This document shows, one piece after another, positions 1 to 64,000 of a stretch of 64,000 nt of DNA. A program made the position numbers and the translations under genes. The notes under the pieces were generated by a model, which saw only the letters and a list, made by a program, of their open reading frames with translations, was not told the origin of the DNA and did no database searches. Each line of letters starts with the position of its first letter. Within the stretch, counting starts at the first letter, position 1. The DNA comes from an uncultured Thermoplasmatales archaeon (GTDB lineage: Archaea; Thermoplasmatota; Penumbrarchaeia; Penumbrarchaeales; Penumbrarchaeaceae): contig CAZLVP010000011.1 in NCBI GenBank assembly GCA_964563055.1, forward strand, positions 4,367 to 68,366. The letters run 5' to 3'.

Positions 1-344
1 AACGCATCGACCCCTCCCAGGTACTTGAAAAGGAGCGCCTTACCTTCCATCACAGGGAGCGCTGCCTGTGGACCGATATTACCAAGACCAAGCACCCTGG
101 TACCATCCGAGACGATGGCAATGGTATTTCCTCTGTTGGTGTGGTCCCAGACCTTCGAAGCGTCCGCGGCTATCTCCCTGCACGGGGTCGCAACGCCCGG
201 AGTGTACCAAAGAGCGAAATCGGAAAAGCTACGAACTGGGACCTTGAGGGATACCTCGATCTTTCCCTTGTATACAGCATGTAGTTGGCTCGCTAGCTTT
301 CCAGGCTTTCTAGCCTTTTCCAACCTTTCTCCTTCATTGTCCAT
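1..344 (-). CDS. NAD(P)-dependent malic enzyme, N-terminal part (3' end lies beyond the window start)
   Basis: Absent from the ORF track because it runs off the edge. My reverse translation from ATG (complement of 342-344) gives [55 protein letters not shown]...[32 protein letters not shown]. This contains the YTPGVA and LGLGNIG..A..PVMEGK malic-enzyme signatures. Confidence 0.8.
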
Positions 345-368
345 GTAAATATCTCCCGGTAACTATTG

Positions 369-1625
369 TCATCCTACCAACGGGACCGTCATGGTCCCGT
401 CAGGGATCACCAGGACCCTTGGGTCACTGCCTATGATAGCCCTGGCCGATCCCATGGCCGCACCGATATCATCGAACCCTGTAATGAAACCCTTGGACAG
501 TTCTTTTCTGTCAATGCAACTAACTGTATGTATATGTGCCCTCATCGAAAGCTGTACCAACTTGGCGGCCTTATGATATCCCAGGACATATCCTTTAGAG
601 ATCTTCTCCAAAATCGCTTCCCTATCTGAGCTCGATGTTATCAGGTCCCAGAACGTGGACTGTCCAATTCCTTCAGTACACCCCGCAACAAGTATGATGA
701 CACCCCCGTCCCGCAGGGCTAGCTTACCGTTCTCTATCGCCTTCTGAGCCTGATAAAGCGTCCTGTCCATAGGGGGTCGGGCAATGGATACGACAATATC
801 GTAAAGGCCTTGAACAGGAATGCAGAACTCTTTGTTCGCCGCCTTTACTCCTTCCCTGAAAGAGCTGAATATATCCCCTGCATGGACCGAGGTCAGGACC
901 TTCCCTATGCCCTGGACCACCTGGACCGATAGATGGGACCTATCTTTAAGATAGCGGCCTACAGCCTCCTCCATATCCGCATGTACGGGGTTACCTTCGA
1001 GGCCAAGGGTCATAGACCCGGGGCTCAATGCATGTGAATGGTTCCTTTCGACAGTACTATAGGAGGCCATTCCAGGCAGGATGCTCTTTCGTCCACCTGT
1101 ATATCCCGCAAAATAATGGGGTTCGACCGAATTGATGAACAACAGTTGGTCCTGGTCATCAAGGGCTTTATCTATCTTTACTTCAGTACCTAACTTAGTT
1201 GTACATACATGATCGTGAGCTGCCTCATCCTTTGAAACATGGATATGGACCCTGTCCCTTAGGAACGGGTAAAGTGTTCCCAGGATGGTCATAAGATCAT
1301 CTTCTGTCGGGGGCTTATGGGTACCAGTGGCTATGTGGACCTTTTTGACCTTTTCAACGATCGATGGATGGTTGGACTGGATATGTTCAAGGACCATTGA
1401 GGTTGGTGTGGGCCTGTTCCTATCGTTCAAAACCAACCCTATCCTACTATCAACCTCAAGGGCCCCTTCAAGTCGAGAGAGGTGTTCTTCCAAGCTCAAC
1501 GATCCTTCAAGGATGCACTTAGAGCTTTGGCATCTATCTTCAATACAGGAAGGTCCAGAGAGGATATCGGCATTTATAAAAGGACCTGTCCTCAGGTCCG
1601 ATCCTTTTACTATAGAGGACACCAA
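369..1625 (-). CDS. larA: LarA-family nickel-dependent 2-hydroxyacid (lactate) racemase-like protein (DUF2088)
   Basis: 418-aa ORF. HIATGTHKP and EPHYFAGYTGGRKSILPG resemble the conserved core of LarA/DUF2088 proteins. TGA stop. Confidence 0.7.
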   Translation of the reverse strand: MVSSIVKGSDLRTGPFINADILSGPSCIEDRCQSSKCILEGSLSLEEHLSRLEGALEVDSRIGLVLNDRNRPTPTSMVLEHIQSNHPSIVEKVKKVHIATGTHKPPTEDDLMTILGTLYPFLRDRVHIHVSKDEAAHDHVCTTKLGTEVKIDKALDDQDQLLFINSVEPHYFAGYTGGRKSILPGMASYSTVERNHSHALSPGSMTLGLEGNPVHADMEEAVGRYLKDRSHLSVQVVQGIGKVLTSVHAGDIFSSFREGVKAANKEFCIPVQGLYDIVVSIARPPMDRTLYQAQKAIENGKLALRDGGVIILVAGCTEGIGQSTFWDLITSSSDREAILEKISKGYVLGYHKAAKLVQLSMRAHIHTVSCIDRKELSKGFITGFDDIGAAMGSARAIIGSDPRVLVIPDGTMTVPLVG

Positions 1626-1675
1626 TTCTCAGACCCCCTGAAGACCTGACATAATCTGGTCAATACCTATCAAAT

Positions 1676-1705
1676 AAAAAAAACCCTGCTCCCTGTGGAG
1701 CAGGG
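1676..1705 (-). terminator. Hairpin plus oligo-T terminator downstream of the 1334-aa surface protein gene
   Basis: CCCTGCTCC-CTGT-GGAGCAGGG perfect 9-bp stem at 1684-1705. On the minus strand it is followed by T8 (plus-strand A-run 1676-1683). It lies about 20 nt after the TAA stop. Confidence 0.5.
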
Positions 1706-1726
1706 TCATTGTCCTTTCGGGACCTT

Positions 1727-4700
1727 TTAGTTGTTCTTTCCTTCTGGAGCTGGTGGGAGGCTCTCCCTTTGCTCTACGGCCTGGCCAGTTGGGAGTGCCG
1801 GACCTGTCGGAGCTGCATGGATGTACGTCGGGGCCAGCTCAACGATCTTCTGCAGGAGGGTCTTGGGTCTCTTCAGAGCCCTCTTTGAATGTGCGTCCTC
1901 CCTCCAAGCATGGATGTTCTTTTCCATCTGGATGTTCAATAGGAACAACCCGATTATGAGGATGGTCATGATCACGGCCACTGCAATGAATATTATTGCC
2001 CATATCTCAAGGATCGGGTCGTCGCTATCGATCTTTGGATGGCTCTTTCCATCGAACGGGTCATATCCTTGGTTTATCTCATCGACATTTAGGAATCCGT
2101 CAAGGTCGTAGTCCATACGTCCGTCCAGCTTGTTGAACGGGTCCATTCCGTAAAGTTTCTCGACGCTGTTGGGGATCCCATCCAGGTCAGAGTCCTCATT
2201 GAAGACCTCGAACCTTACAAAGGCTTCCTTCGAATATGATTTACCATCAAAGGCCCTTACCGTGAAGTTATGTATCTCGTTCGTTAAGGTCCTGGTATCT
2301 ATCATGGCGGTCCATCCTGTCCCGGCCAATGCGGCCTTCTTCCAAGTCCCACCATCGACCCTGTACTCTGCATATTCGACGTAATTGGAATCATCCGTCG
2401 CCGTGCCTTCCATGGTAAGTTTCTCGGATTGCTTTCCGCTGACCTGGGTCGTTATCGTCACCGTTGGTGGTGGCGATAACTGTTTGGTCTCTGGGGAATC
2501 CATCATGACCGAGAAGGAAAGGACATCGGAATAATCCCTTCCATCATAGGCCCTTATCATGATATAATGGTCACCATCGGAGTACTCCCTGATATCAAGG
2601 AGGAATTGCCATACATAAGCACCTTCTGCCTCCATCCATTCATCTTCGTAGAGGATGTCCCCTTCCTTGATTATTGCCACCTCGATCCATCGTAGGGTCT
2701 TTTCCTTATCGTTTCCGGTTCCTCTAAGGTAGTACATTCCGTCAATTGTCTTACCATTGTAGATATTGGACGCTATCACTACCGGAATGTCGTTTATTGA
2801 CCGGACCCTGACATTGAAGGAAGTGGATACCATACTTATGCCGTCACTTGCCTTTACGATCACCTGTGATACTCCGCTGAAGTCCATTTCAGGTTCTACA
2901 TGGAGGTAACCTGCATCCGTTAGACCGATCTTTACTGACGGATTGGTAGATACGAGCTCTATTACCAGGTCCTCTGTGGTATTGTCCACATCATGGACAT
3001 AGGTCTCGATGAACTTTATGGACCCGGTATAAACCGTATCCTCATCAAGGTTGATATCGGGTATCGCACTGAACGTTGGCGGGTCATTGACAGAACCTAT
3101 CATTATAGGCATAGTGTAATTTGACTGGGACCTCCTGTTGTCCTTATCGTCCGAGGTATAGACCTTTAGATAGTATGCTCCATCTTCGGAAGAATAGTCT
3201 GGGCTTGATCCGATCACCAATACGAAATTATCCGGGTCCTCGGTATATTCCGGTGGTAGAACGAACAGGGAGACCTCATTGTTGTTCCCGCGATAGATCC
3301 TGAACCCATCCTCGGTCGTTCTTTCGAGATACTGAGGTTCCATATCCGCACCCAATAGTTCGAAATCAAGGTATATCTTCTGACCCTCGATATCGGAGAA
3401 ATAGGGTTTTCCATCGCTCCTGAAATAGAAAGAACGTTTTCCCTGAGCGATATCCCTTCCGGTCGGAGCTGTGTATTCGATCAATAATGTATCAAGTCCC
3501 TCTTCAGCTGTTATAGGTGGCAGCTCCTGAGATTGGAGCGGGGGGTCGTTCACTGGAAGGATATTTATCCCGAAGACATTGGTCCATGTGTCCTTGCCGT
3601 ACATGTCCGTTGCGGATATCTGGGTATGGACAGTACCATGCCAGTTCGGGTCCTTGGATGTATCTATCCAGAGATAGACCTTTCCATCCCTTGCCTCCGA
3701 CCTGTGGATCTTGATGTCAACGTTGTTGGGCTTATCGTTCTTCTGGACCTTGTAGATCAAGGTCTCCGCTGGTTGGTCCTCGTCGTAGAAGAGGTCAGAG
3801 AGGGCGAGGAACATCTGGTTGTCAATACCCTCATCTACATCTATGTCCTCGATCAAAGCCACTTTGGGCCTGTAGTTGGGTTTTGTCCCGGTTAGCTGAA
3901 GATTGCTTAGTGTCAGCTTTCCCTTGGAGGAGGCTGAGATGTTTATTGGTACCATTGTAAGACCATCCTCACGCATGGGAACAATGGTGTTCAACTCGTT
4001 CAGGAGATTGGTGCTTGTCGGGTTGTAGAAGACCTTTGCAGTATAGTCATATTTTATGCTGATGTTCTGTATGAATATCCTTCCTGCGGCGTCGGCCCCT
4101 ATCTTAATTGGGACATAGGTCCACTCGTTCCCGTACTCGTCGACCTCATCCGGAAGGTGTGTGGAAAGATAGTTGTTGAAGGTGCTCTGATAGCCTGAGA
4201 GGGGGGTGATACCTTCATATTTCCCTATGTAAGAGAAATCAATTACGCCATCATCGGCCACATCCACCCAGGGATTTTCAGAATCAACGGTGTATTCTAT
4301 GAGCAGTTTAGGCCTCAAAGACGTCCAGGAACCGGATGTCGTAAATGGAGAGGTGAAGACGCCGAACCTGTAGAAGTCACAGTGGTTCTTGGAAAATGCA
4401 CTGCCTGAGTCGTAATCACTGTTATAGGTCACATAGTAGTCGGTCCCCTCATTCCTCAGATGCGGTGCGGTGGAATACGGGGTCTTGTGCATGGTCAGGA
4501 ATATCCCGTTGTTGTCCAGACTGCCATCCCTCCATTCCTCTACCACCGGTGATAGGTCGAACATCACATTATAGTCCGTGACCTGGCTCGAATCGGAGAA
4601 GCTCTCCTGCATGGTGTATGAATCTATCGGGTCGGTCCTGTTCGTGGGCATCGCATCCTCAAAAACGCTCTCGTAGATGCCATCCAAACCGCTTTTTGAA

Positions 4701-5731
4701 TATGAATTGCTATAGTAGTAGTTGTAGGCGTTCCTGTATTCACCGAGGGTCTTATCGTTGTAGTTAAAAGTGCTCAAAGGCGCATCCGTTAGAGCAAAGA
4801 CCCCATAGTCCTTCTCTCCGGAATAATAGTATTCTGTATTGCTCGTCCAATCGTATCCGTTCCATGCGCTGCCATAGGTCTGTTTGACAGGATAGTTAAG
4901 GGAATAGCTCACTATTGTCGCGCCGTCCGGGACCATGAAGTCCGGATGGTCCAGGTCCCACTGCATGTAATACCTGGTGTCCGTGTAACCGTAACCGTAT
5001 CTGTATCCCCACCATGAAGTATAATCATTTATGAAGATAGGGCCGTAATTGTCCCATGTCCACGGCTGGTCCCTTATTCCCGAGCTCGAATGGCTCACAT
5101 ACTTCATCGGATAATATTCATGTTGGAATTGATAGTAATAATAGTCCCAGTCTGGTTCTTCGTCCATGTAATAGTAAAGTAGGCTGTAGCCGAAATGGTC
5201 GAGGTTGTTCGCTCTGAACAGCCTCTCCATGACAACGGACTCTGCAGGGTGGTTGATGTTGAAATCAACTGAACTTACCTTTGCCTTGCTTGGCAATTTG
5301 ACCAGGGCCGTATGACCCTCGGGGGAGGGATACAAGGCAGGGGTTTTCGAGGGGTTCATGTTCATATCGAAACCGTAGGACTGATTGCCCCACGCGCCGA
5401 TCCCCGGTCCAGTGAACCTGTAGTCTGTCCTTTGGTTGGAGCCCAGGTCCACTGTAACGTCTTCGGAATAATTGCCATCCGCATCGGGGCCACCCATGAG
5501 GTCCATGCTAACGTAAGAATACGTTGCATTGTTATGGATCAACAGTTGGGTATCATCATTGAAAAGTTCATCACCGATGATGACCTCCGAACTTGTCACA
5601 TTTATTAGGTTCTCCACTGTCCCCTTGCTGAACTTGTCAGTACTGATGTCCTTCATACCGGCCTGGGCCGGCTGAAAGAGAGATGCCGCTACCATTACTA
5701 GCATTGCCCCGATGATAAGGAACCTTTTCAT
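1727..5731 (-). CDS. Large secreted, membrane-anchored surface protein with cadherin/Ig-like modules and Ca-binding repeats
   Basis: Signal peptide MKRFLIIGAMLVMVAASLFQPAQA. Tyr/Asn-rich N-terminal region with a DNRLRE-like segment (VVEEWRDGSLDNNGIFL). Three modules end in VNDPP/INDIP. Thrombospondin-type-3-like DxDxDG repeats (DSDLDGIPN, DYDLDGFLN). One C-terminal TM (IWAIIFIAVAVIMTILIIGLFLL) followed by a ~80-aa tail. Confidence 0.7.
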   Translation of the reverse strand: MKRFLIIGAMLVMVAASLFQPAQAGMKDISTDKFSKGTVENLINVTSSEVIIGDELFNDDTQLLIHNNATYSYVSMDLMGGPDADGNYSEDVTVDLGSNQRTDYRFTGPGIGAWGNQSYGFDMNMNPSKTPALYPSPEGHTALVKLPSKAKVSSVDFNINHPAESVVMERLFRANNLDHFGYSLLYYYMDEEPDWDYYYYQFQHEYYPMKYVSHSSSGIRDQPWTWDNYGPIFINDYTSWWGYRYGYGYTDTRYYMQWDLDHPDFMVPDGATIVSYSLNYPVKQTYGSAWNGYDWTSNTEYYYSGEKDYGVFALTDAPLSTFNYNDKTLGEYRNAYNYYYSNSYSKSGLDGIYESVFEDAMPTNRTDPIDSYTMQESFSDSSQVTDYNVMFDLSPVVEEWRDGSLDNNGIFLTMHKTPYSTAPHLRNEGTDYYVTYNSDYDSGSAFSKNHCDFYRFGVFTSPFTTSGSWTSLRPKLLIEYTVDSENPWVDVADDGVIDFSYIGKYEGITPLSGYQSTFNNYLSTHLPDEVDEYGNEWTYVPIKIGADAAGRIFIQNISIKYDYTAKVFYNPTSTNLLNELNTIVPMREDGLTMVPINISASSKGKLTLSNLQLTGTKPNYRPKVALIEDIDVDEGIDNQMFLALSDLFYDEDQPAETLIYKVQKNDKPNNVDIKIHRSEARDGKVYLWIDTSKDPNWHGTVHTQISATDMYGKDTWTNVFGINILPVNDPPLQSQELPPITAEEGLDTLLIEYTAPTGRDIAQGKRSFYFRSDGKPYFSDIEGQKIYLDFELLGADMEPQYLERTTEDGFRIYRGNNNEVSLFVLPPEYTEDPDNFVLVIGSSPDYSSEDGAYYLKVYTSDDKDNRRSQSNYTMPIMIGSVNDPPTFSAIPDINLDEDTVYTGSIKFIETYVHDVDNTTEDLVIELVSTNPSVKIGLTDAGYLHVEPEMDFSGVSQVIVKASDGISMVSTSFNVRVRSINDIPVVIASNIYNGKTIDGMYYLRGTGNDKEKTLRWIEVAIIKEGDILYEDEWMEAEGAYVWQFLLDIREYSDGDHYIMIRAYDGRDYSDVLSFSVMMDSPETKQLSPPPTVTITTQVSGKQSEKLTMEGTATDDSNYVEYAEYRVDGGTWKKAALAGTGWTAMIDTRTLTNEIHNFTVRAFDGKSYSKEAFVRFEVFNEDSDLDGIPNSVEKLYGMDPFNKLDGRMDYDLDGFLNVDEINQGYDPFDGKSHPKIDSDDPILEIWAIIFIAVAVIMTILIIGLFLLNIQMEKNIHAWREDAHSKRALKRPKTLLQKIVELAPTYIHAAPTGPALPTGQAVEQRESLPPAPEGKNN

Positions 5732-5893
5732 GCTTTACCTCCTTAGAACCTCTACCTAATGGGTGAAAACGCCTGAAACCACTATCCAACAACCCCCAAA
5801 GGGCTTATAAAATTTTTCCTACCGGCTTTTCCTAGTATAAATACAATTGGATAGCCCATCAACCCTCCTGGCCTATGATCGTCATCTTGGATG

Positions 5894-6346
5894 TTATGAT
5901 AAGCCTACTATTACAATTAATATGTTAATAAATATAATAATAAAGAATATTATCATCCCTATTAGAAAAAAGGCCCACCAAGAAGGTAGACCGTTTTTCG
6001 ACCCCTTACCCCATAAAATGAGAGGAATGGGCCCTAGGAATAAAACCCCACCCCCCCTTAAGGTACCTTTGGCACCTTCCATTCTGCTTCGTTGAGCTTT
6101 TGAACGGTCTGAACGACCTAGCGCTCTCCTATTTCGTGCGCTGTTACTTGACCGACCAATGATTACGATGACGGAACCTACGAAAATGCAGAGGACCGAG
6201 ATGATCCCAAATGGCCCTCTCATCACAACCACCGGGAATATCAACAGAATATGGACACTTACCTGGTCATGAAATGCGGCCAGAATGACAAAGGCGATCC
6301 CTAGGACTATTAAGAACGTTCCTATTACCGTGGTCTTTATGGACAA
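5894..6346 (-). CDS. Small polytopic membrane protein, DUF131/TIGR00304-like
   Basis: 150 aa, hydrophobic throughout. The central GGGVLFLGPIPLILWG motif is typical of the archaeal DUF131 family. The Ile-rich C-terminus explains the local AT-richness. Confidence 0.55.
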   Translation of the reverse strand: MSIKTTVIGTFLIVLGIAFVILAAFHDQVSVHILLIFPVVVMRGPFGIISVLCIFVGSVIVIIGRSSNSARNRRALGRSDRSKAQRSRMEGAKGTLRGGGVLFLGPIPLILWGKGSKNGLPSWWAFFLIGMIIFFIIIFINILIVIVGLS

Positions 6347-6457
6347 TTTCCATCGATCTCCTAAAACTGGCCGTTACCTTTCTCCCACATTGTTCTTTCG
6401 ATGATATATAATCTATTTTAACAGGTCTGTTGGTAGGGAAAGACCATTTTGGGGAAG

Positions 6458-6467
6458 TTTTTTTAAA
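6458..6467 (+). promoter_or_regulatory. TATA-like box (TTTTTTTAAA) about 26 nt upstream of ATG 6489, implying a leaderless transcript
   Basis: The spacing from the box centre to the ATG matches archaeal TATA-to-TSS distance. The track start (TTG 6471) would sit only 4 nt from the box, so it is unlikely. Confidence 0.35.
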
Positions 6468-6488
6468 GGGTTGGTATTCGGGGAACCC

Positions 6489-7448
6489 ATGGACAGCATT
6501 ACCGTCTGCCTGCTGGGACCAACTGATTGGGCCAGGTCCGTAGGCAAGGAGACCTCTGACACATCGTTCGGTGTCTCGGCCATAAAGAAGGACGATCGTG
6601 TCGTCAACATCGTTCATCCCTCCAAATATCCGGAAAAGATATGGTCCCTTCCGTTCTCACTCTATCTTTCCGATAGGGTCTATCTGAAGATTGACAAGGT
6701 CGACAAAGACCTTGGTGAGGTGGTCATAGCTCTGGACCTCCTTGGCAAGAGGAACGGATCATTGTACATAGACCCTCAGCTTGACCTTCAGAGGATATCA
6801 GCGATGCTCAAGGGAACGGTGTTGGAACACTACAAGGGGTTCGATCCCAACCCTGCGGTCCTCAGGGAGAGATTGACCGATATCGCACCGGGGGTGGCCG
6901 AGGGACCGACAAGGGTCGTCGTGGACCAGTCCTTCAATGTAAAAGGGGTCGGCTGTGTGGTCCTTGGTTTCGTAACCTCTGGGTCCGTAAGGAAACACCA
7001 GGAACTATCCATAGCCCCTGGGACTGGCAGGACGCAGGTAAGGTCCATTCAGGTCCAGGACAGGGACTTCGATTCTGCCCCGACCGGAACAAGGGTCGGC
7101 CTAGCGCTCAAAGGTGTTGAACCGGAGGCAGTTCCAAGGGGCAGCTGCCTCCATTCGAACGACCCAGGTGTGGTCCAGGGGAGCACGATCACGATGGATA
7201 TCAAGCCTTCCAGGTTCTGGAAGGAACCCATCTCCGAGGGGGCCAAGCTCCATATGACCTCTGCCCTGCAGTTCGTTCCCATCACCATAGGACCTACCGA
7301 GAGGACCGGTCCTGGTCCAGATGGTCTGACATTTAGGACCACCATCACGACCGAATCCCCTATCTGGTACTCGAACGACGAGTTGTTCTCCATATGCTTC
7401 CTAGACAGCAGGAGCTTCAGGCTCATCGCATCAGGAAAAAGCTTTTAG
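6489..7448 (+). CDS. EF-Tu/EF-1alpha-like protein with a degenerate G domain (EF-Tu domain-2 beta-barrel present)
   Basis: VDQSFNVKGVGCVVLGFVTSGSVRKHQEL...VRSIQVQDRDFDSAPTGTRVGLALKG is a typical EF-Tu domain 2. The N-terminus has only a P-loop remnant (LLGPTDWARSVGKET). Start moved to ATG 6489. Confidence 0.6.
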   Translation: MDSITVCLLGPTDWARSVGKETSDTSFGVSAIKKDDRVVNIVHPSKYPEKIWSLPFSLYLSDRVYLKIDKVDKDLGEVVIALDLLGKRNGSLYIDPQLDLQRISAMLKGTVLEHYKGFDPNPAVLRERLTDIAPGVAEGPTRVVVDQSFNVKGVGCVVLGFVTSGSVRKHQELSIAPGTGRTQVRSIQVQDRDFDSAPTGTRVGLALKGVEPEAVPRGSCLHSNDPGVVQGSTITMDIKPSRFWKEPISEGAKLHMTSALQFVPITIGPTERTGPGPDGLTFRTTITTESPIWYSNDELFSICFLDSRSFRLIASGKSF

Positions 7449-7485
7449 TCGGTCGACCAATCAGCCTAAAGGCTGGGGGCTTTCC

Positions 7486-8679
7486 TTGGAAATAGGCATT
7501 GTAGGTAAACCCAATGTAGGAAAATCGACCTTCTTCGAGGCCTGCAGTCTCTCCGGTGCGGAGATAGCCAACTATCCTTTCACTACCATAAAGGCAAACA
7601 GGGGTATGGCCTATCTCAGAGCAGCTGACCCCGGACCTACCCTGGGCGTTGCAAGCAATCCGAAGAACTCCTACATAAGAGGGACAACAAGGTTCGTTCC
7701 TGTGGAGCTCCTTGATGTCGCGGGTCTGGTACCAGATGCTCATAAGGGAAAGGGGTTGGGCAACCAGTTCCTTGACGACCTGAGGCAGGCCTCTGCCCTG
7801 GTCCATGTGATAGATGTATCAGGTTCCACGGATGTGGAGGGGAACCCAGTTGATAAAGGGACGCACGACCCTAGGTCCGATACAGCTTTCCTTGTAAATG
7901 AGATAGACCAGTGGTTCAAGGGCATAATCTCCAAGGACTGGACAAGGCTCGCAAAGAGCTCTGAATCAACCCATACGACAATTGATAAGCTCCTTGCAGA
8001 AAAGCTCACAGGTCTCGGCATCAATATCCACCACATCACCATGGCCATTTCACATCTTAACAGACCGGACAAACCGACCAAATGGTCGGAGGAGGACCTT
8101 TTCTCCCTCTCCATTGAACTAAGAAAGGCCTCAAAACCGATGATAATCGCAGCGAACAAGGCCGACAAGGCCGATGATGGGCAGATCAAGGAGCTGATAT
8201 CGCACGTGAAGGATGCTATGGTCATTCCGACCTGTTCCGAGGCCGAGATGGCTTTGCGAAAGGCCGACAAGGCCGGTCTCATCAGTTACATGCCAGGGGA
8301 GGGTCGGTTCGAGGTCAAGGACCCATCGAAGCTGAACGACGCCCAGAGAAAGGCCCTTCAAAAGATACAGGAGGTCCTTGACCGGTTCGGTTCCACAAAC
8401 GTTCAGAAGGTCCTAGAGAGCGCTGCATACAAGCTCCTGGACCTGATAGTGGTCTATCCCGTGGAGGACGAGCACAAGTTCACTGACAAGGACGGAAGGG
8501 TGCTCCCTGATGCCCACCTCATGAGGAGAGGTTCAGTTGCCCGTGACCTTGCCTTCAAGGTCCATACAGACCTCGGAACGCATTTCATAAGGGGCGTGGA
8601 TTGCAGGACCCGAAGGACGGTAGGTGCGGACCATGAGCTGAAGGACGGGGATGTCATCAAGATACATGCCAACGCCTGA
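7486..8679 (+). CDS. Obg-family GTPase/ATPase of the YchF/OLA1-like archaeal type with a C-terminal TGS domain
   Basis: GIVGKPNVGKSTFF (G1), NYPFTT (G2), DVAGLV (G3), NKAD (G4), C-terminal TGS-like LKDGDVIKI. TTG start. Confidence 0.8.
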   Translation: MEIGIVGKPNVGKSTFFEACSLSGAEIANYPFTTIKANRGMAYLRAADPGPTLGVASNPKNSYIRGTTRFVPVELLDVAGLVPDAHKGKGLGNQFLDDLRQASALVHVIDVSGSTDVEGNPVDKGTHDPRSDTAFLVNEIDQWFKGIISKDWTRLAKSSESTHTTIDKLLAEKLTGLGINIHHITMAISHLNRPDKPTKWSEEDLFSLSIELRKASKPMIIAANKADKADDGQIKELISHVKDAMVIPTCSEAEMALRKADKAGLISYMPGEGRFEVKDPSKLNDAQRKALQKIQEVLDRFGSTNVQKVLESAAYKLLDLIVVYPVEDEHKFTDKDGRVLPDAHLMRRGSVARDLAFKVHTDLGTHFIRGVDCRTRRTVGADHELKDGDVIKIHANA

Positions 8680-8688
8680 AACGGGCGG

Positions 8689-11229
8689 TTGACCTCAAGG
8701 GGGAACCTATTGAAGTTCAGGATGCTGGTGATCAGCGGCCATTACAGGAAAGAGGACCAGGGTGTGGTCATAGAGCTCTACGGCCGCACAGATGAAGGCC
8801 GCTCCGTTACGGTCCTTCATAGGGGTTTCTCACCCTATTTCCATATAGTGGAACCGAAAAGCGATGTGATGGAAGCCCTTACCAATGACCCGAAGGTAAC
8901 AGGGTTGTCCGAACGGGTTCTCTGGTTCAATGGAAAGATGAGGAGATGCTTGAAGGTCCAGATAATGTTCCCTTACGAGGTCCCGAATTATAGGAAGAGA
9001 TGGCAGGACCGAGGTTATACCATTCTGGCTGCTGACATCCCTTTTATCAACAGGTTCTTCTACGACCTTGACCTGGGAAGTTATTTGGAAGTGGAGGGAG
9101 AGCCAGTTGTGGACAGGGACCATACCACGGAGATCACCCTTCTCTCCTCATCTCTGAAGGCGATAGGTCCTTTCAAATGCAGGCTCAAGGTCCTATCGTT
9201 CGACATTGAGAACTCCATCAGGTCCGGGGAGCTGTACATGGTAGGTTATACCATTGGTTGGCTCCAGATGGACAGCAAGATGGACCTAAAGAGCGGTCAT
9301 ATCCTTCCTCCGGAAGGCGCCCAAGAGCAGATCGAACGCGAGGACAGCATCATCCAGGGGTTGGAAGAGGTCATAATGAGAGAGGACCCGGACGTCATCA
9401 CCGGTTACAACATCGATGGGTACGATATCCCACAGGTCCTCAGGAGGTGCAAGGCATTATCGATCGAAGGCCTTACAATGGGCAGGGACAGGTCCCTGAT
9501 AGAGAGCGCCGGGTTCCGCTCATGGAGGGCAAGGGGGAGGGTAGTGGTCGATGCCTGGTGGGAAGCGAAAAAGGCCTTCCGTCCCAAAAAGGAGACGCTT
9601 GAGGCGGTCTCACGGCTCCTTTTCAACGAGGGCAAGGATGACATAGATACCTCGAGGATAGAGGATGAATGGGAGACACGGAGGGACGATGTCATCCGTT
9701 ACTGTGAACGTGACTCGCTTCTTGCATTGAGGGTCCTGGACCGGACCATGGCCCTCAAGAAGGGCATGGACCTTTCTTATGTGGCCAAGCTTCCTCTGCT
9801 CGAGATCGTATCTGGCACCACATCTGTTATGATAGATTCCCTATTGATAAGGGCGGCCGATAGACGGGATATAGGTATACCATTGACACGGCACGAGGCC
9901 AAGTCCGACAAGATCGAAGGGGCCTATGTCCACTCCCTGGAACCAGGCCTCTATAAATGGGTGGTGGTCCTGGACTTCAGATCGATGTACCCTTCGTTGA
10001 TGATAGAGAACAATATCTGTTTCACGACACTGACCGCCGAACGGGAAGGGGCCAATCCATCGCCAACCGAGGGCGTAAATTTCAAGAAGGCATCCGTTAA
10101 GAGAGGTCTTGTTCCCGACCTCTTGCAGGGCCTCCTTGATGATAGGCTGCAGGCCAAGAAGAACATGAAGGCCTCCATCGGTCCCGAAGAGAGGGACTAT
10201 TACAATGGATTGCAGGAGGCCATTAAGGTCCTCATGAACTCCTTCTACGGGGTGTTCGCCTCTTATTTTTACAGGTTCACTGACAGGTCCATAGGGGCAT
10301 CGATAACGGCCTTCGCAAGGAAAAGCATAATGGAGATCATCTCAGCCCTGCAAAAGGATGGTCTCAAAGTGATATACTCCGATACGGATTCCGTATTTGT
10401 CCTCTCCCCCCATCAGGAGCTTGAAGGGACCTTGGTGTTCGGAAAGGGCCTTTCTTCCAGGTTCTCCAACGACGTCAGGGTGCTAGAGTTCGAAAAGGTC
10501 TTCTCCTCGTTCTTCTCCCACGGGAAGAAAAAGCGCTATGTGGGCAATCTCGCATGGCCCTTCGAGGACATGGTGGTCAGGGGCTACGAGATGAGGAGGT
10601 CGGACTCCTTCGACCTTCAGAGCGAGGCCCTGTCCGAACTCTTCGAGCTCCTCCTTGAGGACAGGAAGGACGAGGCCGTTGAGCTGGCGAAAAGGAAGGT
10701 GAGGGAGGTTAGGAGCGGTCTTGCAGAGACGGCCAAGCTCGTCATCTCCAGGTCTGTCCAGGAGGTCGAGAGCGAGAGGATCGCCCAGGCCTACAAGAAC
10801 CCCAAAGCCCTTGCCAACGTCCAAGCCCTTGAGAAGATGAAGAGCTATGGGATCGAGCTCGTCCCAGGCATGAAGGTATCATGGATCGTTACCGATTCAA
10901 AGAAGAAACCCCAGGAGGTCGAGCCTTATCTCGATGGTAAGCCTTTCGAATCGAGACCGGACCACAACTATTATGCCGCAAGGCTGGCTTCCACCCTTGC
11001 AAGGGCCACTGAGGTCTTCGGTGTCGACGAGAAGGAGCTTTTGACAGGGTCGTCCCAATCGACATTGCTCTCCGATTTCAGCGATAACGGGGCGGATGAT
11101 GAAGGGTCCGATGAGGACGAGAGGGTGGTGGATATCGAGGAGGCAAAACCCGGACCACTTGTGGCCGAAAAGGACCAGAACAAGGAAAAGGAAGGGGTCA
11201 AGAGGACAACGCTCGACCAATGGATGTAG
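8689..11229 (+). CDS. polB: Family B DNA polymerase (PolB), no inteins
   Basis: Exo I FDIEN, Exo II YNIDGYDIPQV, Exo III YCERDS. Motif A DFRSMYPSLM, motif B KVLMNSFYG, motif C YSDTDSVFV, and KKKRYVG. Acidic tail ends in a PIP-like TLDQWM. ATG 8722 is an alternative start. Confidence 0.95.
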   Translation: MTSRGNLLKFRMLVISGHYRKEDQGVVIELYGRTDEGRSVTVLHRGFSPYFHIVEPKSDVMEALTNDPKVTGLSERVLWFNGKMRRCLKVQIMFPYEVPNYRKRWQDRGYTILAADIPFINRFFYDLDLGSYLEVEGEPVVDRDHTTEITLLSSSLKAIGPFKCRLKVLSFDIENSIRSGELYMVGYTIGWLQMDSKMDLKSGHILPPEGAQEQIEREDSIIQGLEEVIMREDPDVITGYNIDGYDIPQVLRRCKALSIEGLTMGRDRSLIESAGFRSWRARGRVVVDAWWEAKKAFRPKKETLEAVSRLLFNEGKDDIDTSRIEDEWETRRDDVIRYCERDSLLALRVLDRTMALKKGMDLSYVAKLPLLEIVSGTTSVMIDSLLIRAADRRDIGIPLTRHEAKSDKIEGAYVHSLEPGLYKWVVVLDFRSMYPSLMIENNICFTTLTAEREGANPSPTEGVNFKKASVKRGLVPDLLQGLLDDRLQAKKNMKASIGPEERDYYNGLQEAIKVLMNSFYGVFASYFYRFTDRSIGASITAFARKSIMEIISALQKDGLKVIYSDTDSVFVLSPHQELEGTLVFGKGLSSRFSNDVRVLEFEKVFSSFFSHGKKKRYVGNLAWPFEDMVVRGYEMRRSDSFDLQSEALSELFELLLEDRKDEAVELAKRKVREVRSGLAETAKLVISRSVQEVESERIAQAYKNPKALANVQALEKMKSYGIELVPGMKVSWIVTDSKKKPQEVEPYLDGKPFESRPDHNYYAARLASTLARATEVFGVDEKELLTGSSQSTLLSDFSDNGADDEGSDEDERVVDIEEAKPGPLVAEKDQNKEKEGVKRTTLDQWM

Positions 11230-12219
11230 GTGGACGATTTGAGACAGCTGTTCCTGTTATCCTTCGACGAAAGGTCGGACATGATGGTCAGAAGGACCGT
11301 CGGCCTCATAGATGGCCTAGGCTATCGCATCCATTTCAGGACCACCGATTCCGAAAGCTATTCGGTAAAGGAGAACGATGTCAGCGAACCGGTCCATGCG
11401 GTACCCGATGTCGGAGGCCGACAGGATGTTTTTGGCCCACTTCAAAGGACCCTCCACCCGCTCGAGGTCAGACCTAAACAGGCCACCAATCCTCTCCTGT
11501 TATCCAACAAGGACGCCGAGCTACTGGACCGTCTTGAGGAACCAATAACTACCGGGGACCTTGTCCTCTTTCTGTGCGATATCTATTGCAGGGAATCACA
11601 CATCCTTGCCTTCGCTCTCTCTGAACGAGTGATGGTCAAACAGGCCCTGTCGCTCTGCCTGCTCCATAGGGACGATGTTCCCCTCAGGTTCGACTCGCTT
11701 GATGAGCTAAATAAGGACTATTTGAGGTTCAATGTCCACTTCAACGGTGTCATTGGACTTAGCCCGCTCGTTTCCGGGGGTGGTGTGTATGTCGAGCTTG
11801 CCAACCTCGTGAGGCACCTGGCCCATTTCTCTTTCAGACCCGGCCTCGTCAACCTCGATCAGGCCGATCTTCTAGTAACGTCCAAGGGTGGGACCGTGCT
11901 CGTCATGACCTACGGAAGCGAGCGGCCAGGTGGGAACCCTGCAGCGACCTCGGCAATGGATGCATTGGAGAACCCCATATGCGATGTGGACCTGACGAGC
12001 GTGAGGAAGGCCTTGGTCTGTATAATTGGGAACGATGACCTTAGTATCGAGGACTCTCTCGTCGCTGCAGAGGTGCTCAAGAAGCGCATAAGGAACGATG
12101 CCAGGATCATCTGGGGTGTCACGGTCGTCCCTGACCCCGAACAGGAGATGGAGGTTTTCCTGGTCCTTGCTACGACCCCTATGGAACTACTGACCCATTG
12201 GTATTCCAAAGGCGTCTGA
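11230..12219 (+). CDS. FtsZ/tubulin-fold protein lacking the GTP-binding signature (degenerate FtsZ-like)
   Basis: The C-terminal half aligns by eye to the FtsZ C-terminal domain (VNLDQADLLV..GGTVLVMTYG...AMDALENP...KALVCIIGNDDLSIED...ARIIWGVTVVPDP..EVFLVLATTP). The position of GGGTGTG reads CDIYCRESHIL. GTG start directly after the polB TAG, in the same frame. An ATG 16-17 codons downstream is an alternative start. Confidence 0.55.
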   Translation: MDDLRQLFLLSFDERSDMMVRRTVGLIDGLGYRIHFRTTDSESYSVKENDVSEPVHAVPDVGGRQDVFGPLQRTLHPLEVRPKQATNPLLLSNKDAELLDRLEEPITTGDLVLFLCDIYCRESHILAFALSERVMVKQALSLCLLHRDDVPLRFDSLDELNKDYLRFNVHFNGVIGLSPLVSGGGVYVELANLVRHLAHFSFRPGLVNLDQADLLVTSKGGTVLVMTYGSERPGGNPAATSAMDALENPICDVDLTSVRKALVCIIGNDDLSIEDSLVAAEVLKKRIRNDARIIWGVTVVPDPEQEMEVFLVLATTPMELLTHWYSKGV

Positions 12220-12221
12220 AA

Positions 12222-13208
12222 TCACTTGAGTATCCCGGTCCTTCCACAGGTCTCACATTCGAACCTATAAGGCCTTTCATCTGTTCCTACCTTGATCTCG
12301 GCACCGCATCGGCATTTGATGAAAGAGGCTTCCCCCTCTACTCCCCAATCCTCGAAATCCCCTCCCTCCCCCCAGTCAGCATCCTCCTCTGGACCCTCCT
12401 CATCAACCTCCTTCCTTTCTTTGGGACCATCGTCCTCCGCGCTCTCCTTGGCACCTTCGCTCCCATCCTCAACGTCCCAGTGCTCCTCAAGGTCCTCCTC
12501 ATCGCCGAACATCTCTTCATCGAGATATGTACCCCGTCTTTTTCTTGCCTTAGGTGATACTACCTCAGGAGATCTCTCATCGGGTTCTCTGTCCGTAACA
12601 ATATGTTGTTCATGAATGGGACCTTCCTCGTGGTCCTCTCCAGGCGAATGTATGACCTTATCCCCGTCAGGACCCGGCATGTATGGGCCTTCTATCATCG
12701 GCTCTACAGCGACCTGGGCCCTCATGGCCATCTCGTCAAGGCAATTCGTGAACCTCTCCCTTGCCTTCTCGTAGCTTGGTTCTAGATCGAGGGCTTTGTA
12801 GAAGCATGCGAGGGCTTGTCTCAAGCCTCCCGTATCCATTAGTACAACCCCCTTGGAATACCAGACCTTCGATATCCCCTGGTCGAGCCTCAATGCCGTA
12901 TCGAACGCCCCTATCGCCTCATCGTAGCGTTTCATCTTAGCGAGAACGACCCCCTTCGAGTTAAAGAGCTGGGCGTTTTCAGGTCCGAGCTCAATCATAT
13001 CCTCTATGGATTCCAATGCGAGCTCGAAATCCTCTTCCGTAATGGCCCTTTCCAGCTCCTTGTTAAGCCGGTCCATCCTGCTGTAGCTCATGGAAGGTCC
13101 TCTATGACCCGGTGGTCCGTACTGAAGGCACGGACATGATTGGGGTGCTATCTCCATAGAATAGGAAGGGTTTTTAAGGTTTTGGAACAAACGATGAACA
13201 TTGACCAA
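12222..13208 (-). CDS. TPR-repeat protein with an acidic linker and a C-terminal zinc ribbon
   Basis: TPR units (AQLFNSKGVVLAKMKRYDEAIGAFDTALRLDQ, SKVWYSKGVVLMDTGGLRQALACFYKALDLEP). A long D/E-rich segment. C-terminal CRCG...CETCG. The start is uncertain; ATG at 13091 is possible. Confidence 0.65.
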   Translation of the reverse strand: MVNVHRLFQNLKNPSYSMEIAPQSCPCLQYGPPGHRGPSMSYSRMDRLNKELERAITEEDFELALESIEDMIELGPENAQLFNSKGVVLAKMKRYDEAIGAFDTALRLDQGISKVWYSKGVVLMDTGGLRQALACFYKALDLEPSYEKARERFTNCLDEMAMRAQVAVEPMIEGPYMPGPDGDKVIHSPGEDHEEGPIHEQHIVTDREPDERSPEVVSPKARKRRGTYLDEEMFGDEEDLEEHWDVEDGSEGAKESAEDDGPKERKEVDEEGPEEDADWGEGGDFEDWGVEGEASFIKCRCGAEIKVGTDERPYRFECETCGRTGILK

Positions 13209-13220
13209 ATAGGACCATCT

Positions 13221-14180
13221 TTAAGGAACGAGGGCGAAGGCGGCCATCAAACCCCCAGCGGCATCCCCGATCGGGTGTGAACCAAAATTACGATGATTAT
13301 CTACGATCATGCAACCTTGACCAGCACCAGCGCTGTCCACCAGGTCCAATAGAGACCTAGGAAGGTCTGGGTCCGCTCCCATTGAGAATAGCCCCACTTT
13401 TAACATTTCAAGCGATCTCAAAGCAGAAAGATGGATACTGGCAGTAGAGGACATCAGGGGACCATTGCCTTTCAATTCTTTCATCGATGAGCCCATTGAT
13501 GATACCACTTCACCCCGGGCCTTCTCGAGAATAGGTTGATCAGTTCCTTTGCTGTCCGTTCCACCGGAGAGCAATGACCTGATCGAATTGAGGACCAGTT
13601 CCCTTAGTCGCTCTCTTGCCCCTTCAGGTCCATCAATGAAAAGTTCAAGGTCCTTTTGTGCTTTCAGACCAACCTCGGGCCATTTGAGCACGGTCAATAT
13701 CTCCTCTTCGAACCCAGCATCGATGAAGTGCCTACTGAGCGCAACGGCCTCGTAGAACAACAACCCCGTTCCAGGGAGGACCATCGCTGGCCTTACCATA
13801 TCACAGATACGTCTATAACAGGCCTCAACATGTTCCCTGTCCCTGGCCCGTCTCACAACGAACTTACCTGAGCGGTAAAGGTGGACCCTTGTATCTTCCT
13901 CTATGATGGCTAGACCGTACCCCAATGCCTGGGACCACCTTGGTTCTATGAAAGGCCCGTTCATGAATAGCGTTCCGAGAGCGGGGATGTCCAGAAGGAC
14001 AGCAAGGTCGGAGAAAGGGTCCTTCAAAGTACCTTCCATGGTATATCGGGTGTATTCTGAGCAAGGAGATACGTCCCTTATGGACGCATGCTCCCTCTTC
14101 AATGGTCCCTGGACCTGCCCTCTTTCGAAGGTTAGTCGTTCGGTAATGATTTTTAGGGCCCTTACCTTCTGCTCGTCCAT
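13221..14180 (-). CDS. Hypothetical protein (320 aa)
   Basis: Start set to ATG at 14180 (MDEQKVRALK...). The 420-aa track ORF would overlap the divergent glycerate kinase start. I recognise no family motif. Confidence 0.5.
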   Translation of the reverse strand: MDEQKVRALKIITERLTFERGQVQGPLKREHASIRDVSPCSEYTRYTMEGTLKDPFSDLAVLLDIPALGTLFMNGPFIEPRWSQALGYGLAIIEEDTRVHLYRSGKFVVRRARDREHVEACYRRICDMVRPAMVLPGTGLLFYEAVALSRHFIDAGFEEEILTVLKWPEVGLKAQKDLELFIDGPEGARERLRELVLNSIRSLLSGGTDSKGTDQPILEKARGEVVSSMGSSMKELKGNGPLMSSTASIHLSALRSLEMLKVGLFSMGADPDLPRSLLDLVDSAGAGQGCMIVDNHRNFGSHPIGDAAGGLMAAFALVP

Positions 14181-14247
14181 CCTTTTACCTCTTTGCCATC
14201 GAAAATTTGAAGTTTTTCCCTGCCCTTGAAGGTAGAGAGAACCGTTC

Positions 14248-15582
14248 ATGCACCTTAAAAGTTGGGATGATGAGCCGCTCAGGTCCCCGGTGGAGGATAT
14301 GTTCCGGGCATTGGACCCCGTCTTGCTTGTCTCCAAGGCGATATCAAAGGAAAGCGGTGGTCTGGCATTCAGGGGTCTGGACGATCCCAAATGGGATTGC
14401 TCTGGATACCTGGATACATCGATAGGAAGGACCGCCGTTATTGCAGTGGGTAAGGCCGCTCCCTCAATGATAGAAGGTGCCATCCAAGGACTTCAAGGTG
14501 TTGGGATAGAGGCTTCGGGGCCACTCCTCTGCATCTCTTCCGTATCCGTCACAGATGAAAGGAAGTTACCGGGAGTCATCTACCTAAAGGGAGAGCACCC
14601 ATTTCCGGGACCGGGAACGGAACTGAACGTCAATTTACTGAAGGATATGATATCCGGCCTCGGGAAGGATGATGCTGTTATCTTCTTGCTATCTGGCGGA
14701 GCTTCATCGCTTACTTTCTACCCCGTAACTGGCCTAGACCCCAGCCTTAAAAGTGGGACGATCAGGAAAGCTATGATGTCAGGGGCCGATATCCATGAGC
14801 TGAACAGCATCAGAAGGGCCCTATCCTTGACGAAGGGAGGAAGGCTTTTGGGTGGTTTCAAGGGCAAGGGATGGATAACGCTTGCCTTGTCCGATGTCAT
14901 GAGCGATGACCCCCGGTTCGTCGGGTCAGGTCTCTCCTATCCTTGGAAAGTGGGAATCGATGACCTTAGGACCATCCTGACCAAATACGTCCTGGAGAGG
15001 ACCGATATCGAGGAACTCCTAGCTATTGCCGAACGGAACATGGAACGGTCCTTAGAGACCGGGAACATCAATCTAAAGAACATCATGATAGCGAACAATC
15101 GGACTGCGGTCGAGACCCTTTCAAGTGTACTGAAGGGTAATGGTCTCAATGTCCAAATTTCCAAGGACAGGTTCACTGGCGAAGCTAGACCTGTGGCAAT
15201 TGACCTCTTGGCCCAAGCAAGGAACATGGCAGGGCCCAAAGGGTCCGATGCCTTTGTCATGGGCGGGGAGACAACAGTTAAGGTCAAAGGTAAGGGTAGG
15301 GGTGGACGATGCTCGGAGATGGCGTTATCGGTCCTTCCTCTTCTTGAGGGCGGGGAAACCGTGGCCTTTCTGACCACCGATGGTGTGGATGGGAACTGGA
15401 ACGGTGGTGGTGCGATCGTCAGAAAATGCTCTGTGGACCATGATATCATCGTTCGATATCTTGAAGATAATGACTCTGGTAGCTTCTTCGACAGGTTCGG
15501 TGGAAAGGTATCAATCGGTCCGACATGGAACAACCTAGGGGACCTCTTCCTCTACATCAGTTCCGGGCTCTCCTTGCGCTAG
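14248..15582 (+). CDS. Glycerate 2-kinase (MOFRL / TtuD family)
   Basis: VIAVGKAAPSM, FLLSGGASSL, ALSDVMSDDPRFVGSG, MGGETTVKVKGKGRGGRCSEMAL, LTTDGVDG and the C-terminal GPTWNNLGDL all follow the MOFRL glycerate kinase pattern. Confidence 0.8.
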   Translation: MHLKSWDDEPLRSPVEDMFRALDPVLLVSKAISKESGGLAFRGLDDPKWDCSGYLDTSIGRTAVIAVGKAAPSMIEGAIQGLQGVGIEASGPLLCISSVSVTDERKLPGVIYLKGEHPFPGPGTELNVNLLKDMISGLGKDDAVIFLLSGGASSLTFYPVTGLDPSLKSGTIRKAMMSGADIHELNSIRRALSLTKGGRLLGGFKGKGWITLALSDVMSDDPRFVGSGLSYPWKVGIDDLRTILTKYVLERTDIEELLAIAERNMERSLETGNINLKNIMIANNRTAVETLSSVLKGNGLNVQISKDRFTGEARPVAIDLLAQARNMAGPKGSDAFVMGGETTVKVKGKGRGGRCSEMALSVLPLLEGGETVAFLTTDGVDGNWNGGGAIVRKCSVDHDIIVRYLEDNDSGSFFDRFGGKVSIGPTWNNLGDLFLYISSGLSLR

Positions 15583-16350
15583 GTCCTCGCCCCCGGCATA
15601 GACGTATTGGACGGCACGATAGATCCCTTCCATACCCTCTTTGGTCTGTGATGAGACAGGGAATACCCTTGAAAAGAGGCCGAGCCCTTCCAAGGCCCTG
15701 AAGATGTTCACCGAAAGCTCGGTGGCCATGTTCGAGGACCTGGAAGCCTCTTCCATGCTGTCATCATGAAGTGTATCCGGGTATTCCAGCCACCTTGTCA
15801 ATCTTTCCATTAGGGCGGGTTCTACCATGTCCGACTTGGATATGATCTCAACGGAAGGTATCTGGAACCTGAGCCTCGCAAGGCTCGACAGCATCAACTG
15901 GCTTATCAGACCAGAGGGGGTCCTGGCATTGAACGGGTCTATGAGATAGACCATGAAGGACCTTGCTGGTAGTATCCCTTTCACTATCTCCCTAGCCGAC
16001 TCCCTGAAGGTGAAGAGTTCCATTTGTCCCGGTGTATCAAGGAGCACGAACTGATCGATATCAGTGTCTATGCCCTTCAGGACCTTGTCCCTGTTGAGGG
16101 CAACAAGGTCGGAGGCCACGATCTGGGCTCCGTTGGGTCCGAGACCGTACTCCTCCATCACATCGGCCAATGTGACCCAGTCCCTTACATCTATATCGGG
16201 TTCGTAAGGGATCAGGTCCGCTCCAGGGTCAAGGTTGACAAGCATGTGGTTGTAACCGTTCTCAGAGAGATAACCGGAGAACGATGCCGCAAGGCTTGAT
16301 TTTCCGCAACCCGCTGTCCCAAGGATATATATTGCTACCGGTCCGGTCAT
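15535..16350 (-). CDS. GPN-loop GTPase
   Basis: P-loop GTAGCGKSS, NLDPGA, and the diagnostic GLGPNGA (GPN) loop. Its 3' end overlaps the convergent glycerate kinase gene by 48 nt. Confidence 0.85.
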   Translation of the reverse strand: MTGPVAIYILGTAGCGKSSLAASFSGYLSENGYNHMLVNLDPGADLIPYEPDIDVRDWVTLADVMEEYGLGPNGAQIVASDLVALNRDKVLKGIDTDIDQFVLLDTPGQMELFTFRESAREIVKGILPARSFMVYLIDPFNARTPSGLISQLMLSSLARLRFQIPSVEIISKSDMVEPALMERLTRWLEYPDTLHDDSMEEASRSSNMATELSVNIFRALEGLGLFSRVFPVSSQTKEGMEGIYRAVQYVYAGGEDLAQGEPGTDVEEEVP

Positions 16351-16353
16351 GAC

Positions 16354-16611
16354 CTAACCTCCTGATGCTACTCTAATGACCTTCAAGGTCCTACCCACAT
16401 AGGTCCCGTCAAGACGCTCGTCGAGAGGGAGTGGTCCATCTTCGTCGATGACCAACACCCCATCTGGCGGATGACCCGCCCTCCTGATGAGGGATATGAG
16501 CTGCTCCTGATCATCGAATGGGATGGTCCGTTTCGTCCCATCCCTCCATGATACGAGCGTTAAGCTCCTCTCATTTGCTTCCAGGTCCACCCCCCCCTTC
16601 GTTTTTGCCAC
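16354..16611 (-). CDS. Ubiquitin-like beta-grasp protein of the ThiS/MoaD/SAMP type, ending in Gly-Gly
   Basis: 85 aa. ...PPDGVLVIDEDGPLPLDERLDGTYVGRTLKVIRVASGG-stop matches the ThiS/SAMP2 layout with a C-terminal diglycine. Confidence 0.6.
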   Translation of the reverse strand: MAKTKGGVDLEANERSLTLVSWRDGTKRTIPFDDQEQLISLIRRAGHPPDGVLVIDEDGPLPLDERLDGTYVGRTLKVIRVASGG

Positions 16612-17290
16612 CCTCTTTCAACACGGACCTCGTCTGGTTGAAAAGATATCCCATAAGGGCCTTCTGCCCGCTGTCCCTCCTGCTGAACAGGGACATTAAC
16701 AATGCTGTGGTGAGGAGACCAGCGGCAACACCTGTCGGAAAGCCGGTCAAGATCCTTGTAGGGTTGGTCGATTCATAATGGATACCGAAGGGGAGCAGAC
16801 CCAATCCGCTCATCATCTGGACCCCGCCGTCCACTGCAGTAGGCATCAGAAGAAGGATGAGAAGGACTATGAACGAGAGCATGGGCTTTTTGAACACTAA
16901 CCCCTTCCTGTATCTGTTCGGCAACTGACCCAGTACAGTTAGTGATGGGTCATCGTCGACTGAAGCCCTGACCAACAAGGCGGCACCAAGCATTATTCCC
17001 GTGAAGATGGCAACGTCGCGAGCGCATACTGGAAGCTGGTTCCCGTTCAGTATGAGCGATCTTTCCTCTATCTGATGGCAGTTGTAATCGCCAAAGAGGT
17101 AGATTATAGAAGCGAACGGATTGAGCTTGGACCATTTGCTGGTATAGTCGAGAGCGTTCGCCCTCCCCTCCAGTCCTATTACGGTGCCCTTCTCAAGGGT
17201 CATGGGTGCCAGGAAGAGTGATAGGACAAGCAGAAGGTCTAAGGCGAAGACTATGATAGCGACCTTGTGAACGAAACGGCTCTTGATCAA
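16571..17290 (-). CDS. DUF2085-family membrane protein
   Basis: Multi-TM protein. The CHQIEERS...LPVCARDVAIFTG motif is characteristic of DUF2085. It overlaps the downstream SAMP-like ORF by 41 nt. Confidence 0.6.
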   Translation of the reverse strand: MIKSRFVHKVAIIVFALDLLLVLSLFLAPMTLEKGTVIGLEGRANALDYTSKWSKLNPFASIIYLFGDYNCHQIEERSLILNGNQLPVCARDVAIFTGIMLGAALLVRASVDDDPSLTVLGQLPNRYRKGLVFKKPMLSFIVLLILLLMPTAVDGGVQMMSGLGLLPFGIHYESTNPTRILTGFPTGVAAGLLTTALLMSLFSRRDSGQKALMGYLFNQTRSVLKEGGKNEGGGGPGSK

Positions 17291-17348
17291 ATAGGCACCG
17301 GACCCTGTAACAACATTTCCGGATTGATAACCTTCCGGTTTCGTTCCA

Positions 17349-18488
17349 TCAAAGCCCTAGCCTCTTCGCAATGACCATTCTCTGCACCTCGGAGGTCCCC
17401 TCACCTATGGTATATAGCTTTGAATCCCTGAAGAAACGTTCCACCGCATATTCCTTAGTGTAACCATAGCCCCCATGTATCTGGACCGCATCCACAGCGG
17501 CCTTGACGCATACCTCGGAGGCGAAGAGCTTCGCCATGGACGCTTCTTTGGAGAATGGCTCACCCATTTCTTCCAACCATGCCGCTCTCATTACAAGGAG
17601 CCTTGCGGCATCTATTTCGGTCGCCATGTCAGCAAGCTTCCATTGGATGGCCTGAAAGCTCGATATGGGCTTCCCGAACTGGACACGCTGCTTGGTGTAG
17701 GAAAGGCATTCGTCCAGTGCTCCCTGTGCGAGACCGACCGAGAGCGCTCCTATGGCTGTCCTGCCCCTATCAAGGATTGACATCGCTCCCGTGAACCCCT
17801 TCCCGGGCTCACCTACCATGTTCTCTGCCGGGACCCTGCAGTCCTCAAGGAATATCTCGGACGTTATGGAACCTCTCATTCCAAGCTTGTCCTCCTCAAC
17901 TCCGAGCTTTAGGCCCGGATTGCCTTTTTCCACAATGAAGGCGCTTATGCCTTTGACCCCTTTGGTCGGATCGGTCTTTGCCATTACGGTGAACACCTCG
18001 GCGACATGGCCGCTCGTTATGAACTGCTTGGAACCGTTCAAGAGCCAACCGTCACCGTCAGGCACGGCCATCGTCTGAAGCGAACCGGCATCCGACCCTG
18101 CGTTAGGCTCGGTCAGGGCCCAAGCGGCAAGGGCCTCCCCGCTCGTGAGCCTAGGAAGGTATTTCTTTCTCTGCATCTCGTTACCAAGTTCATAGATATG
18201 ACCAACACCCAGCGTATTGTGGGCTTCGACGGTCAATCCTACGGATGCGGAGACCCTACCTATCTCCTCAAGGACCAGGTTGTAGCTTATTCGGTCCAAT
18301 CCTGAACCACCGTACTCCCTGGGGACGGTCATTCCCATCAGGCCCATAGACCCCATCTTCCTGACGAGCTCCATGTCGAAGGTCCCTTCCTTATCGATCT
18401 TAGCGGCAATGGGTCTTACCTCGCGCTCCGAGAACTCCCTGACCACCTGTCTGAGCATCCGCTGTTCTTCTGTCAGTGCAAAATCCAT
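17349..18488 (-). CDS. Acyl-CoA dehydrogenase (short/branched-chain type)
   Basis: MDFALTEEQRMLR start, TEPNAGSDAGSLQT, and C-terminal IHGGYGYTKEYAVERFFRDSKLYTIGEGTSEVQR. Start trimmed to ATG 18488. Confidence 0.9.
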   Translation of the reverse strand: MDFALTEEQRMLRQVVREFSEREVRPIAAKIDKEGTFDMELVRKMGSMGLMGMTVPREYGGSGLDRISYNLVLEEIGRVSASVGLTVEAHNTLGVGHIYELGNEMQRKKYLPRLTSGEALAAWALTEPNAGSDAGSLQTMAVPDGDGWLLNGSKQFITSGHVAEVFTVMAKTDPTKGVKGISAFIVEKGNPGLKLGVEEDKLGMRGSITSEIFLEDCRVPAENMVGEPGKGFTGAMSILDRGRTAIGALSVGLAQGALDECLSYTKQRVQFGKPISSFQAIQWKLADMATEIDAARLLVMRAAWLEEMGEPFSKEASMAKLFASEVCVKAAVDAVQIHGGYGYTKEYAVERFFRDSKLYTIGEGTSEVQRMVIAKRLGL

Positions 18489-18583
18489 GTCAAGCCACCT
18501 GCCTGGGGAAATCAACTGATTATATATGGAACTTTCTTGGTACCAACTGACGGTCCGTCCTGGTAAGAATCATTTATATTTAC

Positions 18584-19582
18584 GTGTTCGATGAGGTGTC
18601 GGGTTCTCATATGCTCGAATCTGGAAAGGGCGAGCTTCTAAGCTCATGCACGGCCGAGGACATCCGCGAGTGGAACAAGAACCACAAGGAGAGGGGGCTG
18701 AAGGACAAGATGACGACCCCCGCTGCGGCCGTTGAGAAGTACGTTAAGGATGGCTGCTACCTCGCCATTGGCGGGTTCGGACACATCAGGATCTCGATGC
18801 CAATGATCTATGAGATGGTACGGCGCAAGGTCAAGCATCTAAGGGTCTCTGGGCATACCGCCGTTCACGACCTTGATATACTGTTGGCCGGGGACTGCGT
18901 TGATGCCGTTGACGTCGCTTACTCGTTCGGTTACGAGAACAGGGGATTGTCCAAGAACGGCAGGAGGGCCGTTGAATCTGGAAGGGTCAAATGCGTCGAA
19001 TGGTCCAATGGTGCACTCTCATGGAGGTTGAAGGCCGCTGCCATGGGACTACCGTTCCTCCCATCAAGGAACCTCCTGGGTTCAGATACGTTCAATTACA
19101 GCGCCGCTAGGACCATCGAATGTCCCTTCACTGGTCAGAAGCTGACGGCCCTGCCAGCCCTCATGCCCGATGTATCGATAATCCATGCACATTATGCTGA
19201 CAAGTTCGGAAACTGCATAATCAGGGGGACCTCTGTAAAGGACGATGACCTTGCCAAGGCCTCAAAACGGGTCATAGTCACTGCAGAGAAGATCGTCCCG
19301 GAGTCCTTCTTCAGGGAGAACCCTGAAAGAACGACCATACCCTTCTTCTGTGTGGATGCCGTCATAGAGGCGCCCTACGGCAGCCACCCTGGGAACATGC
19401 CTTTCGAGTACTATTTCGATGAGCCACACATCCGGGAATATCTTAAGGCAGGCTCGAGCGATGAGGCAGTGAAGGCCTACCTAGATAAATGGGTCTATTC
19501 GGTAAAGGATTTCGAAGGATACCTTGACCTTGTCGGTATCAAGAAATTGCACGAGCTCAGACGCCTGGAGGAACTCAGATGA
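18584..19582 (+). CDS. CoA-transferase subunit A (glutaconate-CoA-transferase GctA-like)
   Basis: AVEKYVKDGCYLAIGGFG... and a WSNGALSWRLKAAAMGLPFLP pattern typical of family I CoA-transferase alpha subunits. Translationally coupled to subunit B (ATGA overlap). Confidence 0.75.
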   Translation: MFDEVSGSHMLESGKGELLSSCTAEDIREWNKNHKERGLKDKMTTPAAAVEKYVKDGCYLAIGGFGHIRISMPMIYEMVRRKVKHLRVSGHTAVHDLDILLAGDCVDAVDVAYSFGYENRGLSKNGRRAVESGRVKCVEWSNGALSWRLKAAAMGLPFLPSRNLLGSDTFNYSAARTIECPFTGQKLTALPALMPDVSIIHAHYADKFGNCIIRGTSVKDDDLAKASKRVIVTAEKIVPESFFRENPERTTIPFFCVDAVIEAPYGSHPGNMPFEYYFDEPHIREYLKAGSSDEAVKAYLDKWVYSVKDFEGYLDLVGIKKLHELRRLEELR

Positions 19583-20343
19583 CCACTTACACACCCATAG
19601 AGCTCATGGCATGCGTTGCGTCCCACCAGCTGGAGGACGGGAAGATAGTAGGGGTTGGGACGGGGTTACCTATGATAGCAGGGCTCCTTGCCCAGAAGAC
19701 ACATGCGCCGAACCTCATAATCTTCTTCGAAGCTGGGAGCATGGCACCCATAGTCCCCACATTACCTATATCGGTCGGGGACTCTAGATGTGTCCACAAG
19801 GCACTGGCAGCCACCGGTCTTGCGGGCATAATGGAGACCGGTCAGAGAGGGATGATAGACTATGCTTTCCTTGGTGGGGCCGAGGTCGATATGTATGGCA
19901 ATCTGAACTCGACCGTGATAGGGGACCATGATAATCCTATCACCAGGTTGCCGGGGTCTGGAGGGGCGAACGATTTCGGGTCGCTCGCATGGAGGACCAT
20001 AATCATTGCAAGGCACGACAAGGCGAAGCTGCCTCCCCGCGTCAGTTTCATAACTACACCTGGCTACATAGACGGGCCTGGGGCCAGGGAGAGAGCGGGT
20101 CTTCCTATTGGCACTGGGCCATACAAGGTCATAACTAACCTGGCACTGATGGGCTTTGACGAGAAGACGTGCAGGATGAAGCTAATAAGCGTTCATCCGG
20201 GGGTCACCGTTCAGCAGGTCATTGAGAACACAGGGTTCAAGCTCATCATACCGGAGCATGTCCCGACATCCCCAGAGCCCACGGAAGAGGAGCTCCTAAG
20301 GTTGAAGGAGATAGACCCCACCGGAATGATAATAGGGAAATGA
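19579..20343 (+). CDS. CoA-transferase subunit B (GctB-like)
   Basis: ELMACVASHQLEDGKIVGVGTGLP...FFEAGSM...LPGSGGANDF match family I CoA-transferase beta subunits. Confidence 0.75.
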   Translation: MTTYTPIELMACVASHQLEDGKIVGVGTGLPMIAGLLAQKTHAPNLIIFFEAGSMAPIVPTLPISVGDSRCVHKALAATGLAGIMETGQRGMIDYAFLGGAEVDMYGNLNSTVIGDHDNPITRLPGSGGANDFGSLAWRTIIIARHDKAKLPPRVSFITTPGYIDGPGARERAGLPIGTGPYKVITNLALMGFDEKTCRMKLISVHPGVTVQQVIENTGFKLIIPEHVPTSPEPTEEELLRLKEIDPTGMIIGK

Positions 20344-20494
20344 TACCTCAAAGGACCTTTGGACCATTTCAGAATGGAAATGGTTTTTTATGATGACCTT
20401 GTTCACCGTACGGGTCGTCTTTAGTGTCGTTAACCAAAAATTAACGGCTATATGAGAAAACGACCTATGATGTCGATGAGTTAGGGGTGACAAG

Positions 20495-21922
20495 ATGATA
20501 ACTTTCAGCGACAAGCAGCTCAAGATACCCAAGATGTCCAAACCGGTCTATATGGTGACCGGTGGATGTTCAAAGTTCGATAGGTCCATGCCTGATAAGA
20601 GAACTGAAGAACTTTGCATAGATGCCCTGACTGAGGCCGCCCAGTTCATCGGGATGAAACCCAGGGAACTGAAGGAATACATCCATACATGCTATTACGG
20701 CCATTTCGCCGATCATTTCGGGGACCAGCTGCTTGGAGAGGCAGTCATCCATGATAGATTGGGCCTTGACCCTCTTGGGAACATCGGTATCAAAACAGGA
20801 GGGGCGACCGGTGGCTCTACCTTATGGGAGGCCTACAAGACAGTAGCTTCTGGATATTCCGATTGCACCCTTGCAATGGGCTGGGAGAGGATGGACGAGG
20901 TCCCGACCGACGAGGGGAACAATTATATCTCCTGTGCCGCCGATAAAGATTGGGAAACGCCACTTGGGCACATCTACACCGGTTACTATGCGGTCATGGC
21001 TCAAAAATACTGGCAGGTCTATGGCAAGGAGGAGGAGTCCTTCAGGAAGACCATGGCGGAGATAGCTGTCAAGAACCACAACTATGCCGTCATGAACCCC
21101 CATGCCCACGGTGGGATGAGGATCACCGTCGAGGACGTCCTTAAGTCCCCGGTGGTCGCATATCCTCTTCGTGCGCTCGATGCCTGCCTGATGAGCGTCG
21201 GGGCGGCTTGCGCGATAATCTGCGATGAGAAGACCGCATACAAGCTGACCGACACACCTCTCAAGATAGATGTGACTGCAGGGAGCCATACGCTCAGGGT
21301 CGCCTGCAGGAGGGATATGGAGATACCTCTCCTACCTAATGAGACCAAGGAGACATATCGGGAGATCGACAAGCGATTCCCTGGTGGTGAGAGATATCCC
21401 GGCTTCACCGGTTTCCTTGCCGCAAGGATGGCAGCCTACTATGCATACAATATGACTGGCATCCACGATCCAACGGAGGACCTTGACCTCGTCGAACTGC
21501 ATGATGCCTTCACCATAAGCGATATCCAGACCTACGAGGATATTGGGATAAGACCTTATGGCGAGGGAAGGACCTATGTTGAATCCGGAGATTGCTATCT
21601 TACAAATCCCCGCACTGGCGAACCCGGAAAACTCCCCGCTAACCTGTCCGGTGGATTGCTCGGATGCATGCACGCAGTAGGTGCAACGGGTATCATGCAG
21701 GTTGTGGAAGTAGGACAGCATATTTGGAACAGATGGGGCGAGATGCATGGTGATGAGGAAAAGTGGAAGAGGTTCGGAAGGGAGAAACCAAAGGACTGGA
21801 CCGATCTCCAGGTCAAGGGGGCCAAGAGAGGGCTGGCAATAAGCCACGCGGGTGTAGGATCCCATGTGACCTGCACCATCTTGCAGCATCCCGACCATGT
21901 CCTTGAAAGGAGGTGTGCTTGA
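20495..21922 (+). CDS. Thiolase-fold (SCP-x/archaeal thiolase-like) protein; nucleophilic Cys position apparently Gly
   Basis: Overall thiolase pattern is present (AVKNHNYAVMNPHA, PLRALDAC, VELHDAFTISD, NLSGGLLGCMHAVGATG). Where thiolases have V.aaCASGg.A this protein reads IKTGGATGGSTL (nt 20795-20815). Alternative start at ATG 20534. Confidence 0.7.
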   Translation: MITFSDKQLKIPKMSKPVYMVTGGCSKFDRSMPDKRTEELCIDALTEAAQFIGMKPRELKEYIHTCYYGHFADHFGDQLLGEAVIHDRLGLDPLGNIGIKTGGATGGSTLWEAYKTVASGYSDCTLAMGWERMDEVPTDEGNNYISCAADKDWETPLGHIYTGYYAVMAQKYWQVYGKEEESFRKTMAEIAVKNHNYAVMNPHAHGGMRITVEDVLKSPVVAYPLRALDACLMSVGAACAIICDEKTAYKLTDTPLKIDVTAGSHTLRVACRRDMEIPLLPNETKETYREIDKRFPGGERYPGFTGFLAARMAAYYAYNMTGIHDPTEDLDLVELHDAFTISDIQTYEDIGIRPYGEGRTYVESGDCYLTNPRTGEPGKLPANLSGGLLGCMHAVGATGIMQVVEVGQHIWNRWGEMHGDEEKWKRFGREKPKDWTDLQVKGAKRGLAISHAGVGSHVTCTILQHPDHVLERRCA

Positions 21923-22522
21923 ATGGCCAATGAAGAGAAGACCAGGGGAAAGGTCAGGGTCGTCAACAACAGGTACAAGTTCGAGGGTAACTTCCACTAT
22001 CCATCCCCCAACTCTCCGATCTGGGACGATACCGGGAAGCTTCGAGGGGTAACGAATCCCAGGGATATCACCCATGTCCATATGTACGGAGGAGAGGCAG
22101 TGTTCTTCGAGTCGTTGAGCAAAGGGAAGATCATTGCATCACGATGCGATAATGATGACTGTGCCTCCAAGGGGTCCATTTTCATGCCCTTCAGGATACA
22201 CTGCCCCGACTGCCTGATAAAAGCGATACAGGTCGATATCACCGATATTGCCAAGAGGACCGGGAAGATCTACTCTTTCATGATATGCGAAAGGTCGGGG
22301 GCGTTCAACTCCCTACCTAAACCCATCAAATTCATAAATATTGAGTTCGAAGGGGTATGCACGATATTGATGGGATACCTTTCAGTGGGCAATCCAATAA
22401 TGGGATTGAGGGTTGTTCCTATATTCAATACCAAGAAACCAACATTTACCATCCTTGACCTTTCATGGGTCCCGGAGGGTACCAAGAAGAAGGACCTCCC
22501 CAAGAACTTTACCTTCGGATGA
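21923..22522 (+). CDS. DUF35 family Zn-ribbon/OB-fold protein (thiolase partner)
   Basis: CDNDDC...CPDC rubredoxin-like ribbon followed by an OB-like segment (GKIYSFMICE...). It starts one nt after the thiolase-like stop. Confidence 0.7.
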   Translation: MANEEKTRGKVRVVNNRYKFEGNFHYPSPNSPIWDDTGKLRGVTNPRDITHVHMYGGEAVFFESLSKGKIIASRCDNDDCASKGSIFMPFRIHCPDCLIKAIQVDITDIAKRTGKIYSFMICERSGAFNSLPKPIKFINIEFEGVCTILMGYLSVGNPIMGLRVVPIFNTKKPTFTILDLSWVPEGTKKKDLPKNFTFG

Positions 22523-22853
22523 TTGCTTAAAATCTAAAATTCATTGCTCGTTACTGACAGAAGATAGACCTAATAAATAGCTTGAAGCACATATGAAGTT
22601 ATCAGGTTCTTGAGGAATTGGAAAAACAGGGGATATATCCTTGATTACATGACATCGACACGGTATGAAGGTCCTAAGACATCATCTGGCCTCAAATCGC
22701 TCACACCGCAACTTTAAATTAATCCTTCCTCATTTACTCATGCCCTCCCTCCGAGAACACACATCCCATTTTCAAATGAAAGGGACGTCGGTTGCGACCA
22801 TGTCGGGGGGGATGAAGGGCTTTTTTCATCATCCGAAGTACAGGAGGAGTAGA

Positions 22854-23414
22854 ATGATAGAGGTCCGATTTCACGGAAGGGGCGGACAAGGGGCCGTCGT
22901 GGCATCCAGGTTGCTCGCAGATGCAGCGTTCCGGGAGGGCAAGGACGTGCAGGCCTTCCCATATTTCGGTGTGGAGCGGAGGGGAGCCCCGGTCACTGCC
23001 TTCACCAAGATCGACGATAAAAGGATCAGGGACAAGTCCATGATATACGAACCCGATTACGTTGTTGTCCTTGAGCGCTCCCTGCTCCAAGCGGTCAACG
23101 TTATGGAAGGCCTAAGGCCAAACGGTATGGTATTGGTCAACACCGAGGACGCTCCGGAAGCGATAAGGAGGACCATAGATCCCCCCAGGCTCGCGACCGT
23201 CAATGCCACAAAGATAGCCATCTCCAACAAGCTTGGGACCTCCATGCAGCCTATAGTCAACACTGCAATAGTGGGCGCCTTCGCCAAGGCATCGGGTGTG
23301 GTCTCCATCGAATCCGTTGAAGCGGCAATTATGACCCTGCCAAGGTCCCCGGAGAGGAATGCCAAGGCGGCAAGGGAGGCCTACGAAGCGACCAGCAAGT
23401 ACGGGGGTGAATGA
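22854..23414 (+). CDS. porG: 2-oxoacid (pyruvate/2-ketoisovalerate):ferredoxin oxidoreductase gamma subunit
   Basis: [51 protein letters not shown] lies 6 nt upstream of ATG 22854. The longer track ORF (22665) adds a non-homologous N-terminus. Confidence 0.85.
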
Positions 23415-23686
23415 AGATGCCTCAGACCCTTAACGAGATACCACCGACGCCTATAAACACGGTGAACTCGAAGGTGGTCAAGACCGGTGGATGGAGGGCC
23501 TTCAAACCGGTTTGCGACAACTCCAAATGCATAAAATGCTGGACCTGCTGGAAGTTCTGCCCGGACGTCTCCATAGCCATAAGCGACGAGGGACCTGTTT
23601 ATGATTACGACCACTGCAAGGGCTGCGGGATATGCGCGGCGGAATGCCCGGTCAAGTGCATCCAGATGGTGCCGGAGAACAAATGA
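23411..23686 (+). CDS. porD: 2-oxoacid:ferredoxin oxidoreductase delta subunit (2x[4Fe-4S])
   Basis: [12 protein letters not shown] and [12 protein letters not shown] ferredoxin motifs. Its start overlaps the gamma stop. Confidence 0.85.
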
Positions 23687-23692
23687 GGTGAG

Positions 23693-24898
23693 ATGATGGT
23701 AAAGGAACTTCTCACGGGGAACAAGGCGACCGCCTACGGGGCGATGTATGCGAGGGCGCAGGTCATAGCAGCCTATCCCATCACCCCTCAGACGACCATT
23801 GTCGAGGAGATAGCTGAGCTCATAGCGGCCAAAAGGCTCCACACGCAATACATGAAGGTCGAATCCGAACACTCAGCCATGGCCGCGTGCGTTGCAGCAT
23901 CCAACACCGGAGCAAGGGCCTTCACCGCGACATCTTCCCACGGGCTCGCCTTAATGCACGAGGTCCTCATGTGGGCCGCGGGAGCAAGGACCCCCGTCGT
24001 CCTTGTCAATGTGAACAGGGCCATGGCACCACCATGGTCCGTTTATGCAGACCACCAGGATGCCATGGCACAGAGGGACACCGGTCTCATACAGTACTGG
24101 TGCGAGAACAACCAGGAGATCTTCGACACGGTCATAACAGCGTTCAAGGTCTCGGAGAACAAGGACGTCCTCCTACCGGCAATGGTGAACCAGGATGCCT
24201 TCTTCCTCTCCCATACCTCTGAACCGGTGGACCTTCCCGACCAGGAGGCGGTCGACCAGTTCCTTCCTCCATTCGATCCGCCGTTCAAGCTCGATGTGGA
24301 CAAGCCCACCGGATTCGGCTCCTTCATAATGCCACCTCAGTACATGGAGTTCAGGGCCCACATGGCAAGGGGCATGGACAATGCCAGGGCCCTCATCAAG
24401 AAGGTCGATAAGGATTGGTTCGAGCTCACCGGCAGGTCCTACGGCGGCATGATGGACATGTACAAGTGCGAGGATGCCGAGCTCATACTCTTCGGTGCAG
24501 GGACCATGATGTCAACGGCAAAGGACGTCGTGGATGAGATGAGGAAGGAAGGTAAGAAGGTCGGTATCGCAAGACTACGTGTGTTCAGACCGTTCCCTGT
24601 TGATGAGGTAAGATATCTTGCGTCCAGGGCAAGGGCAATAGGCATACTGGACAGGACATTCACCTTCGGCTACGGAGGACCTCTCTTCAACGAGGTCAAC
24701 TCCCAGATGTACAACTACAAGAACAGACCGCCTACCAAGAACTACATAATAGGCGTAGGTGGACGGGACGTTAGGAAGAAACATATAAGGGCTCTCTTCA
24801 ACGACCTCGAGAAGGTCGCCAAGGAAGGCTACGGAAAGGAGGGAGAGGTTCACTGGTGGGGATTGCTCGACGGCTCCACTCCGGAGGCGGAGCTCTAA
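23693..24898 (+). CDS. porA: 2-oxoacid:ferredoxin oxidoreductase alpha subunit
   Basis: LLTGNKATAYGAMYARAQVIAAYPITPQT...ESEHSAMAACVAAS..GARAFTATSSHGL is typical of POR/VOR alpha. Confidence 0.85.
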   Translation: MMVKELLTGNKATAYGAMYARAQVIAAYPITPQTTIVEEIAELIAAKRLHTQYMKVESEHSAMAACVAASNTGARAFTATSSHGLALMHEVLMWAAGARTPVVLVNVNRAMAPPWSVYADHQDAMAQRDTGLIQYWCENNQEIFDTVITAFKVSENKDVLLPAMVNQDAFFLSHTSEPVDLPDQEAVDQFLPPFDPPFKLDVDKPTGFGSFIMPPQYMEFRAHMARGMDNARALIKKVDKDWFELTGRSYGGMMDMYKCEDAELILFGAGTMMSTAKDVVDEMRKEGKKVGIARLRVFRPFPVDEVRYLASRARAIGILDRTFTFGYGGPLFNEVNSQMYNYKNRPPTKNYIIGVGGRDVRKKHIRALFNDLEKVAKEGYGKEGEVHWWGLLDGSTPEAEL

Positions 24899-24907
24899 GG
24901 GGGTGCT

Positions 24908-25840
24908 ATGATGGCGAAGCTTACTATCCCGGAAGATGAGATAATGTCCCCAGGGCATATGGGATGCCTTGGATGTGGCGCAACGATGGCCATGAGATAT
25001 GTCCTCAAGGCCTCGGGAAGGAGGACCATGCTCTCCATCCCGGCCTGCTGCTGGGCCGTCATGCCCGGTGTATGGCCCAATACCTGTCTTCAGGTCCCGG
25101 AGCTCTACACGCCCTTCGAGACCACCGGAGCATCGGCGGGTGGCATCAGGGCCGCCCTGGACGCTCTTGGCAAGAAGGACATCAATGTCATAGGGTTCGC
25201 AGGGGACGGGGGCACCGCCGACATAGGCATCCAGGCCCTATCAGGCGCTGCGGACAGGAACGACGACATACTCTACATCATGTACGACAACGAGGCCTAC
25301 ATGAACACGGGGATCCAGCGCTCCGGCTCTACGCCAATAGGCGCTTGGACAACGACCACACCGGTCGGGGAGACCGAGGACTGGGAGAAATCCCCAAAGA
25401 AGGACATGGTCGGGATCATGATAGCCCACAGGATCCCCTACGTCGCAACTGCAACGGTAGGATATCCCGAGGACCTCATCAGGAAAGTAAAGAAAGCCCT
25501 TTCCATCAAGGGGACCAAGTTCATCCAGATCTGGGCCCCCTGTCCGACAGGTTGGAAGATGGAACCAGGCCTCACTGTGAAGATAACCAAGGAGGCCGTT
25601 AGCTGCAGGGCGTTCAACCTCTTCGAGTGGGAGAACGGTGTCTACAAGGTGACCATGAAACCTCCGACCACACCCCTCAAGGACTACCTCTTCAAGCAGG
25701 GAAGGTTCAAGCACTTGCCGGAAGACCTTATCAAGGAGCTGGAAAAGGACCTTCATCTGAAGTACGATGAGCTCCTTGAGATGGAGAAGATGACCACAGC
25801 CAGGGCAGCCGCCAGGGAAGTCAGTAAGACCCAGGGTTGA
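24908..25840 (+). CDS. porB: 2-oxoacid:ferredoxin oxidoreductase beta subunit (TPP-binding)
   Basis: GHMGCLGCGA, GFAGDGGTADIGIQAL, YDNEAYMNTGIQRS are TPP and Fe-S motifs of POR/VOR beta. Confidence 0.85.
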   Translation: MMAKLTIPEDEIMSPGHMGCLGCGATMAMRYVLKASGRRTMLSIPACCWAVMPGVWPNTCLQVPELYTPFETTGASAGGIRAALDALGKKDINVIGFAGDGGTADIGIQALSGAADRNDDILYIMYDNEAYMNTGIQRSGSTPIGAWTTTTPVGETEDWEKSPKKDMVGIMIAHRIPYVATATVGYPEDLIRKVKKALSIKGTKFIQIWAPCPTGWKMEPGLTVKITKEAVSCRAFNLFEWENGVYKVTMKPPTTPLKDYLFKQGRFKHLPEDLIKELEKDLHLKYDELLEMEKMTTARAAAREVSKTQG

Positions 25841-25865
25841 AGACCTGGACCCTCCCAACATCGAG

Positions 25866-27773
25866 GTGAGACCATTGAACGAACTACTTCTGAACGAACC
25901 AGGTAAGAAAATTTTGGTCCTGGGCAACGAAGCGATAGTCAGGGCTGCTGTAGAAGCGGGAGTCAAGGTAGCTGCCACCTATCCAGGGACCCCTTCTTCC
26001 GAAATAGGGAACACACTGCAGGAGATCGCTAAGGACGCAGGGATGTACTTCGAATTCTCTATAAACGAAAAGGTCGCGTTCGAGACCGCAGCGGCAGCGG
26101 CAGCGGCTGGCACCAGGGCCTTTACCTTCATGAAACATGTTGGTCTAAATGTCGCTTCGGATGCCTTCATGACCCTTGCCTACTCCGGGGTCAGAGGGGG
26201 CTTCATCATCCTTTCTGCTGACGATCCCGGGGCACATTCGTCCCAGAACGAACAGGACAACCGCTATTTTGCCAAGATGGGCTATGTCCCCATGCTCGAA
26301 CCATCGAACCCTGACGAAGCGAAGAGGATGATGCTTGCCGGGTTCGAACTATCGGAGAGGTACGGAGAGCCGGTCCTCTTCAGGACCACCACCAGATTGA
26401 ACCATGTCCGGGGCGTCATTGAGCTGGGAGATATCAGACCCCAGGTCGGCAGGGTGCATTTCGAAAAGGATGCGTCCAGGTTCGTCATGGTCCCTTCCAA
26501 CGCCCGCAAGAGACATCTTGTGGTCCTTGAGAACATGGTCAAGCTCAGAGATGCTTCGGAGGTCTCAGAGTGGAACAGGGTCATAGCGACACGGAAGAAG
26601 AACACCAAGGGCGGGCTCAAGCTCGGTCTGATCACATCAGGGGTCTCCTACAATTATATCATGGAAGTACTTGATAACATAGAGCTCGAAGTGGAGGCCA
26701 GGGTGCTAAAGCTCGGTATGACCCATCCGCTCCCGGAGGACATGATATCAGAGTTCTGCCAGAGCTCCGACCTAGTTGTCATGGTAGAAGAGGGTGAGCC
26801 CTTTATTGAGGAAGGCGTGAAGACCATACTTAAAGAGAGGGAGCTGCCAGTTCCGGTCCTTGGAAAGAGAGATGGCTTCTTCCCCATACCCGGGGAGTAC
26901 AATCCTGATGTCGTCCTAAGGGGGCTCTCTGAGGCCCTCTGTGCTTCCGGCCACAATGTCGAGACCATCGAAAATGAAACATTGCCCTGGAAGACCTTGC
27001 CCGAACCCCCCAGGCCTCCCGTTATGTGCGCTGGCTGCCCCCATAGGGCCACTTTCTTTGCCGTAAAAAGGGCGACAAAGGGAAAAGCGGTGTTCCCTAA
27101 CGATATCGGTTGTTATACGCTCGGGATCGCTCCACCCACGAACGTTGGGGACCTCATGGTCTGTATGGGAAGCAGCGTTGGGACCGCAGGAGGTCTCTCA
27201 AGGGTCGTCGATGAACCTGTCATAGGCTTCATTGGTGATTCCACCTTCTTCCATTCTGGGGTCCCGGGCCTGCTGAGCGCGGTCCACAATGGCCACAGGT
27301 TCGTCCTGAACATAATGGACAATGCGGCGACGGCAATGACGGGACATCAACCCCACCCCGGCCTCCCGCTCAACGGGATGAACGAGGAGGCAAAGGCCAT
27401 CAGCCTGGAGAAGGTCTGCAAGGGAGTGGGGGTAGAGTTCATCAGGACCGTCAATCCCTTGAACATCAAGGAGACCCAGAAAGCGTTCGAGGAGGCCCTG
27501 GCCTATGAGGGGGTCTCGGTCGTCATAACGAAGTCTCCTTGTGCCCTGCTCCTTGAAAGGAACCTTGCAAGAAGGAGTATCAAGAGGAAGCGCTACGAGG
27601 TCTATCAGGACATATGCAAGCGCTGCGATGTCTGCACCAAGACCTTTGCCTGCCCGGCCTTCTACAAGGTCGGCAAGGACCATTTCATAGACCCTGAGCT
27701 CTGCTGGTCCTGTGGTGTCTGCGAGCAGATCTGTCCCTTCCATGCCATGGGCCCTATAAAGGGGAGTGATTGA
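25866..27773 (+). CDS. iorA: Indolepyruvate:ferredoxin oxidoreductase alpha subunit (copy 1)
   Basis: 635 aa. GNEAIVRAAVEAGVKVAATYPGTPSSEI, CAGCPHRA, GDSTFFHSG, and a C-terminal CKRCDVCTKTFACP / CWSCGVCEQICP. GTG start. Confidence 0.85.
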   Translation: MRPLNELLLNEPGKKILVLGNEAIVRAAVEAGVKVAATYPGTPSSEIGNTLQEIAKDAGMYFEFSINEKVAFETAAAAAAAGTRAFTFMKHVGLNVASDAFMTLAYSGVRGGFIILSADDPGAHSSQNEQDNRYFAKMGYVPMLEPSNPDEAKRMMLAGFELSERYGEPVLFRTTTRLNHVRGVIELGDIRPQVGRVHFEKDASRFVMVPSNARKRHLVVLENMVKLRDASEVSEWNRVIATRKKNTKGGLKLGLITSGVSYNYIMEVLDNIELEVEARVLKLGMTHPLPEDMISEFCQSSDLVVMVEEGEPFIEEGVKTILKERELPVPVLGKRDGFFPIPGEYNPDVVLRGLSEALCASGHNVETIENETLPWKTLPEPPRPPVMCAGCPHRATFFAVKRATKGKAVFPNDIGCYTLGIAPPTNVGDLMVCMGSSVGTAGGLSRVVDEPVIGFIGDSTFFHSGVPGLLSAVHNGHRFVLNIMDNAATAMTGHQPHPGLPLNGMNEEAKAISLEKVCKGVGVEFIRTVNPLNIKETQKAFEEALAYEGVSVVITKSPCALLLERNLARRSIKRKRYEVYQDICKRCDVCTKTFACPAFYKVGKDHFIDPELCWSCGVCEQICPFHAMGPIKGSD

Positions 27774-28389
27774 AATGGTGCGAAAGAATGCTGATGCTTT
27801 TACCATCCAGATCGTTGGCGTCGGAGGGCAGGGAGCCTTGACCGTTTCAAAGGCCATAGGGAACGCGGCTATGAAGAAGGACATACCCATAATCATTTCC
27901 GAGATCCACGGGATGGCCCAAAGAGGCGGGGTGGTCCAAACGACCATTCGATTGGGGAGTACGGTCTCTCCTCTCCCCTTCGCTTCCGATATGACCATAC
28001 TCCTGGGAATGGAGCCTCTTGAGGTCTACAGGGCCAGAGAGCAGATAACAAGCGAGACTGTGGTGGTGTTCAGCGAGGACCCCATCAGGCCTGTGAGCGT
28101 CAGTTCCGGCGGATCGCCCTATCCTGATGTGAAGGAGATAATCGAGGAAGTGAGGGGTAAGGCCCAGTGCGTCTATCATCTCTCCGCCAGGGATAAGGCC
28201 AAGCTAGCAGGTAACGATAAGACCACCAATATAGTCATGCTAGGGGCGATCATGGGGACCGGGGTCCTTCCTTTCACGAAGGAGGAGATGCGTGGGTCCG
28301 TCAGCGCTTCCGTCCCCAAGAGAGCGCTCGAGGCAAACCTTAAAGCCTTCGACCTTGGATACGAGGCCGTCCATGGCTCTTGCAGGTGA
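27766..28389 (+). CDS. iorB: Indolepyruvate:ferredoxin oxidoreductase beta subunit (copy 1)
   Basis: IQIVGVGGQGALTVSKAIGNAAM..IPIIISEIHGMAQRGGVV. Overlaps the iorA stop. Confidence 0.8.
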   Translation: MIEMVRKNADAFTIQIVGVGGQGALTVSKAIGNAAMKKDIPIIISEIHGMAQRGGVVQTTIRLGSTVSPLPFASDMTILLGMEPLEVYRAREQITSETVVVFSEDPIRPVSVSSGGSPYPDVKEIIEEVRGKAQCVYHLSARDKAKLAGNDKTTNIVMLGAIMGTGVLPFTKEEMRGSVSASVPKRALEANLKAFDLGYEAVHGSCR

Positions 28390-29362
28390 ACGAAGGATAG
28401 GCATAACCACCACAGTCCCGCTGGAACCGTTCCTTGCCTCGGGCAGGGTCCCGGTGGACATGAACAACATCTTCATAGCGGACGCTTCGTGCCGGGACCT
28501 TGTGGAGGAGGCGCAGGCCGATGGGTTCCCCCGCAACATCTGCTCCTGGATAAAGGGCCTCCATTCTGTCTCCTCGAAGGTGGATGCCGTCGTGGGAGTG
28601 GTCAGGGGGGATTGTTCAAACTCTGAATCCCTTCTGGAGGACCTCAATAGGTCAGGGAGGCCCGTTCACGGATTCTCCTATCCGATTGACAGGGGCAGGA
28701 CAGGGATGGAAGGGGAGATCGCCAAACTCTGCTCTTTCCTGGGCTGTTCAATGGAAGAGGCGGCTGACGCGGCGGGAAGGCTTGAGGATCTGAGGGAGCT
28801 TGCCAGGGAGGCCGACCGGCTCAGGTGGGAGACGCTCAGGCTCAGCGCCCAGGAGGCCCATGTTGCCCAGATCTCCTGTTCCGACCTGGACTCCGACCCT
28901 CTGCGATGGGAGCGTTCCATTAAGGAGATGCTCAAGAACGCGGCTGGGAGGGAGCCTCAAGAGGACGGTGTCAGGCTCGGGTTCATAGGGGTGCCCCCTA
29001 TCATCACCGACATCTTCCCCCGCATCGAGGCGCTGGGGGGGCGGACCGTGTTCTTCGAGGTCCAGAGACAGTTCACCATGCCTGCCGGTAAGGATTGGGT
29101 GGACAGGTACCTGAATTATACTTACCCCTACGACATCCAGCTTAGGATAGATGATATCCGGAGTGAGGTCGGGCGCAGGAGGATCGACGGCCTGGTGCAC
29201 TATGTCCAATCGTTCTGCCACAGGCAGATGGACGACAGGATGTTCAGGAGGGGGCTGGACATACCTATCCTCACCATCGAGGGGAACCTCCCCGGTAAGA
29301 TGGACGAGCGGACCGCCATCAGACTGGAATCGTTCCTTGACATGCTGGGAGGTCTCCCATGA
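28373..29362 (+). CDS. 2-hydroxyacyl-CoA dehydratase D-component-like (HgdB/BcrC/DCCP superfamily) protein, single subunit
   Basis: Start set to ATG 28373 (MALAGERRIGITTTVP...). Conserved-looking Cys contexts NICSWIKG, RGDCSNS, and IDGLVHYVQSFCHRQ...IPILTIEGN match the HGD-D family C-terminus. Confidence 0.6.
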   Translation: MALAGERRIGITTTVPLEPFLASGRVPVDMNNIFIADASCRDLVEEAQADGFPRNICSWIKGLHSVSSKVDAVVGVVRGDCSNSESLLEDLNRSGRPVHGFSYPIDRGRTGMEGEIAKLCSFLGCSMEEAADAAGRLEDLRELAREADRLRWETLRLSAQEAHVAQISCSDLDSDPLRWERSIKEMLKNAAGREPQEDGVRLGFIGVPPIITDIFPRIEALGGRTVFFEVQRQFTMPAGKDWVDRYLNYTYPYDIQLRIDDIRSEVGRRRIDGLVHYVQSFCHRQMDDRMFRRGLDIPILTIEGNLPGKMDERTAIRLESFLDMLGGLP

Positions 29363-30153
29363 CGCTATCGGGGATGCTCAAAGCCCTCCGGAACTCACCC
29401 GAAGGCTCCCGCGTGGGGATCGATATGGGCTCCAGGTCCGTCAAAGCGGCTGTCATGACGGATGCAGGGACGTCCCTCTTCATAACGGACACGACAGAGC
29501 TTCTGGCGGACATTGACGGGGTCAAGGTCGGTCCCGGCGTGGAGCTGGTATCCACCGGTTACGGGAGGAAGCTCGTGAGCGCCCGCAGGTCTATACCGGA
29601 GGTGAGGGCCCATGCCCTCGGGGCGGCGAAAGCGTTGGACCTCACCACCTTCACGCTTCTCGACATAGGAGGTCAGGACATGAAGGTCATACGGGTCGAG
29701 GGCTCTGTCCTCAGGGACTTCTCCATGAACGACAAGTGCGCCGCCGGCACGGGCAGGTTCCTTGAAAAGATGGCATCGATGCTGGGGATGAGCGTTCAGG
29801 AGCTCTCATCCCACAAGGGTGGAAGGAAGCTCCTCGAGTCAACCTGCTCCGTCTTCACCGAGACCGAGATAATCGACCTCCTGGTGAGGAAGGTCCCCAG
29901 GGACGAGATCGCATCGGGGGTGGTCCACTCCGTATACGAGAGGGTGAGGCCGCATCTGAGGGCGTTCCCGCTCGATGTTCTCGTCTTCACCGGAGGCGTG
30001 TCCCTGGGAAGAGGGCTCCGGGAGACACTAGAGGAAGGATTGGGGATAGAGGTCATGGTCCCCCCTGACCCACAGTTCACAGGTGCGATCGGGTGCACCC
30101 TGGCAATGACCGAGCGCAGCAGGGTGCAGGGAAGACCGCAACCCCTCCGATAA
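29359..30153 (+). CDS. BadF/BadG/BcrA/BcrD-type ATPase; activase of 2-hydroxyacyl-CoA dehydratase (HgdC-like)
   Basis: GIDMGSRSVKAAVM, DIGGQDMKVI, NDKCAAGTGRFLE (cluster-bridging Cys context), FTGGVS. Its start overlaps the upstream stop. Confidence 0.8.
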   Translation: MTLSGMLKALRNSPEGSRVGIDMGSRSVKAAVMTDAGTSLFITDTTELLADIDGVKVGPGVELVSTGYGRKLVSARRSIPEVRAHALGAAKALDLTTFTLLDIGGQDMKVIRVEGSVLRDFSMNDKCAAGTGRFLEKMASMLGMSVQELSSHKGGRKLLESTCSVFTETEIIDLLVRKVPRDEIASGVVHSVYERVRPHLRAFPLDVLVFTGGVSLGRGLRETLEEGLGIEVMVPPDPQFTGAIGCTLAMTERSRVQGRPQPLR

Positions 30154-30166
30154 TGTCATCATAAGA

Positions 30167-32497
30167 TTGATTAGCAGGCTCTCCCCTGACCCGGCGATGA
30201 GGGTGAAATGGGGTGCCCTGCTGTCCGTCCTTGCAGTGTTGCTTCTCCTCGGTAGCGCTTTCCATCTTCTTTTCTCCCGAGAGGACCGCGAACATTTCCG
30301 TTCAAGAATGGACCGGGAGGCGCATAGTATTGAGGGTGGGGTTGTCTGGATCTCCCACAAGGTCAAGGGTGACGGGTTCAAGGTCCTCATGGACAGGGGC
30401 TGGGAGGACGTCCTTGTCAAGGGTGTGAACATGGGCATTTCCAAACCAGGCCATCTGCCAGGGGAATGCTCCATAACCTACGAGGAGTACTACAGATGGT
30501 TCGGGCTCATATCGGATTTGGGAGCCAATACCATCAGGGTCTATACCGTGCATCCTCCTGACTTCTACAGGGCACTGTACGAACACAATCGGAGGGCCAA
30601 AGAGCCGCTCTTCCTCCTCCAGGGCATCTACTATTCGGAGGATATCCTCTTATCGAGCGGAGACCCCTTTGATGCTGATGTGAACCACTCGTTCATGAAG
30701 GCCATCGAAAGGACCATAGACGTCATCCACGGGAAGGCGGAGATAGCTCCGACCCCGGGGAACGCTTCAGGGTCATTCCGTGTCGATGTCTCCGATCATG
30801 TCATCGGCATAGTGATCGGGATCGAATGGGACCCTATGCTGGTCAAGGGGACGATCGAGTCATACCCGGAGATAACGCGTATGAAGGGGTCGTTCCTGGA
30901 AGTGGGGGACGGTAACGCCTTCGAGGTCTGGTTGGCTCACATGATGGACCATACAGCTCGATATGAGACGGAGATGTACTCCGAGCAGAGACCGCTAAGC
31001 TTCATCAACTGGCCAACGACGGACAAGTACGACCATCCTTACGAGTCGTTCTATCACGAGGACCTAGTTTCGCTGGACCCGGACGTCATGGTCCCCACAT
31101 GGAACATGGTCCCGGGGCTCTTTGCCACATACCATGTATACCCGTACTATCCGGACTTCATGACGCTGGAACCTGAATACCTGGACTATCTCGATGCCGA
31201 GGGGAAGAAGGACAATTATGCCGGATACCTCCATGAGCTAAAGACGACACATTCCATGCCCGTCCTCATAGGCGAGTTCGGGGTCCCATCCTCCCGTGGA
31301 ATTGCACATGAAGGTCTCGATGGCAGGGACCACGGGCACATGACGGAGGAGGAGCAGGGTCAGGTCCTCTCGGAACTGTTCAGGTGCATCGTCTCCGAAG
31401 GCCTGGCCGGAGGTCTCATCTTCTCCTGGCAGGATGAATGGTTCAAGAGGACATGGAACACAATGGACCTGACGGAACCGGACAGGAGGGCCTGCTGGAT
31501 GGACGTTCAGACCTGCGAGCAGCATTTCGGACTGCTGGCGTTCGACCCTGCATCGCCCGGGACCAGGACGATCGATGGGAACGATGCTGATTGGGAGGAG
31601 GGTTCGACCAGCCTGTTCCTAAAGGATGGAGGTCCATTGAACCCGCTCGGGGACGGCTTCGACCAGCAGAGGACGATAGAGGGACTCAGGATATCGAACG
31701 ATGAGGCCTACATCTACATAGGGTTAGGGACCGGGGCGACCAGCGGGTCGAACTGGGATATGGTGAACATGCTCGTCCTCATCGATACCATGAAGGGGCA
31801 AGGCTCGACCGAAGTACCGTTCGGAACAGGTCTCGGGAACGAGGTCGGGTTCGATTTCGTCGTTCAGATAAAGGGAGAGAACGGCTCGAGGGTCATGGTC
31901 GACAGCTACTACGACCTGCACGGTCACAGGAACGGCCATCAGCTGGGTCTGATCGAGGAGGCGCCCTATGCAAGCATCAAGGACAACGGGGTGTTCCATC
32001 CGATCCTGTTCACCGTGAACAGAGGGTTCTGGGTCCCTGCATCCGGCCAGTATATCCCATACAGAGCATTCGATGCGGGGGAGTTGAGATGGGGTGGATC
32101 CGATAGACCCTCGGAGACCTGCAGCTCCCTTACCGATATCTGCTCTTCGAGGAACGGGTCCTTCATAGAGCTCAGGTTGCCCTATCTCCTCCTCAATTTC
32201 AGGGACCCCAGCACCCGAAGCGTCAACGGGGACCCCTGGACGGAGGGTTTCGGATCGAGCAGGGTCATTGATGGCATCCGGCTGGCCGTCGTTACGTTCA
32301 AGCCGGGGTCCGACGGTAACGCCACAGGGGTCGCAGGTCCGCTGAAGGTCACCGACTCCCTGCCTGCTCCCGTTGACGGGGAATTAAAGTGGGACAGCCT
32401 GCCGTTCCATTCATGGAGCGGTTGGGAGGTCCCCCGGTACACAGAGAGGACGAAGGGGTCCTATCTCGCTGTCAAAGAGGCTTTCTCAGATAATTGA
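30167..32497 (+). CDS. Membrane-anchored extracytoplasmic protein with an N-terminal glycoside-hydrolase-like TIM-barrel region (family uncertain)
   Basis: N-terminal anchor WGALLSVLAVLLLLGSAF. VKGVNMGISKPG...ANTIRVYTVHPPDFY, LIGEFGVPSS and FSWQDEW resemble clan GH-A (beta/alpha)8 strand-4 and strand-7 acid/nucleophile contexts. ATG 30197 is the likelier start. Confidence 0.45.
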   Translation: MISRLSPDPAMRVKWGALLSVLAVLLLLGSAFHLLFSREDREHFRSRMDREAHSIEGGVVWISHKVKGDGFKVLMDRGWEDVLVKGVNMGISKPGHLPGECSITYEEYYRWFGLISDLGANTIRVYTVHPPDFYRALYEHNRRAKEPLFLLQGIYYSEDILLSSGDPFDADVNHSFMKAIERTIDVIHGKAEIAPTPGNASGSFRVDVSDHVIGIVIGIEWDPMLVKGTIESYPEITRMKGSFLEVGDGNAFEVWLAHMMDHTARYETEMYSEQRPLSFINWPTTDKYDHPYESFYHEDLVSLDPDVMVPTWNMVPGLFATYHVYPYYPDFMTLEPEYLDYLDAEGKKDNYAGYLHELKTTHSMPVLIGEFGVPSSRGIAHEGLDGRDHGHMTEEEQGQVLSELFRCIVSEGLAGGLIFSWQDEWFKRTWNTMDLTEPDRRACWMDVQTCEQHFGLLAFDPASPGTRTIDGNDADWEEGSTSLFLKDGGPLNPLGDGFDQQRTIEGLRISNDEAYIYIGLGTGATSGSNWDMVNMLVLIDTMKGQGSTEVPFGTGLGNEVGFDFVVQIKGENGSRVMVDSYYDLHGHRNGHQLGLIEEAPYASIKDNGVFHPILFTVNRGFWVPASGQYIPYRAFDAGELRWGGSDRPSETCSSLTDICSSRNGSFIELRLPYLLLNFRDPSTRSVNGDPWTEGFGSSRVIDGIRLAVVTFKPGSDGNATGVAGPLKVTDSLPAPVDGELKWDSLPFHSWSGWEVPRYTERTKGSYLAVKEAFSDN

Positions 32498-32693
32498 CAT
32501 CCTGGATACAATTCCAGCCTGTGATAACAAAAATCCAATGCGGCATAGAACATTTACGTCGATTTATGCGAAGTATTATATATACCATGAAAAAAAGTAC
32601 AGAATGTTTAAAAACTGATTTATATCACGATTTAGTATTCCGTCCTACCGGTTGGACCTTCGGGTCCCTGCCGGTTTCCATGGGGGGTCAATA

Positions 32694-34307
32694 ATGAGGA
32701 CGATGTACATTACGACAGCAGCGCTGATAATATTTGGGCTATGCATAGGGTCCGGGTTCCTGACAATATCCGCTGAGGCGGCAGGTCCGTGGACGGGAGA
32801 CATCACCATCAACTCGGATGGATCGATATCGCCTGCAGGTGCACCTTTGAAAGCGAAGAACGGAGATTACAGGCTCACACAGGACATCGTCGGAACGGTA
32901 TCCATCTACTGCTCCGGTATTACGTTCAAGGGGGACGGTTATGGACTGACCGGAAAAGGCTCTGGTTACGGGATCTATCTTTACATGGTCAATGGCGTCT
33001 GCGTCAAGGACCTCTCCGTTATAGGATTCTATCATGGTATTGTACTTGAGAATTCCGACGAAAATGTGCTGAAGAACCTATTCGTCGGATACAATGCTAT
33101 GCGTGGCATCTATCTTACCTATTCTGATTACAATGACATCAAGGACATTGACATACACTACAACATGGCGGGAGTGTACCTTGACAATTCCCATTACAAT
33201 ACGTTCAAGGATAACTACGTGCATGATAACAACAAAGCTGCCCCGGGATTGTACCTTCGATATTCAGATTACAATACCGTCAAGGACAATACCATCGAAG
33301 GTAGCTATTATGGCATATACCCCTATTATTCAGATTACAACAAGTTCTTTGAAAACACGATATATGATTGTTATTACGGCTTCTATCTAAGCATATCCTA
33401 CTACAACCTGCTCAAGGAGAACACGATCTACGGGACCAACTATGGAACAAGGACCTACATCTCACAGTACAACACCCTCGAAGGTAACATTATCCACAGC
33501 AGCAATTATGGAATATTCTTCGGAGGGTCGGACAATAACGAGGCGATAGGGAACACAATATTTGATAACACCGTGTGCGGGATCTATTCCTGGTACTCCT
33601 ATTACATGTTGATCTCGGACAATGAATGCTCGAACGCCCAGGCAGGGATATACCTTGGTTATTCACATTACAGCACTGTGGAGAAGAACATAGCACATCA
33701 CAATTCGTACCAGGGTATCTACCTCTATCACACGGACCAGAGCGATGTCAGGTACAATGAAGCACATCACGACAAGGCAGGTATCAGGGCCGAATACTCC
33801 AATGACAATTCGATCTGTGAAAATAACGTATACGACAACAAGGTCGTCGGGATCTATCTGGAATATTCGGAGGACAACCTTGTTCTTGACAATCATGCAT
33901 CCGGGTCCGAAGGGGACGAGACCGTTGATGATTCCGGATGTGGGATATGGGCGAACCAGGAATCCAACCTCGAGATCAAGGGCAACCATGTCTATGACAA
34001 CTTCAACATAGGTATCTATCTCGATCGGACGTCCGATAGCATGGTCCTCGAGAACGTCGTTACGGAAAACACCATGGGCATATGCCTCAGCGGGGACAAC
34101 AATCAGGTCCATTACAATGACCTGATCGATAACGATGAACCTCAAGCTGAGGACCTGGGCGACTCGAACGATTGGGACGATGGCGATGGGATGGGCAACT
34201 ACTGGTCCGACTACGAAGGGGAGGACACCGACCACGACGGGGTCGGAGATACCGACCTCCCCCATGCAGGAGTTGACTACTACCCGCTTATGGAGCCGTA
34301 CAATTGA
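32694..34307 (+). CDS. Secreted right-handed parallel beta-helix repeat protein (PbH1/NosD-like)
   Basis: Signal peptide MRTMYITTAALIIFGLCIGSGFLTISAEA. About 15 tandem 22-23-aa repeats of the type G(I/V)YL.YS.YN.(I/V).(D/E)N. C-terminal Asp-rich DTDHDGVGDTD segment. Confidence 0.75.
   Translation: MRTMYITTAALIIFGLCIGSGFLTISAEAAGPWTGDITINSDGSISPAGAPLKAKNGDYRLTQDIVGTVSIYCSGITFKGDGYGLTGKGSGYGIYLYMVNGVCVKDLSVIGFYHGIVLENSDENVLKNLFVGYNAMRGIYLTYSDYNDIKDIDIHYNMAGVYLDNSHYNTFKDNYVHDNNKAAPGLYLRYSDYNTVKDNTIEGSYYGIYPYYSDYNKFFENTIYDCYYGFYLSISYYNLLKENTIYGTNYGTRTYISQYNTLEGNIIHSSNYGIFFGGSDNNEAIGNTIFDNTVCGIYSWYSYYMLISDNECSNAQAGIYLGYSHYSTVEKNIAHHNSYQGIYLYHTDQSDVRYNEAHHDKAGIRAEYSNDNSICENNVYDNKVVGIYLEYSEDNLVLDNHASGSEGDETVDDSGCGIWANQESNLEIKGNHVYDNFNIGIYLDRTSDSMVLENVVTENTMGICLSGDNNQVHYNDLIDNDEPQAEDLGDSNDWDDGDGMGNYWSDYEGEDTDHDGVGDTDLPHAGVDYYPLMEPYN
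33040..34110 (+). repeat. Degenerate tandem 66-69-nt coding repeats (beta-helix coils)
   Basis: Recurring strings such as tattctgattacaatgacatcaaggac, tattcagattacaataccgtcaaggac and tattcagattacaacaagttctttgaa. They lie entirely inside the CDS and in frame. Confidence 0.7.
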
Positions 34308-34328
34308 GACTGCCCTAAGAACCTGGAA

Positions 34329-34363
34329 GAGGGATCACGTCCAGATCCCTCCATTTTTTTTTT
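34329..34363 (+). terminator. Hairpin plus T10 terminator after the beta-helix protein gene
   Basis: GAGGGATC-ACGTCCA-GATCCCTC perfect 8-bp stem (34329-34351) followed by T10 (34354-34363), between convergent genes. Confidence 0.55.
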
Positions 34364-36044
34364 AAAAATTTAAATGGACCTGGGAGAGTGCTATCAATAT
34401 CAAAGCGAACGCGACGATCCAAACGACACTGAGCCACAGGGCGGTTCGATTGCATCTGTTCTTCCCCTCCGTCCTCATCGCGCTCCTCGCCAGGAAGAAG
34501 GACAGGAACGACAGTGGGACGAAGAGGATCCCGCCCAATGAGAGATATAACGACAACTTCGAATCCTCCTTTCTCCCATGGTCAATATCATCCGAACCCC
34601 GGATGTCTATCCACTGAGGGTCCTTGAGATACCCCTTGATGTCCAGCCTCGCGACCGACCACCAGGGTTTCCTCTTCGCCACATCGGCCCTCCGGTCTGA
34701 AAAAATTCCCTCGGTCAGCTTCGCCATGCACCATTCCAATCCCCCCGTAAAGCCGATCCTCTCCCACGCTCTGAGCACGACCTCCCAGAGGAGCACGGTC
34801 ATAGGGATAAGGGCGATCGCAAGGAGCGGCGATACCTTGGAAGGATAGGGGTAGGCATCTCCGATACCGGGGATCGCAGTGATCAAGAGCCTCGGGATGA
34901 AGTCTATTGTTTGGAAAGCATAAACGCTGAAAGCGACGAAACCGTATCGTCTTATCCATAATGTCCCCCTTCCAACGCTCTCTCCGATCCCTCGGTACTC
35001 GACCAATCTGATGATCAGGACCGTTACGAAGACCTCGAAGCCTGCTATGAGCAGGAACCACCACAACCAAAGGTTCGGGTACAATCCCGGCAGCTCATAG
35101 GTCCGGTCCAACAGTAATGAATAGGATTCCGCACCCGATAAGAGGACGAGCGCGGTTCCGACCAATCCTATCATGGCTGAACCGATCCCAATCGCCATCA
35201 TAGTCCTGGGCTTTCGGAACGATCCCTCACCCTTGCACATGCATATCCCGATGATGCAACCGATGAAGGAAATCGAAATGAAAGGGAACAGAGGCTCAGG
35301 GGCGCCGCCTAAGAACATCAATAGAACCCGATAGAGCAGATCGGGGAACGACGATTCGCCGATTATCGGATATTGCACTGGTATGTCCCTCCCGAGCAGG
35401 GAGGACGCTCTCATGGCGAAAGGATAACCGCCGTATGAAGACCGCGCAAGCTCCCATGCGGGGACCGTGAGTACGATGGACAATAACGCCAGTAGCGCAA
35501 GGATGGTGATGTTCCGTCTTGTCCTTTTCACACCCCCGTTCATGGACAAGAGGCCCATTACGACGCCCGTGACCATCATGCATGCGGCGATGGTGTGGAT
35601 CGTCTCCATATGGAAATTACGCCACAACATCATATCCCATCTGTCGGAATTCCCCAGGGCGACCTCGCCTAGGTATCCGTGATAGCCGATCGTCGACTCC
35701 ACCATCATAGCGAAGACCAATAATAGGAATCCCCCGAAAACCTGGAACATCACGATCCTCCCTGGCGACCTTCCCTTCTCGAGGTTCCTTTGTATCGATA
35801 TCATATTCACGATGGAGGATACTAGAAGGAACAGGCCTGCCCATGCCCCGAAGAAAACCATGGTCCCGAAGAAGACGAGTGCAAGTCCGGAGATGCGAAG
35901 GTCACCGCTGCCTTCGACCCAACTACGATCGTACCATCTCATTGGGACATGCATTATTATCATGAGCAGTATCAACAGCCCACGCAGAAGATCGAGGCTC
36001 GCGAACCTTCTCATCGTTATACATCCGATCCAGACGTTCAACAC
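34362..36044 (-). CDS. Polytopic membrane protein with an N-terminal DUF1624 (HGSNAT-like acyltransferase) domain
   Basis: RRFASLDLLRGLLILLMIIMH is the typical DUF1624 opening motif. More than 10 hydrophobic segments. ATG 36014 is a possible start. Confidence 0.55.
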   Translation of the reverse strand: MLNVWIGCITMRRFASLDLLRGLLILLMIIMHVPMRWYDRSWVEGSGDLRISGLALVFFGTMVFFGAWAGLFLLVSSIVNMISIQRNLEKGRSPGRIVMFQVFGGFLLLVFAMMVESTIGYHGYLGEVALGNSDRWDMMLWRNFHMETIHTIAACMMVTGVVMGLLSMNGGVKRTRRNITILALLALLSIVLTVPAWELARSSYGGYPFAMRASSLLGRDIPVQYPIIGESSFPDLLYRVLLMFLGGAPEPLFPFISISFIGCIIGICMCKGEGSFRKPRTMMAIGIGSAMIGLVGTALVLLSGAESYSLLLDRTYELPGLYPNLWLWWFLLIAGFEVFVTVLIIRLVEYRGIGESVGRGTLWIRRYGFVAFSVYAFQTIDFIPRLLITAIPGIGDAYPYPSKVSPLLAIALIPMTVLLWEVVLRAWERIGFTGGLEWCMAKLTEGIFSDRRADVAKRKPWWSVARLDIKGYLKDPQWIDIRGSDDIDHGRKEDSKLSLYLSLGGILFVPLSFLSFFLARSAMRTEGKNRCNRTALWLSVVWIVAFALILIALSQVHLNF

Positions 36045-36454
36045 AATTCAACGGATCGATATCACTTTCATCATCCATCCTTGGAACTTAGGAGCGGCCC
36101 AAATGGTATAAAAACTTTACCAAATGGATTTTCAGTCTACTTAGGGACGGATTATGACCCCGCTTGACCACCCCTCCAGGATATGCTTTTATTCTGCTGA
36201 CCCTTTCTATTACCATTGGATCCAGATCGATTTTTTAACTATGAACCGGTTAGAAAATATCCATTACAATCCGAATCGTTTATAGACCAGGAAAAGTCAT
36301 CCCAGAACAGGTTATATATCCATTCCATTACTCTTGTTACAAGACCGACCGGGGTTCCAGAACGGTGGTCCCGATAGAGGTGTTCCATCTCCGGGCCTTT
36401 TGTTCTCTGGGCGGGAACGGGTCCGGAAAACCTTCTCAGCGATTCTTAATGCCG

Positions 36455-39400
36455 TCACTCCTCGTCCCATTCTGCATAGCCGTTCTCTTCCACAGCTCCC
36501 TTCTTCCTTGACCTGGCCAAGAAGAAGATTGCGAGAAGCACCAGGATAAGTAGCAGAATGCCGGCTGCAATGTAGATTAGCATGGATGGGTCTATCAATG
36601 GTTCCTTTTCATCAACGATGACCTCGAAGCTCTCGGTGTCCTTGTTCCCCTCAGGGTCCGTGACGGTGAGCTCGACCTTGTAGGTCCCCTTCTGTTCCGG
36701 CATGAAACCGGTCTTGACCCCGTAGAGGACGAAGGTCGTTCCGTCGGGGGCGGTCACCTTCCAGGTGTAGTTCAAGTTATCGGATGTATCGGTCGTCTTG
36801 GAAGCATCAAGGACAACCTTCTTACCGACCTCTGTCTTTTCCGGGATTTCCCTGACCTCCACCACCGGTGCTTTATCGTCCACTACTATCGTTGACACAG
36901 TATCTATAGCTGTATTTCCAGAAAGGTCTTTTACAGTTATCTCGAAATGGAGCTCCATAGGGACCGTGGTCAAGAAGGTATAGGAGACCTTATCGTCACT
37001 TCGAACTAGGGGATAGGTCCCTAATAGCACCTGTTCGGAAACAACGGTCATTACGATGGTATCTATCGCAACGTTATCACTTACTGTGGCCTCTATAGGT
37101 ATCTCGACATCGAGACCGTACTGTGTGAGCAATTTAACTGCCTGAACGAGCGGTACATCATCATCATAGACATCAATTGATAATGTGATGTTGGTCCACA
37201 TGACCCCATCATGGACGGAGAGCTGGACATGGCCTGTCCCGATGGTATCGGATGCGGCTTCGACCTCGGCACTGAAGCTCCCGTTGGGAAGCGTGCCTGA
37301 GCTCTCAACGATCAAAGGTCCGTCAATTACGGTGACGTTCATGCCTTTGATACCTATATTGTCCGAACCTGCGAAGAGGACCGTCCCCACCGACCCCGTC
37401 CCTAGGTTATTCGTAATGCATAGGACCGTTAATATTGGAGCATCATCATCGATCAGTTGGCCACTGAGCCAATCTGATATCTCCTGGTTCCCGCTGGTAT
37501 CGTTGCATACTGTTCTGAACCGGATTGTGCCTGTCCTGTTGGATGGCATGGTCAATACACATGACCAGGATTCATTTTGTGGAGGAATGGTTATCCAATC
37601 AAGCCCAAGTTCAAACTTTTCCATAGAAAAGACCTCATGCGTGATATTGCCTGGAAACAGGACCTGCAGTTCTACAGAATGGACTTTGATATTATCTGTT
37701 GGGTAACAACGCATTATCGTTTCCTCTCCGGTCGTATATGGTCCGGGACCATCTGAGTATAGTTTTAAAATCGCAGAAGGACGGATCGTATCTATTACCA
37801 TAAGAGAGAACGTTCCTGAAGTGTTTTCATTGCCTGAGGAATCGGTCATTTTAAAGCTGTAGGTCAGCTCACCGATCCTTTCTATCGGAACGGTCCATAT
37901 AGCTCCGTATTTGAATTCCATATTCCCAGTCATGCTCTGGAAAGAAAGGTCAAGAGCTAGCTCATAATCTACCATATCCCCCGTTATGGTAACCGATGAG
38001 ATGTTGATGTTCTCTTGAACAATGCAGACGAACTCGAAGGGTTCCCCAGTGCTCGCATCCTTTGAGCTTTGGTCTTCAATGAACCCCGGTCTGTCATTGT
38101 CCAGTAAGGGAACGGACCTTTGCTCTGTCTTGAAATGATTTGCTGCATCATCTGCCAGGTCGAAAATATATGAGATGTTGCCAACTGCCGTGACCGGGAT
38201 ATTCACGACGCTGTACCAGCGTCCCTTCATCGGGTCATAGGACGCTATTTTGACATCCCGATCGGAACCACCGATGCGGGTCTCTATGCTTACTTTGCCC
38301 ACACCAATATTATCACCGGCCCTCAATGAGATATTGAACGCTTCACCTGTCGTTGCTAGAAGGTCCGATGTGTCCATTATCATGTAGGGAAGGTCATCGT
38401 CCAGGATATCGATCCAGGTATCCGATGTTACCATCACGTTCCCGGATGTGTCCCTCGCAAAGATGCGATAGGTGATGTTCGTATCCACCGCAGGTCCTAT
38501 GGTCACCATTCTGGTGTAGTTGCCGTCAGAACCCTTCTGCATGGACTGGTTCACACCGGTCTGGCCCCCTATCGAATAGACCAATCTCACATCAAGGATG
38601 GCGATATTGTCCATCACACTGACATTCACGATGAAAGGGTCACCAGTGGTGGGTGGGAGTACGGTATTGTCCCCGATGAACTTTGGGGCATCATCGTCAA
38701 TGATCGTTCTGTACCTAACTATGGTCGAGTTGAGGTTGTTAGAGGTGTCGTTGTAGAAGAACTGGTAGCTAATACTTCCTATGGAATCCGATGGCAATAC
38801 TATCAATGTCGAGCGGATATCTCCAGGGCCGCACAAGGATATGTTTTGCGGGGGACCTCCCGCTATACTGTAGTTCACATTAGCCATCCCCACACCGACA
38901 TTGTCGAACAGATGGGCCTCGAACCTGAAGCTGTCCCCGGTCGTTGCGGTCAAAGTGGAATTGTCCAATATGAGCCTAGGTAGGTCATTGTCCGTTATCG
39001 CAAATTGATACCAGACAGAATGGTTCCAGTTGCCCTTGACATCCCTAGCCCCGACCTTGAACCAGAACCTGGTGGTCCTATCTGTCGGATGGTTGTTGAT
39101 GAAAGAGTAATTGTTAGGTCCGGATTTGTACATAGAGCTGTTAATGGTCTTGGTCGGTTGTGTGTCCGACCAGTTATAGTTGATGACGGCTGAAGAGACC
39201 TCTACATTATCGGTTATCAAAGCATTTATCTTAAAATCGTCACCTGTGGTCTTGGCCCCTAGTTGATCTACCGAAACTATCCGTGGCCTCTCGATATCGG
39301 ACCCTACCAGGACGGTCTTTAAGAGCGGTTTGAAGTTCCTTGCTGTCACCGTTAGGTTCATCCTCAGGGTTATCTGGGGCAACGTGATGGAGCATTTTCC

Positions 39401-41479
39401 ATCAGAGCCTGTGGTCCCGGTACCGTAGAACTCGGTCAGGTTCATCAGGCACACCTTTGCCCCGTTCACCGGGCTACCTGAACCATCGGTCACCGTGAAT
39501 GTATAGCTTCCAGGTGATGGGACTGGATCGCTGTGGGAAATGGAGAGCGTTCCGGGCCTCTTGGTCCAGATAGGGATCTCTGGGTCCCCCATCAGGTTGT
39601 ACTGGAGCAGGTTCTTCCATGAGTAGCGGTCATGGGCGGTCTTGTCCTGGATGTAATCGTACTTGGATAAGGCCAGGGCCTTGCCCGGTTGGTAGTTGCC
39701 GGCAAAGAACTGCTGCCAGAACCTGTAATCATGCCCCTGGTTGTAGTAACCACCGTCCGAGCCCTTTGCCCATGGTTTTGAGTACCAGCTTACCCTGGCG
39801 GACCCGACGGCGCCGATCCCCACATCGAGGAGGATGTCCTCTGTTAGGCAGGTGGTCCTGTCGAACTCGCCGTTGTTGCAGGCATCGTTGTAGAAAAGTG
39901 GTTTCTTCCCACCGTTCGTCTGGGAAGCAGAGGTCGTATAATATGCCGTATCGGAGGTCTCTCCGGAATCGCATATCTTGTTACCATTCGTGTCACCGTT
40001 CCAAACCCTCCTGTAGATCCCAGTACTTGAACCATGACCTGCCATGTTCACCATGAAAGCGCCTGGATCTATGGCGCTCACCATATTGGAGTTGGTCAGA
40101 GATGCATTGCAGCTGAACTGGGATGGCCAGATGCCAGCCTTCTCGTAAAGGGTGTAAGGGTTGTAGCTCGTGATCGAGAGGAAATCCGACCTTATGGCCT
40201 CCTTGAGGGTCGCTTCGTCCGTTGTATCGTTCGATGTGCTCGATTCCTTGTAGTTGGAATAGGCCCCCGCTAGGACCGCTCTGTTGTACCAGCTGCCTGA
40301 GGGCGGGTTCTTCTCATAGTTCAAGATATTGTTCACCAGGGTCTGCATGTTGTTGGTGGTCGAAACAGATAATCTCCCGACCCAGACCTCGGCGTTCAGA
40401 TCTATGCCGTCCACGGAGTACTCACCGTAGTTACCGTCATCGTCCCCATCCCAGTCATAGGGATTGTGGCCTGACCCGGCAATATCACCGTAATAGGAAT
40501 CGGCCGGGACCGTGTTCCCATCGCTACCACTATCATCGTATCCGTCAGGTATGTATGCCATCCTGCTTGGCACGACGCTATGGTCACCACCTATGACGAC
40601 CCATTTGAGGTTCTCGTTCGTGTAGAAGGCCTTGATGCAGTTCCTGATCTTTTCCTGAGCGTCGGATCCGGTGTAGACGGACGATATCCATCCTGTCTCC
40701 ACTATGCGTGTAGGGACCCCTCTCATGGTCTTCCATTCTGCAAGTGGCCTCAATGTCGAATTGTAGGTGGATGTCGTTATTATAAGGCACTCTGTGGGGG
40801 GGAACCTGTTCGTGTAGGATGGTTGAGCGGTCGGGGTGGGAGATGTGTCCATTGACTGGGATGACCAGATGGGGCCTACAACCTCTTCTTCCGTTCCGAT
40901 CTCGGTCGGAGATGGGAGGTCCTCAGGTACATTTGTTTCGGGAACCACATCGCTGGAACCGGTCGCAACCAGTGCCTTGATGGTCGTTGGCCATGTCAAT
41001 ACCTTCCCCTCGGTCCTGAACGGTGAGATGCGCAGGACCCAGAACCTCATATTCCCCTTTTCAAGGATACCAAGGTCCCTGATGGTCATCTGTTCCTCAT
41101 CATCTCCGGTCTTAAAGGAAGGGGCACTGATATCATTGAACGGTTCGGGTACATCTACCACTTCGTTATCAAGGACCCATCTTTCAACACCTAATGGTAT
41201 CGTATCCAGAATGACAGGGTCCTCACCTTCTCCCAAAGGCAGGAAATAGCTCCTTTCCGGTAGCATCGGCTTTCCGACCAAGGATGATGTCCCCCAACCA
41301 TCTATCATTATGATGGACCCAGAACTACCATCCTCCATCGTTGGGTAAGGGACATCCCAGACAAGAACGGTCAGACCCGCCCCTGGCATGTTGTCAGTAT
41401 CGCTAGCAAGGTCATGGCCCTCTGCTGGAAAGGCGGCCACTACGAACAATACTATGAACAAGGCATTGAAAATCTTCAT
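36455..41479 (-). CDS. Giant surface-anchored peptidase C25 (gingipain-like cysteine peptidase) with many Ig-like repeats, a PKD domain and a C-terminal TM anchor
   Basis: Signal peptide MKIFNALFIVLFVVAAFPAEG. Catalytic contexts MAGHGSSTG (His) and LFYNDACNNGEFD (Cys) parallel gingipain TGHGSET / FDVACVNGDF. At least 8 ~100-aa repeats carry D-N-(I/V)-x-(I/V/L) cores (TDNVEV, FDNVGVG, MDNIAIL, GDNIGVG, SDNIGIK, TDNIKVH, SDNVAID). PKD-like LDASKTTDTSDNLNYTWKV...TVTDPEGN. TM LIYIAAGILLLILVLLAIFFL. Confidence 0.8.
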   Translation of the reverse strand: MKIFNALFIVLFVVAAFPAEGHDLASDTDNMPGAGLTVLVWDVPYPTMEDGSSGSIIMIDGWGTSSLVGKPMLPERSYFLPLGEGEDPVILDTIPLGVERWVLDNEVVDVPEPFNDISAPSFKTGDDEEQMTIRDLGILEKGNMRFWVLRISPFRTEGKVLTWPTTIKALVATGSSDVVPETNVPEDLPSPTEIGTEEEVVGPIWSSQSMDTSPTPTAQPSYTNRFPPTECLIITTSTYNSTLRPLAEWKTMRGVPTRIVETGWISSVYTGSDAQEKIRNCIKAFYTNENLKWVVIGGDHSVVPSRMAYIPDGYDDSGSDGNTVPADSYYGDIAGSGHNPYDWDGDDDGNYGEYSVDGIDLNAEVWVGRLSVSTTNNMQTLVNNILNYEKNPPSGSWYNRAVLAGAYSNYKESSTSNDTTDEATLKEAIRSDFLSITSYNPYTLYEKAGIWPSQFSCNASLTNSNMVSAIDPGAFMVNMAGHGSSTGIYRRVWNGDTNGNKICDSGETSDTAYYTTSASQTNGGKKPLFYNDACNNGEFDRTTCLTEDILLDVGIGAVGSARVSWYSKPWAKGSDGGYYNQGHDYRFWQQFFAGNYQPGKALALSKYDYIQDKTAHDRYSWKNLLQYNLMGDPEIPIWTKRPGTLSISHSDPVPSPGSYTFTVTDGSGSPVNGAKVCLMNLTEFYGTGTTGSDGKCSITLPQITLRMNLTVTARNFKPLLKTVLVGSDIERPRIVSVDQLGAKTTGDDFKINALITDNVEVSSAVINYNWSDTQPTKTINSSMYKSGPNNYSFINNHPTDRTTRFWFKVGARDVKGNWNHSVWYQFAITDNDLPRLILDNSTLTATTGDSFRFEAHLFDNVGVGMANVNYSIAGGPPQNISLCGPGDIRSTLIVLPSDSIGSISYQFFYNDTSNNLNSTIVRYRTIIDDDAPKFIGDNTVLPPTTGDPFIVNVSVMDNIAILDVRLVYSIGGQTGVNQSMQKGSDGNYTRMVTIGPAVDTNITYRIFARDTSGNVMVTSDTWIDILDDDLPYMIMDTSDLLATTGEAFNISLRAGDNIGVGKVSIETRIGGSDRDVKIASYDPMKGRWYSVVNIPVTAVGNISYIFDLADDAANHFKTEQRSVPLLDNDRPGFIEDQSSKDASTGEPFEFVCIVQENINISSVTITGDMVDYELALDLSFQSMTGNMEFKYGAIWTVPIERIGELTYSFKMTDSSGNENTSGTFSLMVIDTIRPSAILKLYSDGPGPYTTGEETIMRCYPTDNIKVHSVELQVLFPGNITHEVFSMEKFELGLDWITIPPQNESWSCVLTMPSNRTGTIRFRTVCNDTSGNQEISDWLSGQLIDDDAPILTVLCITNNLGTGSVGTVLFAGSDNIGIKGMNVTVIDGPLIVESSGTLPNGSFSAEVEAASDTIGTGHVQLSVHDGVMWTNITLSIDVYDDDVPLVQAVKLLTQYGLDVEIPIEATVSDNVAIDTIVMTVVSEQVLLGTYPLVRSDDKVSYTFLTTVPMELHFEITVKDLSGNTAIDTVSTIVVDDKAPVVEVREIPEKTEVGKKVVLDASKTTDTSDNLNYTWKVTAPDGTTFVLYGVKTGFMPEQKGTYKVELTVTDPEGNKDTESFEVIVDEKEPLIDPSMLIYIAAGILLLILVLLAIFFLARSRKKGAVEENGYAEWDEE

Positions 41480-41538
41480 ATCGGCCCTCCTGAAAGGTCC
41501 ATGGAAGGTTCAAATCCTCCATTAACAGATAAATAATT

Positions 41539-41550
41539 TACTGCCATACT
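41539..41550 (-). promoter_or_regulatory. AT-rich TATA-like box upstream of the C25 peptidase gene, plus a GGAGGG RBS
   Basis: The minus strand reads TAAATTATTTAT about 60 nt upstream of ATG 41479. CAGGAGGGCCGAT-ATG provides a Shine-Dalgarno-like element. Confidence 0.3.
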
Positions 41551-41585
41551 AGTAAGGATGGGCTAAGAACGGTCCTAAAAGGCTT

Positions 41586-42497
41586 TCATTTTCTAAGGTC
41601 CACGGTCCGTTCATCAGAATACCTCCATAAGAGGACCAGGGTCGCGATAGCGAAGAGGAACAGGACCGATTGGAGTATATCCGTTACCAATAGCATCTGG
41701 CCAACTTCCAAGCCCGAGTAGAACTGCATGACCCCGGATATACCATTGTTCAGCGAATGGAACATAACGGCCAGTGTTAGCCCTATCAAAGTGAAAAGGA
41801 CCTTCCTTATCCATCCGGTCCTCCCCAGGCCAGAAGCGGCAATGCTGCAATAGACCGCATGGACGACCACCCCCAAGATCACCCTCCAGACCACAGCATC
41901 GATGGTGAGGGCCGAGATGTCCCCCGAAGCGATGGAACTGAGACCGGAGAACAGGTAAAGGACAGATTCGGCCACACCGAACGATGCACCCGTGAACAGC
42001 CCTAATACCATCCCGTTCTTGGTGTTCGATAGCGTTCCATAAGGTCGGTCCACCCCTTTCCCCCAGGATAATAGAAGGTACAGACCGACGAACGATAGGG
42101 CCGCTGCAGTGAGCTTCATGGATTCCTCGACTGGACCAGCTATGACCAGATTGATAACGACCACTGCTTTTGTGTCCATGAGCAAGGCCAATGGGGAAAG
42201 GACAAGAACGAAAAAGAGCTCCATCATGATGGAGGTGGTCACGCTGAAGACCATCATCATCAAGAACAGATGAGGTGTAAGGCCAGAACTGATGAGCTTG
42301 ATATCTCGGTCCTTCCCTCGGAGCCCTACGGACCCAAGGAACACGTTCCTGAAGTATCGAGAGGCCCCGAATAGGACCGCAGTATAGAAGAACAACCCTA
42401 AAAATGGGATGGTCAGGCAAGCGACCGCTATCGCAACTGCCACTATGAGCGATTGCATCATTGACCACCTCCGCGGTAGCTCCCCTCTTTGGTCCAT
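41586..42497 (-). CDS. PrsW-family intramembrane protease-like protein
   Basis: Polytopic protein. It carries the PrsW-type motif series EExxK (PVEESMKL), FGVAES, HAVYCSIA and HSLNNG. Confidence 0.6.
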   Translation of the reverse strand: MDQRGELPRRWSMMQSLIVAVAIAVACLTIPFLGLFFYTAVLFGASRYFRNVFLGSVGLRGKDRDIKLISSGLTPHLFLMMMVFSVTTSIMMELFFVLVLSPLALLMDTKAVVVINLVIAGPVEESMKLTAAALSFVGLYLLLSWGKGVDRPYGTLSNTKNGMVLGLFTGASFGVAESVLYLFSGLSSIASGDISALTIDAVVWRVILGVVVHAVYCSIAASGLGRTGWIRKVLFTLIGLTLAVMFHSLNNGISGVMQFYSGLEVGQMLLVTDILQSVLFLFAIATLVLLWRYSDERTVDLRK

Positions 42498-43084
42498 TGG
42501 ATATTGGGAGGATATTGGCCTGTCCTCTGCTCATTAGCTGCCTCCTTGATCTCCTGTCTCTTGATGAAAGCCGCAGAGATAAGGAGGGTCAGGCTTGATA
42601 CCCATAGGAGCGGAACGAAGAGGAAGAAGAAGCATGACAGGAGACAGAATGCCCCTGCTGCAAGTATGTCGGTCCGCTTGATCTCGATGCTCAGGTCCGA
42701 AGCATCCACATCTTTTGTCAATATCCTAATGGTAAGACTGTAACCACCAGTTGGGGTCTGGGGAAGGACCACGGTAAGAGGGGTGGTCCCTTTCTCCTCC
42801 TTCACAAGGGCCCCATCACAATGGACCTCGACCTTGACCCTCACCTCGGAGTGCGATACTGACCGGATGGTGACGACCGGCGGGACGAGCCCTTCGGAGG
42901 ATATATTGAACAAAAGGTCCTCCCCGCTCCTCTCCAGGTCCTTGCCCTGGTGTATGGTGGTTTTGGTCGATGACGCCCCGGTCAGGAGACTGATGGTCGA
43001 AAGGACTAGGAACAGAACAAGGACACCTGTAATGACGACCCCAGCAACCGCCAATCCTTGGCTCCTCATCCTTTGGGTAATCAC
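42458..43084 (-). CDS. Membrane protein: N-terminal TM, ~100-aa extracytoplasmic beta-rich domain, C-terminal TM pair
   Basis: LAVAGVVITGVLVLFLVLSTISLL, then VTIRSVSHSEVRVKVEVHCDG...YSLTIRIL, then AAGAFCLLSCFFFLFVPLLWVSSLTLLISAAF. Overlaps the PrsW-like start by 40 nt. Confidence 0.5.
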   Translation of the reverse strand: MITQRMRSQGLAVAGVVITGVLVLFLVLSTISLLTGASSTKTTIHQGKDLERSGEDLLFNISSEGLVPPVVTIRSVSHSEVRVKVEVHCDGALVKEEKGTTPLTVVLPQTPTGGYSLTIRILTKDVDASDLSIEIKRTDILAAGAFCLLSCFFFLFVPLLWVSSLTLLISAAFIKRQEIKEAANEQRTGQYPPNIQWTKEGSYRGGGQ

Positions 43085-43268
43085 CTGCTGGATTAAAAAC
43101 CATCGCGGTCCGTACGTCAGATGAACTCAATGTTCCATCTCCGCAATAATGGAGAAAATATTAAGTATGGACCTGTTAGATGGACAAATGTCCTATAGGA
43201 CCCTATGTTCCGGTCAGGACCTTTTTAAGACCATCCAAGATGGTCGGACATGCGAACGGAGAAAGAAC

Positions 43269-43607
43269 ATGAACCCTCTGGCCGTGACCAAGCTGTTGAG
43301 CGATGAGTACACGGTCAAGATATTGACAGCGACGTTCAAGGTCCCTAGGACCGCCAATTACCTCTGCATGAAGTTCAATATCCCTATAGCGGCCTGCTAC
43401 AGAAGGATAAACGAACTGGAAGAGCTCGGTCTCATCCAGGTCACCGAGAAGATACTCACCCGGAGGGGGAAGAGGGTCAGCCTATACCAGTCAACTCTCA
43501 GATCGGCCTACCTAACCTTCGAGGGGGGCCGCTTGAAGGCAATGCTGGAGCTATCGGACTGCAGCCGATGTGAGGAAGAAGCGGTCATGGACATGGTCCG
43601 TCCGTAA
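43269..43607 (+). CDS. Winged helix-turn-helix transcriptional regulator (ArsR/TrmB-like)
   Basis: MNPLAVTKLLSDEYTVKILTATFKVPRTANYLCMKFNIPIAACYRRINELEELGLIQV. Start trimmed to ATG 43269. Divergent from the PrsW operon. Confidence 0.6.
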   Translation: MNPLAVTKLLSDEYTVKILTATFKVPRTANYLCMKFNIPIAACYRRINELEELGLIQVTEKILTRRGKRVSLYQSTLRSAYLTFEGGRLKAMLELSDCSRCEEEAVMDMVRP

Positions 43608-43718
43608 CATGGCCCCGACCGGTCCTTCCGAGAGCCGTTCTTTTTGAAAGTATCGCTCACTCCCCGAGTGGGATTAAAATAGAAAGAACCACCTGAAGTT
43701 GACCTCGGAGGCACTGCT

Positions 43719-44189
43719 TTGAGGATATCTCTGGGGTCGGACCATGGGGGCTTCCAGCTCAAGGAAGAACTGGCCAAAAGGCTTGAAAAGGCCGGTATCA
43801 TGGTCCTTGACAGGGGATGCAGTGCAGGTGAGACCGTCGATTACCCCGATGTTGCCTCACTGGTCTGCTCTGACCTGGCCGGTACGGCCGACCTCGGCAT
43901 CTTGGTCTGTGGGACCGGAATAGGTATGTGCAATACCGCATCCAGGTTCGAGGACATCATTGCGGCCTTGTGCACCAACGAATACATGGCGAAGATGGCC
44001 AGGGAGCACAATGCAGCGAACGTCCTGTGCCTTGGCGGCAGGGTGATCGGTCCCGAACTTGCATGGGCTATAGTGAGGACGTTCATATCCACCGAACCCC
44101 TGGACGACGAGCGATATATCAGAAGGAGAGCTAAGGTCCGAAGGACCGGACCGGCAAATAAGGGTACCACATTTGGGGGCGGAAGCTGA
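43719..44189 (+). CDS. rpiB: Ribose-5-phosphate isomerase B (RpiB/LacAB family)
   Basis: ISLGSDHGGFQLKEEL, ILVCGTGIGMCNTASRF, EHNAANVLCLGGRVIG. TTG start. Confidence 0.85.
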   Translation: MRISLGSDHGGFQLKEELAKRLEKAGIMVLDRGCSAGETVDYPDVASLVCSDLAGTADLGILVCGTGIGMCNTASRFEDIIAALCTNEYMAKMAREHNAANVLCLGGRVIGPELAWAIVRTFISTEPLDDERYIRRRAKVRRTGPANKGTTFGGGS

Positions 44190-45151
44190 TGCAGGAGATC
44201 TGGACCGAGAAGTATAGGCCGTTCATGCTGAAGGACGTTGTGGGCCAGACCGAGATATTGAAAAGGCTCAAGGCCATAGTGGACAGCGGCAATATCCCCC
44301 ATTTCCTCTTCGCCGGACCCGCGGGGACAGGGAAGACGACCTGCGCCCTTGCCATGGCCAGGGAGATATTCGGTGAGGAGGGATGGAGGGACAACTTCCA
44401 GGAGCTCAATGCCTCCGATGAGAGGGGCATACAGGTCGTCAGGACGAAGATCAAATCTTTCGCAAGGGCCGCCCCGCTGGGTGGAGCACAGTTCAAGGTC
44501 ATTTTCCTTGATGAGGCGGATTCACTGACCCAGGACGCTCAGGCTGCCCTCAGAAGGACAATGGAAAGATATTCGAACACCTGCAGGTTCATCCTCTCTT
44601 GCAACTATTCGTCCAGGATCATTCCCCCCATCCAGTCCAGATGCTCTGTCATGAGGTTCACGCCCCTCAAGAAGGAAGAGATAAGGGAATACCTCAAGCG
44701 TATCGAGAGCACGGAAGGGATAACCATAACGGACAATGCCTTCGATACCCTGATGTACATCTCACAGGGGGACCTAAGAAAGACGGTGAACGTCCTTCAG
44801 GTCGCTGCATCCTTCTCGAAGGACATAGATTCGGAGAACCTCTATTCGAGCTCGGCCCTGGCAAGACCGGAACAGATCGCCAAGCTCATAACCCTCCCCA
44901 TGCAGGGCAAGTTCGGTGAGGCCAGGAAGCATCTCGAGGAACTGATTACCTCAGGCGGACTGGCAGGTGAGGACATCATCTCACAGCTCCACAGGGAGCT
45001 CTTCAACCTCCCCATGGACGACGATATCCGTGTGCGGATCCTCGATTTCATAGGAGAGGTGGACTTCAGACTGGTGGAAGGGGCGGACGAGAGGATACAG
45101 ATCGAGGCCCTCCTGGCCAGGATCCAGCTCCTTGCATCCAAGCATAATTGA
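44189..45151 (+). CDS. rfcS: Replication factor C small subunit
   Basis: WTEKYRP, FAGPAGTGKTT (Walker A), LDEADSLT (Walker B), QSRCSVMRF (SRC motif). No intein. Confidence 0.95.
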   Translation: MQEIWTEKYRPFMLKDVVGQTEILKRLKAIVDSGNIPHFLFAGPAGTGKTTCALAMAREIFGEEGWRDNFQELNASDERGIQVVRTKIKSFARAAPLGGAQFKVIFLDEADSLTQDAQAALRRTMERYSNTCRFILSCNYSSRIIPPIQSRCSVMRFTPLKKEEIREYLKRIESTEGITITDNAFDTLMYISQGDLRKTVNVLQVAASFSKDIDSENLYSSSALARPEQIAKLITLPMQGKFGEARKHLEELITSGGLAGEDIISQLHRELFNLPMDDDIRVRILDFIGEVDFRLVEGADERIQIEALLARIQLLASKHN

Positions 45152-45200
45152 CCGTTGTTTTAGGGATGGGGTTCATTATATCAGGACCTGTTCCAGGACC

Positions 45201-45938
45201 ATGTGCTTCAACATATCCCTCCTTTCACCCATCAATTGGGAGCTGCTGGTGGATGATACCTTCACCGGATATGACATGGCCAGGGCCCCCATCTACCATT
45301 CCAATGCTTTCACGAACCCCATGCATCCTCTGGTCTGCATGGACAGGAAAGGGGTGCATATCCTGTCAAGGTGGGGTCTTGTCCCAAGATGGTCGAAGGA
45401 TAGGGAGCAGGCACTGATGATGAGAAGGTCCTGCTACAATGCCAGGGGTGAGACCATTTTCTCCAAACCCGCGTTCAGGTCAGCTGCAAGGGATTCCAGA
45501 TGTCTTGTCCCTGTGACCGGTTTCTTCGAGTTCAGGGAGGTCACAGGGAAGAAGTTCCCTTACCACATCCGGATGAGGGACGGTAGGACCTTCTATCTTG
45601 GGGGAATCTGCGAGGATACAGGTCTGCTCTCAGGCGGGCTTGAAAGGACGTTCTCCATAGTGACGACGGAAGCGAACGAGCTCATGAGCTTCGTTCACAA
45701 TACCAAGAAAAGGATGCCTCTTGTGCTGCCGACCGGTCTGGAGAACGAATGGTTGGGAGCGGATAGGGACCAGAAGACCCTTCAGGAGATGGTCCTGCCC
45801 TATCCTGGTAACGACCTTGAGGCTTACCCGGTCACAAAGGACCTGTTGAGGAAAGGGGAGCTCAAAGACCCTTCTGATACAATAAAAAGGGTAAATTACC
45901 CTGAGCTGGAGCAATCGAGTCTGGACGGTCCGTTATGA
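45201..45938 (+). CDS. SOS-response-associated peptidase (SRAP; YedK/HMCES family) abasic-site sensor
   Basis: Starts MCFN (catalytic Cys2 after Met removal). RWGLVPRWSKD, YNARGETIFSKPAFRSA, RCLVPVTGFFEF, KRMPLVL. The track ORF start (45132) is replaced by ATG 45201. Confidence 0.8.
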   Translation: MCFNISLLSPINWELLVDDTFTGYDMARAPIYHSNAFTNPMHPLVCMDRKGVHILSRWGLVPRWSKDREQALMMRRSCYNARGETIFSKPAFRSAARDSRCLVPVTGFFEFREVTGKKFPYHIRMRDGRTFYLGGICEDTGLLSGGLERTFSIVTTEANELMSFVHNTKKRMPLVLPTGLENEWLGADRDQKTLQEMVLPYPGNDLEAYPVTKDLLRKGELKDPSDTIKRVNYPELEQSSLDGPL

Positions 45939-45945
45939 GGAGGGC

Positions 45946-46902
45946 TCAAAGCTCTTTGTAGATCTCTAGGGCGGCCCTCTCCAGAGACTGCTTGGAATTG
46001 TGATGATAGACCCATCCCGTCGAAAGGAGCTTTTTGATGTTAAGCGACATGTACTTCACATCGCCTTTCCACCCAGCGCCTTTGTGACCCCCGCTGAACT
46101 CGAACCTTACCCCTTTCAATCCCATAGCATTCACCACGATGTCCGGGATGTTCTTGATCTCAATGTAATCATCGGTGCCCACATTGTAGTACTCGAACAG
46201 GGTTCTCTGTCCCTCCGTTGCATGGATGACCCCTTCCACACAGTCCGAAACGTGGATGTAGGACTTCCGCTGGGTCCCATCACCGAGTATTTCGAGCCTG
46301 GTCGGGTCATTTTTCAGCTTCCTCATGAAGTCTATGAGTATGCCGTGGGTGGACCGGGGGCCGACCACGTTCGCGAACCTGAATACCGATGACCTTATCC
46401 CGAAATTATCTGAGAATGCCGCTATCAGCGCCTCTGCGGCCAGTTTGGAAGCGCCGTACTGTGAGATCGGTATGAGAGGCCCATAGTCCTCTGGGGTTGG
46501 CATCACCGAGGCATTACCGTAGATGGTAGAGGTGGAGGTGAACGATATCGCAGGAGGGTCGGAGGGCCTAACCTTCCTCATGGCCTCTAACAAATTGTAG
46601 GTCGCTATAAGGTTCTGTTCGACGGACACCCATGTGTCGTCCACACCCACCCTGACATCGGGGTTCGCTGCCACATGGTATACGAGGTCAATGTCCTTGA
46701 GGGCCTTTTTGATGTCCTTGTCATGGACCAGGTCCCTCTTGAGGAACGAGATATCCTTCAGACAATGGGAAAGGAACTCCTTCCTCCCTGATGAGAGGTT
46801 ATCATAAACGGTCACCTCGTATCCCCTGGCGAGCAGGGCATCGACCATGTGGCTGCCGATGAAGCCTGCTCCTCCGGTCACGAGGACCTTCTTACAAGCC
46901 AT
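45946..46902 (-). CDS. NAD-dependent nucleotide-sugar epimerase/dehydratase (extended SDR)
   Basis: VLVTGGAGFIGSH Rossmann motif and the YGASKLAAE catalytic YxxxK. Confidence 0.85.
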   Translation of the reverse strand: MACKKVLVTGGAGFIGSHMVDALLARGYEVTVYDNLSSGRKEFLSHCLKDISFLKRDLVHDKDIKKALKDIDLVYHVAANPDVRVGVDDTWVSVEQNLIATYNLLEAMRKVRPSDPPAISFTSTSTIYGNASVMPTPEDYGPLIPISQYGASKLAAEALIAAFSDNFGIRSSVFRFANVVGPRSTHGILIDFMRKLKNDPTRLEILGDGTQRKSYIHVSDCVEGVIHATEGQRTLFEYYNVGTDDYIEIKNIPDIVVNAMGLKGVRFEFSGGHKGAGWKGDVKYMSLNIKKLLSTGWVYHHNSKQSLERAALEIYKEL

Positions 46903-46944
46903 ATTCCCCTCTATGATATGCCCTTTATTTAACGTTTGGAGGGA

Positions 46945-49914
46945 TCATCGTCCTCGCTCTTTCTCCTCGTCCTTCTCTGGAGGGTGCTTCCTCAGGTCCG
47001 GGACCGGTAGCTTCAGATCTCTGTCGACCGCGCCACCGATGTTTGCGATCTGCCTCTGTATCATGAACGGGATCTCATTGAGCAGATGGACAGAGTCCAC
47101 TCCCACCTTGAGACCTTTGCTAAGGGCCTTGGCGATCCGGTCCTCCCTCTCGACGGACCTCCTGAAGTATGTCTTGTAGGCCTCGACAATAGGTATGATC
47201 AGGGCCCCGCAAGCGATCGATGCCCCGTACTGCAAGGGTGTGAGCTCCACCATGTCTATCCCGGCCCCCAGGTCCCCTATGTACATGATGAAGCTCAGAC
47301 CGCCTATGGGGATAGCGGTCGTCAACAAGGGCAGCAGCAGGCCCTTCTCTCTAACGACATTCACTATCGACTCCTTCATCGAGAGGCTGTTGAAAAGGTT
47401 GAAGCACTCCGCCCATACCACGAAGACGAGTATCATCGTCTGGACCGTGGCGAGCCTATCGCCCTCGATCCCAACATCGATGGTCCCGCTGTCCAACAGC
47501 TTGAACATCAATACCCCTATCAGGGTCATAGAGAGGATCATGACCAACAGTTCCCCCAGGACCTTCGTCGATACTATGCCCTCCTTGGAGTTACGAGGTG
47601 GCTCCCTCATCACGCCTGCGGTGGTCCTATCGAGTATGAGGGCTAGCACGGGAAAGATATGCGTGGAGAAATAGAGGAACAGCAGCTGTTTGTCGGTCAT
47701 CATCTGCTCCAGGAACAGGAGCGATCCTATGAACATCAGGGCCAGCTCGCCAAGGTTCGTGTAGAGCTGATATGTCACGGACTTTCGTATGTTGTCGAAG
47801 ATCTGCCTTCCGCGGTGCACAGCGGTCACGAGAGTGGCGAAATTGTCGTCCGAGAGGATGATCTGCGAGGCCTCCTTTGCGACGTCGGTGCCCTTCACTC
47901 CCATGGCGACCCCGACATCCGCGTTCTTGAGGGCGGCGGCATCGTTCATCCCATCGCCTGTCATGGCCACTATCTGGCCTCGCTCCTTGAACGCGTTCAC
48001 TATGTCCACTTTCTGCTGCGGGGAGACCCTGCAGAACACCGTGACCGTGTCCAGCACCTTCGGAGGGACCGGGAGCTGTCCCCCTTCAAGGACGGCATCC
48101 CCCTCCGAGTACACACCGAGGTCGGCAGCGATGGCGGTCGCGGTCCCCCGACCGTCCCCGGTTATCATGACGACCTTTATGCCCGCCTCATGGCATCTCC
48201 GGACCGCCTCCCTGACCCCCTCCTTCGGAGGGTCTATCATCCCGACGAAACCGAGGTACACGAGATCGGACTCTATCTCATCGTCGGAGAGCCCTTTGAG
48301 CTTCTTGCGATCGTTGCCCAGGTCCCTGAAGGCGATGGACAGCGTCCTCTGGGCCCTGGAATTGACCAGCTCGTTAGCTCTTTCCACAGCCTTCATAAGG
48401 TCATGTGTGAACGGGATTATGGAACCGTCCCAGACGATCCTGTTGCATCGGGTGGAAATGGTCTCGAAGGCACCCTTCGAATAGGCGATGTGGTTAGGCC
48501 CCTTCGAGAAGACCTTGGTCATCATCCTCCGGTCGGAGTCGAAGGGTATGTCCCCGACCTGCCTCTGGTCCGTCAACCACCGGGATACCCCCCCTTTCAT
48601 CCCCAATGTCCTGAGGGCACCTTCGGTGGGATCCCCGATCACGCTCCATCCGTTCTCGTCCTTTACGACCTTGGAATCATTGGCGAGATAGCCCGCTTCG
48701 AGCATCAGGCAGAAGAACTCAACGTTGCCAGGGTTTATCTCCCCTAGCTCGTTCTTGATGGACCCTTCTGGATTGTATCCGGAGCCGGTAACGGCCCAGA
48801 GCCTGCCGTCCTGATATATCGTCTTTACCGTCATCGCGTTCTCGGTCATGGTACCTGTCTTGTCCGAGCATATCACGCTCACCCGGCCCAATCCCTCGAT
48901 GGAAGCGACCCTCCTTACTATCGCCTTTTCCTTTACTAGATACATCATCCCCCTGACCATGACCGAGGTGGTGATGATCGGGAAGCTCCAAGGTATCGCT
49001 ACGACGGCAAGTATCACGGCGTTGACGAGCTGCTCCGTCATAGTGTCGGTGGTTAGGTCGCCCCTCATCCAAAGGCGTATTATCTGCAGGAGGAAGAGGA
49101 TGAAGATGAGCCCGCAGAGGATCATGGACATCCCCTTCACAAGTTCGCTCATCTTCTTTTGGAGGGGGATCTCGGGCTCGGGTGCGTCCGCTATGTTCTT
49201 CGCGATCTTGCCAAGCTCCGTCCCCTTGCCGGTGGCGGTAACGATCCCCTCGCCAGTGCCTCTCGCGACGATGGTGGACATGAAGGCCATGTTCGTGAGG
49301 TCATGGATCGCGGGTGCAGGGTTCCGCACCAGGTCCGGATTCTTCTCCACGCTCACCGATTCCCCCGTCAGTGATGATTCGTCCACAGAGAGCCGGTCAC
49401 CCTGGACTATCCTCACATCGGCGGGTACCCTGTCGCCCTCGGACAACCTCACCAGGTCCCCTATTACGAGCTCAGATGTCTGGACATCCGACCATTTCCC
49501 ACCCCTCTTGACCTTGGCCTTCGCTGCCGCGATCCTCCTGAGGGCCTCAAGCGACCTCTCGGCCGAGTACATCTGGAAGATGATCAGGCACCAGCTCAGG
49601 ACTATGACGAAAACGATGGCGATAGAGGTCTCGAACGAGGTGCTATCGTTAGAAGGGAACAGGATGGTGAGAAGCGCCATGATGACCGCGATCCCGAGGA
49701 TGAGGAGGATCACGAAATCGAATATCTGGGGGGCCACCTTGCGCAGAAAGGATTTCCTGACCCTGGGGATCTCGTTCGGACCGTCCCTGCGAAGCCTTTC
49801 CTGCGCCGTTCTTGGGTCAAGGCCTTCTAGGGATGTCCCTAGGCGGCGCATAAGCTCAACTGACGTTTCGGCATGGACCTTCTCCCGTTCGACGGCCATG
49901 GGGCTCAGGGACAT
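46945..49914 (-). CDS. P-type ATPase, P2-like scaffold with non-canonical ion-site residues
   Basis: LTGES, ICSDKTGTMT, MITGDG, MTGDGMNDAAAL. The M4 motif reads AIPWSFP (nt 48979-48996) instead of PEGL. M6 reads LLFLYFSTHIFP where SERCA has LLWVNLVTDGLP. Confidence 0.85.
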   Translation of the reverse strand: MSLSPMAVEREKVHAETSVELMRRLGTSLEGLDPRTAQERLRRDGPNEIPRVRKSFLRKVAPQIFDFVILLILGIAVIMALLTILFPSNDSTSFETSIAIVFVIVLSWCLIIFQMYSAERSLEALRRIAAAKAKVKRGGKWSDVQTSELVIGDLVRLSEGDRVPADVRIVQGDRLSVDESSLTGESVSVEKNPDLVRNPAPAIHDLTNMAFMSTIVARGTGEGIVTATGKGTELGKIAKNIADAPEPEIPLQKKMSELVKGMSMILCGLIFILFLLQIIRLWMRGDLTTDTMTEQLVNAVILAVVAIPWSFPIITTSVMVRGMMYLVKEKAIVRRVASIEGLGRVSVICSDKTGTMTENAMTVKTIYQDGRLWAVTGSGYNPEGSIKNELGEINPGNVEFFCLMLEAGYLANDSKVVKDENGWSVIGDPTEGALRTLGMKGGVSRWLTDQRQVGDIPFDSDRRMMTKVFSKGPNHIAYSKGAFETISTRCNRIVWDGSIIPFTHDLMKAVERANELVNSRAQRTLSIAFRDLGNDRKKLKGLSDDEIESDLVYLGFVGMIDPPKEGVREAVRRCHEAGIKVVMITGDGRGTATAIAADLGVYSEGDAVLEGGQLPVPPKVLDTVTVFCRVSPQQKVDIVNAFKERGQIVAMTGDGMNDAAALKNADVGVAMGVKGTDVAKEASQIILSDDNFATLVTAVHRGRQIFDNIRKSVTYQLYTNLGELALMFIGSLLFLEQMMTDKQLLFLYFSTHIFPVLALILDRTTAGVMREPPRNSKEGIVSTKVLGELLVMILSMTLIGVLMFKLLDSGTIDVGIEGDRLATVQTMILVFVVWAECFNLFNSLSMKESIVNVVREKGLLLPLLTTAIPIGGLSFIMYIGDLGAGIDMVELTPLQYGASIACGALIIPIVEAYKTYFRRSVEREDRIAKALSKGLKVGVDSVHLLNEIPFMIQRQIANIGGAVDRDLKLPVPDLRKHPPEKDEEKERGR

Positions 49915-49971
49915 GAAAAGGACAAGGATGAATATGCAACTATCGGAGGGGAGGAAACATGGGCCAGGACG

Positions 49972-51207
49972 CTATTTATCGCATGTGGTGAAGGAGGGCC
50001 TCCATCCATTCTCTTTTCTTGGGTCCTCTATCACCCAATCGTAAAGCTCCGATGTAAGGCGGGAGACCGCATCCCATGAGAAATGCTCGATTATGTGCTC
50101 CCTGCCCCGCTTTCCCATCTCTTCCAGATCGCCCCTGCCAAGGAGCTCTATGACCTCTCTCGCCTGGCCTTCCACATCACCGACCTTGACCAACCTACCA
50201 GAGCTAGCGGTGACCATCTCCGGGGCTCCCCCAACGTCGGTCGCCACTACCGGGGTCCCCGATGAGAGCGCCTCGCCCACTGTGAGCCCGAACCCCTCCC
50301 AATATGAATGGAACAATGCCAGGTCCGAGGTCGCGACCAATGCTTGCATCTTCTTGAACGGGAGGGACCTGAACGTCTTGATACGGTCGGTTAGGCCCTT
50401 CTTCTTTATCCTGGACCGGATCTCACCCTCGAGAGGTCCCCAACCGACCAGACATAGGGCCGTATCCTTGTCCTTTGAATGGACATTCTCGAAACAGGAT
50501 AGGACCTCCCTGATCCCCTTCCTTGCGGCCCATCTACCAACCGAACAGAGCAATCTGTCTCCATCCTTGAGACCCAGCTCATCCCTTATGGAAGGGTCTT
50601 TCTTTTTAGGTGAGAACTCATCTGTGTCTATGCCTGGCGGGAGCTTTATCGCCCTATCGTACCTGTTCGTTGTTCCCCGCCTGGAGATGTCCCTGCACTC
50701 TGAGGCGGATTCTATTATGACCGCGTTCGAGCGCTCAAGGGCAAGGTCCTCATATCTGTCGAAGAGAGGTCCGGCATAGAGGATGGCAAGGTCATTGACG
50801 GATTGTATCGAAAAGGAGAGGTCCCTAAGGGATATGGTGGACCTCTCACCCCACCAGGTCCCGTGCATGGTCGAGACGATGGGGGCCTTGATCCGTGAGT
50901 AATAGGAGCTGGGGATGAGGGCCATGTTGGAATGGATGTGCGCCAGGTCAAAGTCCAGTCCCGAACCCTCCATCCACTTGACGGCGTTCTTGCCGAAGGA
51001 AAGCGTGAAAAGGAGCGGGGCCTTCAACCAGCTTACGGGATGGATATGGATGTTCGGGTGGGATGCATCGTAGCCTATGCCCTGCTTCCTTGTGACGACA
51101 TGGACCTCGTGACCCCTCTTTGCCATCCAGGTCGAGAGGTAATATGAACAGACCCCGACACCGCCCCATTTGGGAGGATATTCCGAGGATATCATGCATA
51201 TCTTCAA
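49972..51207 (-). CDS. Glycosyltransferase family 4 (GT-B, Glycos_transf_1)
   Basis: MKICMISSEYPPKWGGVGV N-terminus and a C-terminal EGFGLTVGEALSSGTPVVATDVGG motif. Confidence 0.85.
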   Translation of the reverse strand: MKICMISSEYPPKWGGVGVCSYYLSTWMAKRGHEVHVVTRKQGIGYDASHPNIHIHPVSWLKAPLLFTLSFGKNAVKWMEGSGLDFDLAHIHSNMALIPSSYYSRIKAPIVSTMHGTWWGERSTISLRDLSFSIQSVNDLAILYAGPLFDRYEDLALERSNAVIIESASECRDISRRGTTNRYDRAIKLPPGIDTDEFSPKKKDPSIRDELGLKDGDRLLCSVGRWAARKGIREVLSCFENVHSKDKDTALCLVGWGPLEGEIRSRIKKKGLTDRIKTFRSLPFKKMQALVATSDLALFHSYWEGFGLTVGEALSSGTPVVATDVGGAPEMVTASSGRLVKVGDVEGQAREVIELLGRGDLEEMGKRGREHIIEHFSWDAVSRLTSELYDWVIEDPRKENGWRPSFTTCDK

Positions 51208-51313
51208 CGGGCCACCGCTTTCTCCATCTCCTGCTGCCTATATGTTGCTTTTTACGTTCATCTCCTATCATTTTATATCCCCATGCCATTCTGGTGCGAG
51301 GATAGGTGGTAAT

Positions 51314-51781
51314 ATGGGGCTCATGGACAGGCTCAAGGGAGCGGCGAACGCGATAACCGGCGGAGGGGCCGATGTCAGTTTGGAGATGCCTCCCGGACCC
51401 TTCAGGGCAGGTGAAGAGGTCAAGGTCCGTGTCACTGTCAGAGCTATGGGATCGGAGATCAAGTCAGGTGGTATCTTCGTTGATATCAAAGGATCGGAGA
51501 GGGGGACAGTTAGGTCCACACAGATGTGCAGCTCCTGCAACAGGTCTCTTCCCTCGACCGTGTCCATATCGAGGACGACTGTCGATCAGCAATTGACCGT
51601 TCATCCTGCCTTCGTCCTGAAAAAGGACGAGACCAAGGTCGTGGATACGACCATATCCATACCGCCCGGCCAACCGACCTATCACGGTACCTTGGACCAC
51701 ATCTGGGAAGCAAGGGGCCGACTGGAAATGTTCGGGAACGATCCGGACTCGGGATTCAGACAGATCACGGTCATAGGCTGA
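51314..51781 (+). CDS. SpoOM-like / arrestin-fold protein
   Basis: MGLMDRLKGAANAITGGGADVSLEM..FRAGEEVKVRVTV and the C-terminal ARGRLEMFGNDPDSGFRQITV follow the SpoOM family layout. GGTGG lies 5 nt upstream of ATG 51314. Confidence 0.5.
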   Translation: MGLMDRLKGAANAITGGGADVSLEMPPGPFRAGEEVKVRVTVRAMGSEIKSGGIFVDIKGSERGTVRSTQMCSSCNRSLPSTVSISRTTVDQQLTVHPAFVLKKDETKVVDTTISIPPGQPTYHGTLDHIWEARGRLEMFGNDPDSGFRQITVIG

Positions 51782-51792
51782 GGGTGGATAAC

Positions 51793-52320
51793 ATGGGTCC
51801 ATCTCCAGGTCAGTTCCTTGCCAACTATCCGCCCATGCCGGTGGTCCTAGTATCAACACTTTACAAAGAGGTCAAGAACGTTGCTCCGTACGCTTGGCAT
51901 ATGCCGATCTCTATAGACCCCCCGCTGCTTGGGATAGCCATGAGAACGACCAGGGATACCTACAAGAACATACTCGAACAGGGCGAGTTCGTGGTCGCGG
52001 TCCCGGGACCAGAGCTTCTCAAGATGATGGAGGCGACCGCTGAGTCCCTGCCAAGGGATAGTAGCGAGTTCGACCATGCGGGACTGACACCAACACCATC
52101 GAAGATGGTCGCTCCATTCCATGTCAAGGAATGCCCTGTGAACATAGAATGCAGGTTCCTCTGGGAGAAGGAGGCAGGGGACCATCAGGTGGTAGTGGGT
52201 AGGGTGGTCCATGTTGATGTCGTATCCGATGGAAAAAAGCATGTACATGACCCCATCTACCACAGCATGGGGACAGGGGCACAGTACCTGAGACTCGGGG
52301 GTCCCCTGCAGAGGACATGA
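51793..52320 (+). CDS. Flavin reductase-like FMN-binding split-barrel protein
   Basis: PMPVVLVST...NVAPYAWHMPISIDPPLLGIAM...GEFVVAVP...HQVVVGRVVHV. Start set to ATG 51793. Confidence 0.7.
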   Translation: MGPSPGQFLANYPPMPVVLVSTLYKEVKNVAPYAWHMPISIDPPLLGIAMRTTRDTYKNILEQGEFVVAVPGPELLKMMEATAESLPRDSSEFDHAGLTPTPSKMVAPFHVKECPVNIECRFLWEKEAGDHQVVVGRVVHVDVVSDGKKHVHDPIYHSMGTGAQYLRLGGPLQRT

Positions 52321-52422
52321 ACGGACCGATCCTTAGGGTAAGTGAAAGAGCTTAATTCGATACCGGATGGAGGTCCGTTCCGTATCCAATGAGAGTGCTT
52401 CAGAGGTCCTCATTTTAGATAC

Positions 52423-52508
52423 GACCGTTCTCATCGGACCGTTCTCACCGAAACCCGGTCCGACAAACTCGAACGTTAATCCGTCGAAATCACAATCCGT
52501 CAACTCAC
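52423..52508. repeat. Two adjacent pairs of short tandem direct repeats at the left border of the AT-rich island
   Basis: GACCGTTCTCATCG / GACCGTTCTCACCG (52423-52450) and AATCCGTCGAAATCAC / AATCCGTCAACTCAC (52478-52508). Non-coding. Confidence 0.6.
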
Positions 52509-52595
52509 GATTGGTATAGTTCTTGAGTAGGGGTCATTTGTCACTATTTACATTCACTAGTTTTGAACTTTTTCTACGAACACTCTTGATGCTAT

Positions 52596-52602
52596 AAAAA
52601 AA
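52596..52602 (-). terminator. Oligo-T (T7) tract 10 nt downstream of the relE-like stop
   Basis: A plus-strand A7 run gives T7 on the coding strand, an archaeal-type oligo-T termination signal. Confidence 0.35.
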
Positions 52603-52612
52603 CATGATTCTA

Positions 52613-52879
52613 TCAATGTTTGTATATGTTATCGTGATGATCAAAATCAACAAATGTTACTGTCTTTGACTCCTCATCTATACTGAATGTAAGAACAAAA
52701 TTTGTATCTATATGAACACGTTTTAAATGTTGGAGTGGTTTCTTGAGATTCTTATATCGATGAGGTTCTTGAACAATTTCAGATATCTTTTTAAAAATAA
52801 TATCATACTTCCGTTTATCCTTCCTAGCCAATTTTTCAAGGATCTTATCAAGTCCCGGCTTGATATCGATGTAATACAT
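52613..52879 (-). CDS. relE: RelE/ParE-superfamily type II toxin (archaeal RelE-like)
   Basis: 88 aa. ...YKNLKKPLQHLKRVHIDTNFVLTFSIDEESKTVTFVDFDHHDNIY follows the RelE/YoeB-like pattern (L.g.l.g..R.rig.yRl.y.id...v.i..i.hR...Y). The ATG abuts the antitoxin stop (TGAATG). Confidence 0.75.
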   Translation of the reverse strand: MYYIDIKPGLDKILEKLARKDKRKYDIIFKKISEIVQEPHRYKNLKKPLQHLKRVHIDTNFVLTFSIDEESKTVTFVDFDHHDNIYKH

Positions 52880-53116
52880 TCATTCATACCTCTTTCGAAG
52901 ATCATCGAGACTCCCAACCTTAATATTCTTTTGTTTCTCGATCCGTTTGATCTTTTCGACATAAGAGGGTTTTAACTCCGGTTCTAGAATATCTTCTTCG
53001 TATTTGACAGCCATTACTTCGATAGCCTCGGATTTATTTCGCAATCCGTACTGGGCCTTGATGATATTAAGGACCCTATTGGTGTGCTCGTTTATCGTTA
53101 CAAAGGCTTGAACCAT
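52880..53116 (-). CDS. Antitoxin, DUF2683-like
   Basis: 78 aa. MVQAFVTINEHTNRVLNIIKAQYGLRNKSEAIEVMAVKYEE..LEPELKP resembles the DUF2683 family. It lies upstream of the toxin and is translationally abutted to it. Confidence 0.6.
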   Translation of the reverse strand: MVQAFVTINEHTNRVLNIIKAQYGLRNKSEAIEVMAVKYEEDILEPELKPSYVEKIKRIEKQKNIKVGSLDDLRKRYE

Positions 53117-53131
53117 AGGAACACCTTAGAT

Positions 53132-53170
53132 ATTAACATGGCATATATATTATATATATATGTCGTTAAC
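53132..53170 (-). promoter_or_regulatory. Palindromic (AT)n element flanked by TTAAC/GTTAAC; probable TATA box and operator of the TA operon
   Basis: TTAACATGGCATATATATTATATATATATGTCGTTAAC lies 16-54 nt upstream of the antitoxin ATG. Confidence 0.45.
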
Positions 53171-53374
53171 ATTTGCTGGAGCAATACCTCTAAGGATAAT
53201 GTAGATACATTCTAAGGGTTGTTTGTCAATTTCATATAACCCCTCTTAAGCGAACAAAATCTACGCTCCCATTTTTTTGTACGCAGTACAACGATTGTTC
53301 AATGGTAATTATTTCCAGGTTCATGCCATTCATCTGCCCGCAAAATACAAATAGTGATGCTCTGATTTGTTCGC

Positions 53375-54319
53375 GTGCCAGACAAGAAGAACGGCCGTTC
53401 CAAGGTCCTGCCCGACAAGGAGCCTCCAAGTAGGAAGAGACCTGAGCTCATGCTCCTGGCCATTGCTGTGGCACTTCTACTTGTTACCATAGTCCTCTAT
53501 CTCGTATTCCCAAGGGGCGGTGGCGATGACATCGATGATGATAAAGGGCCATGGAGGGACATGACCAAGTTCAAGTACGCCTTGAACGGTCTCAACGATT
53601 ACACATACAAGGAGATATCCGGGACCCAAGACCTGACTCTCCTCACGACCCCATCTGACAGCCTATACATCCTCATAGGATTGGAGGAGGAGCTCGCCTC
53701 CTCGGACCTAACTAGGATCAAGGGTTTCCTTGAGGGAGGGGGGAAGGTGATGGTTATCGATGATGGTACCAATGCGAACGACCTTTCCGATTTCTTGCAG
53801 GGATCATCAGGGGGCAGGGTACAGTTCACAGGGCACAAATACCTGGTCGACAAGCGGCTCACGGACCTCGGTGACGACAGGGGTTTCCTCTACAACCTGA
53901 ACTTCGTGAAGTGTCTCGTCCACCCCGACATCTACTACCCTCTCGAGATAATAGCTCACAGACCCAATGGTTTCGGACTGCCCGATCTGGGTTCAGGCAT
54001 GCTCAAGTGCAAGATGAACCTGACCGTCATAGACAACAACGACAACGAAGAGATGGACCTTGAGGACACGTTCCGGTCCTACGGACCTGTCTGTGTGGAG
54101 GTCGATATTGGGACAAATGGCGGAGTGGTCCAGTACTTCTCGACCTCCGGAATCTTCACCGACAATGTCATGGACATCCAGACAGGGGGTCAGAAGAACA
54201 ATGAGAGGTTCGTTCTGGCGAACCTTGACCATCTCCTCCCCTCTGGGGGACATATATATTACGACCCATCCAAACAGACCAATGCCTTCTCCCCGCATAA
54301 CGAGATACTGCCAGGGTGA
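53375..54319 (+). CDS. N-terminally anchored extracytoplasmic protein, possibly DUF4350-like
   Basis: Basic N-terminus and TM LMLLAIAVALLLVTIVLYLVF. LYILIGLEEEL...IKGFLEGGGKVMVIDDG resembles DUF4350. GTG start. Confidence 0.4.
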   Translation: MPDKKNGRSKVLPDKEPPSRKRPELMLLAIAVALLLVTIVLYLVFPRGGGDDIDDDKGPWRDMTKFKYALNGLNDYTYKEISGTQDLTLLTTPSDSLYILIGLEEELASSDLTRIKGFLEGGGKVMVIDDGTNANDLSDFLQGSSGGRVQFTGHKYLVDKRLTDLGDDRGFLYNLNFVKCLVHPDIYYPLEIIAHRPNGFGLPDLGSGMLKCKMNLTVIDNNDNEEMDLEDTFRSYGPVCVEVDIGTNGGVVQYFSTSGIFTDNVMDIQTGGQKNNERFVLANLDHLLPSGGHIYYDPSKQTNAFSPHNEILPG

Positions 54320-54325
54320 TCTGTA

Positions 54326-54997
54326 ATGGATAATGCGGGGAAGATGACCGACCTCCTGATCGCCGATGTGCCAGGTCCCTCCACGCTGCGTGCGCCTCCG
54401 GGCTACAAGGGGAAGAGCAGAGCCATCTTCCTTGACAGGGACGGGGTGTTGAACGAGGAGAAGCTTCATCTTCACAGGAGTGAGGACCTGAGGGTCATAG
54501 AGGGGGTCCAGGATGCCTTGACCACGTTCCGTGGGATGGGATACATACTTGTGGTCGTCACGAACCAGGGTGGGATAGGTAAGGGACTTTTCACGGTCGA
54601 GGACTTCATAGAGGTCATGACGGCCCTCAAGAGGGACCTTGGACCCGGTCTATCCTGGGACAGGGCATATTTCTGCCCCTATGCAGTTGATGGAACTGTC
54701 CCTCTCTACACGGGGGAGCACCCGGATAGGAAGCCCCATCCCGGCATGCTTCTCAGGGCCGCTCTTGAACTGGACATAGACGTTCCATCATCCATAATGA
54801 TAGGGGACCACGTCAAGGACGTCCAAGCTGCACACAGGGCCGGCTGCCGTGCAGTGATGGTATTGACGGGGCACGGCAAAGTGGAGCTCATGGGGCTTAT
54901 AAACGAGGGGGTCCTTCCCGGGGACGAGCGATGGCCCGACCTCATAGCACAGGACCTTCTCACTGCTGCCAGGGCCATCAAGGAGGGATCGGTCTGA
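54326..54997 (+). CDS. HAD-IIIA phosphatase (D,D-heptose-1,7-bisphosphate phosphatase GmhB / histidinol-phosphatase-like)
   Basis: AIFLDRDGVLNEE (DxD motif I), VVVTNQGGIGKG, RKPHPGML, MIGDHVKDVQAAHRAG. Confidence 0.75.
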   Translation: MDNAGKMTDLLIADVPGPSTLRAPPGYKGKSRAIFLDRDGVLNEEKLHLHRSEDLRVIEGVQDALTTFRGMGYILVVVTNQGGIGKGLFTVEDFIEVMTALKRDLGPGLSWDRAYFCPYAVDGTVPLYTGEHPDRKPHPGMLLRAALELDIDVPSSIMIGDHVKDVQAAHRAGCRAVMVLTGHGKVELMGLINEGVLPGDERWPDLIAQDLLTAARAIKEGSV

Positions 54998-55779
54998 GAC
55001 TTCCTAAAGGGGTCGTCCTCGACCTAGATGGCACCCTTTGGAGGGGAAAGGAGCCTATCCCTGGCGCCGTGGATGCCGTCAATAGGCTCATTGCGGCGGA
55101 CATCCGCATCTGTTACCTAACTAACAATTCCACAAGGACAGGAAAGGAGATGCTGGAGAAGCTAAAGGGAATGGGCTTCCCCGAAGCACCGATCGTCGGC
55201 TCGTCCCAAGCGGCATCCCTCCTCCTTTCAGAAAGGCTGGGGAGCTCAAAATGCCTGGTCGTGGGTGAGAAGGGGTTGATGGATGAGCTGACGGCATGCG
55301 GGCATCGTGCTTTCATGGCCGGCAATGGTGTCAGAGGGCCCTTCGACGCCATAGTGGCAGGATTGGACAGGTCCTTCGATTACGATAAGCTCTCCGAAGC
55401 ATTGGATGCGCTGAGGTCGGGAGCCCTCTTCATAGCCACGAACGAGGACCATACGCTTCCCGTCGAAGGCGGCAGGGTCCTGCCGGGGGCCGGAACCATC
55501 ATCTCGGCCATCAGAACGGCATCTGGCAAGGTCCCCCTGGTCGCCGGTAAACCCGAACCCTATTCGACCCTCCTGGCAGTGAAAGAGCTCCTATGCAGCC
55601 CTCAAGATGTACTGGTCATAGGCGATAGGGCAGATATGGACGCGCTCGCTGGAAGGAGAGCGGGATGCATGACCGCATTGGTGATGACCGGGGATGACGT
55701 TCCTGGATCGGGAACGGACGTCCCACGCTACGAAAATATAGGTTCCCTTGTCGAGGGACTGCTCCCTCATGAGAAATAG
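54931..55779 (+). CDS. HAD-IIA phosphatase (NagD/PGPase-like)
   Basis: VVLDLDGTLWRG (motif I), CYLTNNSTR, AGKPEP, VIGDRADMD. The only in-frame canonical start is ATG 54931, overlapping the upstream gene by 67 nt, so the start is uncertain. Confidence 0.7.
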   Translation: MARPHSTGPSHCCQGHQGGIGLRLPKGVVLDLDGTLWRGKEPIPGAVDAVNRLIAADIRICYLTNNSTRTGKEMLEKLKGMGFPEAPIVGSSQAASLLLSERLGSSKCLVVGEKGLMDELTACGHRAFMAGNGVRGPFDAIVAGLDRSFDYDKLSEALDALRSGALFIATNEDHTLPVEGGRVLPGAGTIISAIRTASGKVPLVAGKPEPYSTLLAVKELLCSPQDVLVIGDRADMDALAGRRAGCMTALVMTGDDVPGSGTDVPRYENIGSLVEGLLPHEK

Positions 55780-55794
55780 TGGACCTGGACCGTC

Positions 55795-56601
55795 TCATCT
55801 CTTGAGGTATGGGGCGAGGGCATCCATCACGGACCTGCGTACGTTCTCTTCCGTGAAGGGCTCGACGTTCCCGGGCACATTAACGACAGGTACTCCGTGC
55901 TTACGGAGCAGCTCCATGGCAGGGACGACCTTGTCATAGTACTCCTTGAGCCTTGTCCTTATCCTCTCCTCTGTGTCGTCAGAGCGTTGAATGAGGGGGG
56001 AACCGCATTTGTCACAGCTCTTCCCGTCCTTGGATGGTTTGAACTTGATATGATAGACCTTTCCGCATGTCTTGCAGATCCTGCGGCCCATGGTCCTCTC
56101 GATAATGATCTTGTCATCGTTCTCCACTTCAACCACCAGATCGATGTGGGTCCCCTGTTCCCGGCAGAGGTCCAAAAGAAATGATGCCTGGTCAGGGGTC
56201 CTGGGATAACCGTCAAGGACCTGCCCCTTGTAGCCTCCCCTGGAGAAATACTCGGAGAACAGCTCGTTCGTTATGGTATCGGGAACGAACAGACCCCTGT
56301 TCATGAAGTACTTTGCCTTCAATCCCAGGATGACGGGTTTTATTTCCTTAAGGGTGGGGAGGGCCTTCCTCAATGCGGCCTCCATGACCTTATCAGGGAC
56401 GAACATACCCTTTGCTTGGTCGAAGAACACACCTATATCATCCTTGTAATCCGATGAATCGAATGCTCCCACGAACTCCCTGAAGATGTTCCCCGTTGAG
56501 AGCTGGGTCAACCCAAGCTCATTGACGAGCACATCTATCCTCGGCTGCTTTCCTGCCCCCGACCTGCCTGTCACGACAATATTGTCCGTTCTACTTGCCA
56601 T
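55795..56601 (-). CDS. adk: Adenylate kinase (bacterial/long type with a Cys4 zinc lid), atypical P-loop and an insertion
   Basis: LSTGNIFRE, VLDGYPRT, lid CKTCGKVYH...CDKCGSPLIQRSDD. The P-loop reads GRSGAGKQP rather than GxPGxGKGT. About 35 extra residues follow the STG motif. Confidence 0.75.
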   Translation of the reverse strand: MASRTDNIVVTGRSGAGKQPRIDVLVNELGLTQLSTGNIFREFVGAFDSSDYKDDIGVFFDQAKGMFVPDKVMEAALRKALPTLKEIKPVILGLKAKYFMNRGLFVPDTITNELFSEYFSRGGYKGQVLDGYPRTPDQASFLLDLCREQGTHIDLVVEVENDDKIIIERTMGRRICKTCGKVYHIKFKPSKDGKSCDKCGSPLIQRSDDTEERIRTRLKEYYDKVVPAMELLRKHGVPVVNVPGNVEPFTEENVRRSVMDALAPYLKR

Positions 56602-56629
56602 ATATCAACAACCCCCGTTCCTAAAAGGT

Positions 56630-56923
56630 TCACTTTGTCCGGCAGGGCCCGTCCTCATCGGCGAACCGGGCATCCTCTGCAGAGGCAGGCGGTTTAGAGC
56701 ATTGGGCCATAGGGACCTTCACCATGGACCTTCCGCAACATTCCGGGACCTGTCCGCCCTTGACCTTGGAAAGGGGAATGACCCTTTCGCAGTCCTCACA
56801 GAGGTAGACCTGTTCATCGTTCAAGAGGCTCACCTGCGGTCCTTGTATGGTCGGCGCATCTTTAAGGATTTTCCCCCTTTTTCCGAACCTGACCCTATGC
56901 CTTCTTGGACAATGCAGTGTCAT
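56630..56923 (-). CDS. Small desulforedoxin-like Cys4 metal-binding protein
   Basis: YLCEDCERVIPLSKVKGGQVPECCGRSMVKV reproduces the desulforedoxin CxxC...CC spacing. It overlaps the upstream J-protein stop by 29 nt. Confidence 0.5.
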   Translation of the reverse strand: MTLHCPRRHRVRFGKRGKILKDAPTIQGPQVSLLNDEQVYLCEDCERVIPLSKVKGGQVPECCGRSMVKVPMAQCSKPPASAEDARFADEDGPCRTK

Positions 56924-58187
56924 GGGCGAGCTTCTTTACAGGGTCCAACAGTGTCTCCCTGGCATGGTTCAAAATGGTCATCTCCTCCACAGCAAGCTCC
57001 CTGATCTTGGGCCCCATTCCCTCGACCTTGTCTGGATGGTATTGATGGGCCAGCCTCCTGTAGGCCTCCTTGATAATCTCCGAGGTCGCGTCCCTCGGCA
57101 CTTGAAGGGCTGCATAGCAGTCGATGGTCTCAAGTCTGACCGATCTCGAAAGGCCTGTAAGGAGCTCTCTCTTCATAGCTGCGTAATCCTCTGGTGAGAC
57201 GAGCTGCCTGTCCCTGAGCATTCGGAGGTCCCTGAGCCTGTTCAGCATCGTTTCGGTCCCTATGGTCCTACCCTCGGTCAGGTAGATGAGGTCCTCCAGG
57301 TCATCATCAGATGTTAGGTCCAGCTCCAGTTCGTTCTGTTCCATTACGAACTCCTCTCCCTTGCTCAGGTCCTCCCCTTCTGTCTCTGGGGGCGAGGGCT
57401 GGGTCTTGTAAGAAGCACCTGTCGCACCTCCGAAGAAATAAGCGTCCAGGTTCGTCGAGGGGGATTCGATCTCAGCCTCCCGAACCCCTGCATCATGTTC
57501 TGTCTCGTCCAGGTGGCGTCCGATATCGGCAAGGTCCACCATCCCTATCGGGGAAAAGACCTTCAAAATGGTCCTTTCGGCCATTTTACCGACCTCATCG
57601 TTGCGGTCGGTCATAATGAACAGGGCACGGGCAAGTCCTGACCTGATCATGTCAGGACCGAGGTCCCTCATAGCCAGCTCATCGACCAGCCTCAAGGCCA
57701 AGCTGCCTTCCTCCTGCTCGCTCGAAAGTATCAATGAACCTAGGGCCTTCGAGCCGTCTGCATAGACCACCGCTTCGGCATGTCCTCCTTGGACCACCTC
57801 GAAGAGGCAAAATAGTCCGTACTTACGAACGAATAGGTCCTGGTCCTTCAGAAGGCCAACCACATTCCCGATGCGACCCGACCCATAGACATCTTCCACC
57901 CCGAAACGGATGAGGAACCAGTACAGGGACCGGACCGCATATGCCCTGAGGGTAAGGACAGGGCTATTGAGCAATGATAGTACGGCCTCCAGTACCAGCG
58001 CTTTCTCATCCTCTTTTACGGAATTGGTCTCAAGAAGGTCGCCCAAGAGCCTCAACGAGCGTGCGGAGACCTCCACGTCCTTATCCGATGATGACTTTGC
58101 TAGACCTTTAGCGTCACCTGCGGCCTCCATCCTTTCAATGTCATCTGCCTTTTTCCCCCTGCTGCCTAGCAATGACAGGCCTGACAT
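56895..58187 (-). CDS. HEAT-repeat / SHOCT-like / C-terminal J-domain protein
   Basis: J domain DCYAALQVPRDATSEIIKEAYRRLAHQYHPDKV (HPD present). SHOCT-like LNRLRDLRMLRDRQLVSPEDYAAMKRELL. The N-terminal half has HEAT/PBS-lyase-like repeats. Confidence 0.65.
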   Translation of the reverse strand: MSGLSLLGSRGKKADDIERMEAAGDAKGLAKSSSDKDVEVSARSLRLLGDLLETNSVKEDEKALVLEAVLSLLNSPVLTLRAYAVRSLYWFLIRFGVEDVYGSGRIGNVVGLLKDQDLFVRKYGLFCLFEVVQGGHAEAVVYADGSKALGSLILSSEQEEGSLALRLVDELAMRDLGPDMIRSGLARALFIMTDRNDEVGKMAERTILKVFSPIGMVDLADIGRHLDETEHDAGVREAEIESPSTNLDAYFFGGATGASYKTQPSPPETEGEDLSKGEEFVMEQNELELDLTSDDDLEDLIYLTEGRTIGTETMLNRLRDLRMLRDRQLVSPEDYAAMKRELLTGLSRSVRLETIDCYAALQVPRDATSEIIKEAYRRLAHQYHPDKVEGMGPKIRELAVEEMTILNHARETLLDPVKKLAHDTALSKKA

Positions 58188-58347
58188 AGGACCCTACTCT
58201 CCAGCTCCCTGTTCACGAACATCATGGCATCAATTATTATTTATGGTTCATCCCCGCATGTGCATCCCTCGTGCGGAATTCGGTCACCGTATCAGGGTCA
58301 GGTCATAATTCGCGCATTCTAAATATGGAAAAAGAGCTTCCGGGGCG

Positions 58348-58875
58348 ATGCCGGACGCATATAAGGGTTCCATAATGAACCTGGACCTCAAGGGGAAACT
58401 GCACTTCTGGGTCTACCTCTACCTTATTCCAGTGGTACTTCTATCTTTGACCATACCCCTTATCTTTCTTACCGACCTATGGCCTATAATGCTTATCCCC
58501 GGCCTACTCTCGCTCTTAGGCTCACTGTCCCTCTCAGGGTCCTTTCTCAAAGGCCACTCCCTCAGGTTCACGAAGGATGGGATGGAATATTCTAGGGGCT
58601 GGTACAAAGGATCGATATCCTACGCATCTATAAGATGCGTTTACAGGATCACAGCCCAGGGCAAGGACACGGTGATGATTGTTTTCACCAAGAGGACAGG
58701 CCCAGTTGTCCTGAACAGGCGCTTCATTGTCGATCAGTCCTTTTCGACGCAGGACAGGGCCTCCATCTTCCGGAGGATCACGGCCAATGGCAAGAACAGG
58801 TTCAGGGTCGAGAAGGATTCCTCCCTTTCACAGATAAGGGCCGAGAGATCATCTTTGGGTTGGAGCTCCGTCTGA
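58348..58875 (+). CDS. Hypothetical membrane protein (2 TM plus a soluble PH-like C-terminal region)
   Basis: FWVYLYLIPVVLLSLTIPLIFL and WPIMLIPGLLSLLGSLSLSG hydrophobic segments. No recognisable catalytic motif. Confidence 0.4.
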   Translation: MPDAYKGSIMNLDLKGKLHFWVYLYLIPVVLLSLTIPLIFLTDLWPIMLIPGLLSLLGSLSLSGSFLKGHSLRFTKDGMEYSRGWYKGSISYASIRCVYRITAQGKDTVMIVFTKRTGPVVLNRRFIVDQSFSTQDRASIFRRITANGKNRFRVEKDSSLSQIRAERSSLGWSSV

Positions 58876-58897
58876 CCCTAGGGATGGAACGGACCTC

Positions 58898-59155
58898 TCA
58901 GTCCACCGTATATATCCTGTTCCTTGACAGGTGCTCATAGACCATCGCACGTCTCTCCTCTGAGGCGGCATGGACGTTAAGGAGCAGCTCATTGCGCCTG
59001 ACCATGTCCTTGGCCTTCCTACCCATCTCTGTAACGCTCGAGACCTCCACCCTGTCCATTGGTGAGATGTCCATGTCATCAAGCATCTGCTCCGACATGA
59101 ACACTGTCCTATGGCCTCCTGTGGACAGGTCGAGCCTCTGGCATCTGGCCTGCAT
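58898..59155 (-). CDS. Hypothetical small protein (66-85 aa)
   Basis: An ORF on the same strand as, and downstream of, the iorA2B2 pair. No recognisable motif. The start may be the internal MSEQML. Confidence 0.25.
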   Translation of the reverse strand: MQARCQRLDLSTGGHRTVFMSEQMLDDMDISPMDRVEVSSVTEMGRKAKDMVRRNELLLNVHAASEERRAMVYEHLSRNRIYTVD

Positions 59156-59192
59156 CTGAAACCCCGAAGGGGTATTTTCAATGACCTTTAAT

Positions 59193-59818
59193 TCAGTTGC
59201 TGAGGTCCGGGTGAGGTTCGCAGACCTTTGAGGCCTGCCAGTCCTTGAAGGCCTTCTCTCCGAGCTCGAAGGCCTTGAAGTTCGCCTCGACCATGTTCTG
59301 CGGCACCCTGGCCTTTATGGCAGCAAGGAGGGAGTCCCTGGAGATGGGCAGCTCGTTCGATGCGCTGAGGGTCCCCAGCATCACCACATTGGTCATTATG
59401 ACCGACCCTGCCTTGATAGCAAGATGGGTCGCATCGACGTCGACGAGGTCCTGTGTGGTCTGGATCCTCTCGATGATCTGGCATACATCGGGATACTTGG
59501 ACAGCCCAAGGTGGGAGTCGACCCCGACGAACGGTTCGTTGTTGAGTATGACCTTGGCACCTCTTTTGAGCAGTTTCAGCTGCCTCAATGCCTCCAATGG
59601 CTCGAAGGCAAGCAACATATCCCCTTTCCTCTGGGGTACCAGAACACCCTTGGCGTCAGGTCCTATCCTGAGGTGGGAAACGACGGTCCCACCCCGCTGA
59701 GCAAGACCGTGGACCTCTCCTACCCTGACATCGGTCCCTTCCTTGAGGGCCGCTTCGGCGATTATCCTGGTCGTGAGCACGACACCGTTGCCCCCGACAC
59801 CGGCAAGGACTATGTTCA
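59193..59818 (-). CDS. iorB: Indolepyruvate:ferredoxin oxidoreductase beta subunit (copy 2)
   Basis: MNIVLAGVGGNGVVLTTRIIAEAALKEGTDVRVGEVHGLAQRGGTV. Start set to ATG 59818, overlapping the iorA2 stop. The longer track ORF is an artefact. Confidence 0.8.
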
Positions 59819-61774
59819 TTTGGGCACCTCCTTCCTGATGGTCATGCCAAGCACACCTTCCTTCTTCCCCGGTATGGATATGGCATTGAACGGACAGGTC
59901 TGCAAGCAGAGGCCGCAACCGTTGCAGTGGGAGAGGACCTCCATATGCGGTTTCGGGTCCTGGCTCCAACCGAAGGCGGGGCAGCCTATCTTCTTCATAC
60001 ATACCTTGCACCCTGTGCATTTCCCGACATCCACGACCGCGACGGGCATCTTCAACTTCCGCTTCCTGAGGTTCCTCTCCACCACCAGCGCGCAGGGCGA
60101 CCTTGAGATAAGGACAGAGGGTCCATCGTAATCGACCTCCTCCATCACCGCTTCCACCAAGGCCTTAGTATCGAAGGAATTTATCACCTTGACATGCTCA
60201 ACACCAAGGGCCTCGACCACCTTCTTCAGGTTGGTGAACGGGGCTGGCATTCCCATGAGGTTCTGTCCACTACCTGGGTTCACCTGATGCCCCGTCATGG
60301 CCGTTATGGAATTATCGAAGATGAGCACGGTGATATTGGACCGGTTATGGACCGCGTTCAGCAAGGAGGGAATCCCTGCATGATAGAAGGTCCCATCCCC
60401 GATGACCGCAAGGGCCGGTTCGGCCGAGCCCGAGTGGAAGATGCCAGATGCCATGGCTATGGAAGCTCCCATGCATATGCAGGTGTCCATACCCTCCAGG
60501 GGCTCATAGGCGCCCTGGTTGTAGCAGCCCCTGTCACCCATCACCGAACCGCCCTTTCCCTTCTTCCTGATGGCCTCCTTTATCGCGAAATAGCTGGCCC
60601 TGTGAGGGCAACCAGCACATAGGGCAGGGATCCTGGGTGTGATGAGCTTCTCTGCCTCGACATAGGGCTCCGTGAGCTCCTCCCTGAACTTGATGCCAAA
60701 GACCTTTCCCAGAGCGTCCCCGACAAGGTCCGGGTTCAGCTCCCCGCTCCATGGAAGGATGTTATCGTCCTTGCCAATGATCCTGGCCGAGAGCCTTCTG
60801 TGCTGGGCGAGGGCCCTGACCTGCATCTCGGTAACATTGTCCCCTTCCTCGACTATCATGACCTGGTCCAGCTCCCTGATGAAGGACTCTATGAGGTTCT
60901 CCGGGATGGGGAACGTCGTCGCTAGCTTCAGGACCCTTGCACTAAGGCCCATGGCCTCAACGACCTCCTCGACATAAGGATAGGTCAGCCCCGAAGCGAT
61001 TATCCCGAAGGTGTTGAAAATCGAACCCCTGGAGAACTGTTTACCGTTCTGGAAGTCCTTGACCTTGTTCCATTTGTTCTGATCGTTTATCAGCTTGGCC
61101 TTCTCGATCTTCTCACGTAGGAGCTTCTGTCTGGGCCTGCTGTAGGTCGAAATCATCACGAACCTCTTCTTGTCCTTGATGAACTTACCGTCCCTCTTTG
61201 GTTTGGTAAGCTCTCCCAGCTCGACCGGGAAGGAGGAGTGACATATCCTTGGCGTTATCCTGACGAACACGGGGAGCTCCAGCTGTTCCGAGAGCTCGAA
61301 GGCGTACTTCGCCATGTCCTTCGCTTCCTGTCCGTCGGCCGGTTCAAGGACCGGTGCCTTGGCCAGCATCCCGTAGAACCTGGTATCCTCGGCGTTCTGT
61401 GACGAGAACTGCTGCGGATCATCGGCGGTCACTATGACCAGTCCCGCCCTGACACCGGTGACCGTTACGACTGTCAGCGCGTCGGCTATGAGGTTGACGC
61501 CGAGCATCTTAGTGGCCATCATGGCCCTGACGCCCGAGAACGCCGCCCCTGCAGCGACCTCTATCGCGACCGCTTCGTTCACGGAGAACTCGGCCCAGAA
61601 GCCAATGTCAGGTGCGACCTCTCCCAGCGCCTCGACGACATTGGTCGCCGGCGTCCCAGGATATGCAGTGACCACCGAGACGCCCGCTTCCAGGCAGCCC
61701 CTTGCCACCGCTTCGTTCCCTGACATCAGGACCTTCTCACCAGCCGTTCCAAGTAATGGACCCTTGCCTTTCAT
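59816..61774 (-). CDS. iorA: Indolepyruvate:ferredoxin oxidoreductase alpha subunit (copy 2)
   Basis: GNEAVARGCLEAGVSVVTAYPGTPATNV, CAGCPHRA, GDGTFYHAG, CTGCKVCMKKIGCP / CNGCGLCLQTCP. Confidence 0.85.
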   Translation of the reverse strand: MKGKGPLLGTAGEKVLMSGNEAVARGCLEAGVSVVTAYPGTPATNVVEALGEVAPDIGFWAEFSVNEAVAIEVAAGAAFSGVRAMMATKMLGVNLIADALTVVTVTGVRAGLVIVTADDPQQFSSQNAEDTRFYGMLAKAPVLEPADGQEAKDMAKYAFELSEQLELPVFVRITPRICHSSFPVELGELTKPKRDGKFIKDKKRFVMISTYSRPRQKLLREKIEKAKLINDQNKWNKVKDFQNGKQFSRGSIFNTFGIIASGLTYPYVEEVVEAMGLSARVLKLATTFPIPENLIESFIRELDQVMIVEEGDNVTEMQVRALAQHRRLSARIIGKDDNILPWSGELNPDLVGDALGKVFGIKFREELTEPYVEAEKLITPRIPALCAGCPHRASYFAIKEAIRKKGKGGSVMGDRGCYNQGAYEPLEGMDTCICMGASIAMASGIFHSGSAEPALAVIGDGTFYHAGIPSLLNAVHNRSNITVLIFDNSITAMTGHQVNPGSGQNLMGMPAPFTNLKKVVEALGVEHVKVINSFDTKALVEAVMEEVDYDGPSVLISRSPCALVVERNLRKRKLKMPVAVVDVGKCTGCKVCMKKIGCPAFGWSQDPKPHMEVLSHCNGCGLCLQTCPFNAISIPGKKEGVLGMTIRKEVPK

Positions 61775-61836
61775 ATTGTTTCACATCCGGTTTCTTGTTC
61801 CGTTCGTCCTTTCCACGGTTATCTTTCTCCCATACC

Positions 61837-64000
61837 TCACCTGCAGAGGCTTATGACCTGGCCCGATGAGACCTGGGATGTCACCTTCGTTTCCTTATCA
61901 CCATCGTTTATCATGATCTCGAACAGCATCCCATCCTTAGAAGGGCGTTTGACCATCTCGGAGCACTCGATGGACCTGAGGTTGATGCTCATCCCCTTCC
62001 CATCCTTTTTAAGGTATGCCTCCTTGGCAGAGAAGAGGACCGTCTGAAGCATGGACTGGTCCATGCCCAGGTCCGATGAGGTCTTGGAGATGAGCGCCCG
62101 TTCCTGCTCTGTGAACGCCTCCTCGGTGAAGGATGGGTCCCTATCGGCCTGGTTCTCGAGGTCAAGACCATGGGCGGTCTTCCCGACCGAAGCAACGGTG
62201 GACCCAAGGGAGTGGCTTATGGAAAGCTCCACCCTTTCACCTGCGACCATGCCGTAAGGTTTCCCTCCGGGCATGAACTCTATGGCCACCTCGGAAGGTG
62301 AAAGAGGCCTCCCTTTCTCGGTGGCATAGGTCCATGAGACACCAAGCTTGGCGACGAGAAGGCCCCAGATATGTTCTTTCCGTCTCTTTTCGGTCATCCT
62401 GTCATTTGTAAGTCCCCTTAGCTCGGGTCCTGAGAAATGGACGTTCAGCTCATCAGGAACGGGGGTCGTGTCAGGGAGGTCTACCTTGAACACCCTGATC
62501 CCCCTCGCCATGGTCGGAAGCTCGGAGAACAGCAATGTATGGTCCTTCTTGATCCGGTCCGCAAATGGCATGAGCCCCTTGAGCTGGTAATCTGAAAAGG
62601 ATATCCTCACATTACCGCTCAGGTCCAGGAGGTCAACATCGAAAGAGAACGTGTTCTCCTTCCTCTCCCTGAACCTTACATGGGCGGCCGCCATCTCGGA
62701 TGGGCCCATATGTGAGAACATCTCCAGCTTTCCGACCCTGACGGGCAGTGCCATCATATCGAACCTGTCAAGGACGTAACAGCCAGCCGTCTGGAAGCCC
62801 AGCTCGGTCTGCAAGGGCGAGAGGATGAGGTCCGCAGAGGTCCAACCCGTCGAGGGGTCGAACTGGTCCTGGGCAGGGACATTGAAGATGCCCAAAAGCT
62901 CGTCCTCTTTAAGGACCTCTATTGCAGAGGTGACCTGGAACCTGGGCCCGTGGAAGAAGTACCTGTATAGTTCTGCCTTGCCGACCTGCGACCTCACCGA
63001 TGAGGGGTGGAGCGGGTGGCCTTCCAAAGCCCTACAAACGTCAGGTGCCTTGCCTAGCTGCACAGTGCCGGTATAATGCTCCACCTCTGCTTCCTTGCCC
63101 TTACGGTCCTTGCCGGTGGAGCGGACACGGAGGGATACCGACCTGACCGGTCCGTCACGCTCTATGAGCTCCCCTTCCACGAATATCTCGAGCTGGCCTT
63201 CTACGTTGACCGGTTTCTTGAACATCATATCCCTTATGGATATGACATCAAGGTCCGGGGCGAGCAACCTTGCGGTCTCGGCCAAAAGCTCCATGCCCAT
63301 GACCCCGGGCATCACCATGGTCCCCATTATGGTGTGGTCTTTGAGGAACAGTTCCTTCGAACCATCCAGGACCTTTCTGACCACCACCCTGTTCGGGGTG
63401 AGAGAGACCACGGAACCTATTAGCGGGGAGGTGCTCTTAACGCTGATCGCGGGACCAGGCCTTGATGGGGCTGGTGGTCGGGCCTTTGGGGAATGAACGC
63501 CCTCCTCCCATTTCAGCTGCCCACCGCTGTCCAGCGGACCAAGGGTCCCGGCGTAGAACACCTCGCGCTCGGTCCCCGATGTCATCTCGCCTATTGCGAA
63601 ACCTATACCCTCCTCAACCGGTATGAAAGATATCCCGCCTAGCTCGAGCAGGGTCTTTATGGAACCCCTTGAGGCCATCCCTATCTCTGCCCATGCGGAC
63701 CAACCGACGGCCTTTACAAGGCAGTCAGGATGGTATTTCCTTACAGCGCCCCCTATCTTGTCCAGCAGGTCGTTCGCCGCCGAATAGTCCACCTGACCCG
63801 CGTTGCCGAACCTGCCAGAGACCGAAGTGAATGTCATGAAAAGCTTCAACGGGTGGTCCCTGGTCGCTTTGATGAGAGCGAACGCACCGTTGACCTTCGT
63901 GTCGTAGACCTTGTTGAAATCGGAGAGCTCCTTCCCGGCCATCATTTTGGAGATGTCAACACCAGCGCAGTGGAGAAGGGCATCGAACGGTCCGTGCTGT
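61837..64000 (-). CDS. Type I PKS-like multidomain protein, C-terminal part: KR (partial) - DH - 4'-phosphopantetheinyl transferase; the 5' end lies beyond the window
   Basis: The frame stays open to nt 64000 (...QHGPFDALLHCAGVDISKMMAGKE). KR: SVSGRFGNAGQVDYSAAN. DH: LKDHTIMGTMVMPGV (exact HxxxGxxxxP) and LYRYFFHGPRFQ. PPTase: LSISHS, HGLDLE, FSAKEAYLK. Confidence 0.75.
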   Translation of the reverse strand, partial: QHGPFDALLHCAGVDISKMMAGKELSDFNKVYDTKVNGAFALIKATRDHPLKLFMTFTSVSGRFGNAGQVDYSAANDLLDKIGGAVRKYHPDCLVKAVGWSAWAEIGMASRGSIKTLLELGGISFIPVEEGIGFAIGEMTSGTEREVFYAGTLGPLDSGGQLKWEEGVHSPKARPPAPSRPGPAISVKSTSPLIGSVVSLTPNRVVVRKVLDGSKELFLKDHTIMGTMVMPGVMGMELLAETARLLAPDLDVISIRDMMFKKPVNVEGQLEIFVEGELIERDGPVRSVSLRVRSTGKDRKGKEAEVEHYTGTVQLGKAPDVCRALEGHPLHPSSVRSQVGKAELYRYFFHGPRFQVTSAIEVLKEDELLGIFNVPAQDQFDPSTGWTSADLILSPLQTELGFQTAGCYVLDRFDMMALPVRVGKLEMFSHMGPSEMAAAHVRFRERKENTFSFDVDLLDLSGNVRISFSDYQLKGLMPFADRIKKDHTLLFSELPTMARGIRVFKVDLPDTTPVPDELNVHFSGPELRGLTNDRMTEKRRKEHIWGLLVAKLGVSWTYATEKGRPLSPSEVAIEFMPGGKPYGMVAGERVELSISHSLGSTVASVGKTAHGLDLENQADRDPSFTEEAFTEQERALISKTSSDLGMDQSMLQTVLFSAKEAYLKKDGKGMSINLRSIECSEMVKRPSKDGMLFEIMINDGDKETKVTSQVSSGQVISLCR

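What the first reader, a model, noticed from the sequence alone, without database searches (positions are those of the whole stretch)
61837..64000. Enediyne/polyene-type iterative PKS tail (KR-DH-PPTase fusion) in an archaeal genomic context
The minus-strand ORF at the right edge has no stop up to nt 64000 and reads as three fused domains. The first is the distal half of a PKS ketoreductase (HCAGV..., SVSGRFGNAGQVDYSAAN with the catalytic Tyr). The second is a PKS double-hotdog dehydratase with a perfect HxxxGxxxxP motif (DHTIMGTMVMP, His codon about 63334-63336) and the GPxFQ motif (LYRYFFHGPRFQ). The third is a C-terminal Sfp/AcpS-type phosphopantetheinyl transferase (LSISHS, HGLDLE, FSAKEAYLK; about 61840-62500). 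A KR-DH-PPTase order at the C-terminus of one polypeptide is the hallmark of bacterial enediyne PKS (PksE: KS-AT-ACP-KR-DH-PPTase) and related polyene-forming iterative synthases. Every informational gene in this window is archaeal (polB, rfcS, GPN GTPase), and type I PKS are rare in archaea. The gene is followed 62 nt downstream, on the same strand, by a second iorAB pair. That pair could supply an aryl- or acyl-CoA, but this link is speculative. An archaeal self-priming PKS would be a notable and probably undescribed natural-product or lipid pathway.
Basis: partly seen in the sequence, partly recalled or inferred. Interest (0 to 1): 0.8.

Follow-up and report, generated by a model that had tools for sequence, protein, structure and literature searches.

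The report
Tail of an archaeal lipid megasynthase
The open reading frame at the window's right edge is the last fifth of a roughly 3,300-3,800-residue fatty-acid/polyketide-type megasynthase in a Thermoplasmatota archaeon; the family is known in bacteria but uncharacterised, and its carrier domains carry threonine where all known ones carry the essential serine.

Summary

The enediyne (PksE) reading is not supported. Intact relatives in four Thermoplasmatota MAGs and one Heimdallarchaeota MAG are single ORFs of 3,258-3,793 aa. Their order is KS-malonyl-AT-second active KS-4 to 6 tandem carrier domains-KR-DH-PPTase, preceded in most by a FabK-like domain. This matches the uncharacterised bacterial "Type R" PfaA-like secondary lipid synthase of Shulse & Allen (2011). 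In most bacteria the PPTase is a separate downstream gene; in the archaea it is fused.

The archaeal setting is real. Two independent MAGs are collinear with the window at 81-85% nucleotide identity over about 10.7 kb, and iorAB follows the synthase in eight Thermoplasmatota lineages.

The window's own upstream part could not be retrieved. Short-read assemblies of its closest relatives break inside the carrier repeats.

The unexpected finding lies upstream of the window. Of 217 carrier domains from 90 loci, 216 have Thr at the phosphopantetheine-Ser position and one has Ser. This suggests a dedicated Thr-accepting PPTase. The product is unknown.

The parts
61837..64000 (-). 3' end of the synthase gene: the last 720 codons plus the stop at 61837-61839. 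The gene runs on past nt 64000.
   Evidence: no stop up to the window edge. Database protein P0001 (1095 aa, 100% identical) extends it by 375 residues.
63535..63999 (-). Distal (catalytic) half of the ketoreductase domain. Pfam KR covers 63688-63990. The catalytic Tyr codon is at 63784-63786, within SVSGRFGNAGQVDYSAAN.
   Evidence: Ser434, Tyr447 and Asn451 (P0001 numbering) are invariant in alignment A1.
62578..63426 (-). PKS-type double-hotdog dehydratase. The catalytic His codon is at 63334-63336 (HTIMGTMVMP). Also present: YRYFFHGPRF and ELGFQTAG (Glu-x3-Gln).
   Evidence: Pfam PKS_DH_N and PS-DH. Foldseek matches trans-AT PKS, CurF and MAS dehydratase domains at E about 1e-17 to 1e-19, with TM normalised to the target about 0.8. 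His597, Glu774 and Gln778 are invariant.
61840..62529 (-). Sfp-type (two-lobed) 4'-phosphopantetheinyl transferase domain fused to the DH. The Pfam ACPS core covers 61939-62169. Motifs: SISHS, GLDLE, SAKEAYLK.
   Evidence: Pfam ACPS 40.6 bits against a cut-off of 25. Model pLDDT 88.4; best PDB matches are Sfp 4MRT (E 1.2e-11), human AASDHPPT, PcpS and PptT. His, Asp, Glu and Lys-Glu are invariant in A3.
61775..61836 (-). 62-nt spacer between the synthase stop codon and iorA.
   Evidence: Coordinates. No terminator-like site was found in the spacer (that scan is bacterial-type only). The spacer is 27-61 nt in four relatives.
59816..61774 (-). iorA, indolepyruvate:ferredoxin oxidoreductase alpha subunit. 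It is the conserved downstream neighbour and a possible operon partner.
   Evidence: TIGR03336 scores 667.8, above the 650.9 cut-off. The same position is occupied in L001, L002, L007, L015, L016 and L018.
59193..59819 (-). iorB, the beta subunit. It overlaps the end of iorA by 4 nt.
   Evidence: TIGR03334 scores 200.1, just under the 205.8 cut-off. Pfam POR E 9e-37.

Best explanation
The ORF is the C-terminal KR-DH-PPTase portion of one very large iterative type I FAS/PKS-like synthase in a Thermoplasmatota archaeon. It is an archaeal form of the PfaA-like 'Type R' secondary lipid synthase.

Shown by homology. Intact relatives read [FabK-like]-KS-AT-KS2-(carrier domain x4-6)-KR-DH-PPTase. The AT carries GHSLG and, in the main Thermoplasmatota clade, the HAFH malonyl signature. 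KS2 keeps Cys-His-His.

Inferred working.
1. The fused Sfp-type PPTase transfers phosphopantetheine from CoA onto the tandem carrier domains. Archaea generally have no housekeeping ACP/PPTase system to do this (my own knowledge).
2. The AT loads malonyl units.
3. The two KS domains condense.
4. The KR encoded in the window reduces each beta-keto group.
5. The DH encoded in the window removes water to give an enoyl thioester.

Whether the enoyl is then reduced is open, because the N-terminal FabK-like domain of the Thermoplasmatota proteins has Arg where FabK has a conserved His. The product is therefore a long acyl chain, either polyenoic/hydroxylated or saturated. Its identity and its release step are unknown; no thioesterase domain was seen in the Pfam scan of the L015 ORF.

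The carrier domains have Thr at the attachment site. I infer that the family's own PPTase has co-evolved to use it.

The downstream IOR might supply an arylacetyl-CoA or acyl-CoA starter, or reduced ferredoxin. That is speculation resting on conserved adjacency alone.
For: Domains and catalytic residues in the window.

The two closest relatives (L002 85%, L001/L003 82-83% aa identity) continue upstream in frame into a carrier domain and stop only at the contig edge.

Intact single ORFs:
- L014, 3793 aa
- L015, 3716 aa
- L018, 3741 aa
- L019, 3325 aa
- L052, 3258 aa
- L082 (Heimdallarchaeota), 3576 aa

A Pfam scan of the whole L015 ORF gives KS, AT, a second KS, PP-binding repeats, KR, DH and ACPS. 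Long-read contig L010 shows the same gene split only by indel errors; one extra base breaks the GHSxGE motif.

PfaA is the best NCBIfam model for the KS (475.6 bits), the carrier domains (329.3 bits) and KR-DH (102.7 bits).

Type R is described as KS-MAT-CLF-ACP(3-6)-KR plus a downstream PPTase, sometimes with an ACC gene, in Koribacter, Solibacter, Elusimicrobium and Roseiflexus. The profile scan recovered Roseiflexus (L026), Korobacteraceae (L054), Solibacteraceae (L084) and Elusimicrobia (L013) with that layout.

Acetyl-CoA carboxylase genes flank the archaeal synthase in L019 and L082.

The archaeal setting is real. The window is collinear with L001 and L002 at 81-85% nt identity from 64000 down to 53342. 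The window carries a family B DNA polymerase. The main Thermoplasmatota clade is monophyletic in a rough NJ tree.
Against: The window's own upstream sequence could not be obtained.

P0001 is called from an ATG just after the position where relatives have the last carrier domain. So in this genome the gene could be split, or the contig could end there.

A bacterial homologue, P0030, is a free-standing carrier x2-KR-DH-PPTase with no KS within 10 kb. A KS-less arrangement therefore exists in nature.

No product, expression or modification data exist for any member, and no release enzyme was identified.

iorAB is absent next to the synthase in L014 and L019, so that link is not universal.

The NJ tree has no support values.
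Confidence: 0.82

Rival explanations
1. It is an enediyne-type PKS (PksE: KS-AT-ACP-KR-DH-PPTase) that makes a conjugated polyene precursor.
For: DH followed by a PPTase at the C-terminus is the PksE arrangement (my own knowledge), and that order is present. If the FabK-like domain is inactive, the KS/KR/DH set would give polyenes, as PksE does.
Against: Intact relatives have a second active KS, 4-6 tandem carrier domains and mostly an N-terminal FabK-like domain, and are about twice the size of PksE. The best curated model is PfaA. The neighbours scanned with Pfam are Fe-S proteins, iorAB, an AMP-phosphorylase-like gene, adenylate kinase, ACC and others, with no hotdog thioesterase among them. 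A protein that JGI labels 'enediyne PKS' (P0130) matches at only 27% identity and 167 bits. Type R bacterial proteins with comparable KR-DH coverage score about 190-250 bits.
Confidence: 0.03
2. In this genome the KR-DH-PPTase is a separate protein. The gene would be split from the KS-AT-KS-carrier part, or be a KS-less free-standing unit like P0030.
For: P0001 is called from an ATG immediately after the last carrier-domain position. P0030 is a free-standing carrier x2-KR-DH-PPTase with no KS within 10 kb. The KS-AT search returned no protein from a contig of 102,061 nt, the length of P0001's contig.
Against: In the 82-85% relatives the frame stays open upstream through a carrier domain to the contig edge. 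All six intact archaeal genes are single ORFs. The most economical reading is that short-read assemblies break in the near-identical carrier repeats; five Thermoplasmatota contigs and one Asgard contig end there.
Confidence: 0.1
3. The PKS tail is bacterial DNA joined to an archaeal contig by mis-assembly or mis-binning.
For: GC in the last 4 kb is 0.57, at the upper end of the window's range of 0.455-0.598.
Against: The same junctions (synthase-iorAB-downstream genes) are found at 81-85% nt identity in two independently assembled MAGs. They recur at 40-50% aa identity in at least eight further Thermoplasmatota contigs with archaeal-type neighbours. GC is within the window's range.
Confidence: 0.02
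4. It is a canonical PUFA synthase subunit (PfaA of a pfaABCD system) that makes EPA- or DHA-like fatty acids.
For: PfaA is the best-scoring curated model, and tandem carrier domains are a PfaA hallmark.
Against: All scores are far below the PfaA cut-off of 1010 bits. No pfaB, pfaC (FabA-type DH) or pfaD genes occur within 10 kb in any archaeal locus. There is an extra active KS and a fused PPTase. The carrier motif has Thr instead of the LGIDS motif of PUFA synthases (the PUFA motif is from my own knowledge).
Confidence: 0.03

Closest known systems
'Type R' secondary lipid synthase cluster (Shulse & Allen 2011, PMC3098273): one pfaA homologue, KS-MAT-CLF-ACP(3-6)-KR, plus a downstream PPTase, in Koribacter, Solibacter, Elusimicrobium and Roseiflexus. 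Product unknown.
   Same: Same domain order and 27-33% identity over KR-DH. Tandem carrier domains. A dedicated PPTase next to the DH. An ACC gene nearby in some members. Members of the reference taxa were recovered by the same profile.
   Different: The host is archaeal. The PPTase is fused to the DH rather than being a separate gene. The Thermoplasmatota and Heimdall proteins have an N-terminal FabK-like domain. The 'CLF' keeps a full Cys-His-His triad. iorAB lies downstream in the window's lineage. The 2011 paper mentions neither the DH, nor the Thr in the carrier domains, nor archaea.
PfaA of bacterial PUFA synthases (NCBIfam TIGR02813)
   Same: It is the best curated HMM for the KS, carrier and KR-DH parts. 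The KS-MAT-tandem carrier-KR-DH order is shared.
   Different: Scores are below the cut-off. There are no PfaB, PfaC or PfaD partners. There is an extra KS, a fused PPTase, and Thr instead of Ser at the carrier attachment site.
Enediyne PKS (PksE; SgcE, CalE8, DynE8)
   Same: An iterative synthase with a PPTase fused after KR-DH, so it primes itself.
   Different: PksE has a single ACP, a single KS and no FabK-like domain, is about half the size, and comes with an enediyne cassette that was not found here.
Sfp / HetI group II phosphopantetheinyl transferases
   Same: Same fold (Sfp 4MRT E 1.2e-11, TM 0.63-0.66). The catalytic motifs are conserved. There is a weak HetI match.
   Different: It is fused to a synthase and is very divergent: only 13 clusters at E <= 1e-10 among 1.84 billion representatives. 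Its presumed substrates carry Thr, not Ser.

Membership tests
Enediyne PKS (PksE) | One polypeptide of about 1,900 aa with KS-AT-single ACP-KR-DH-PPTase | tested here: not met
   Intact relatives are 3,258-3,793 aa with two KS domains and 2-6 tandem carrier domains (4-6 in Thermoplasmatota). The window itself shows only KR-DH-PPTase.
Enediyne PKS (PksE) | PPTase domain fused C-terminal to the DH | tested here: met
   Pfam ACPS after PS-DH in the same ORF. Sfp-type fold.
Enediyne PKS (PksE) | Enediyne cassette neighbours (hotdog thioesterase, UNBL/UNBV/UNBU) | tested here: not met
   The neighbours scanned in the window and in the archaeal loci are iorAB, an Fe-S protein, an AMP-phosphorylase-like gene, adenylate kinase, DnaJ, ACC, NosD-like and TPR proteins. 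Caveat: only about 10 kb per side was available, not every neighbour ORF was scanned, and cassette proteins without a Pfam model could be missed.
PUFA synthase PfaA (TIGR02813) | Whole-protein score above the curated cut-off (1010.1 bits) | tested here: not met
   Window fragment 102.7 bits. L010 pieces 475.6 and 329.3 bits. An intact ORF was not scored as a whole.
PUFA synthase PfaA (TIGR02813) | Partner genes pfaB, pfaC (KS-CLF-FabA-type DH x2) and pfaD | tested here: not met
   Domain queries found no additional KS or AT outside the synthase ORF within 10 kb in six archaeal loci, and the flanking ORFs scanned with Pfam show no FabA-type DH or separate enoyl reductase. The rest of these genomes was not searched.
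Type R secondary lipid synthase (Shulse & Allen 2011) | A single pfaA homologue with KS-MAT-CLF/KS2-ACP(3-6)-KR | tested here: met
   Met in relatives L014, L015, L018, L019 and L052. For the window's own gene only a carrier remnant (seen in the 82-85% relatives) plus KR-DH is visible.
Type R secondary lipid synthase (Shulse & Allen 2011) | A dedicated PPTase encoded directly after the synthase | tested here: met
   Present, but fused rather than separate. It is a separate gene in Elusimicrobia L013 and in Chloroflexota and Spirochaetota loci.
Type R secondary lipid synthase (Shulse & Allen 2011) | Homology to the synthases of the reference taxa (Roseiflexus, Koribacter, Solibacter, Elusimicrobium) | tested here: met
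   Profile A1 recovered Roseiflexus sp. (L026), Korobacteraceae (L054), Solibacteraceae (L084) and an Elusimicrobia MAG (L013) with the same layout. The type strains themselves were not compared.
Sfp-type (group II) PPTase | ACPS family match, a two-lobed Sfp fold, and the catalytic His, Asp-x-Glu and Lys-Glu motifs | tested here: met
Sfp-type (group II) PPTase | Transfers phosphopantetheine to a conserved Ser of the carrier domain | not testable with these tools
   The cognate carrier domains have Thr at that position in 216 of 217 cases. Whether Thr is modified needs mass spectrometry.

The most novel reading that the evidence does not exclude
The synthase family, including this archaeal member, uses carrier domains whose phosphopantetheine arm is attached to threonine instead of serine, installed by a co-evolved PPTase that is fused in the archaea. 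That would be a carrier-protein chemistry not described before. It would also mean that Thermoplasmatota and Heimdall archaea make a polyketide- or fatty-acid-derived lipid on their own, independent of any ACP/FAS system.
Probability: 0.4. Interest if true: 0.85.

Novelty: new variant of a known kind. Interest (0 to 1): 0.6.

Why it matters
Archaea build membranes from isoprenoids and generally lack ACP-dependent fatty-acid synthesis (my own knowledge). A self-contained synthase with its own activating enzyme would give them an acyl- or polyene-lipid pathway of unknown role. It is kept across a whole Thermoplasmatota clade and is also present in Heimdallarchaeota. That bears on the archaeal-bacterial lipid divide and on the origin of eukaryotic lipids.

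The bacterial family occurs in hundreds of species in GTDB and has had no known product since 2011.

The near-universal Thr at the carrier attachment site (216 of 217) is a sharp anomaly. E. coli ACP S36T cannot be modified (PMC3340395). If Thr is the real attachment site, that implies a new PPTase specificity, which could serve as an orthogonal tagging pair.

For the window alone the result is more modest: the tail of a large gene, correctly read at domain level but wrongly assigned to the enediyne class.

Tried and rejected
Extending the window.
- P0001's contig is not on record.
- An exact 52-mer from the window's end is absent from metagenome contigs.
- The window's genome is not among the GTDB species representatives.

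Finding the missing N-terminal contig of the closest MAGs by exact or degenerate carrier-repeat DNA. Only the same two contigs came back.

Literature.
- No paper holds the motif GIDTVKQ.
- No paper combined the terms carrier protein, threonine, phosphopantetheinylation and 'instead of serine'.
- No follow-up on Type R turned up.
- Nothing relevant on archaeal PfaA.
- The library covers open-access papers only.

Other attempts.
- P0130, labelled 'enediyne PKS' by JGI, was tried as a PksE reference. It lacks AT, ACP and PPTase by Pfam, so it is a poor comparator.
- DynE8 did not appear among the top 60 PDB sequence matches of the KS-AT region. That says little either way.
- The sigma-70 promoter and terminator scan of the iorAB junction is uninformative for an archaeon.

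Rejected readings: enediyne PKS, canonical PUFA synthase, chimeric assembly. Reasons are given under the rivals.
Full report
**1. Observation**

The minus strand of window 61837-63999 translates into 720 codons without a stop, ending at a stop codon at 61837-61839. The ORF therefore runs off the window. The ORF list shows it only from an internal ATG.

Pfam finds four domains above their cut-offs:
- The distal half of a KR (profile positions 81-179 of 180).
- PKS_DH_N.
- PS-DH.
- An ACPS phosphopantetheinyl transferase.

SVSGRFGNAGQVDYSAAN lies at 63772-63825, and the DH His codon at 63334-63336.

An AlphaFold model of the DH-PPTase part is confident (pLDDT 90.6). Its DH half superposes on solved PKS dehydratase domains. 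A separate model of the last 240 residues (pLDDT 88.4) matches Sfp, human AASDHPPT, PcpS and PptT best.

The next gene, 62 nt downstream on the same strand, passes the IOR_alpha equivalog cut-off. The one after it scores just under the IOR_beta cut-off.

**2. What the whole gene looks like**

The database holds the window's own protein as P0001 (1095 aa). It starts at a Met 375 residues upstream of the window edge. Its contig could not be fetched.

The two closest relatives are Thermoplasmatales PPR_0074 (85% aa identity) and Thermoplasmatota Prado236 (82-83%). In both, the frame continues upstream of that Met into the C-terminal part of a carrier domain and then hits the contig edge.

The same break occurs in L007, L016 and the Asgard contig L011. 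L017 breaks within the KR. This pattern is what near-identical tandem repeats do to short-read assemblies.

Assemblies that got through the repeats show single ORFs:

| Locus | Organism | ORF length (aa) |
|---|---|---|
| L014 | Thermoplasmatota | 3,793 |
| L015 | Thermoplasmatales | 3,716 |
| L018 | Thermoplasmatota | 3,741 |
| L019 | Thermoplasmatota | 3,325 |
| L052 | Thermoplasmatota | 3,258 |
| L082 | Heimdallarchaeota | 3,576 |

The domain order is N-terminal domain-KS-AT-KS2-carrier x2 to 6-KR-DH-PPTase. L052 has no detectable N-terminal domain. Heimdall L082 has two carrier domains; the Thermoplasmatota genes have four to six.

A Pfam scan of the whole L015 ORF confirms this order. A long-read contig of the L018 lineage (L010) carries the same gene broken into four ORFs by indels. 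One of these is a single extra base inside the AT motif GHSxGE.

Further details:
- Both KS domains keep Cys-His-His.
- The AT has GHSLG in all six intact ORFs. It has the malonyl-type HAFH motif in the four of the main Thermoplasmatota clade.
- The N-terminal domain is a FabK/NMO-type TIM barrel. It scores 39 bits in L014 and 81 bits in L082.
- That domain aligns to FabK enoyl-ACP reductases. Three of the four main-clade Thermoplasmatota proteins read EGGGR where FabK reads GGH; L019 shows no matching motif.
- The Heimdall protein has a second, canonical copy of this domain, ECGGH.

**3. Which family**

PfaA (TIGR02813) is the best NCBIfam model for every part, always below its whole-protein cut-off.

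Shulse & Allen (2011, PMC3098273) defined a 'Type R' secondary lipid synthase cluster. It has one pfaA homologue, KS-MAT-CLF-ACP(3-6)-KR, followed by a PPTase gene, and in Koribacter an ACC gene lies between them. It occurs in Koribacter, Solibacter, Elusimicrobium and Roseiflexus, and its product is unknown. The paper does not mention archaea.

They include Roseiflexus, Korobacteraceae, Solibacteraceae and many Chloroflexota, Actinomycetota, Acidobacteriota, Spirochaetota and Myxococcota.

Three layouts are seen:
- An Elusimicrobia scaffold reads KS-AT-KS2-carriers (with an N-gap inside the repeats)-KR-DH, then a separate 214-aa PPTase, then a carboxyltransferase.
- Solibacteraceae reads synthase, then a single-chain ACC of 1,883 aa, then the PPTase.
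- The Thermoplasmatota, Asgard and one Bradymonadales locus have the PPTase fused. In Heimdall L082 the fusion is inferred from the ORF length and the match; my tblastn map missed it.

Thermoplasmatota L019 is followed by a 2,142-aa single-chain ACC, and Heimdall L082 is preceded by a carboxyltransferase.

I therefore file the gene as an archaeal, PPTase-fused variant of Type R. The enediyne class fails on domain count, size and neighbours, and canonical PfaABCD fails on its partner genes (see the membership table).

**4. Is it really archaeal?**

- The window is collinear at 81-85% nucleotide identity with two independently assembled MAG contigs from 64000 down to 53342.
- The synthase-iorA-iorB order recurs in L001, L002, L007, L015, L016 and L018, and L017 shows at least iorB.
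- Adenylate kinase and an AMP-phosphorylase-like gene recur nearby even where iorAB is missing.
- The window carries a family B DNA polymerase.
- GC content of the last 4 kb is within the window's range.

A rough NJ tree of KR-DH puts the eleven Thermoplasmatota sequences of the window's clade together, next to Myxococcota and Bradymonadales. The Asgard pair and L052 fall elsewhere. That suggests several transfers from bacteria, followed by vertical inheritance. The tree has no support values, so this is tentative.

**5. The unexpected feature**

Every carrier domain reads DLG(I/V)DTVKQ. In alignments to E. coli ACP, Streptomyces ACP and PigH, the Thr sits exactly on the phosphopantetheine Ser (DSLDTVELV against DTVKQVELF).

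A census of 217 carrier domains in 90 loci gave 216 Thr, 1 Ser and nothing else. The single Ser is the first carrier domain of L019.

E. coli ACP S36T cannot be modified and is non-functional (PMC3340395).

Two things make me think the hydroxyl is used and Thr is specifically selected:
- Only a hydroxyl residue is ever found at this position.
- The family has its own PPTase, fused or adjacent in most loci. The window's PPTase domain has only 13 relatives at E <= 1e-10 among 1.84 billion cluster representatives.

This is an inference. I found no paper that mentions it. The carrier domains lie outside the window.

**6. Mechanism and product**

- Shown: intact catalytic motifs for KR, DH and PPTase in the window. 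In relatives, two KS triads and a malonyl-type AT.
- Inferred: self-priming, iterative malonyl extension, and beta-keto reduction and dehydration at each round.
- Unknown: whether the FabK-like domain reduces the enoyl, the chain length, the starter unit and the release step. No thioesterase domain was seen.

The IOR pair could provide an arylacetyl-CoA starter or reduced ferredoxin. Its adjacency is conserved in the window's clade but not in L014 or L019, so I treat this as a weak lead.

**7. Prior knowledge and novelty**

The family was catalogued in bacteria in 2011. A 'potentially novel PKS' with PUFA-like KS domains was noted in a Heimdallarchaeota MAG in 2020 (PMC7472256). BGC surveys list PKSs in Thermoplasmatota and Asgard archaea without analysing them (PMC11051675).

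I found no description of any of the following:
- the Thermoplasmatota clade of this synthase;
- the PPTase fusion;
- the active second KS;
- the FabK-like domain;
- the ACC and IOR linkages;
- the Thr carrier site.

I rate it a new variant of a known kind. Interest is moderate to high, mostly because of the Thr anomaly and the archaeal lipid question, and is tempered because the window holds only the tail.

Noticed in passing
Upstream of the window. Seen in L014 (nt 7889-9979), L015, L018, L019, L052, L082, L010, L013 and about 80 bacterial loci.: All carrier (ACP-like) domains of the family have Thr at the phosphopantetheine-Ser position (DLGIDTVKQ): 216 Thr, 1 Ser, 0 other across 90 loci. 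E. coli ACP S36T is known to be unmodifiable.
   Followed up: partly
L019 10833-17261 (Thermoplasmatota M17C-73-04); also L084 12428-18076 (Solibacteraceae): A single-chain, multidomain acetyl-CoA carboxylase (BC-BCCP-ACC_central-CT; 2,142 aa in the archaeon) lies directly after the synthase. An ACC with the ACC_central domain in an archaeal MAG is unusual in itself.
   Followed up: partly
window about 59011-59017: Compared with the 81-85% identical contigs L001 and L002, the window lacks about 1.25 kb holding an AMP-phosphorylase-like gene (Glycos_transf_3, about 504 aa). That gene follows iorB in L001, L002, L007, L015 and L018.
   Followed up: partly
window 25866-28389 (+) and 23693-24898 (+): A first iorA-iorB pair, only about 40% and 35% identical to the pair next to the synthase, sits about 1 kb downstream of a porA-like 2-oxoacid oxidoreductase gene. 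The genome therefore keeps two divergent IORs.
   Followed up: partly
L010 3603-7718 (residues about 330-870); L015 ORF residues about 1380-1930: The domain that Shulse & Allen called CLF keeps a full Cys-His-His triad (NSACAS, HETYT, KGYTGH) in all archaeal genes. It is a second condensing KS, not a chain-length factor.
   Followed up: yes
L014 1871-2950; L082 2054-4240: The N-terminal FabK/NMO-like domain reads EGGGR where FabK has GGH in three of the four main-clade Thermoplasmatota proteins. The Heimdall protein has two such domains, and the second is canonical (ECGGH).
   Followed up: partly
L005/L006 10001-13528 (P0030): A bacterial homologue (neighbours include DUF1501 and PSCyt2 proteins, which I associate with planctomycetes) is a free-standing carrier x2-KR-DH-PPTase with no KS or AT within 10 kb.
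   Followed up: no
L014 625-1545; L015 937-1842; L012 4974-5642: A 220-306-aa protein with a C-terminal 4Fe-4S dicluster domain lies upstream of the synthase on the same strand in three Thermoplasmatota loci: directly adjacent in L014 and L015, and about 4.4 kb upstream in L012.
   Followed up: no
window 1727-5731 (-), 36455-41479 (-), 30167-32497 (+): Three large ORFs (1,334, 1,674 and 776 aa) were not studied. The 776-aa ORF had no Pfam hit at E <= 1e-4.
   Followed up: no
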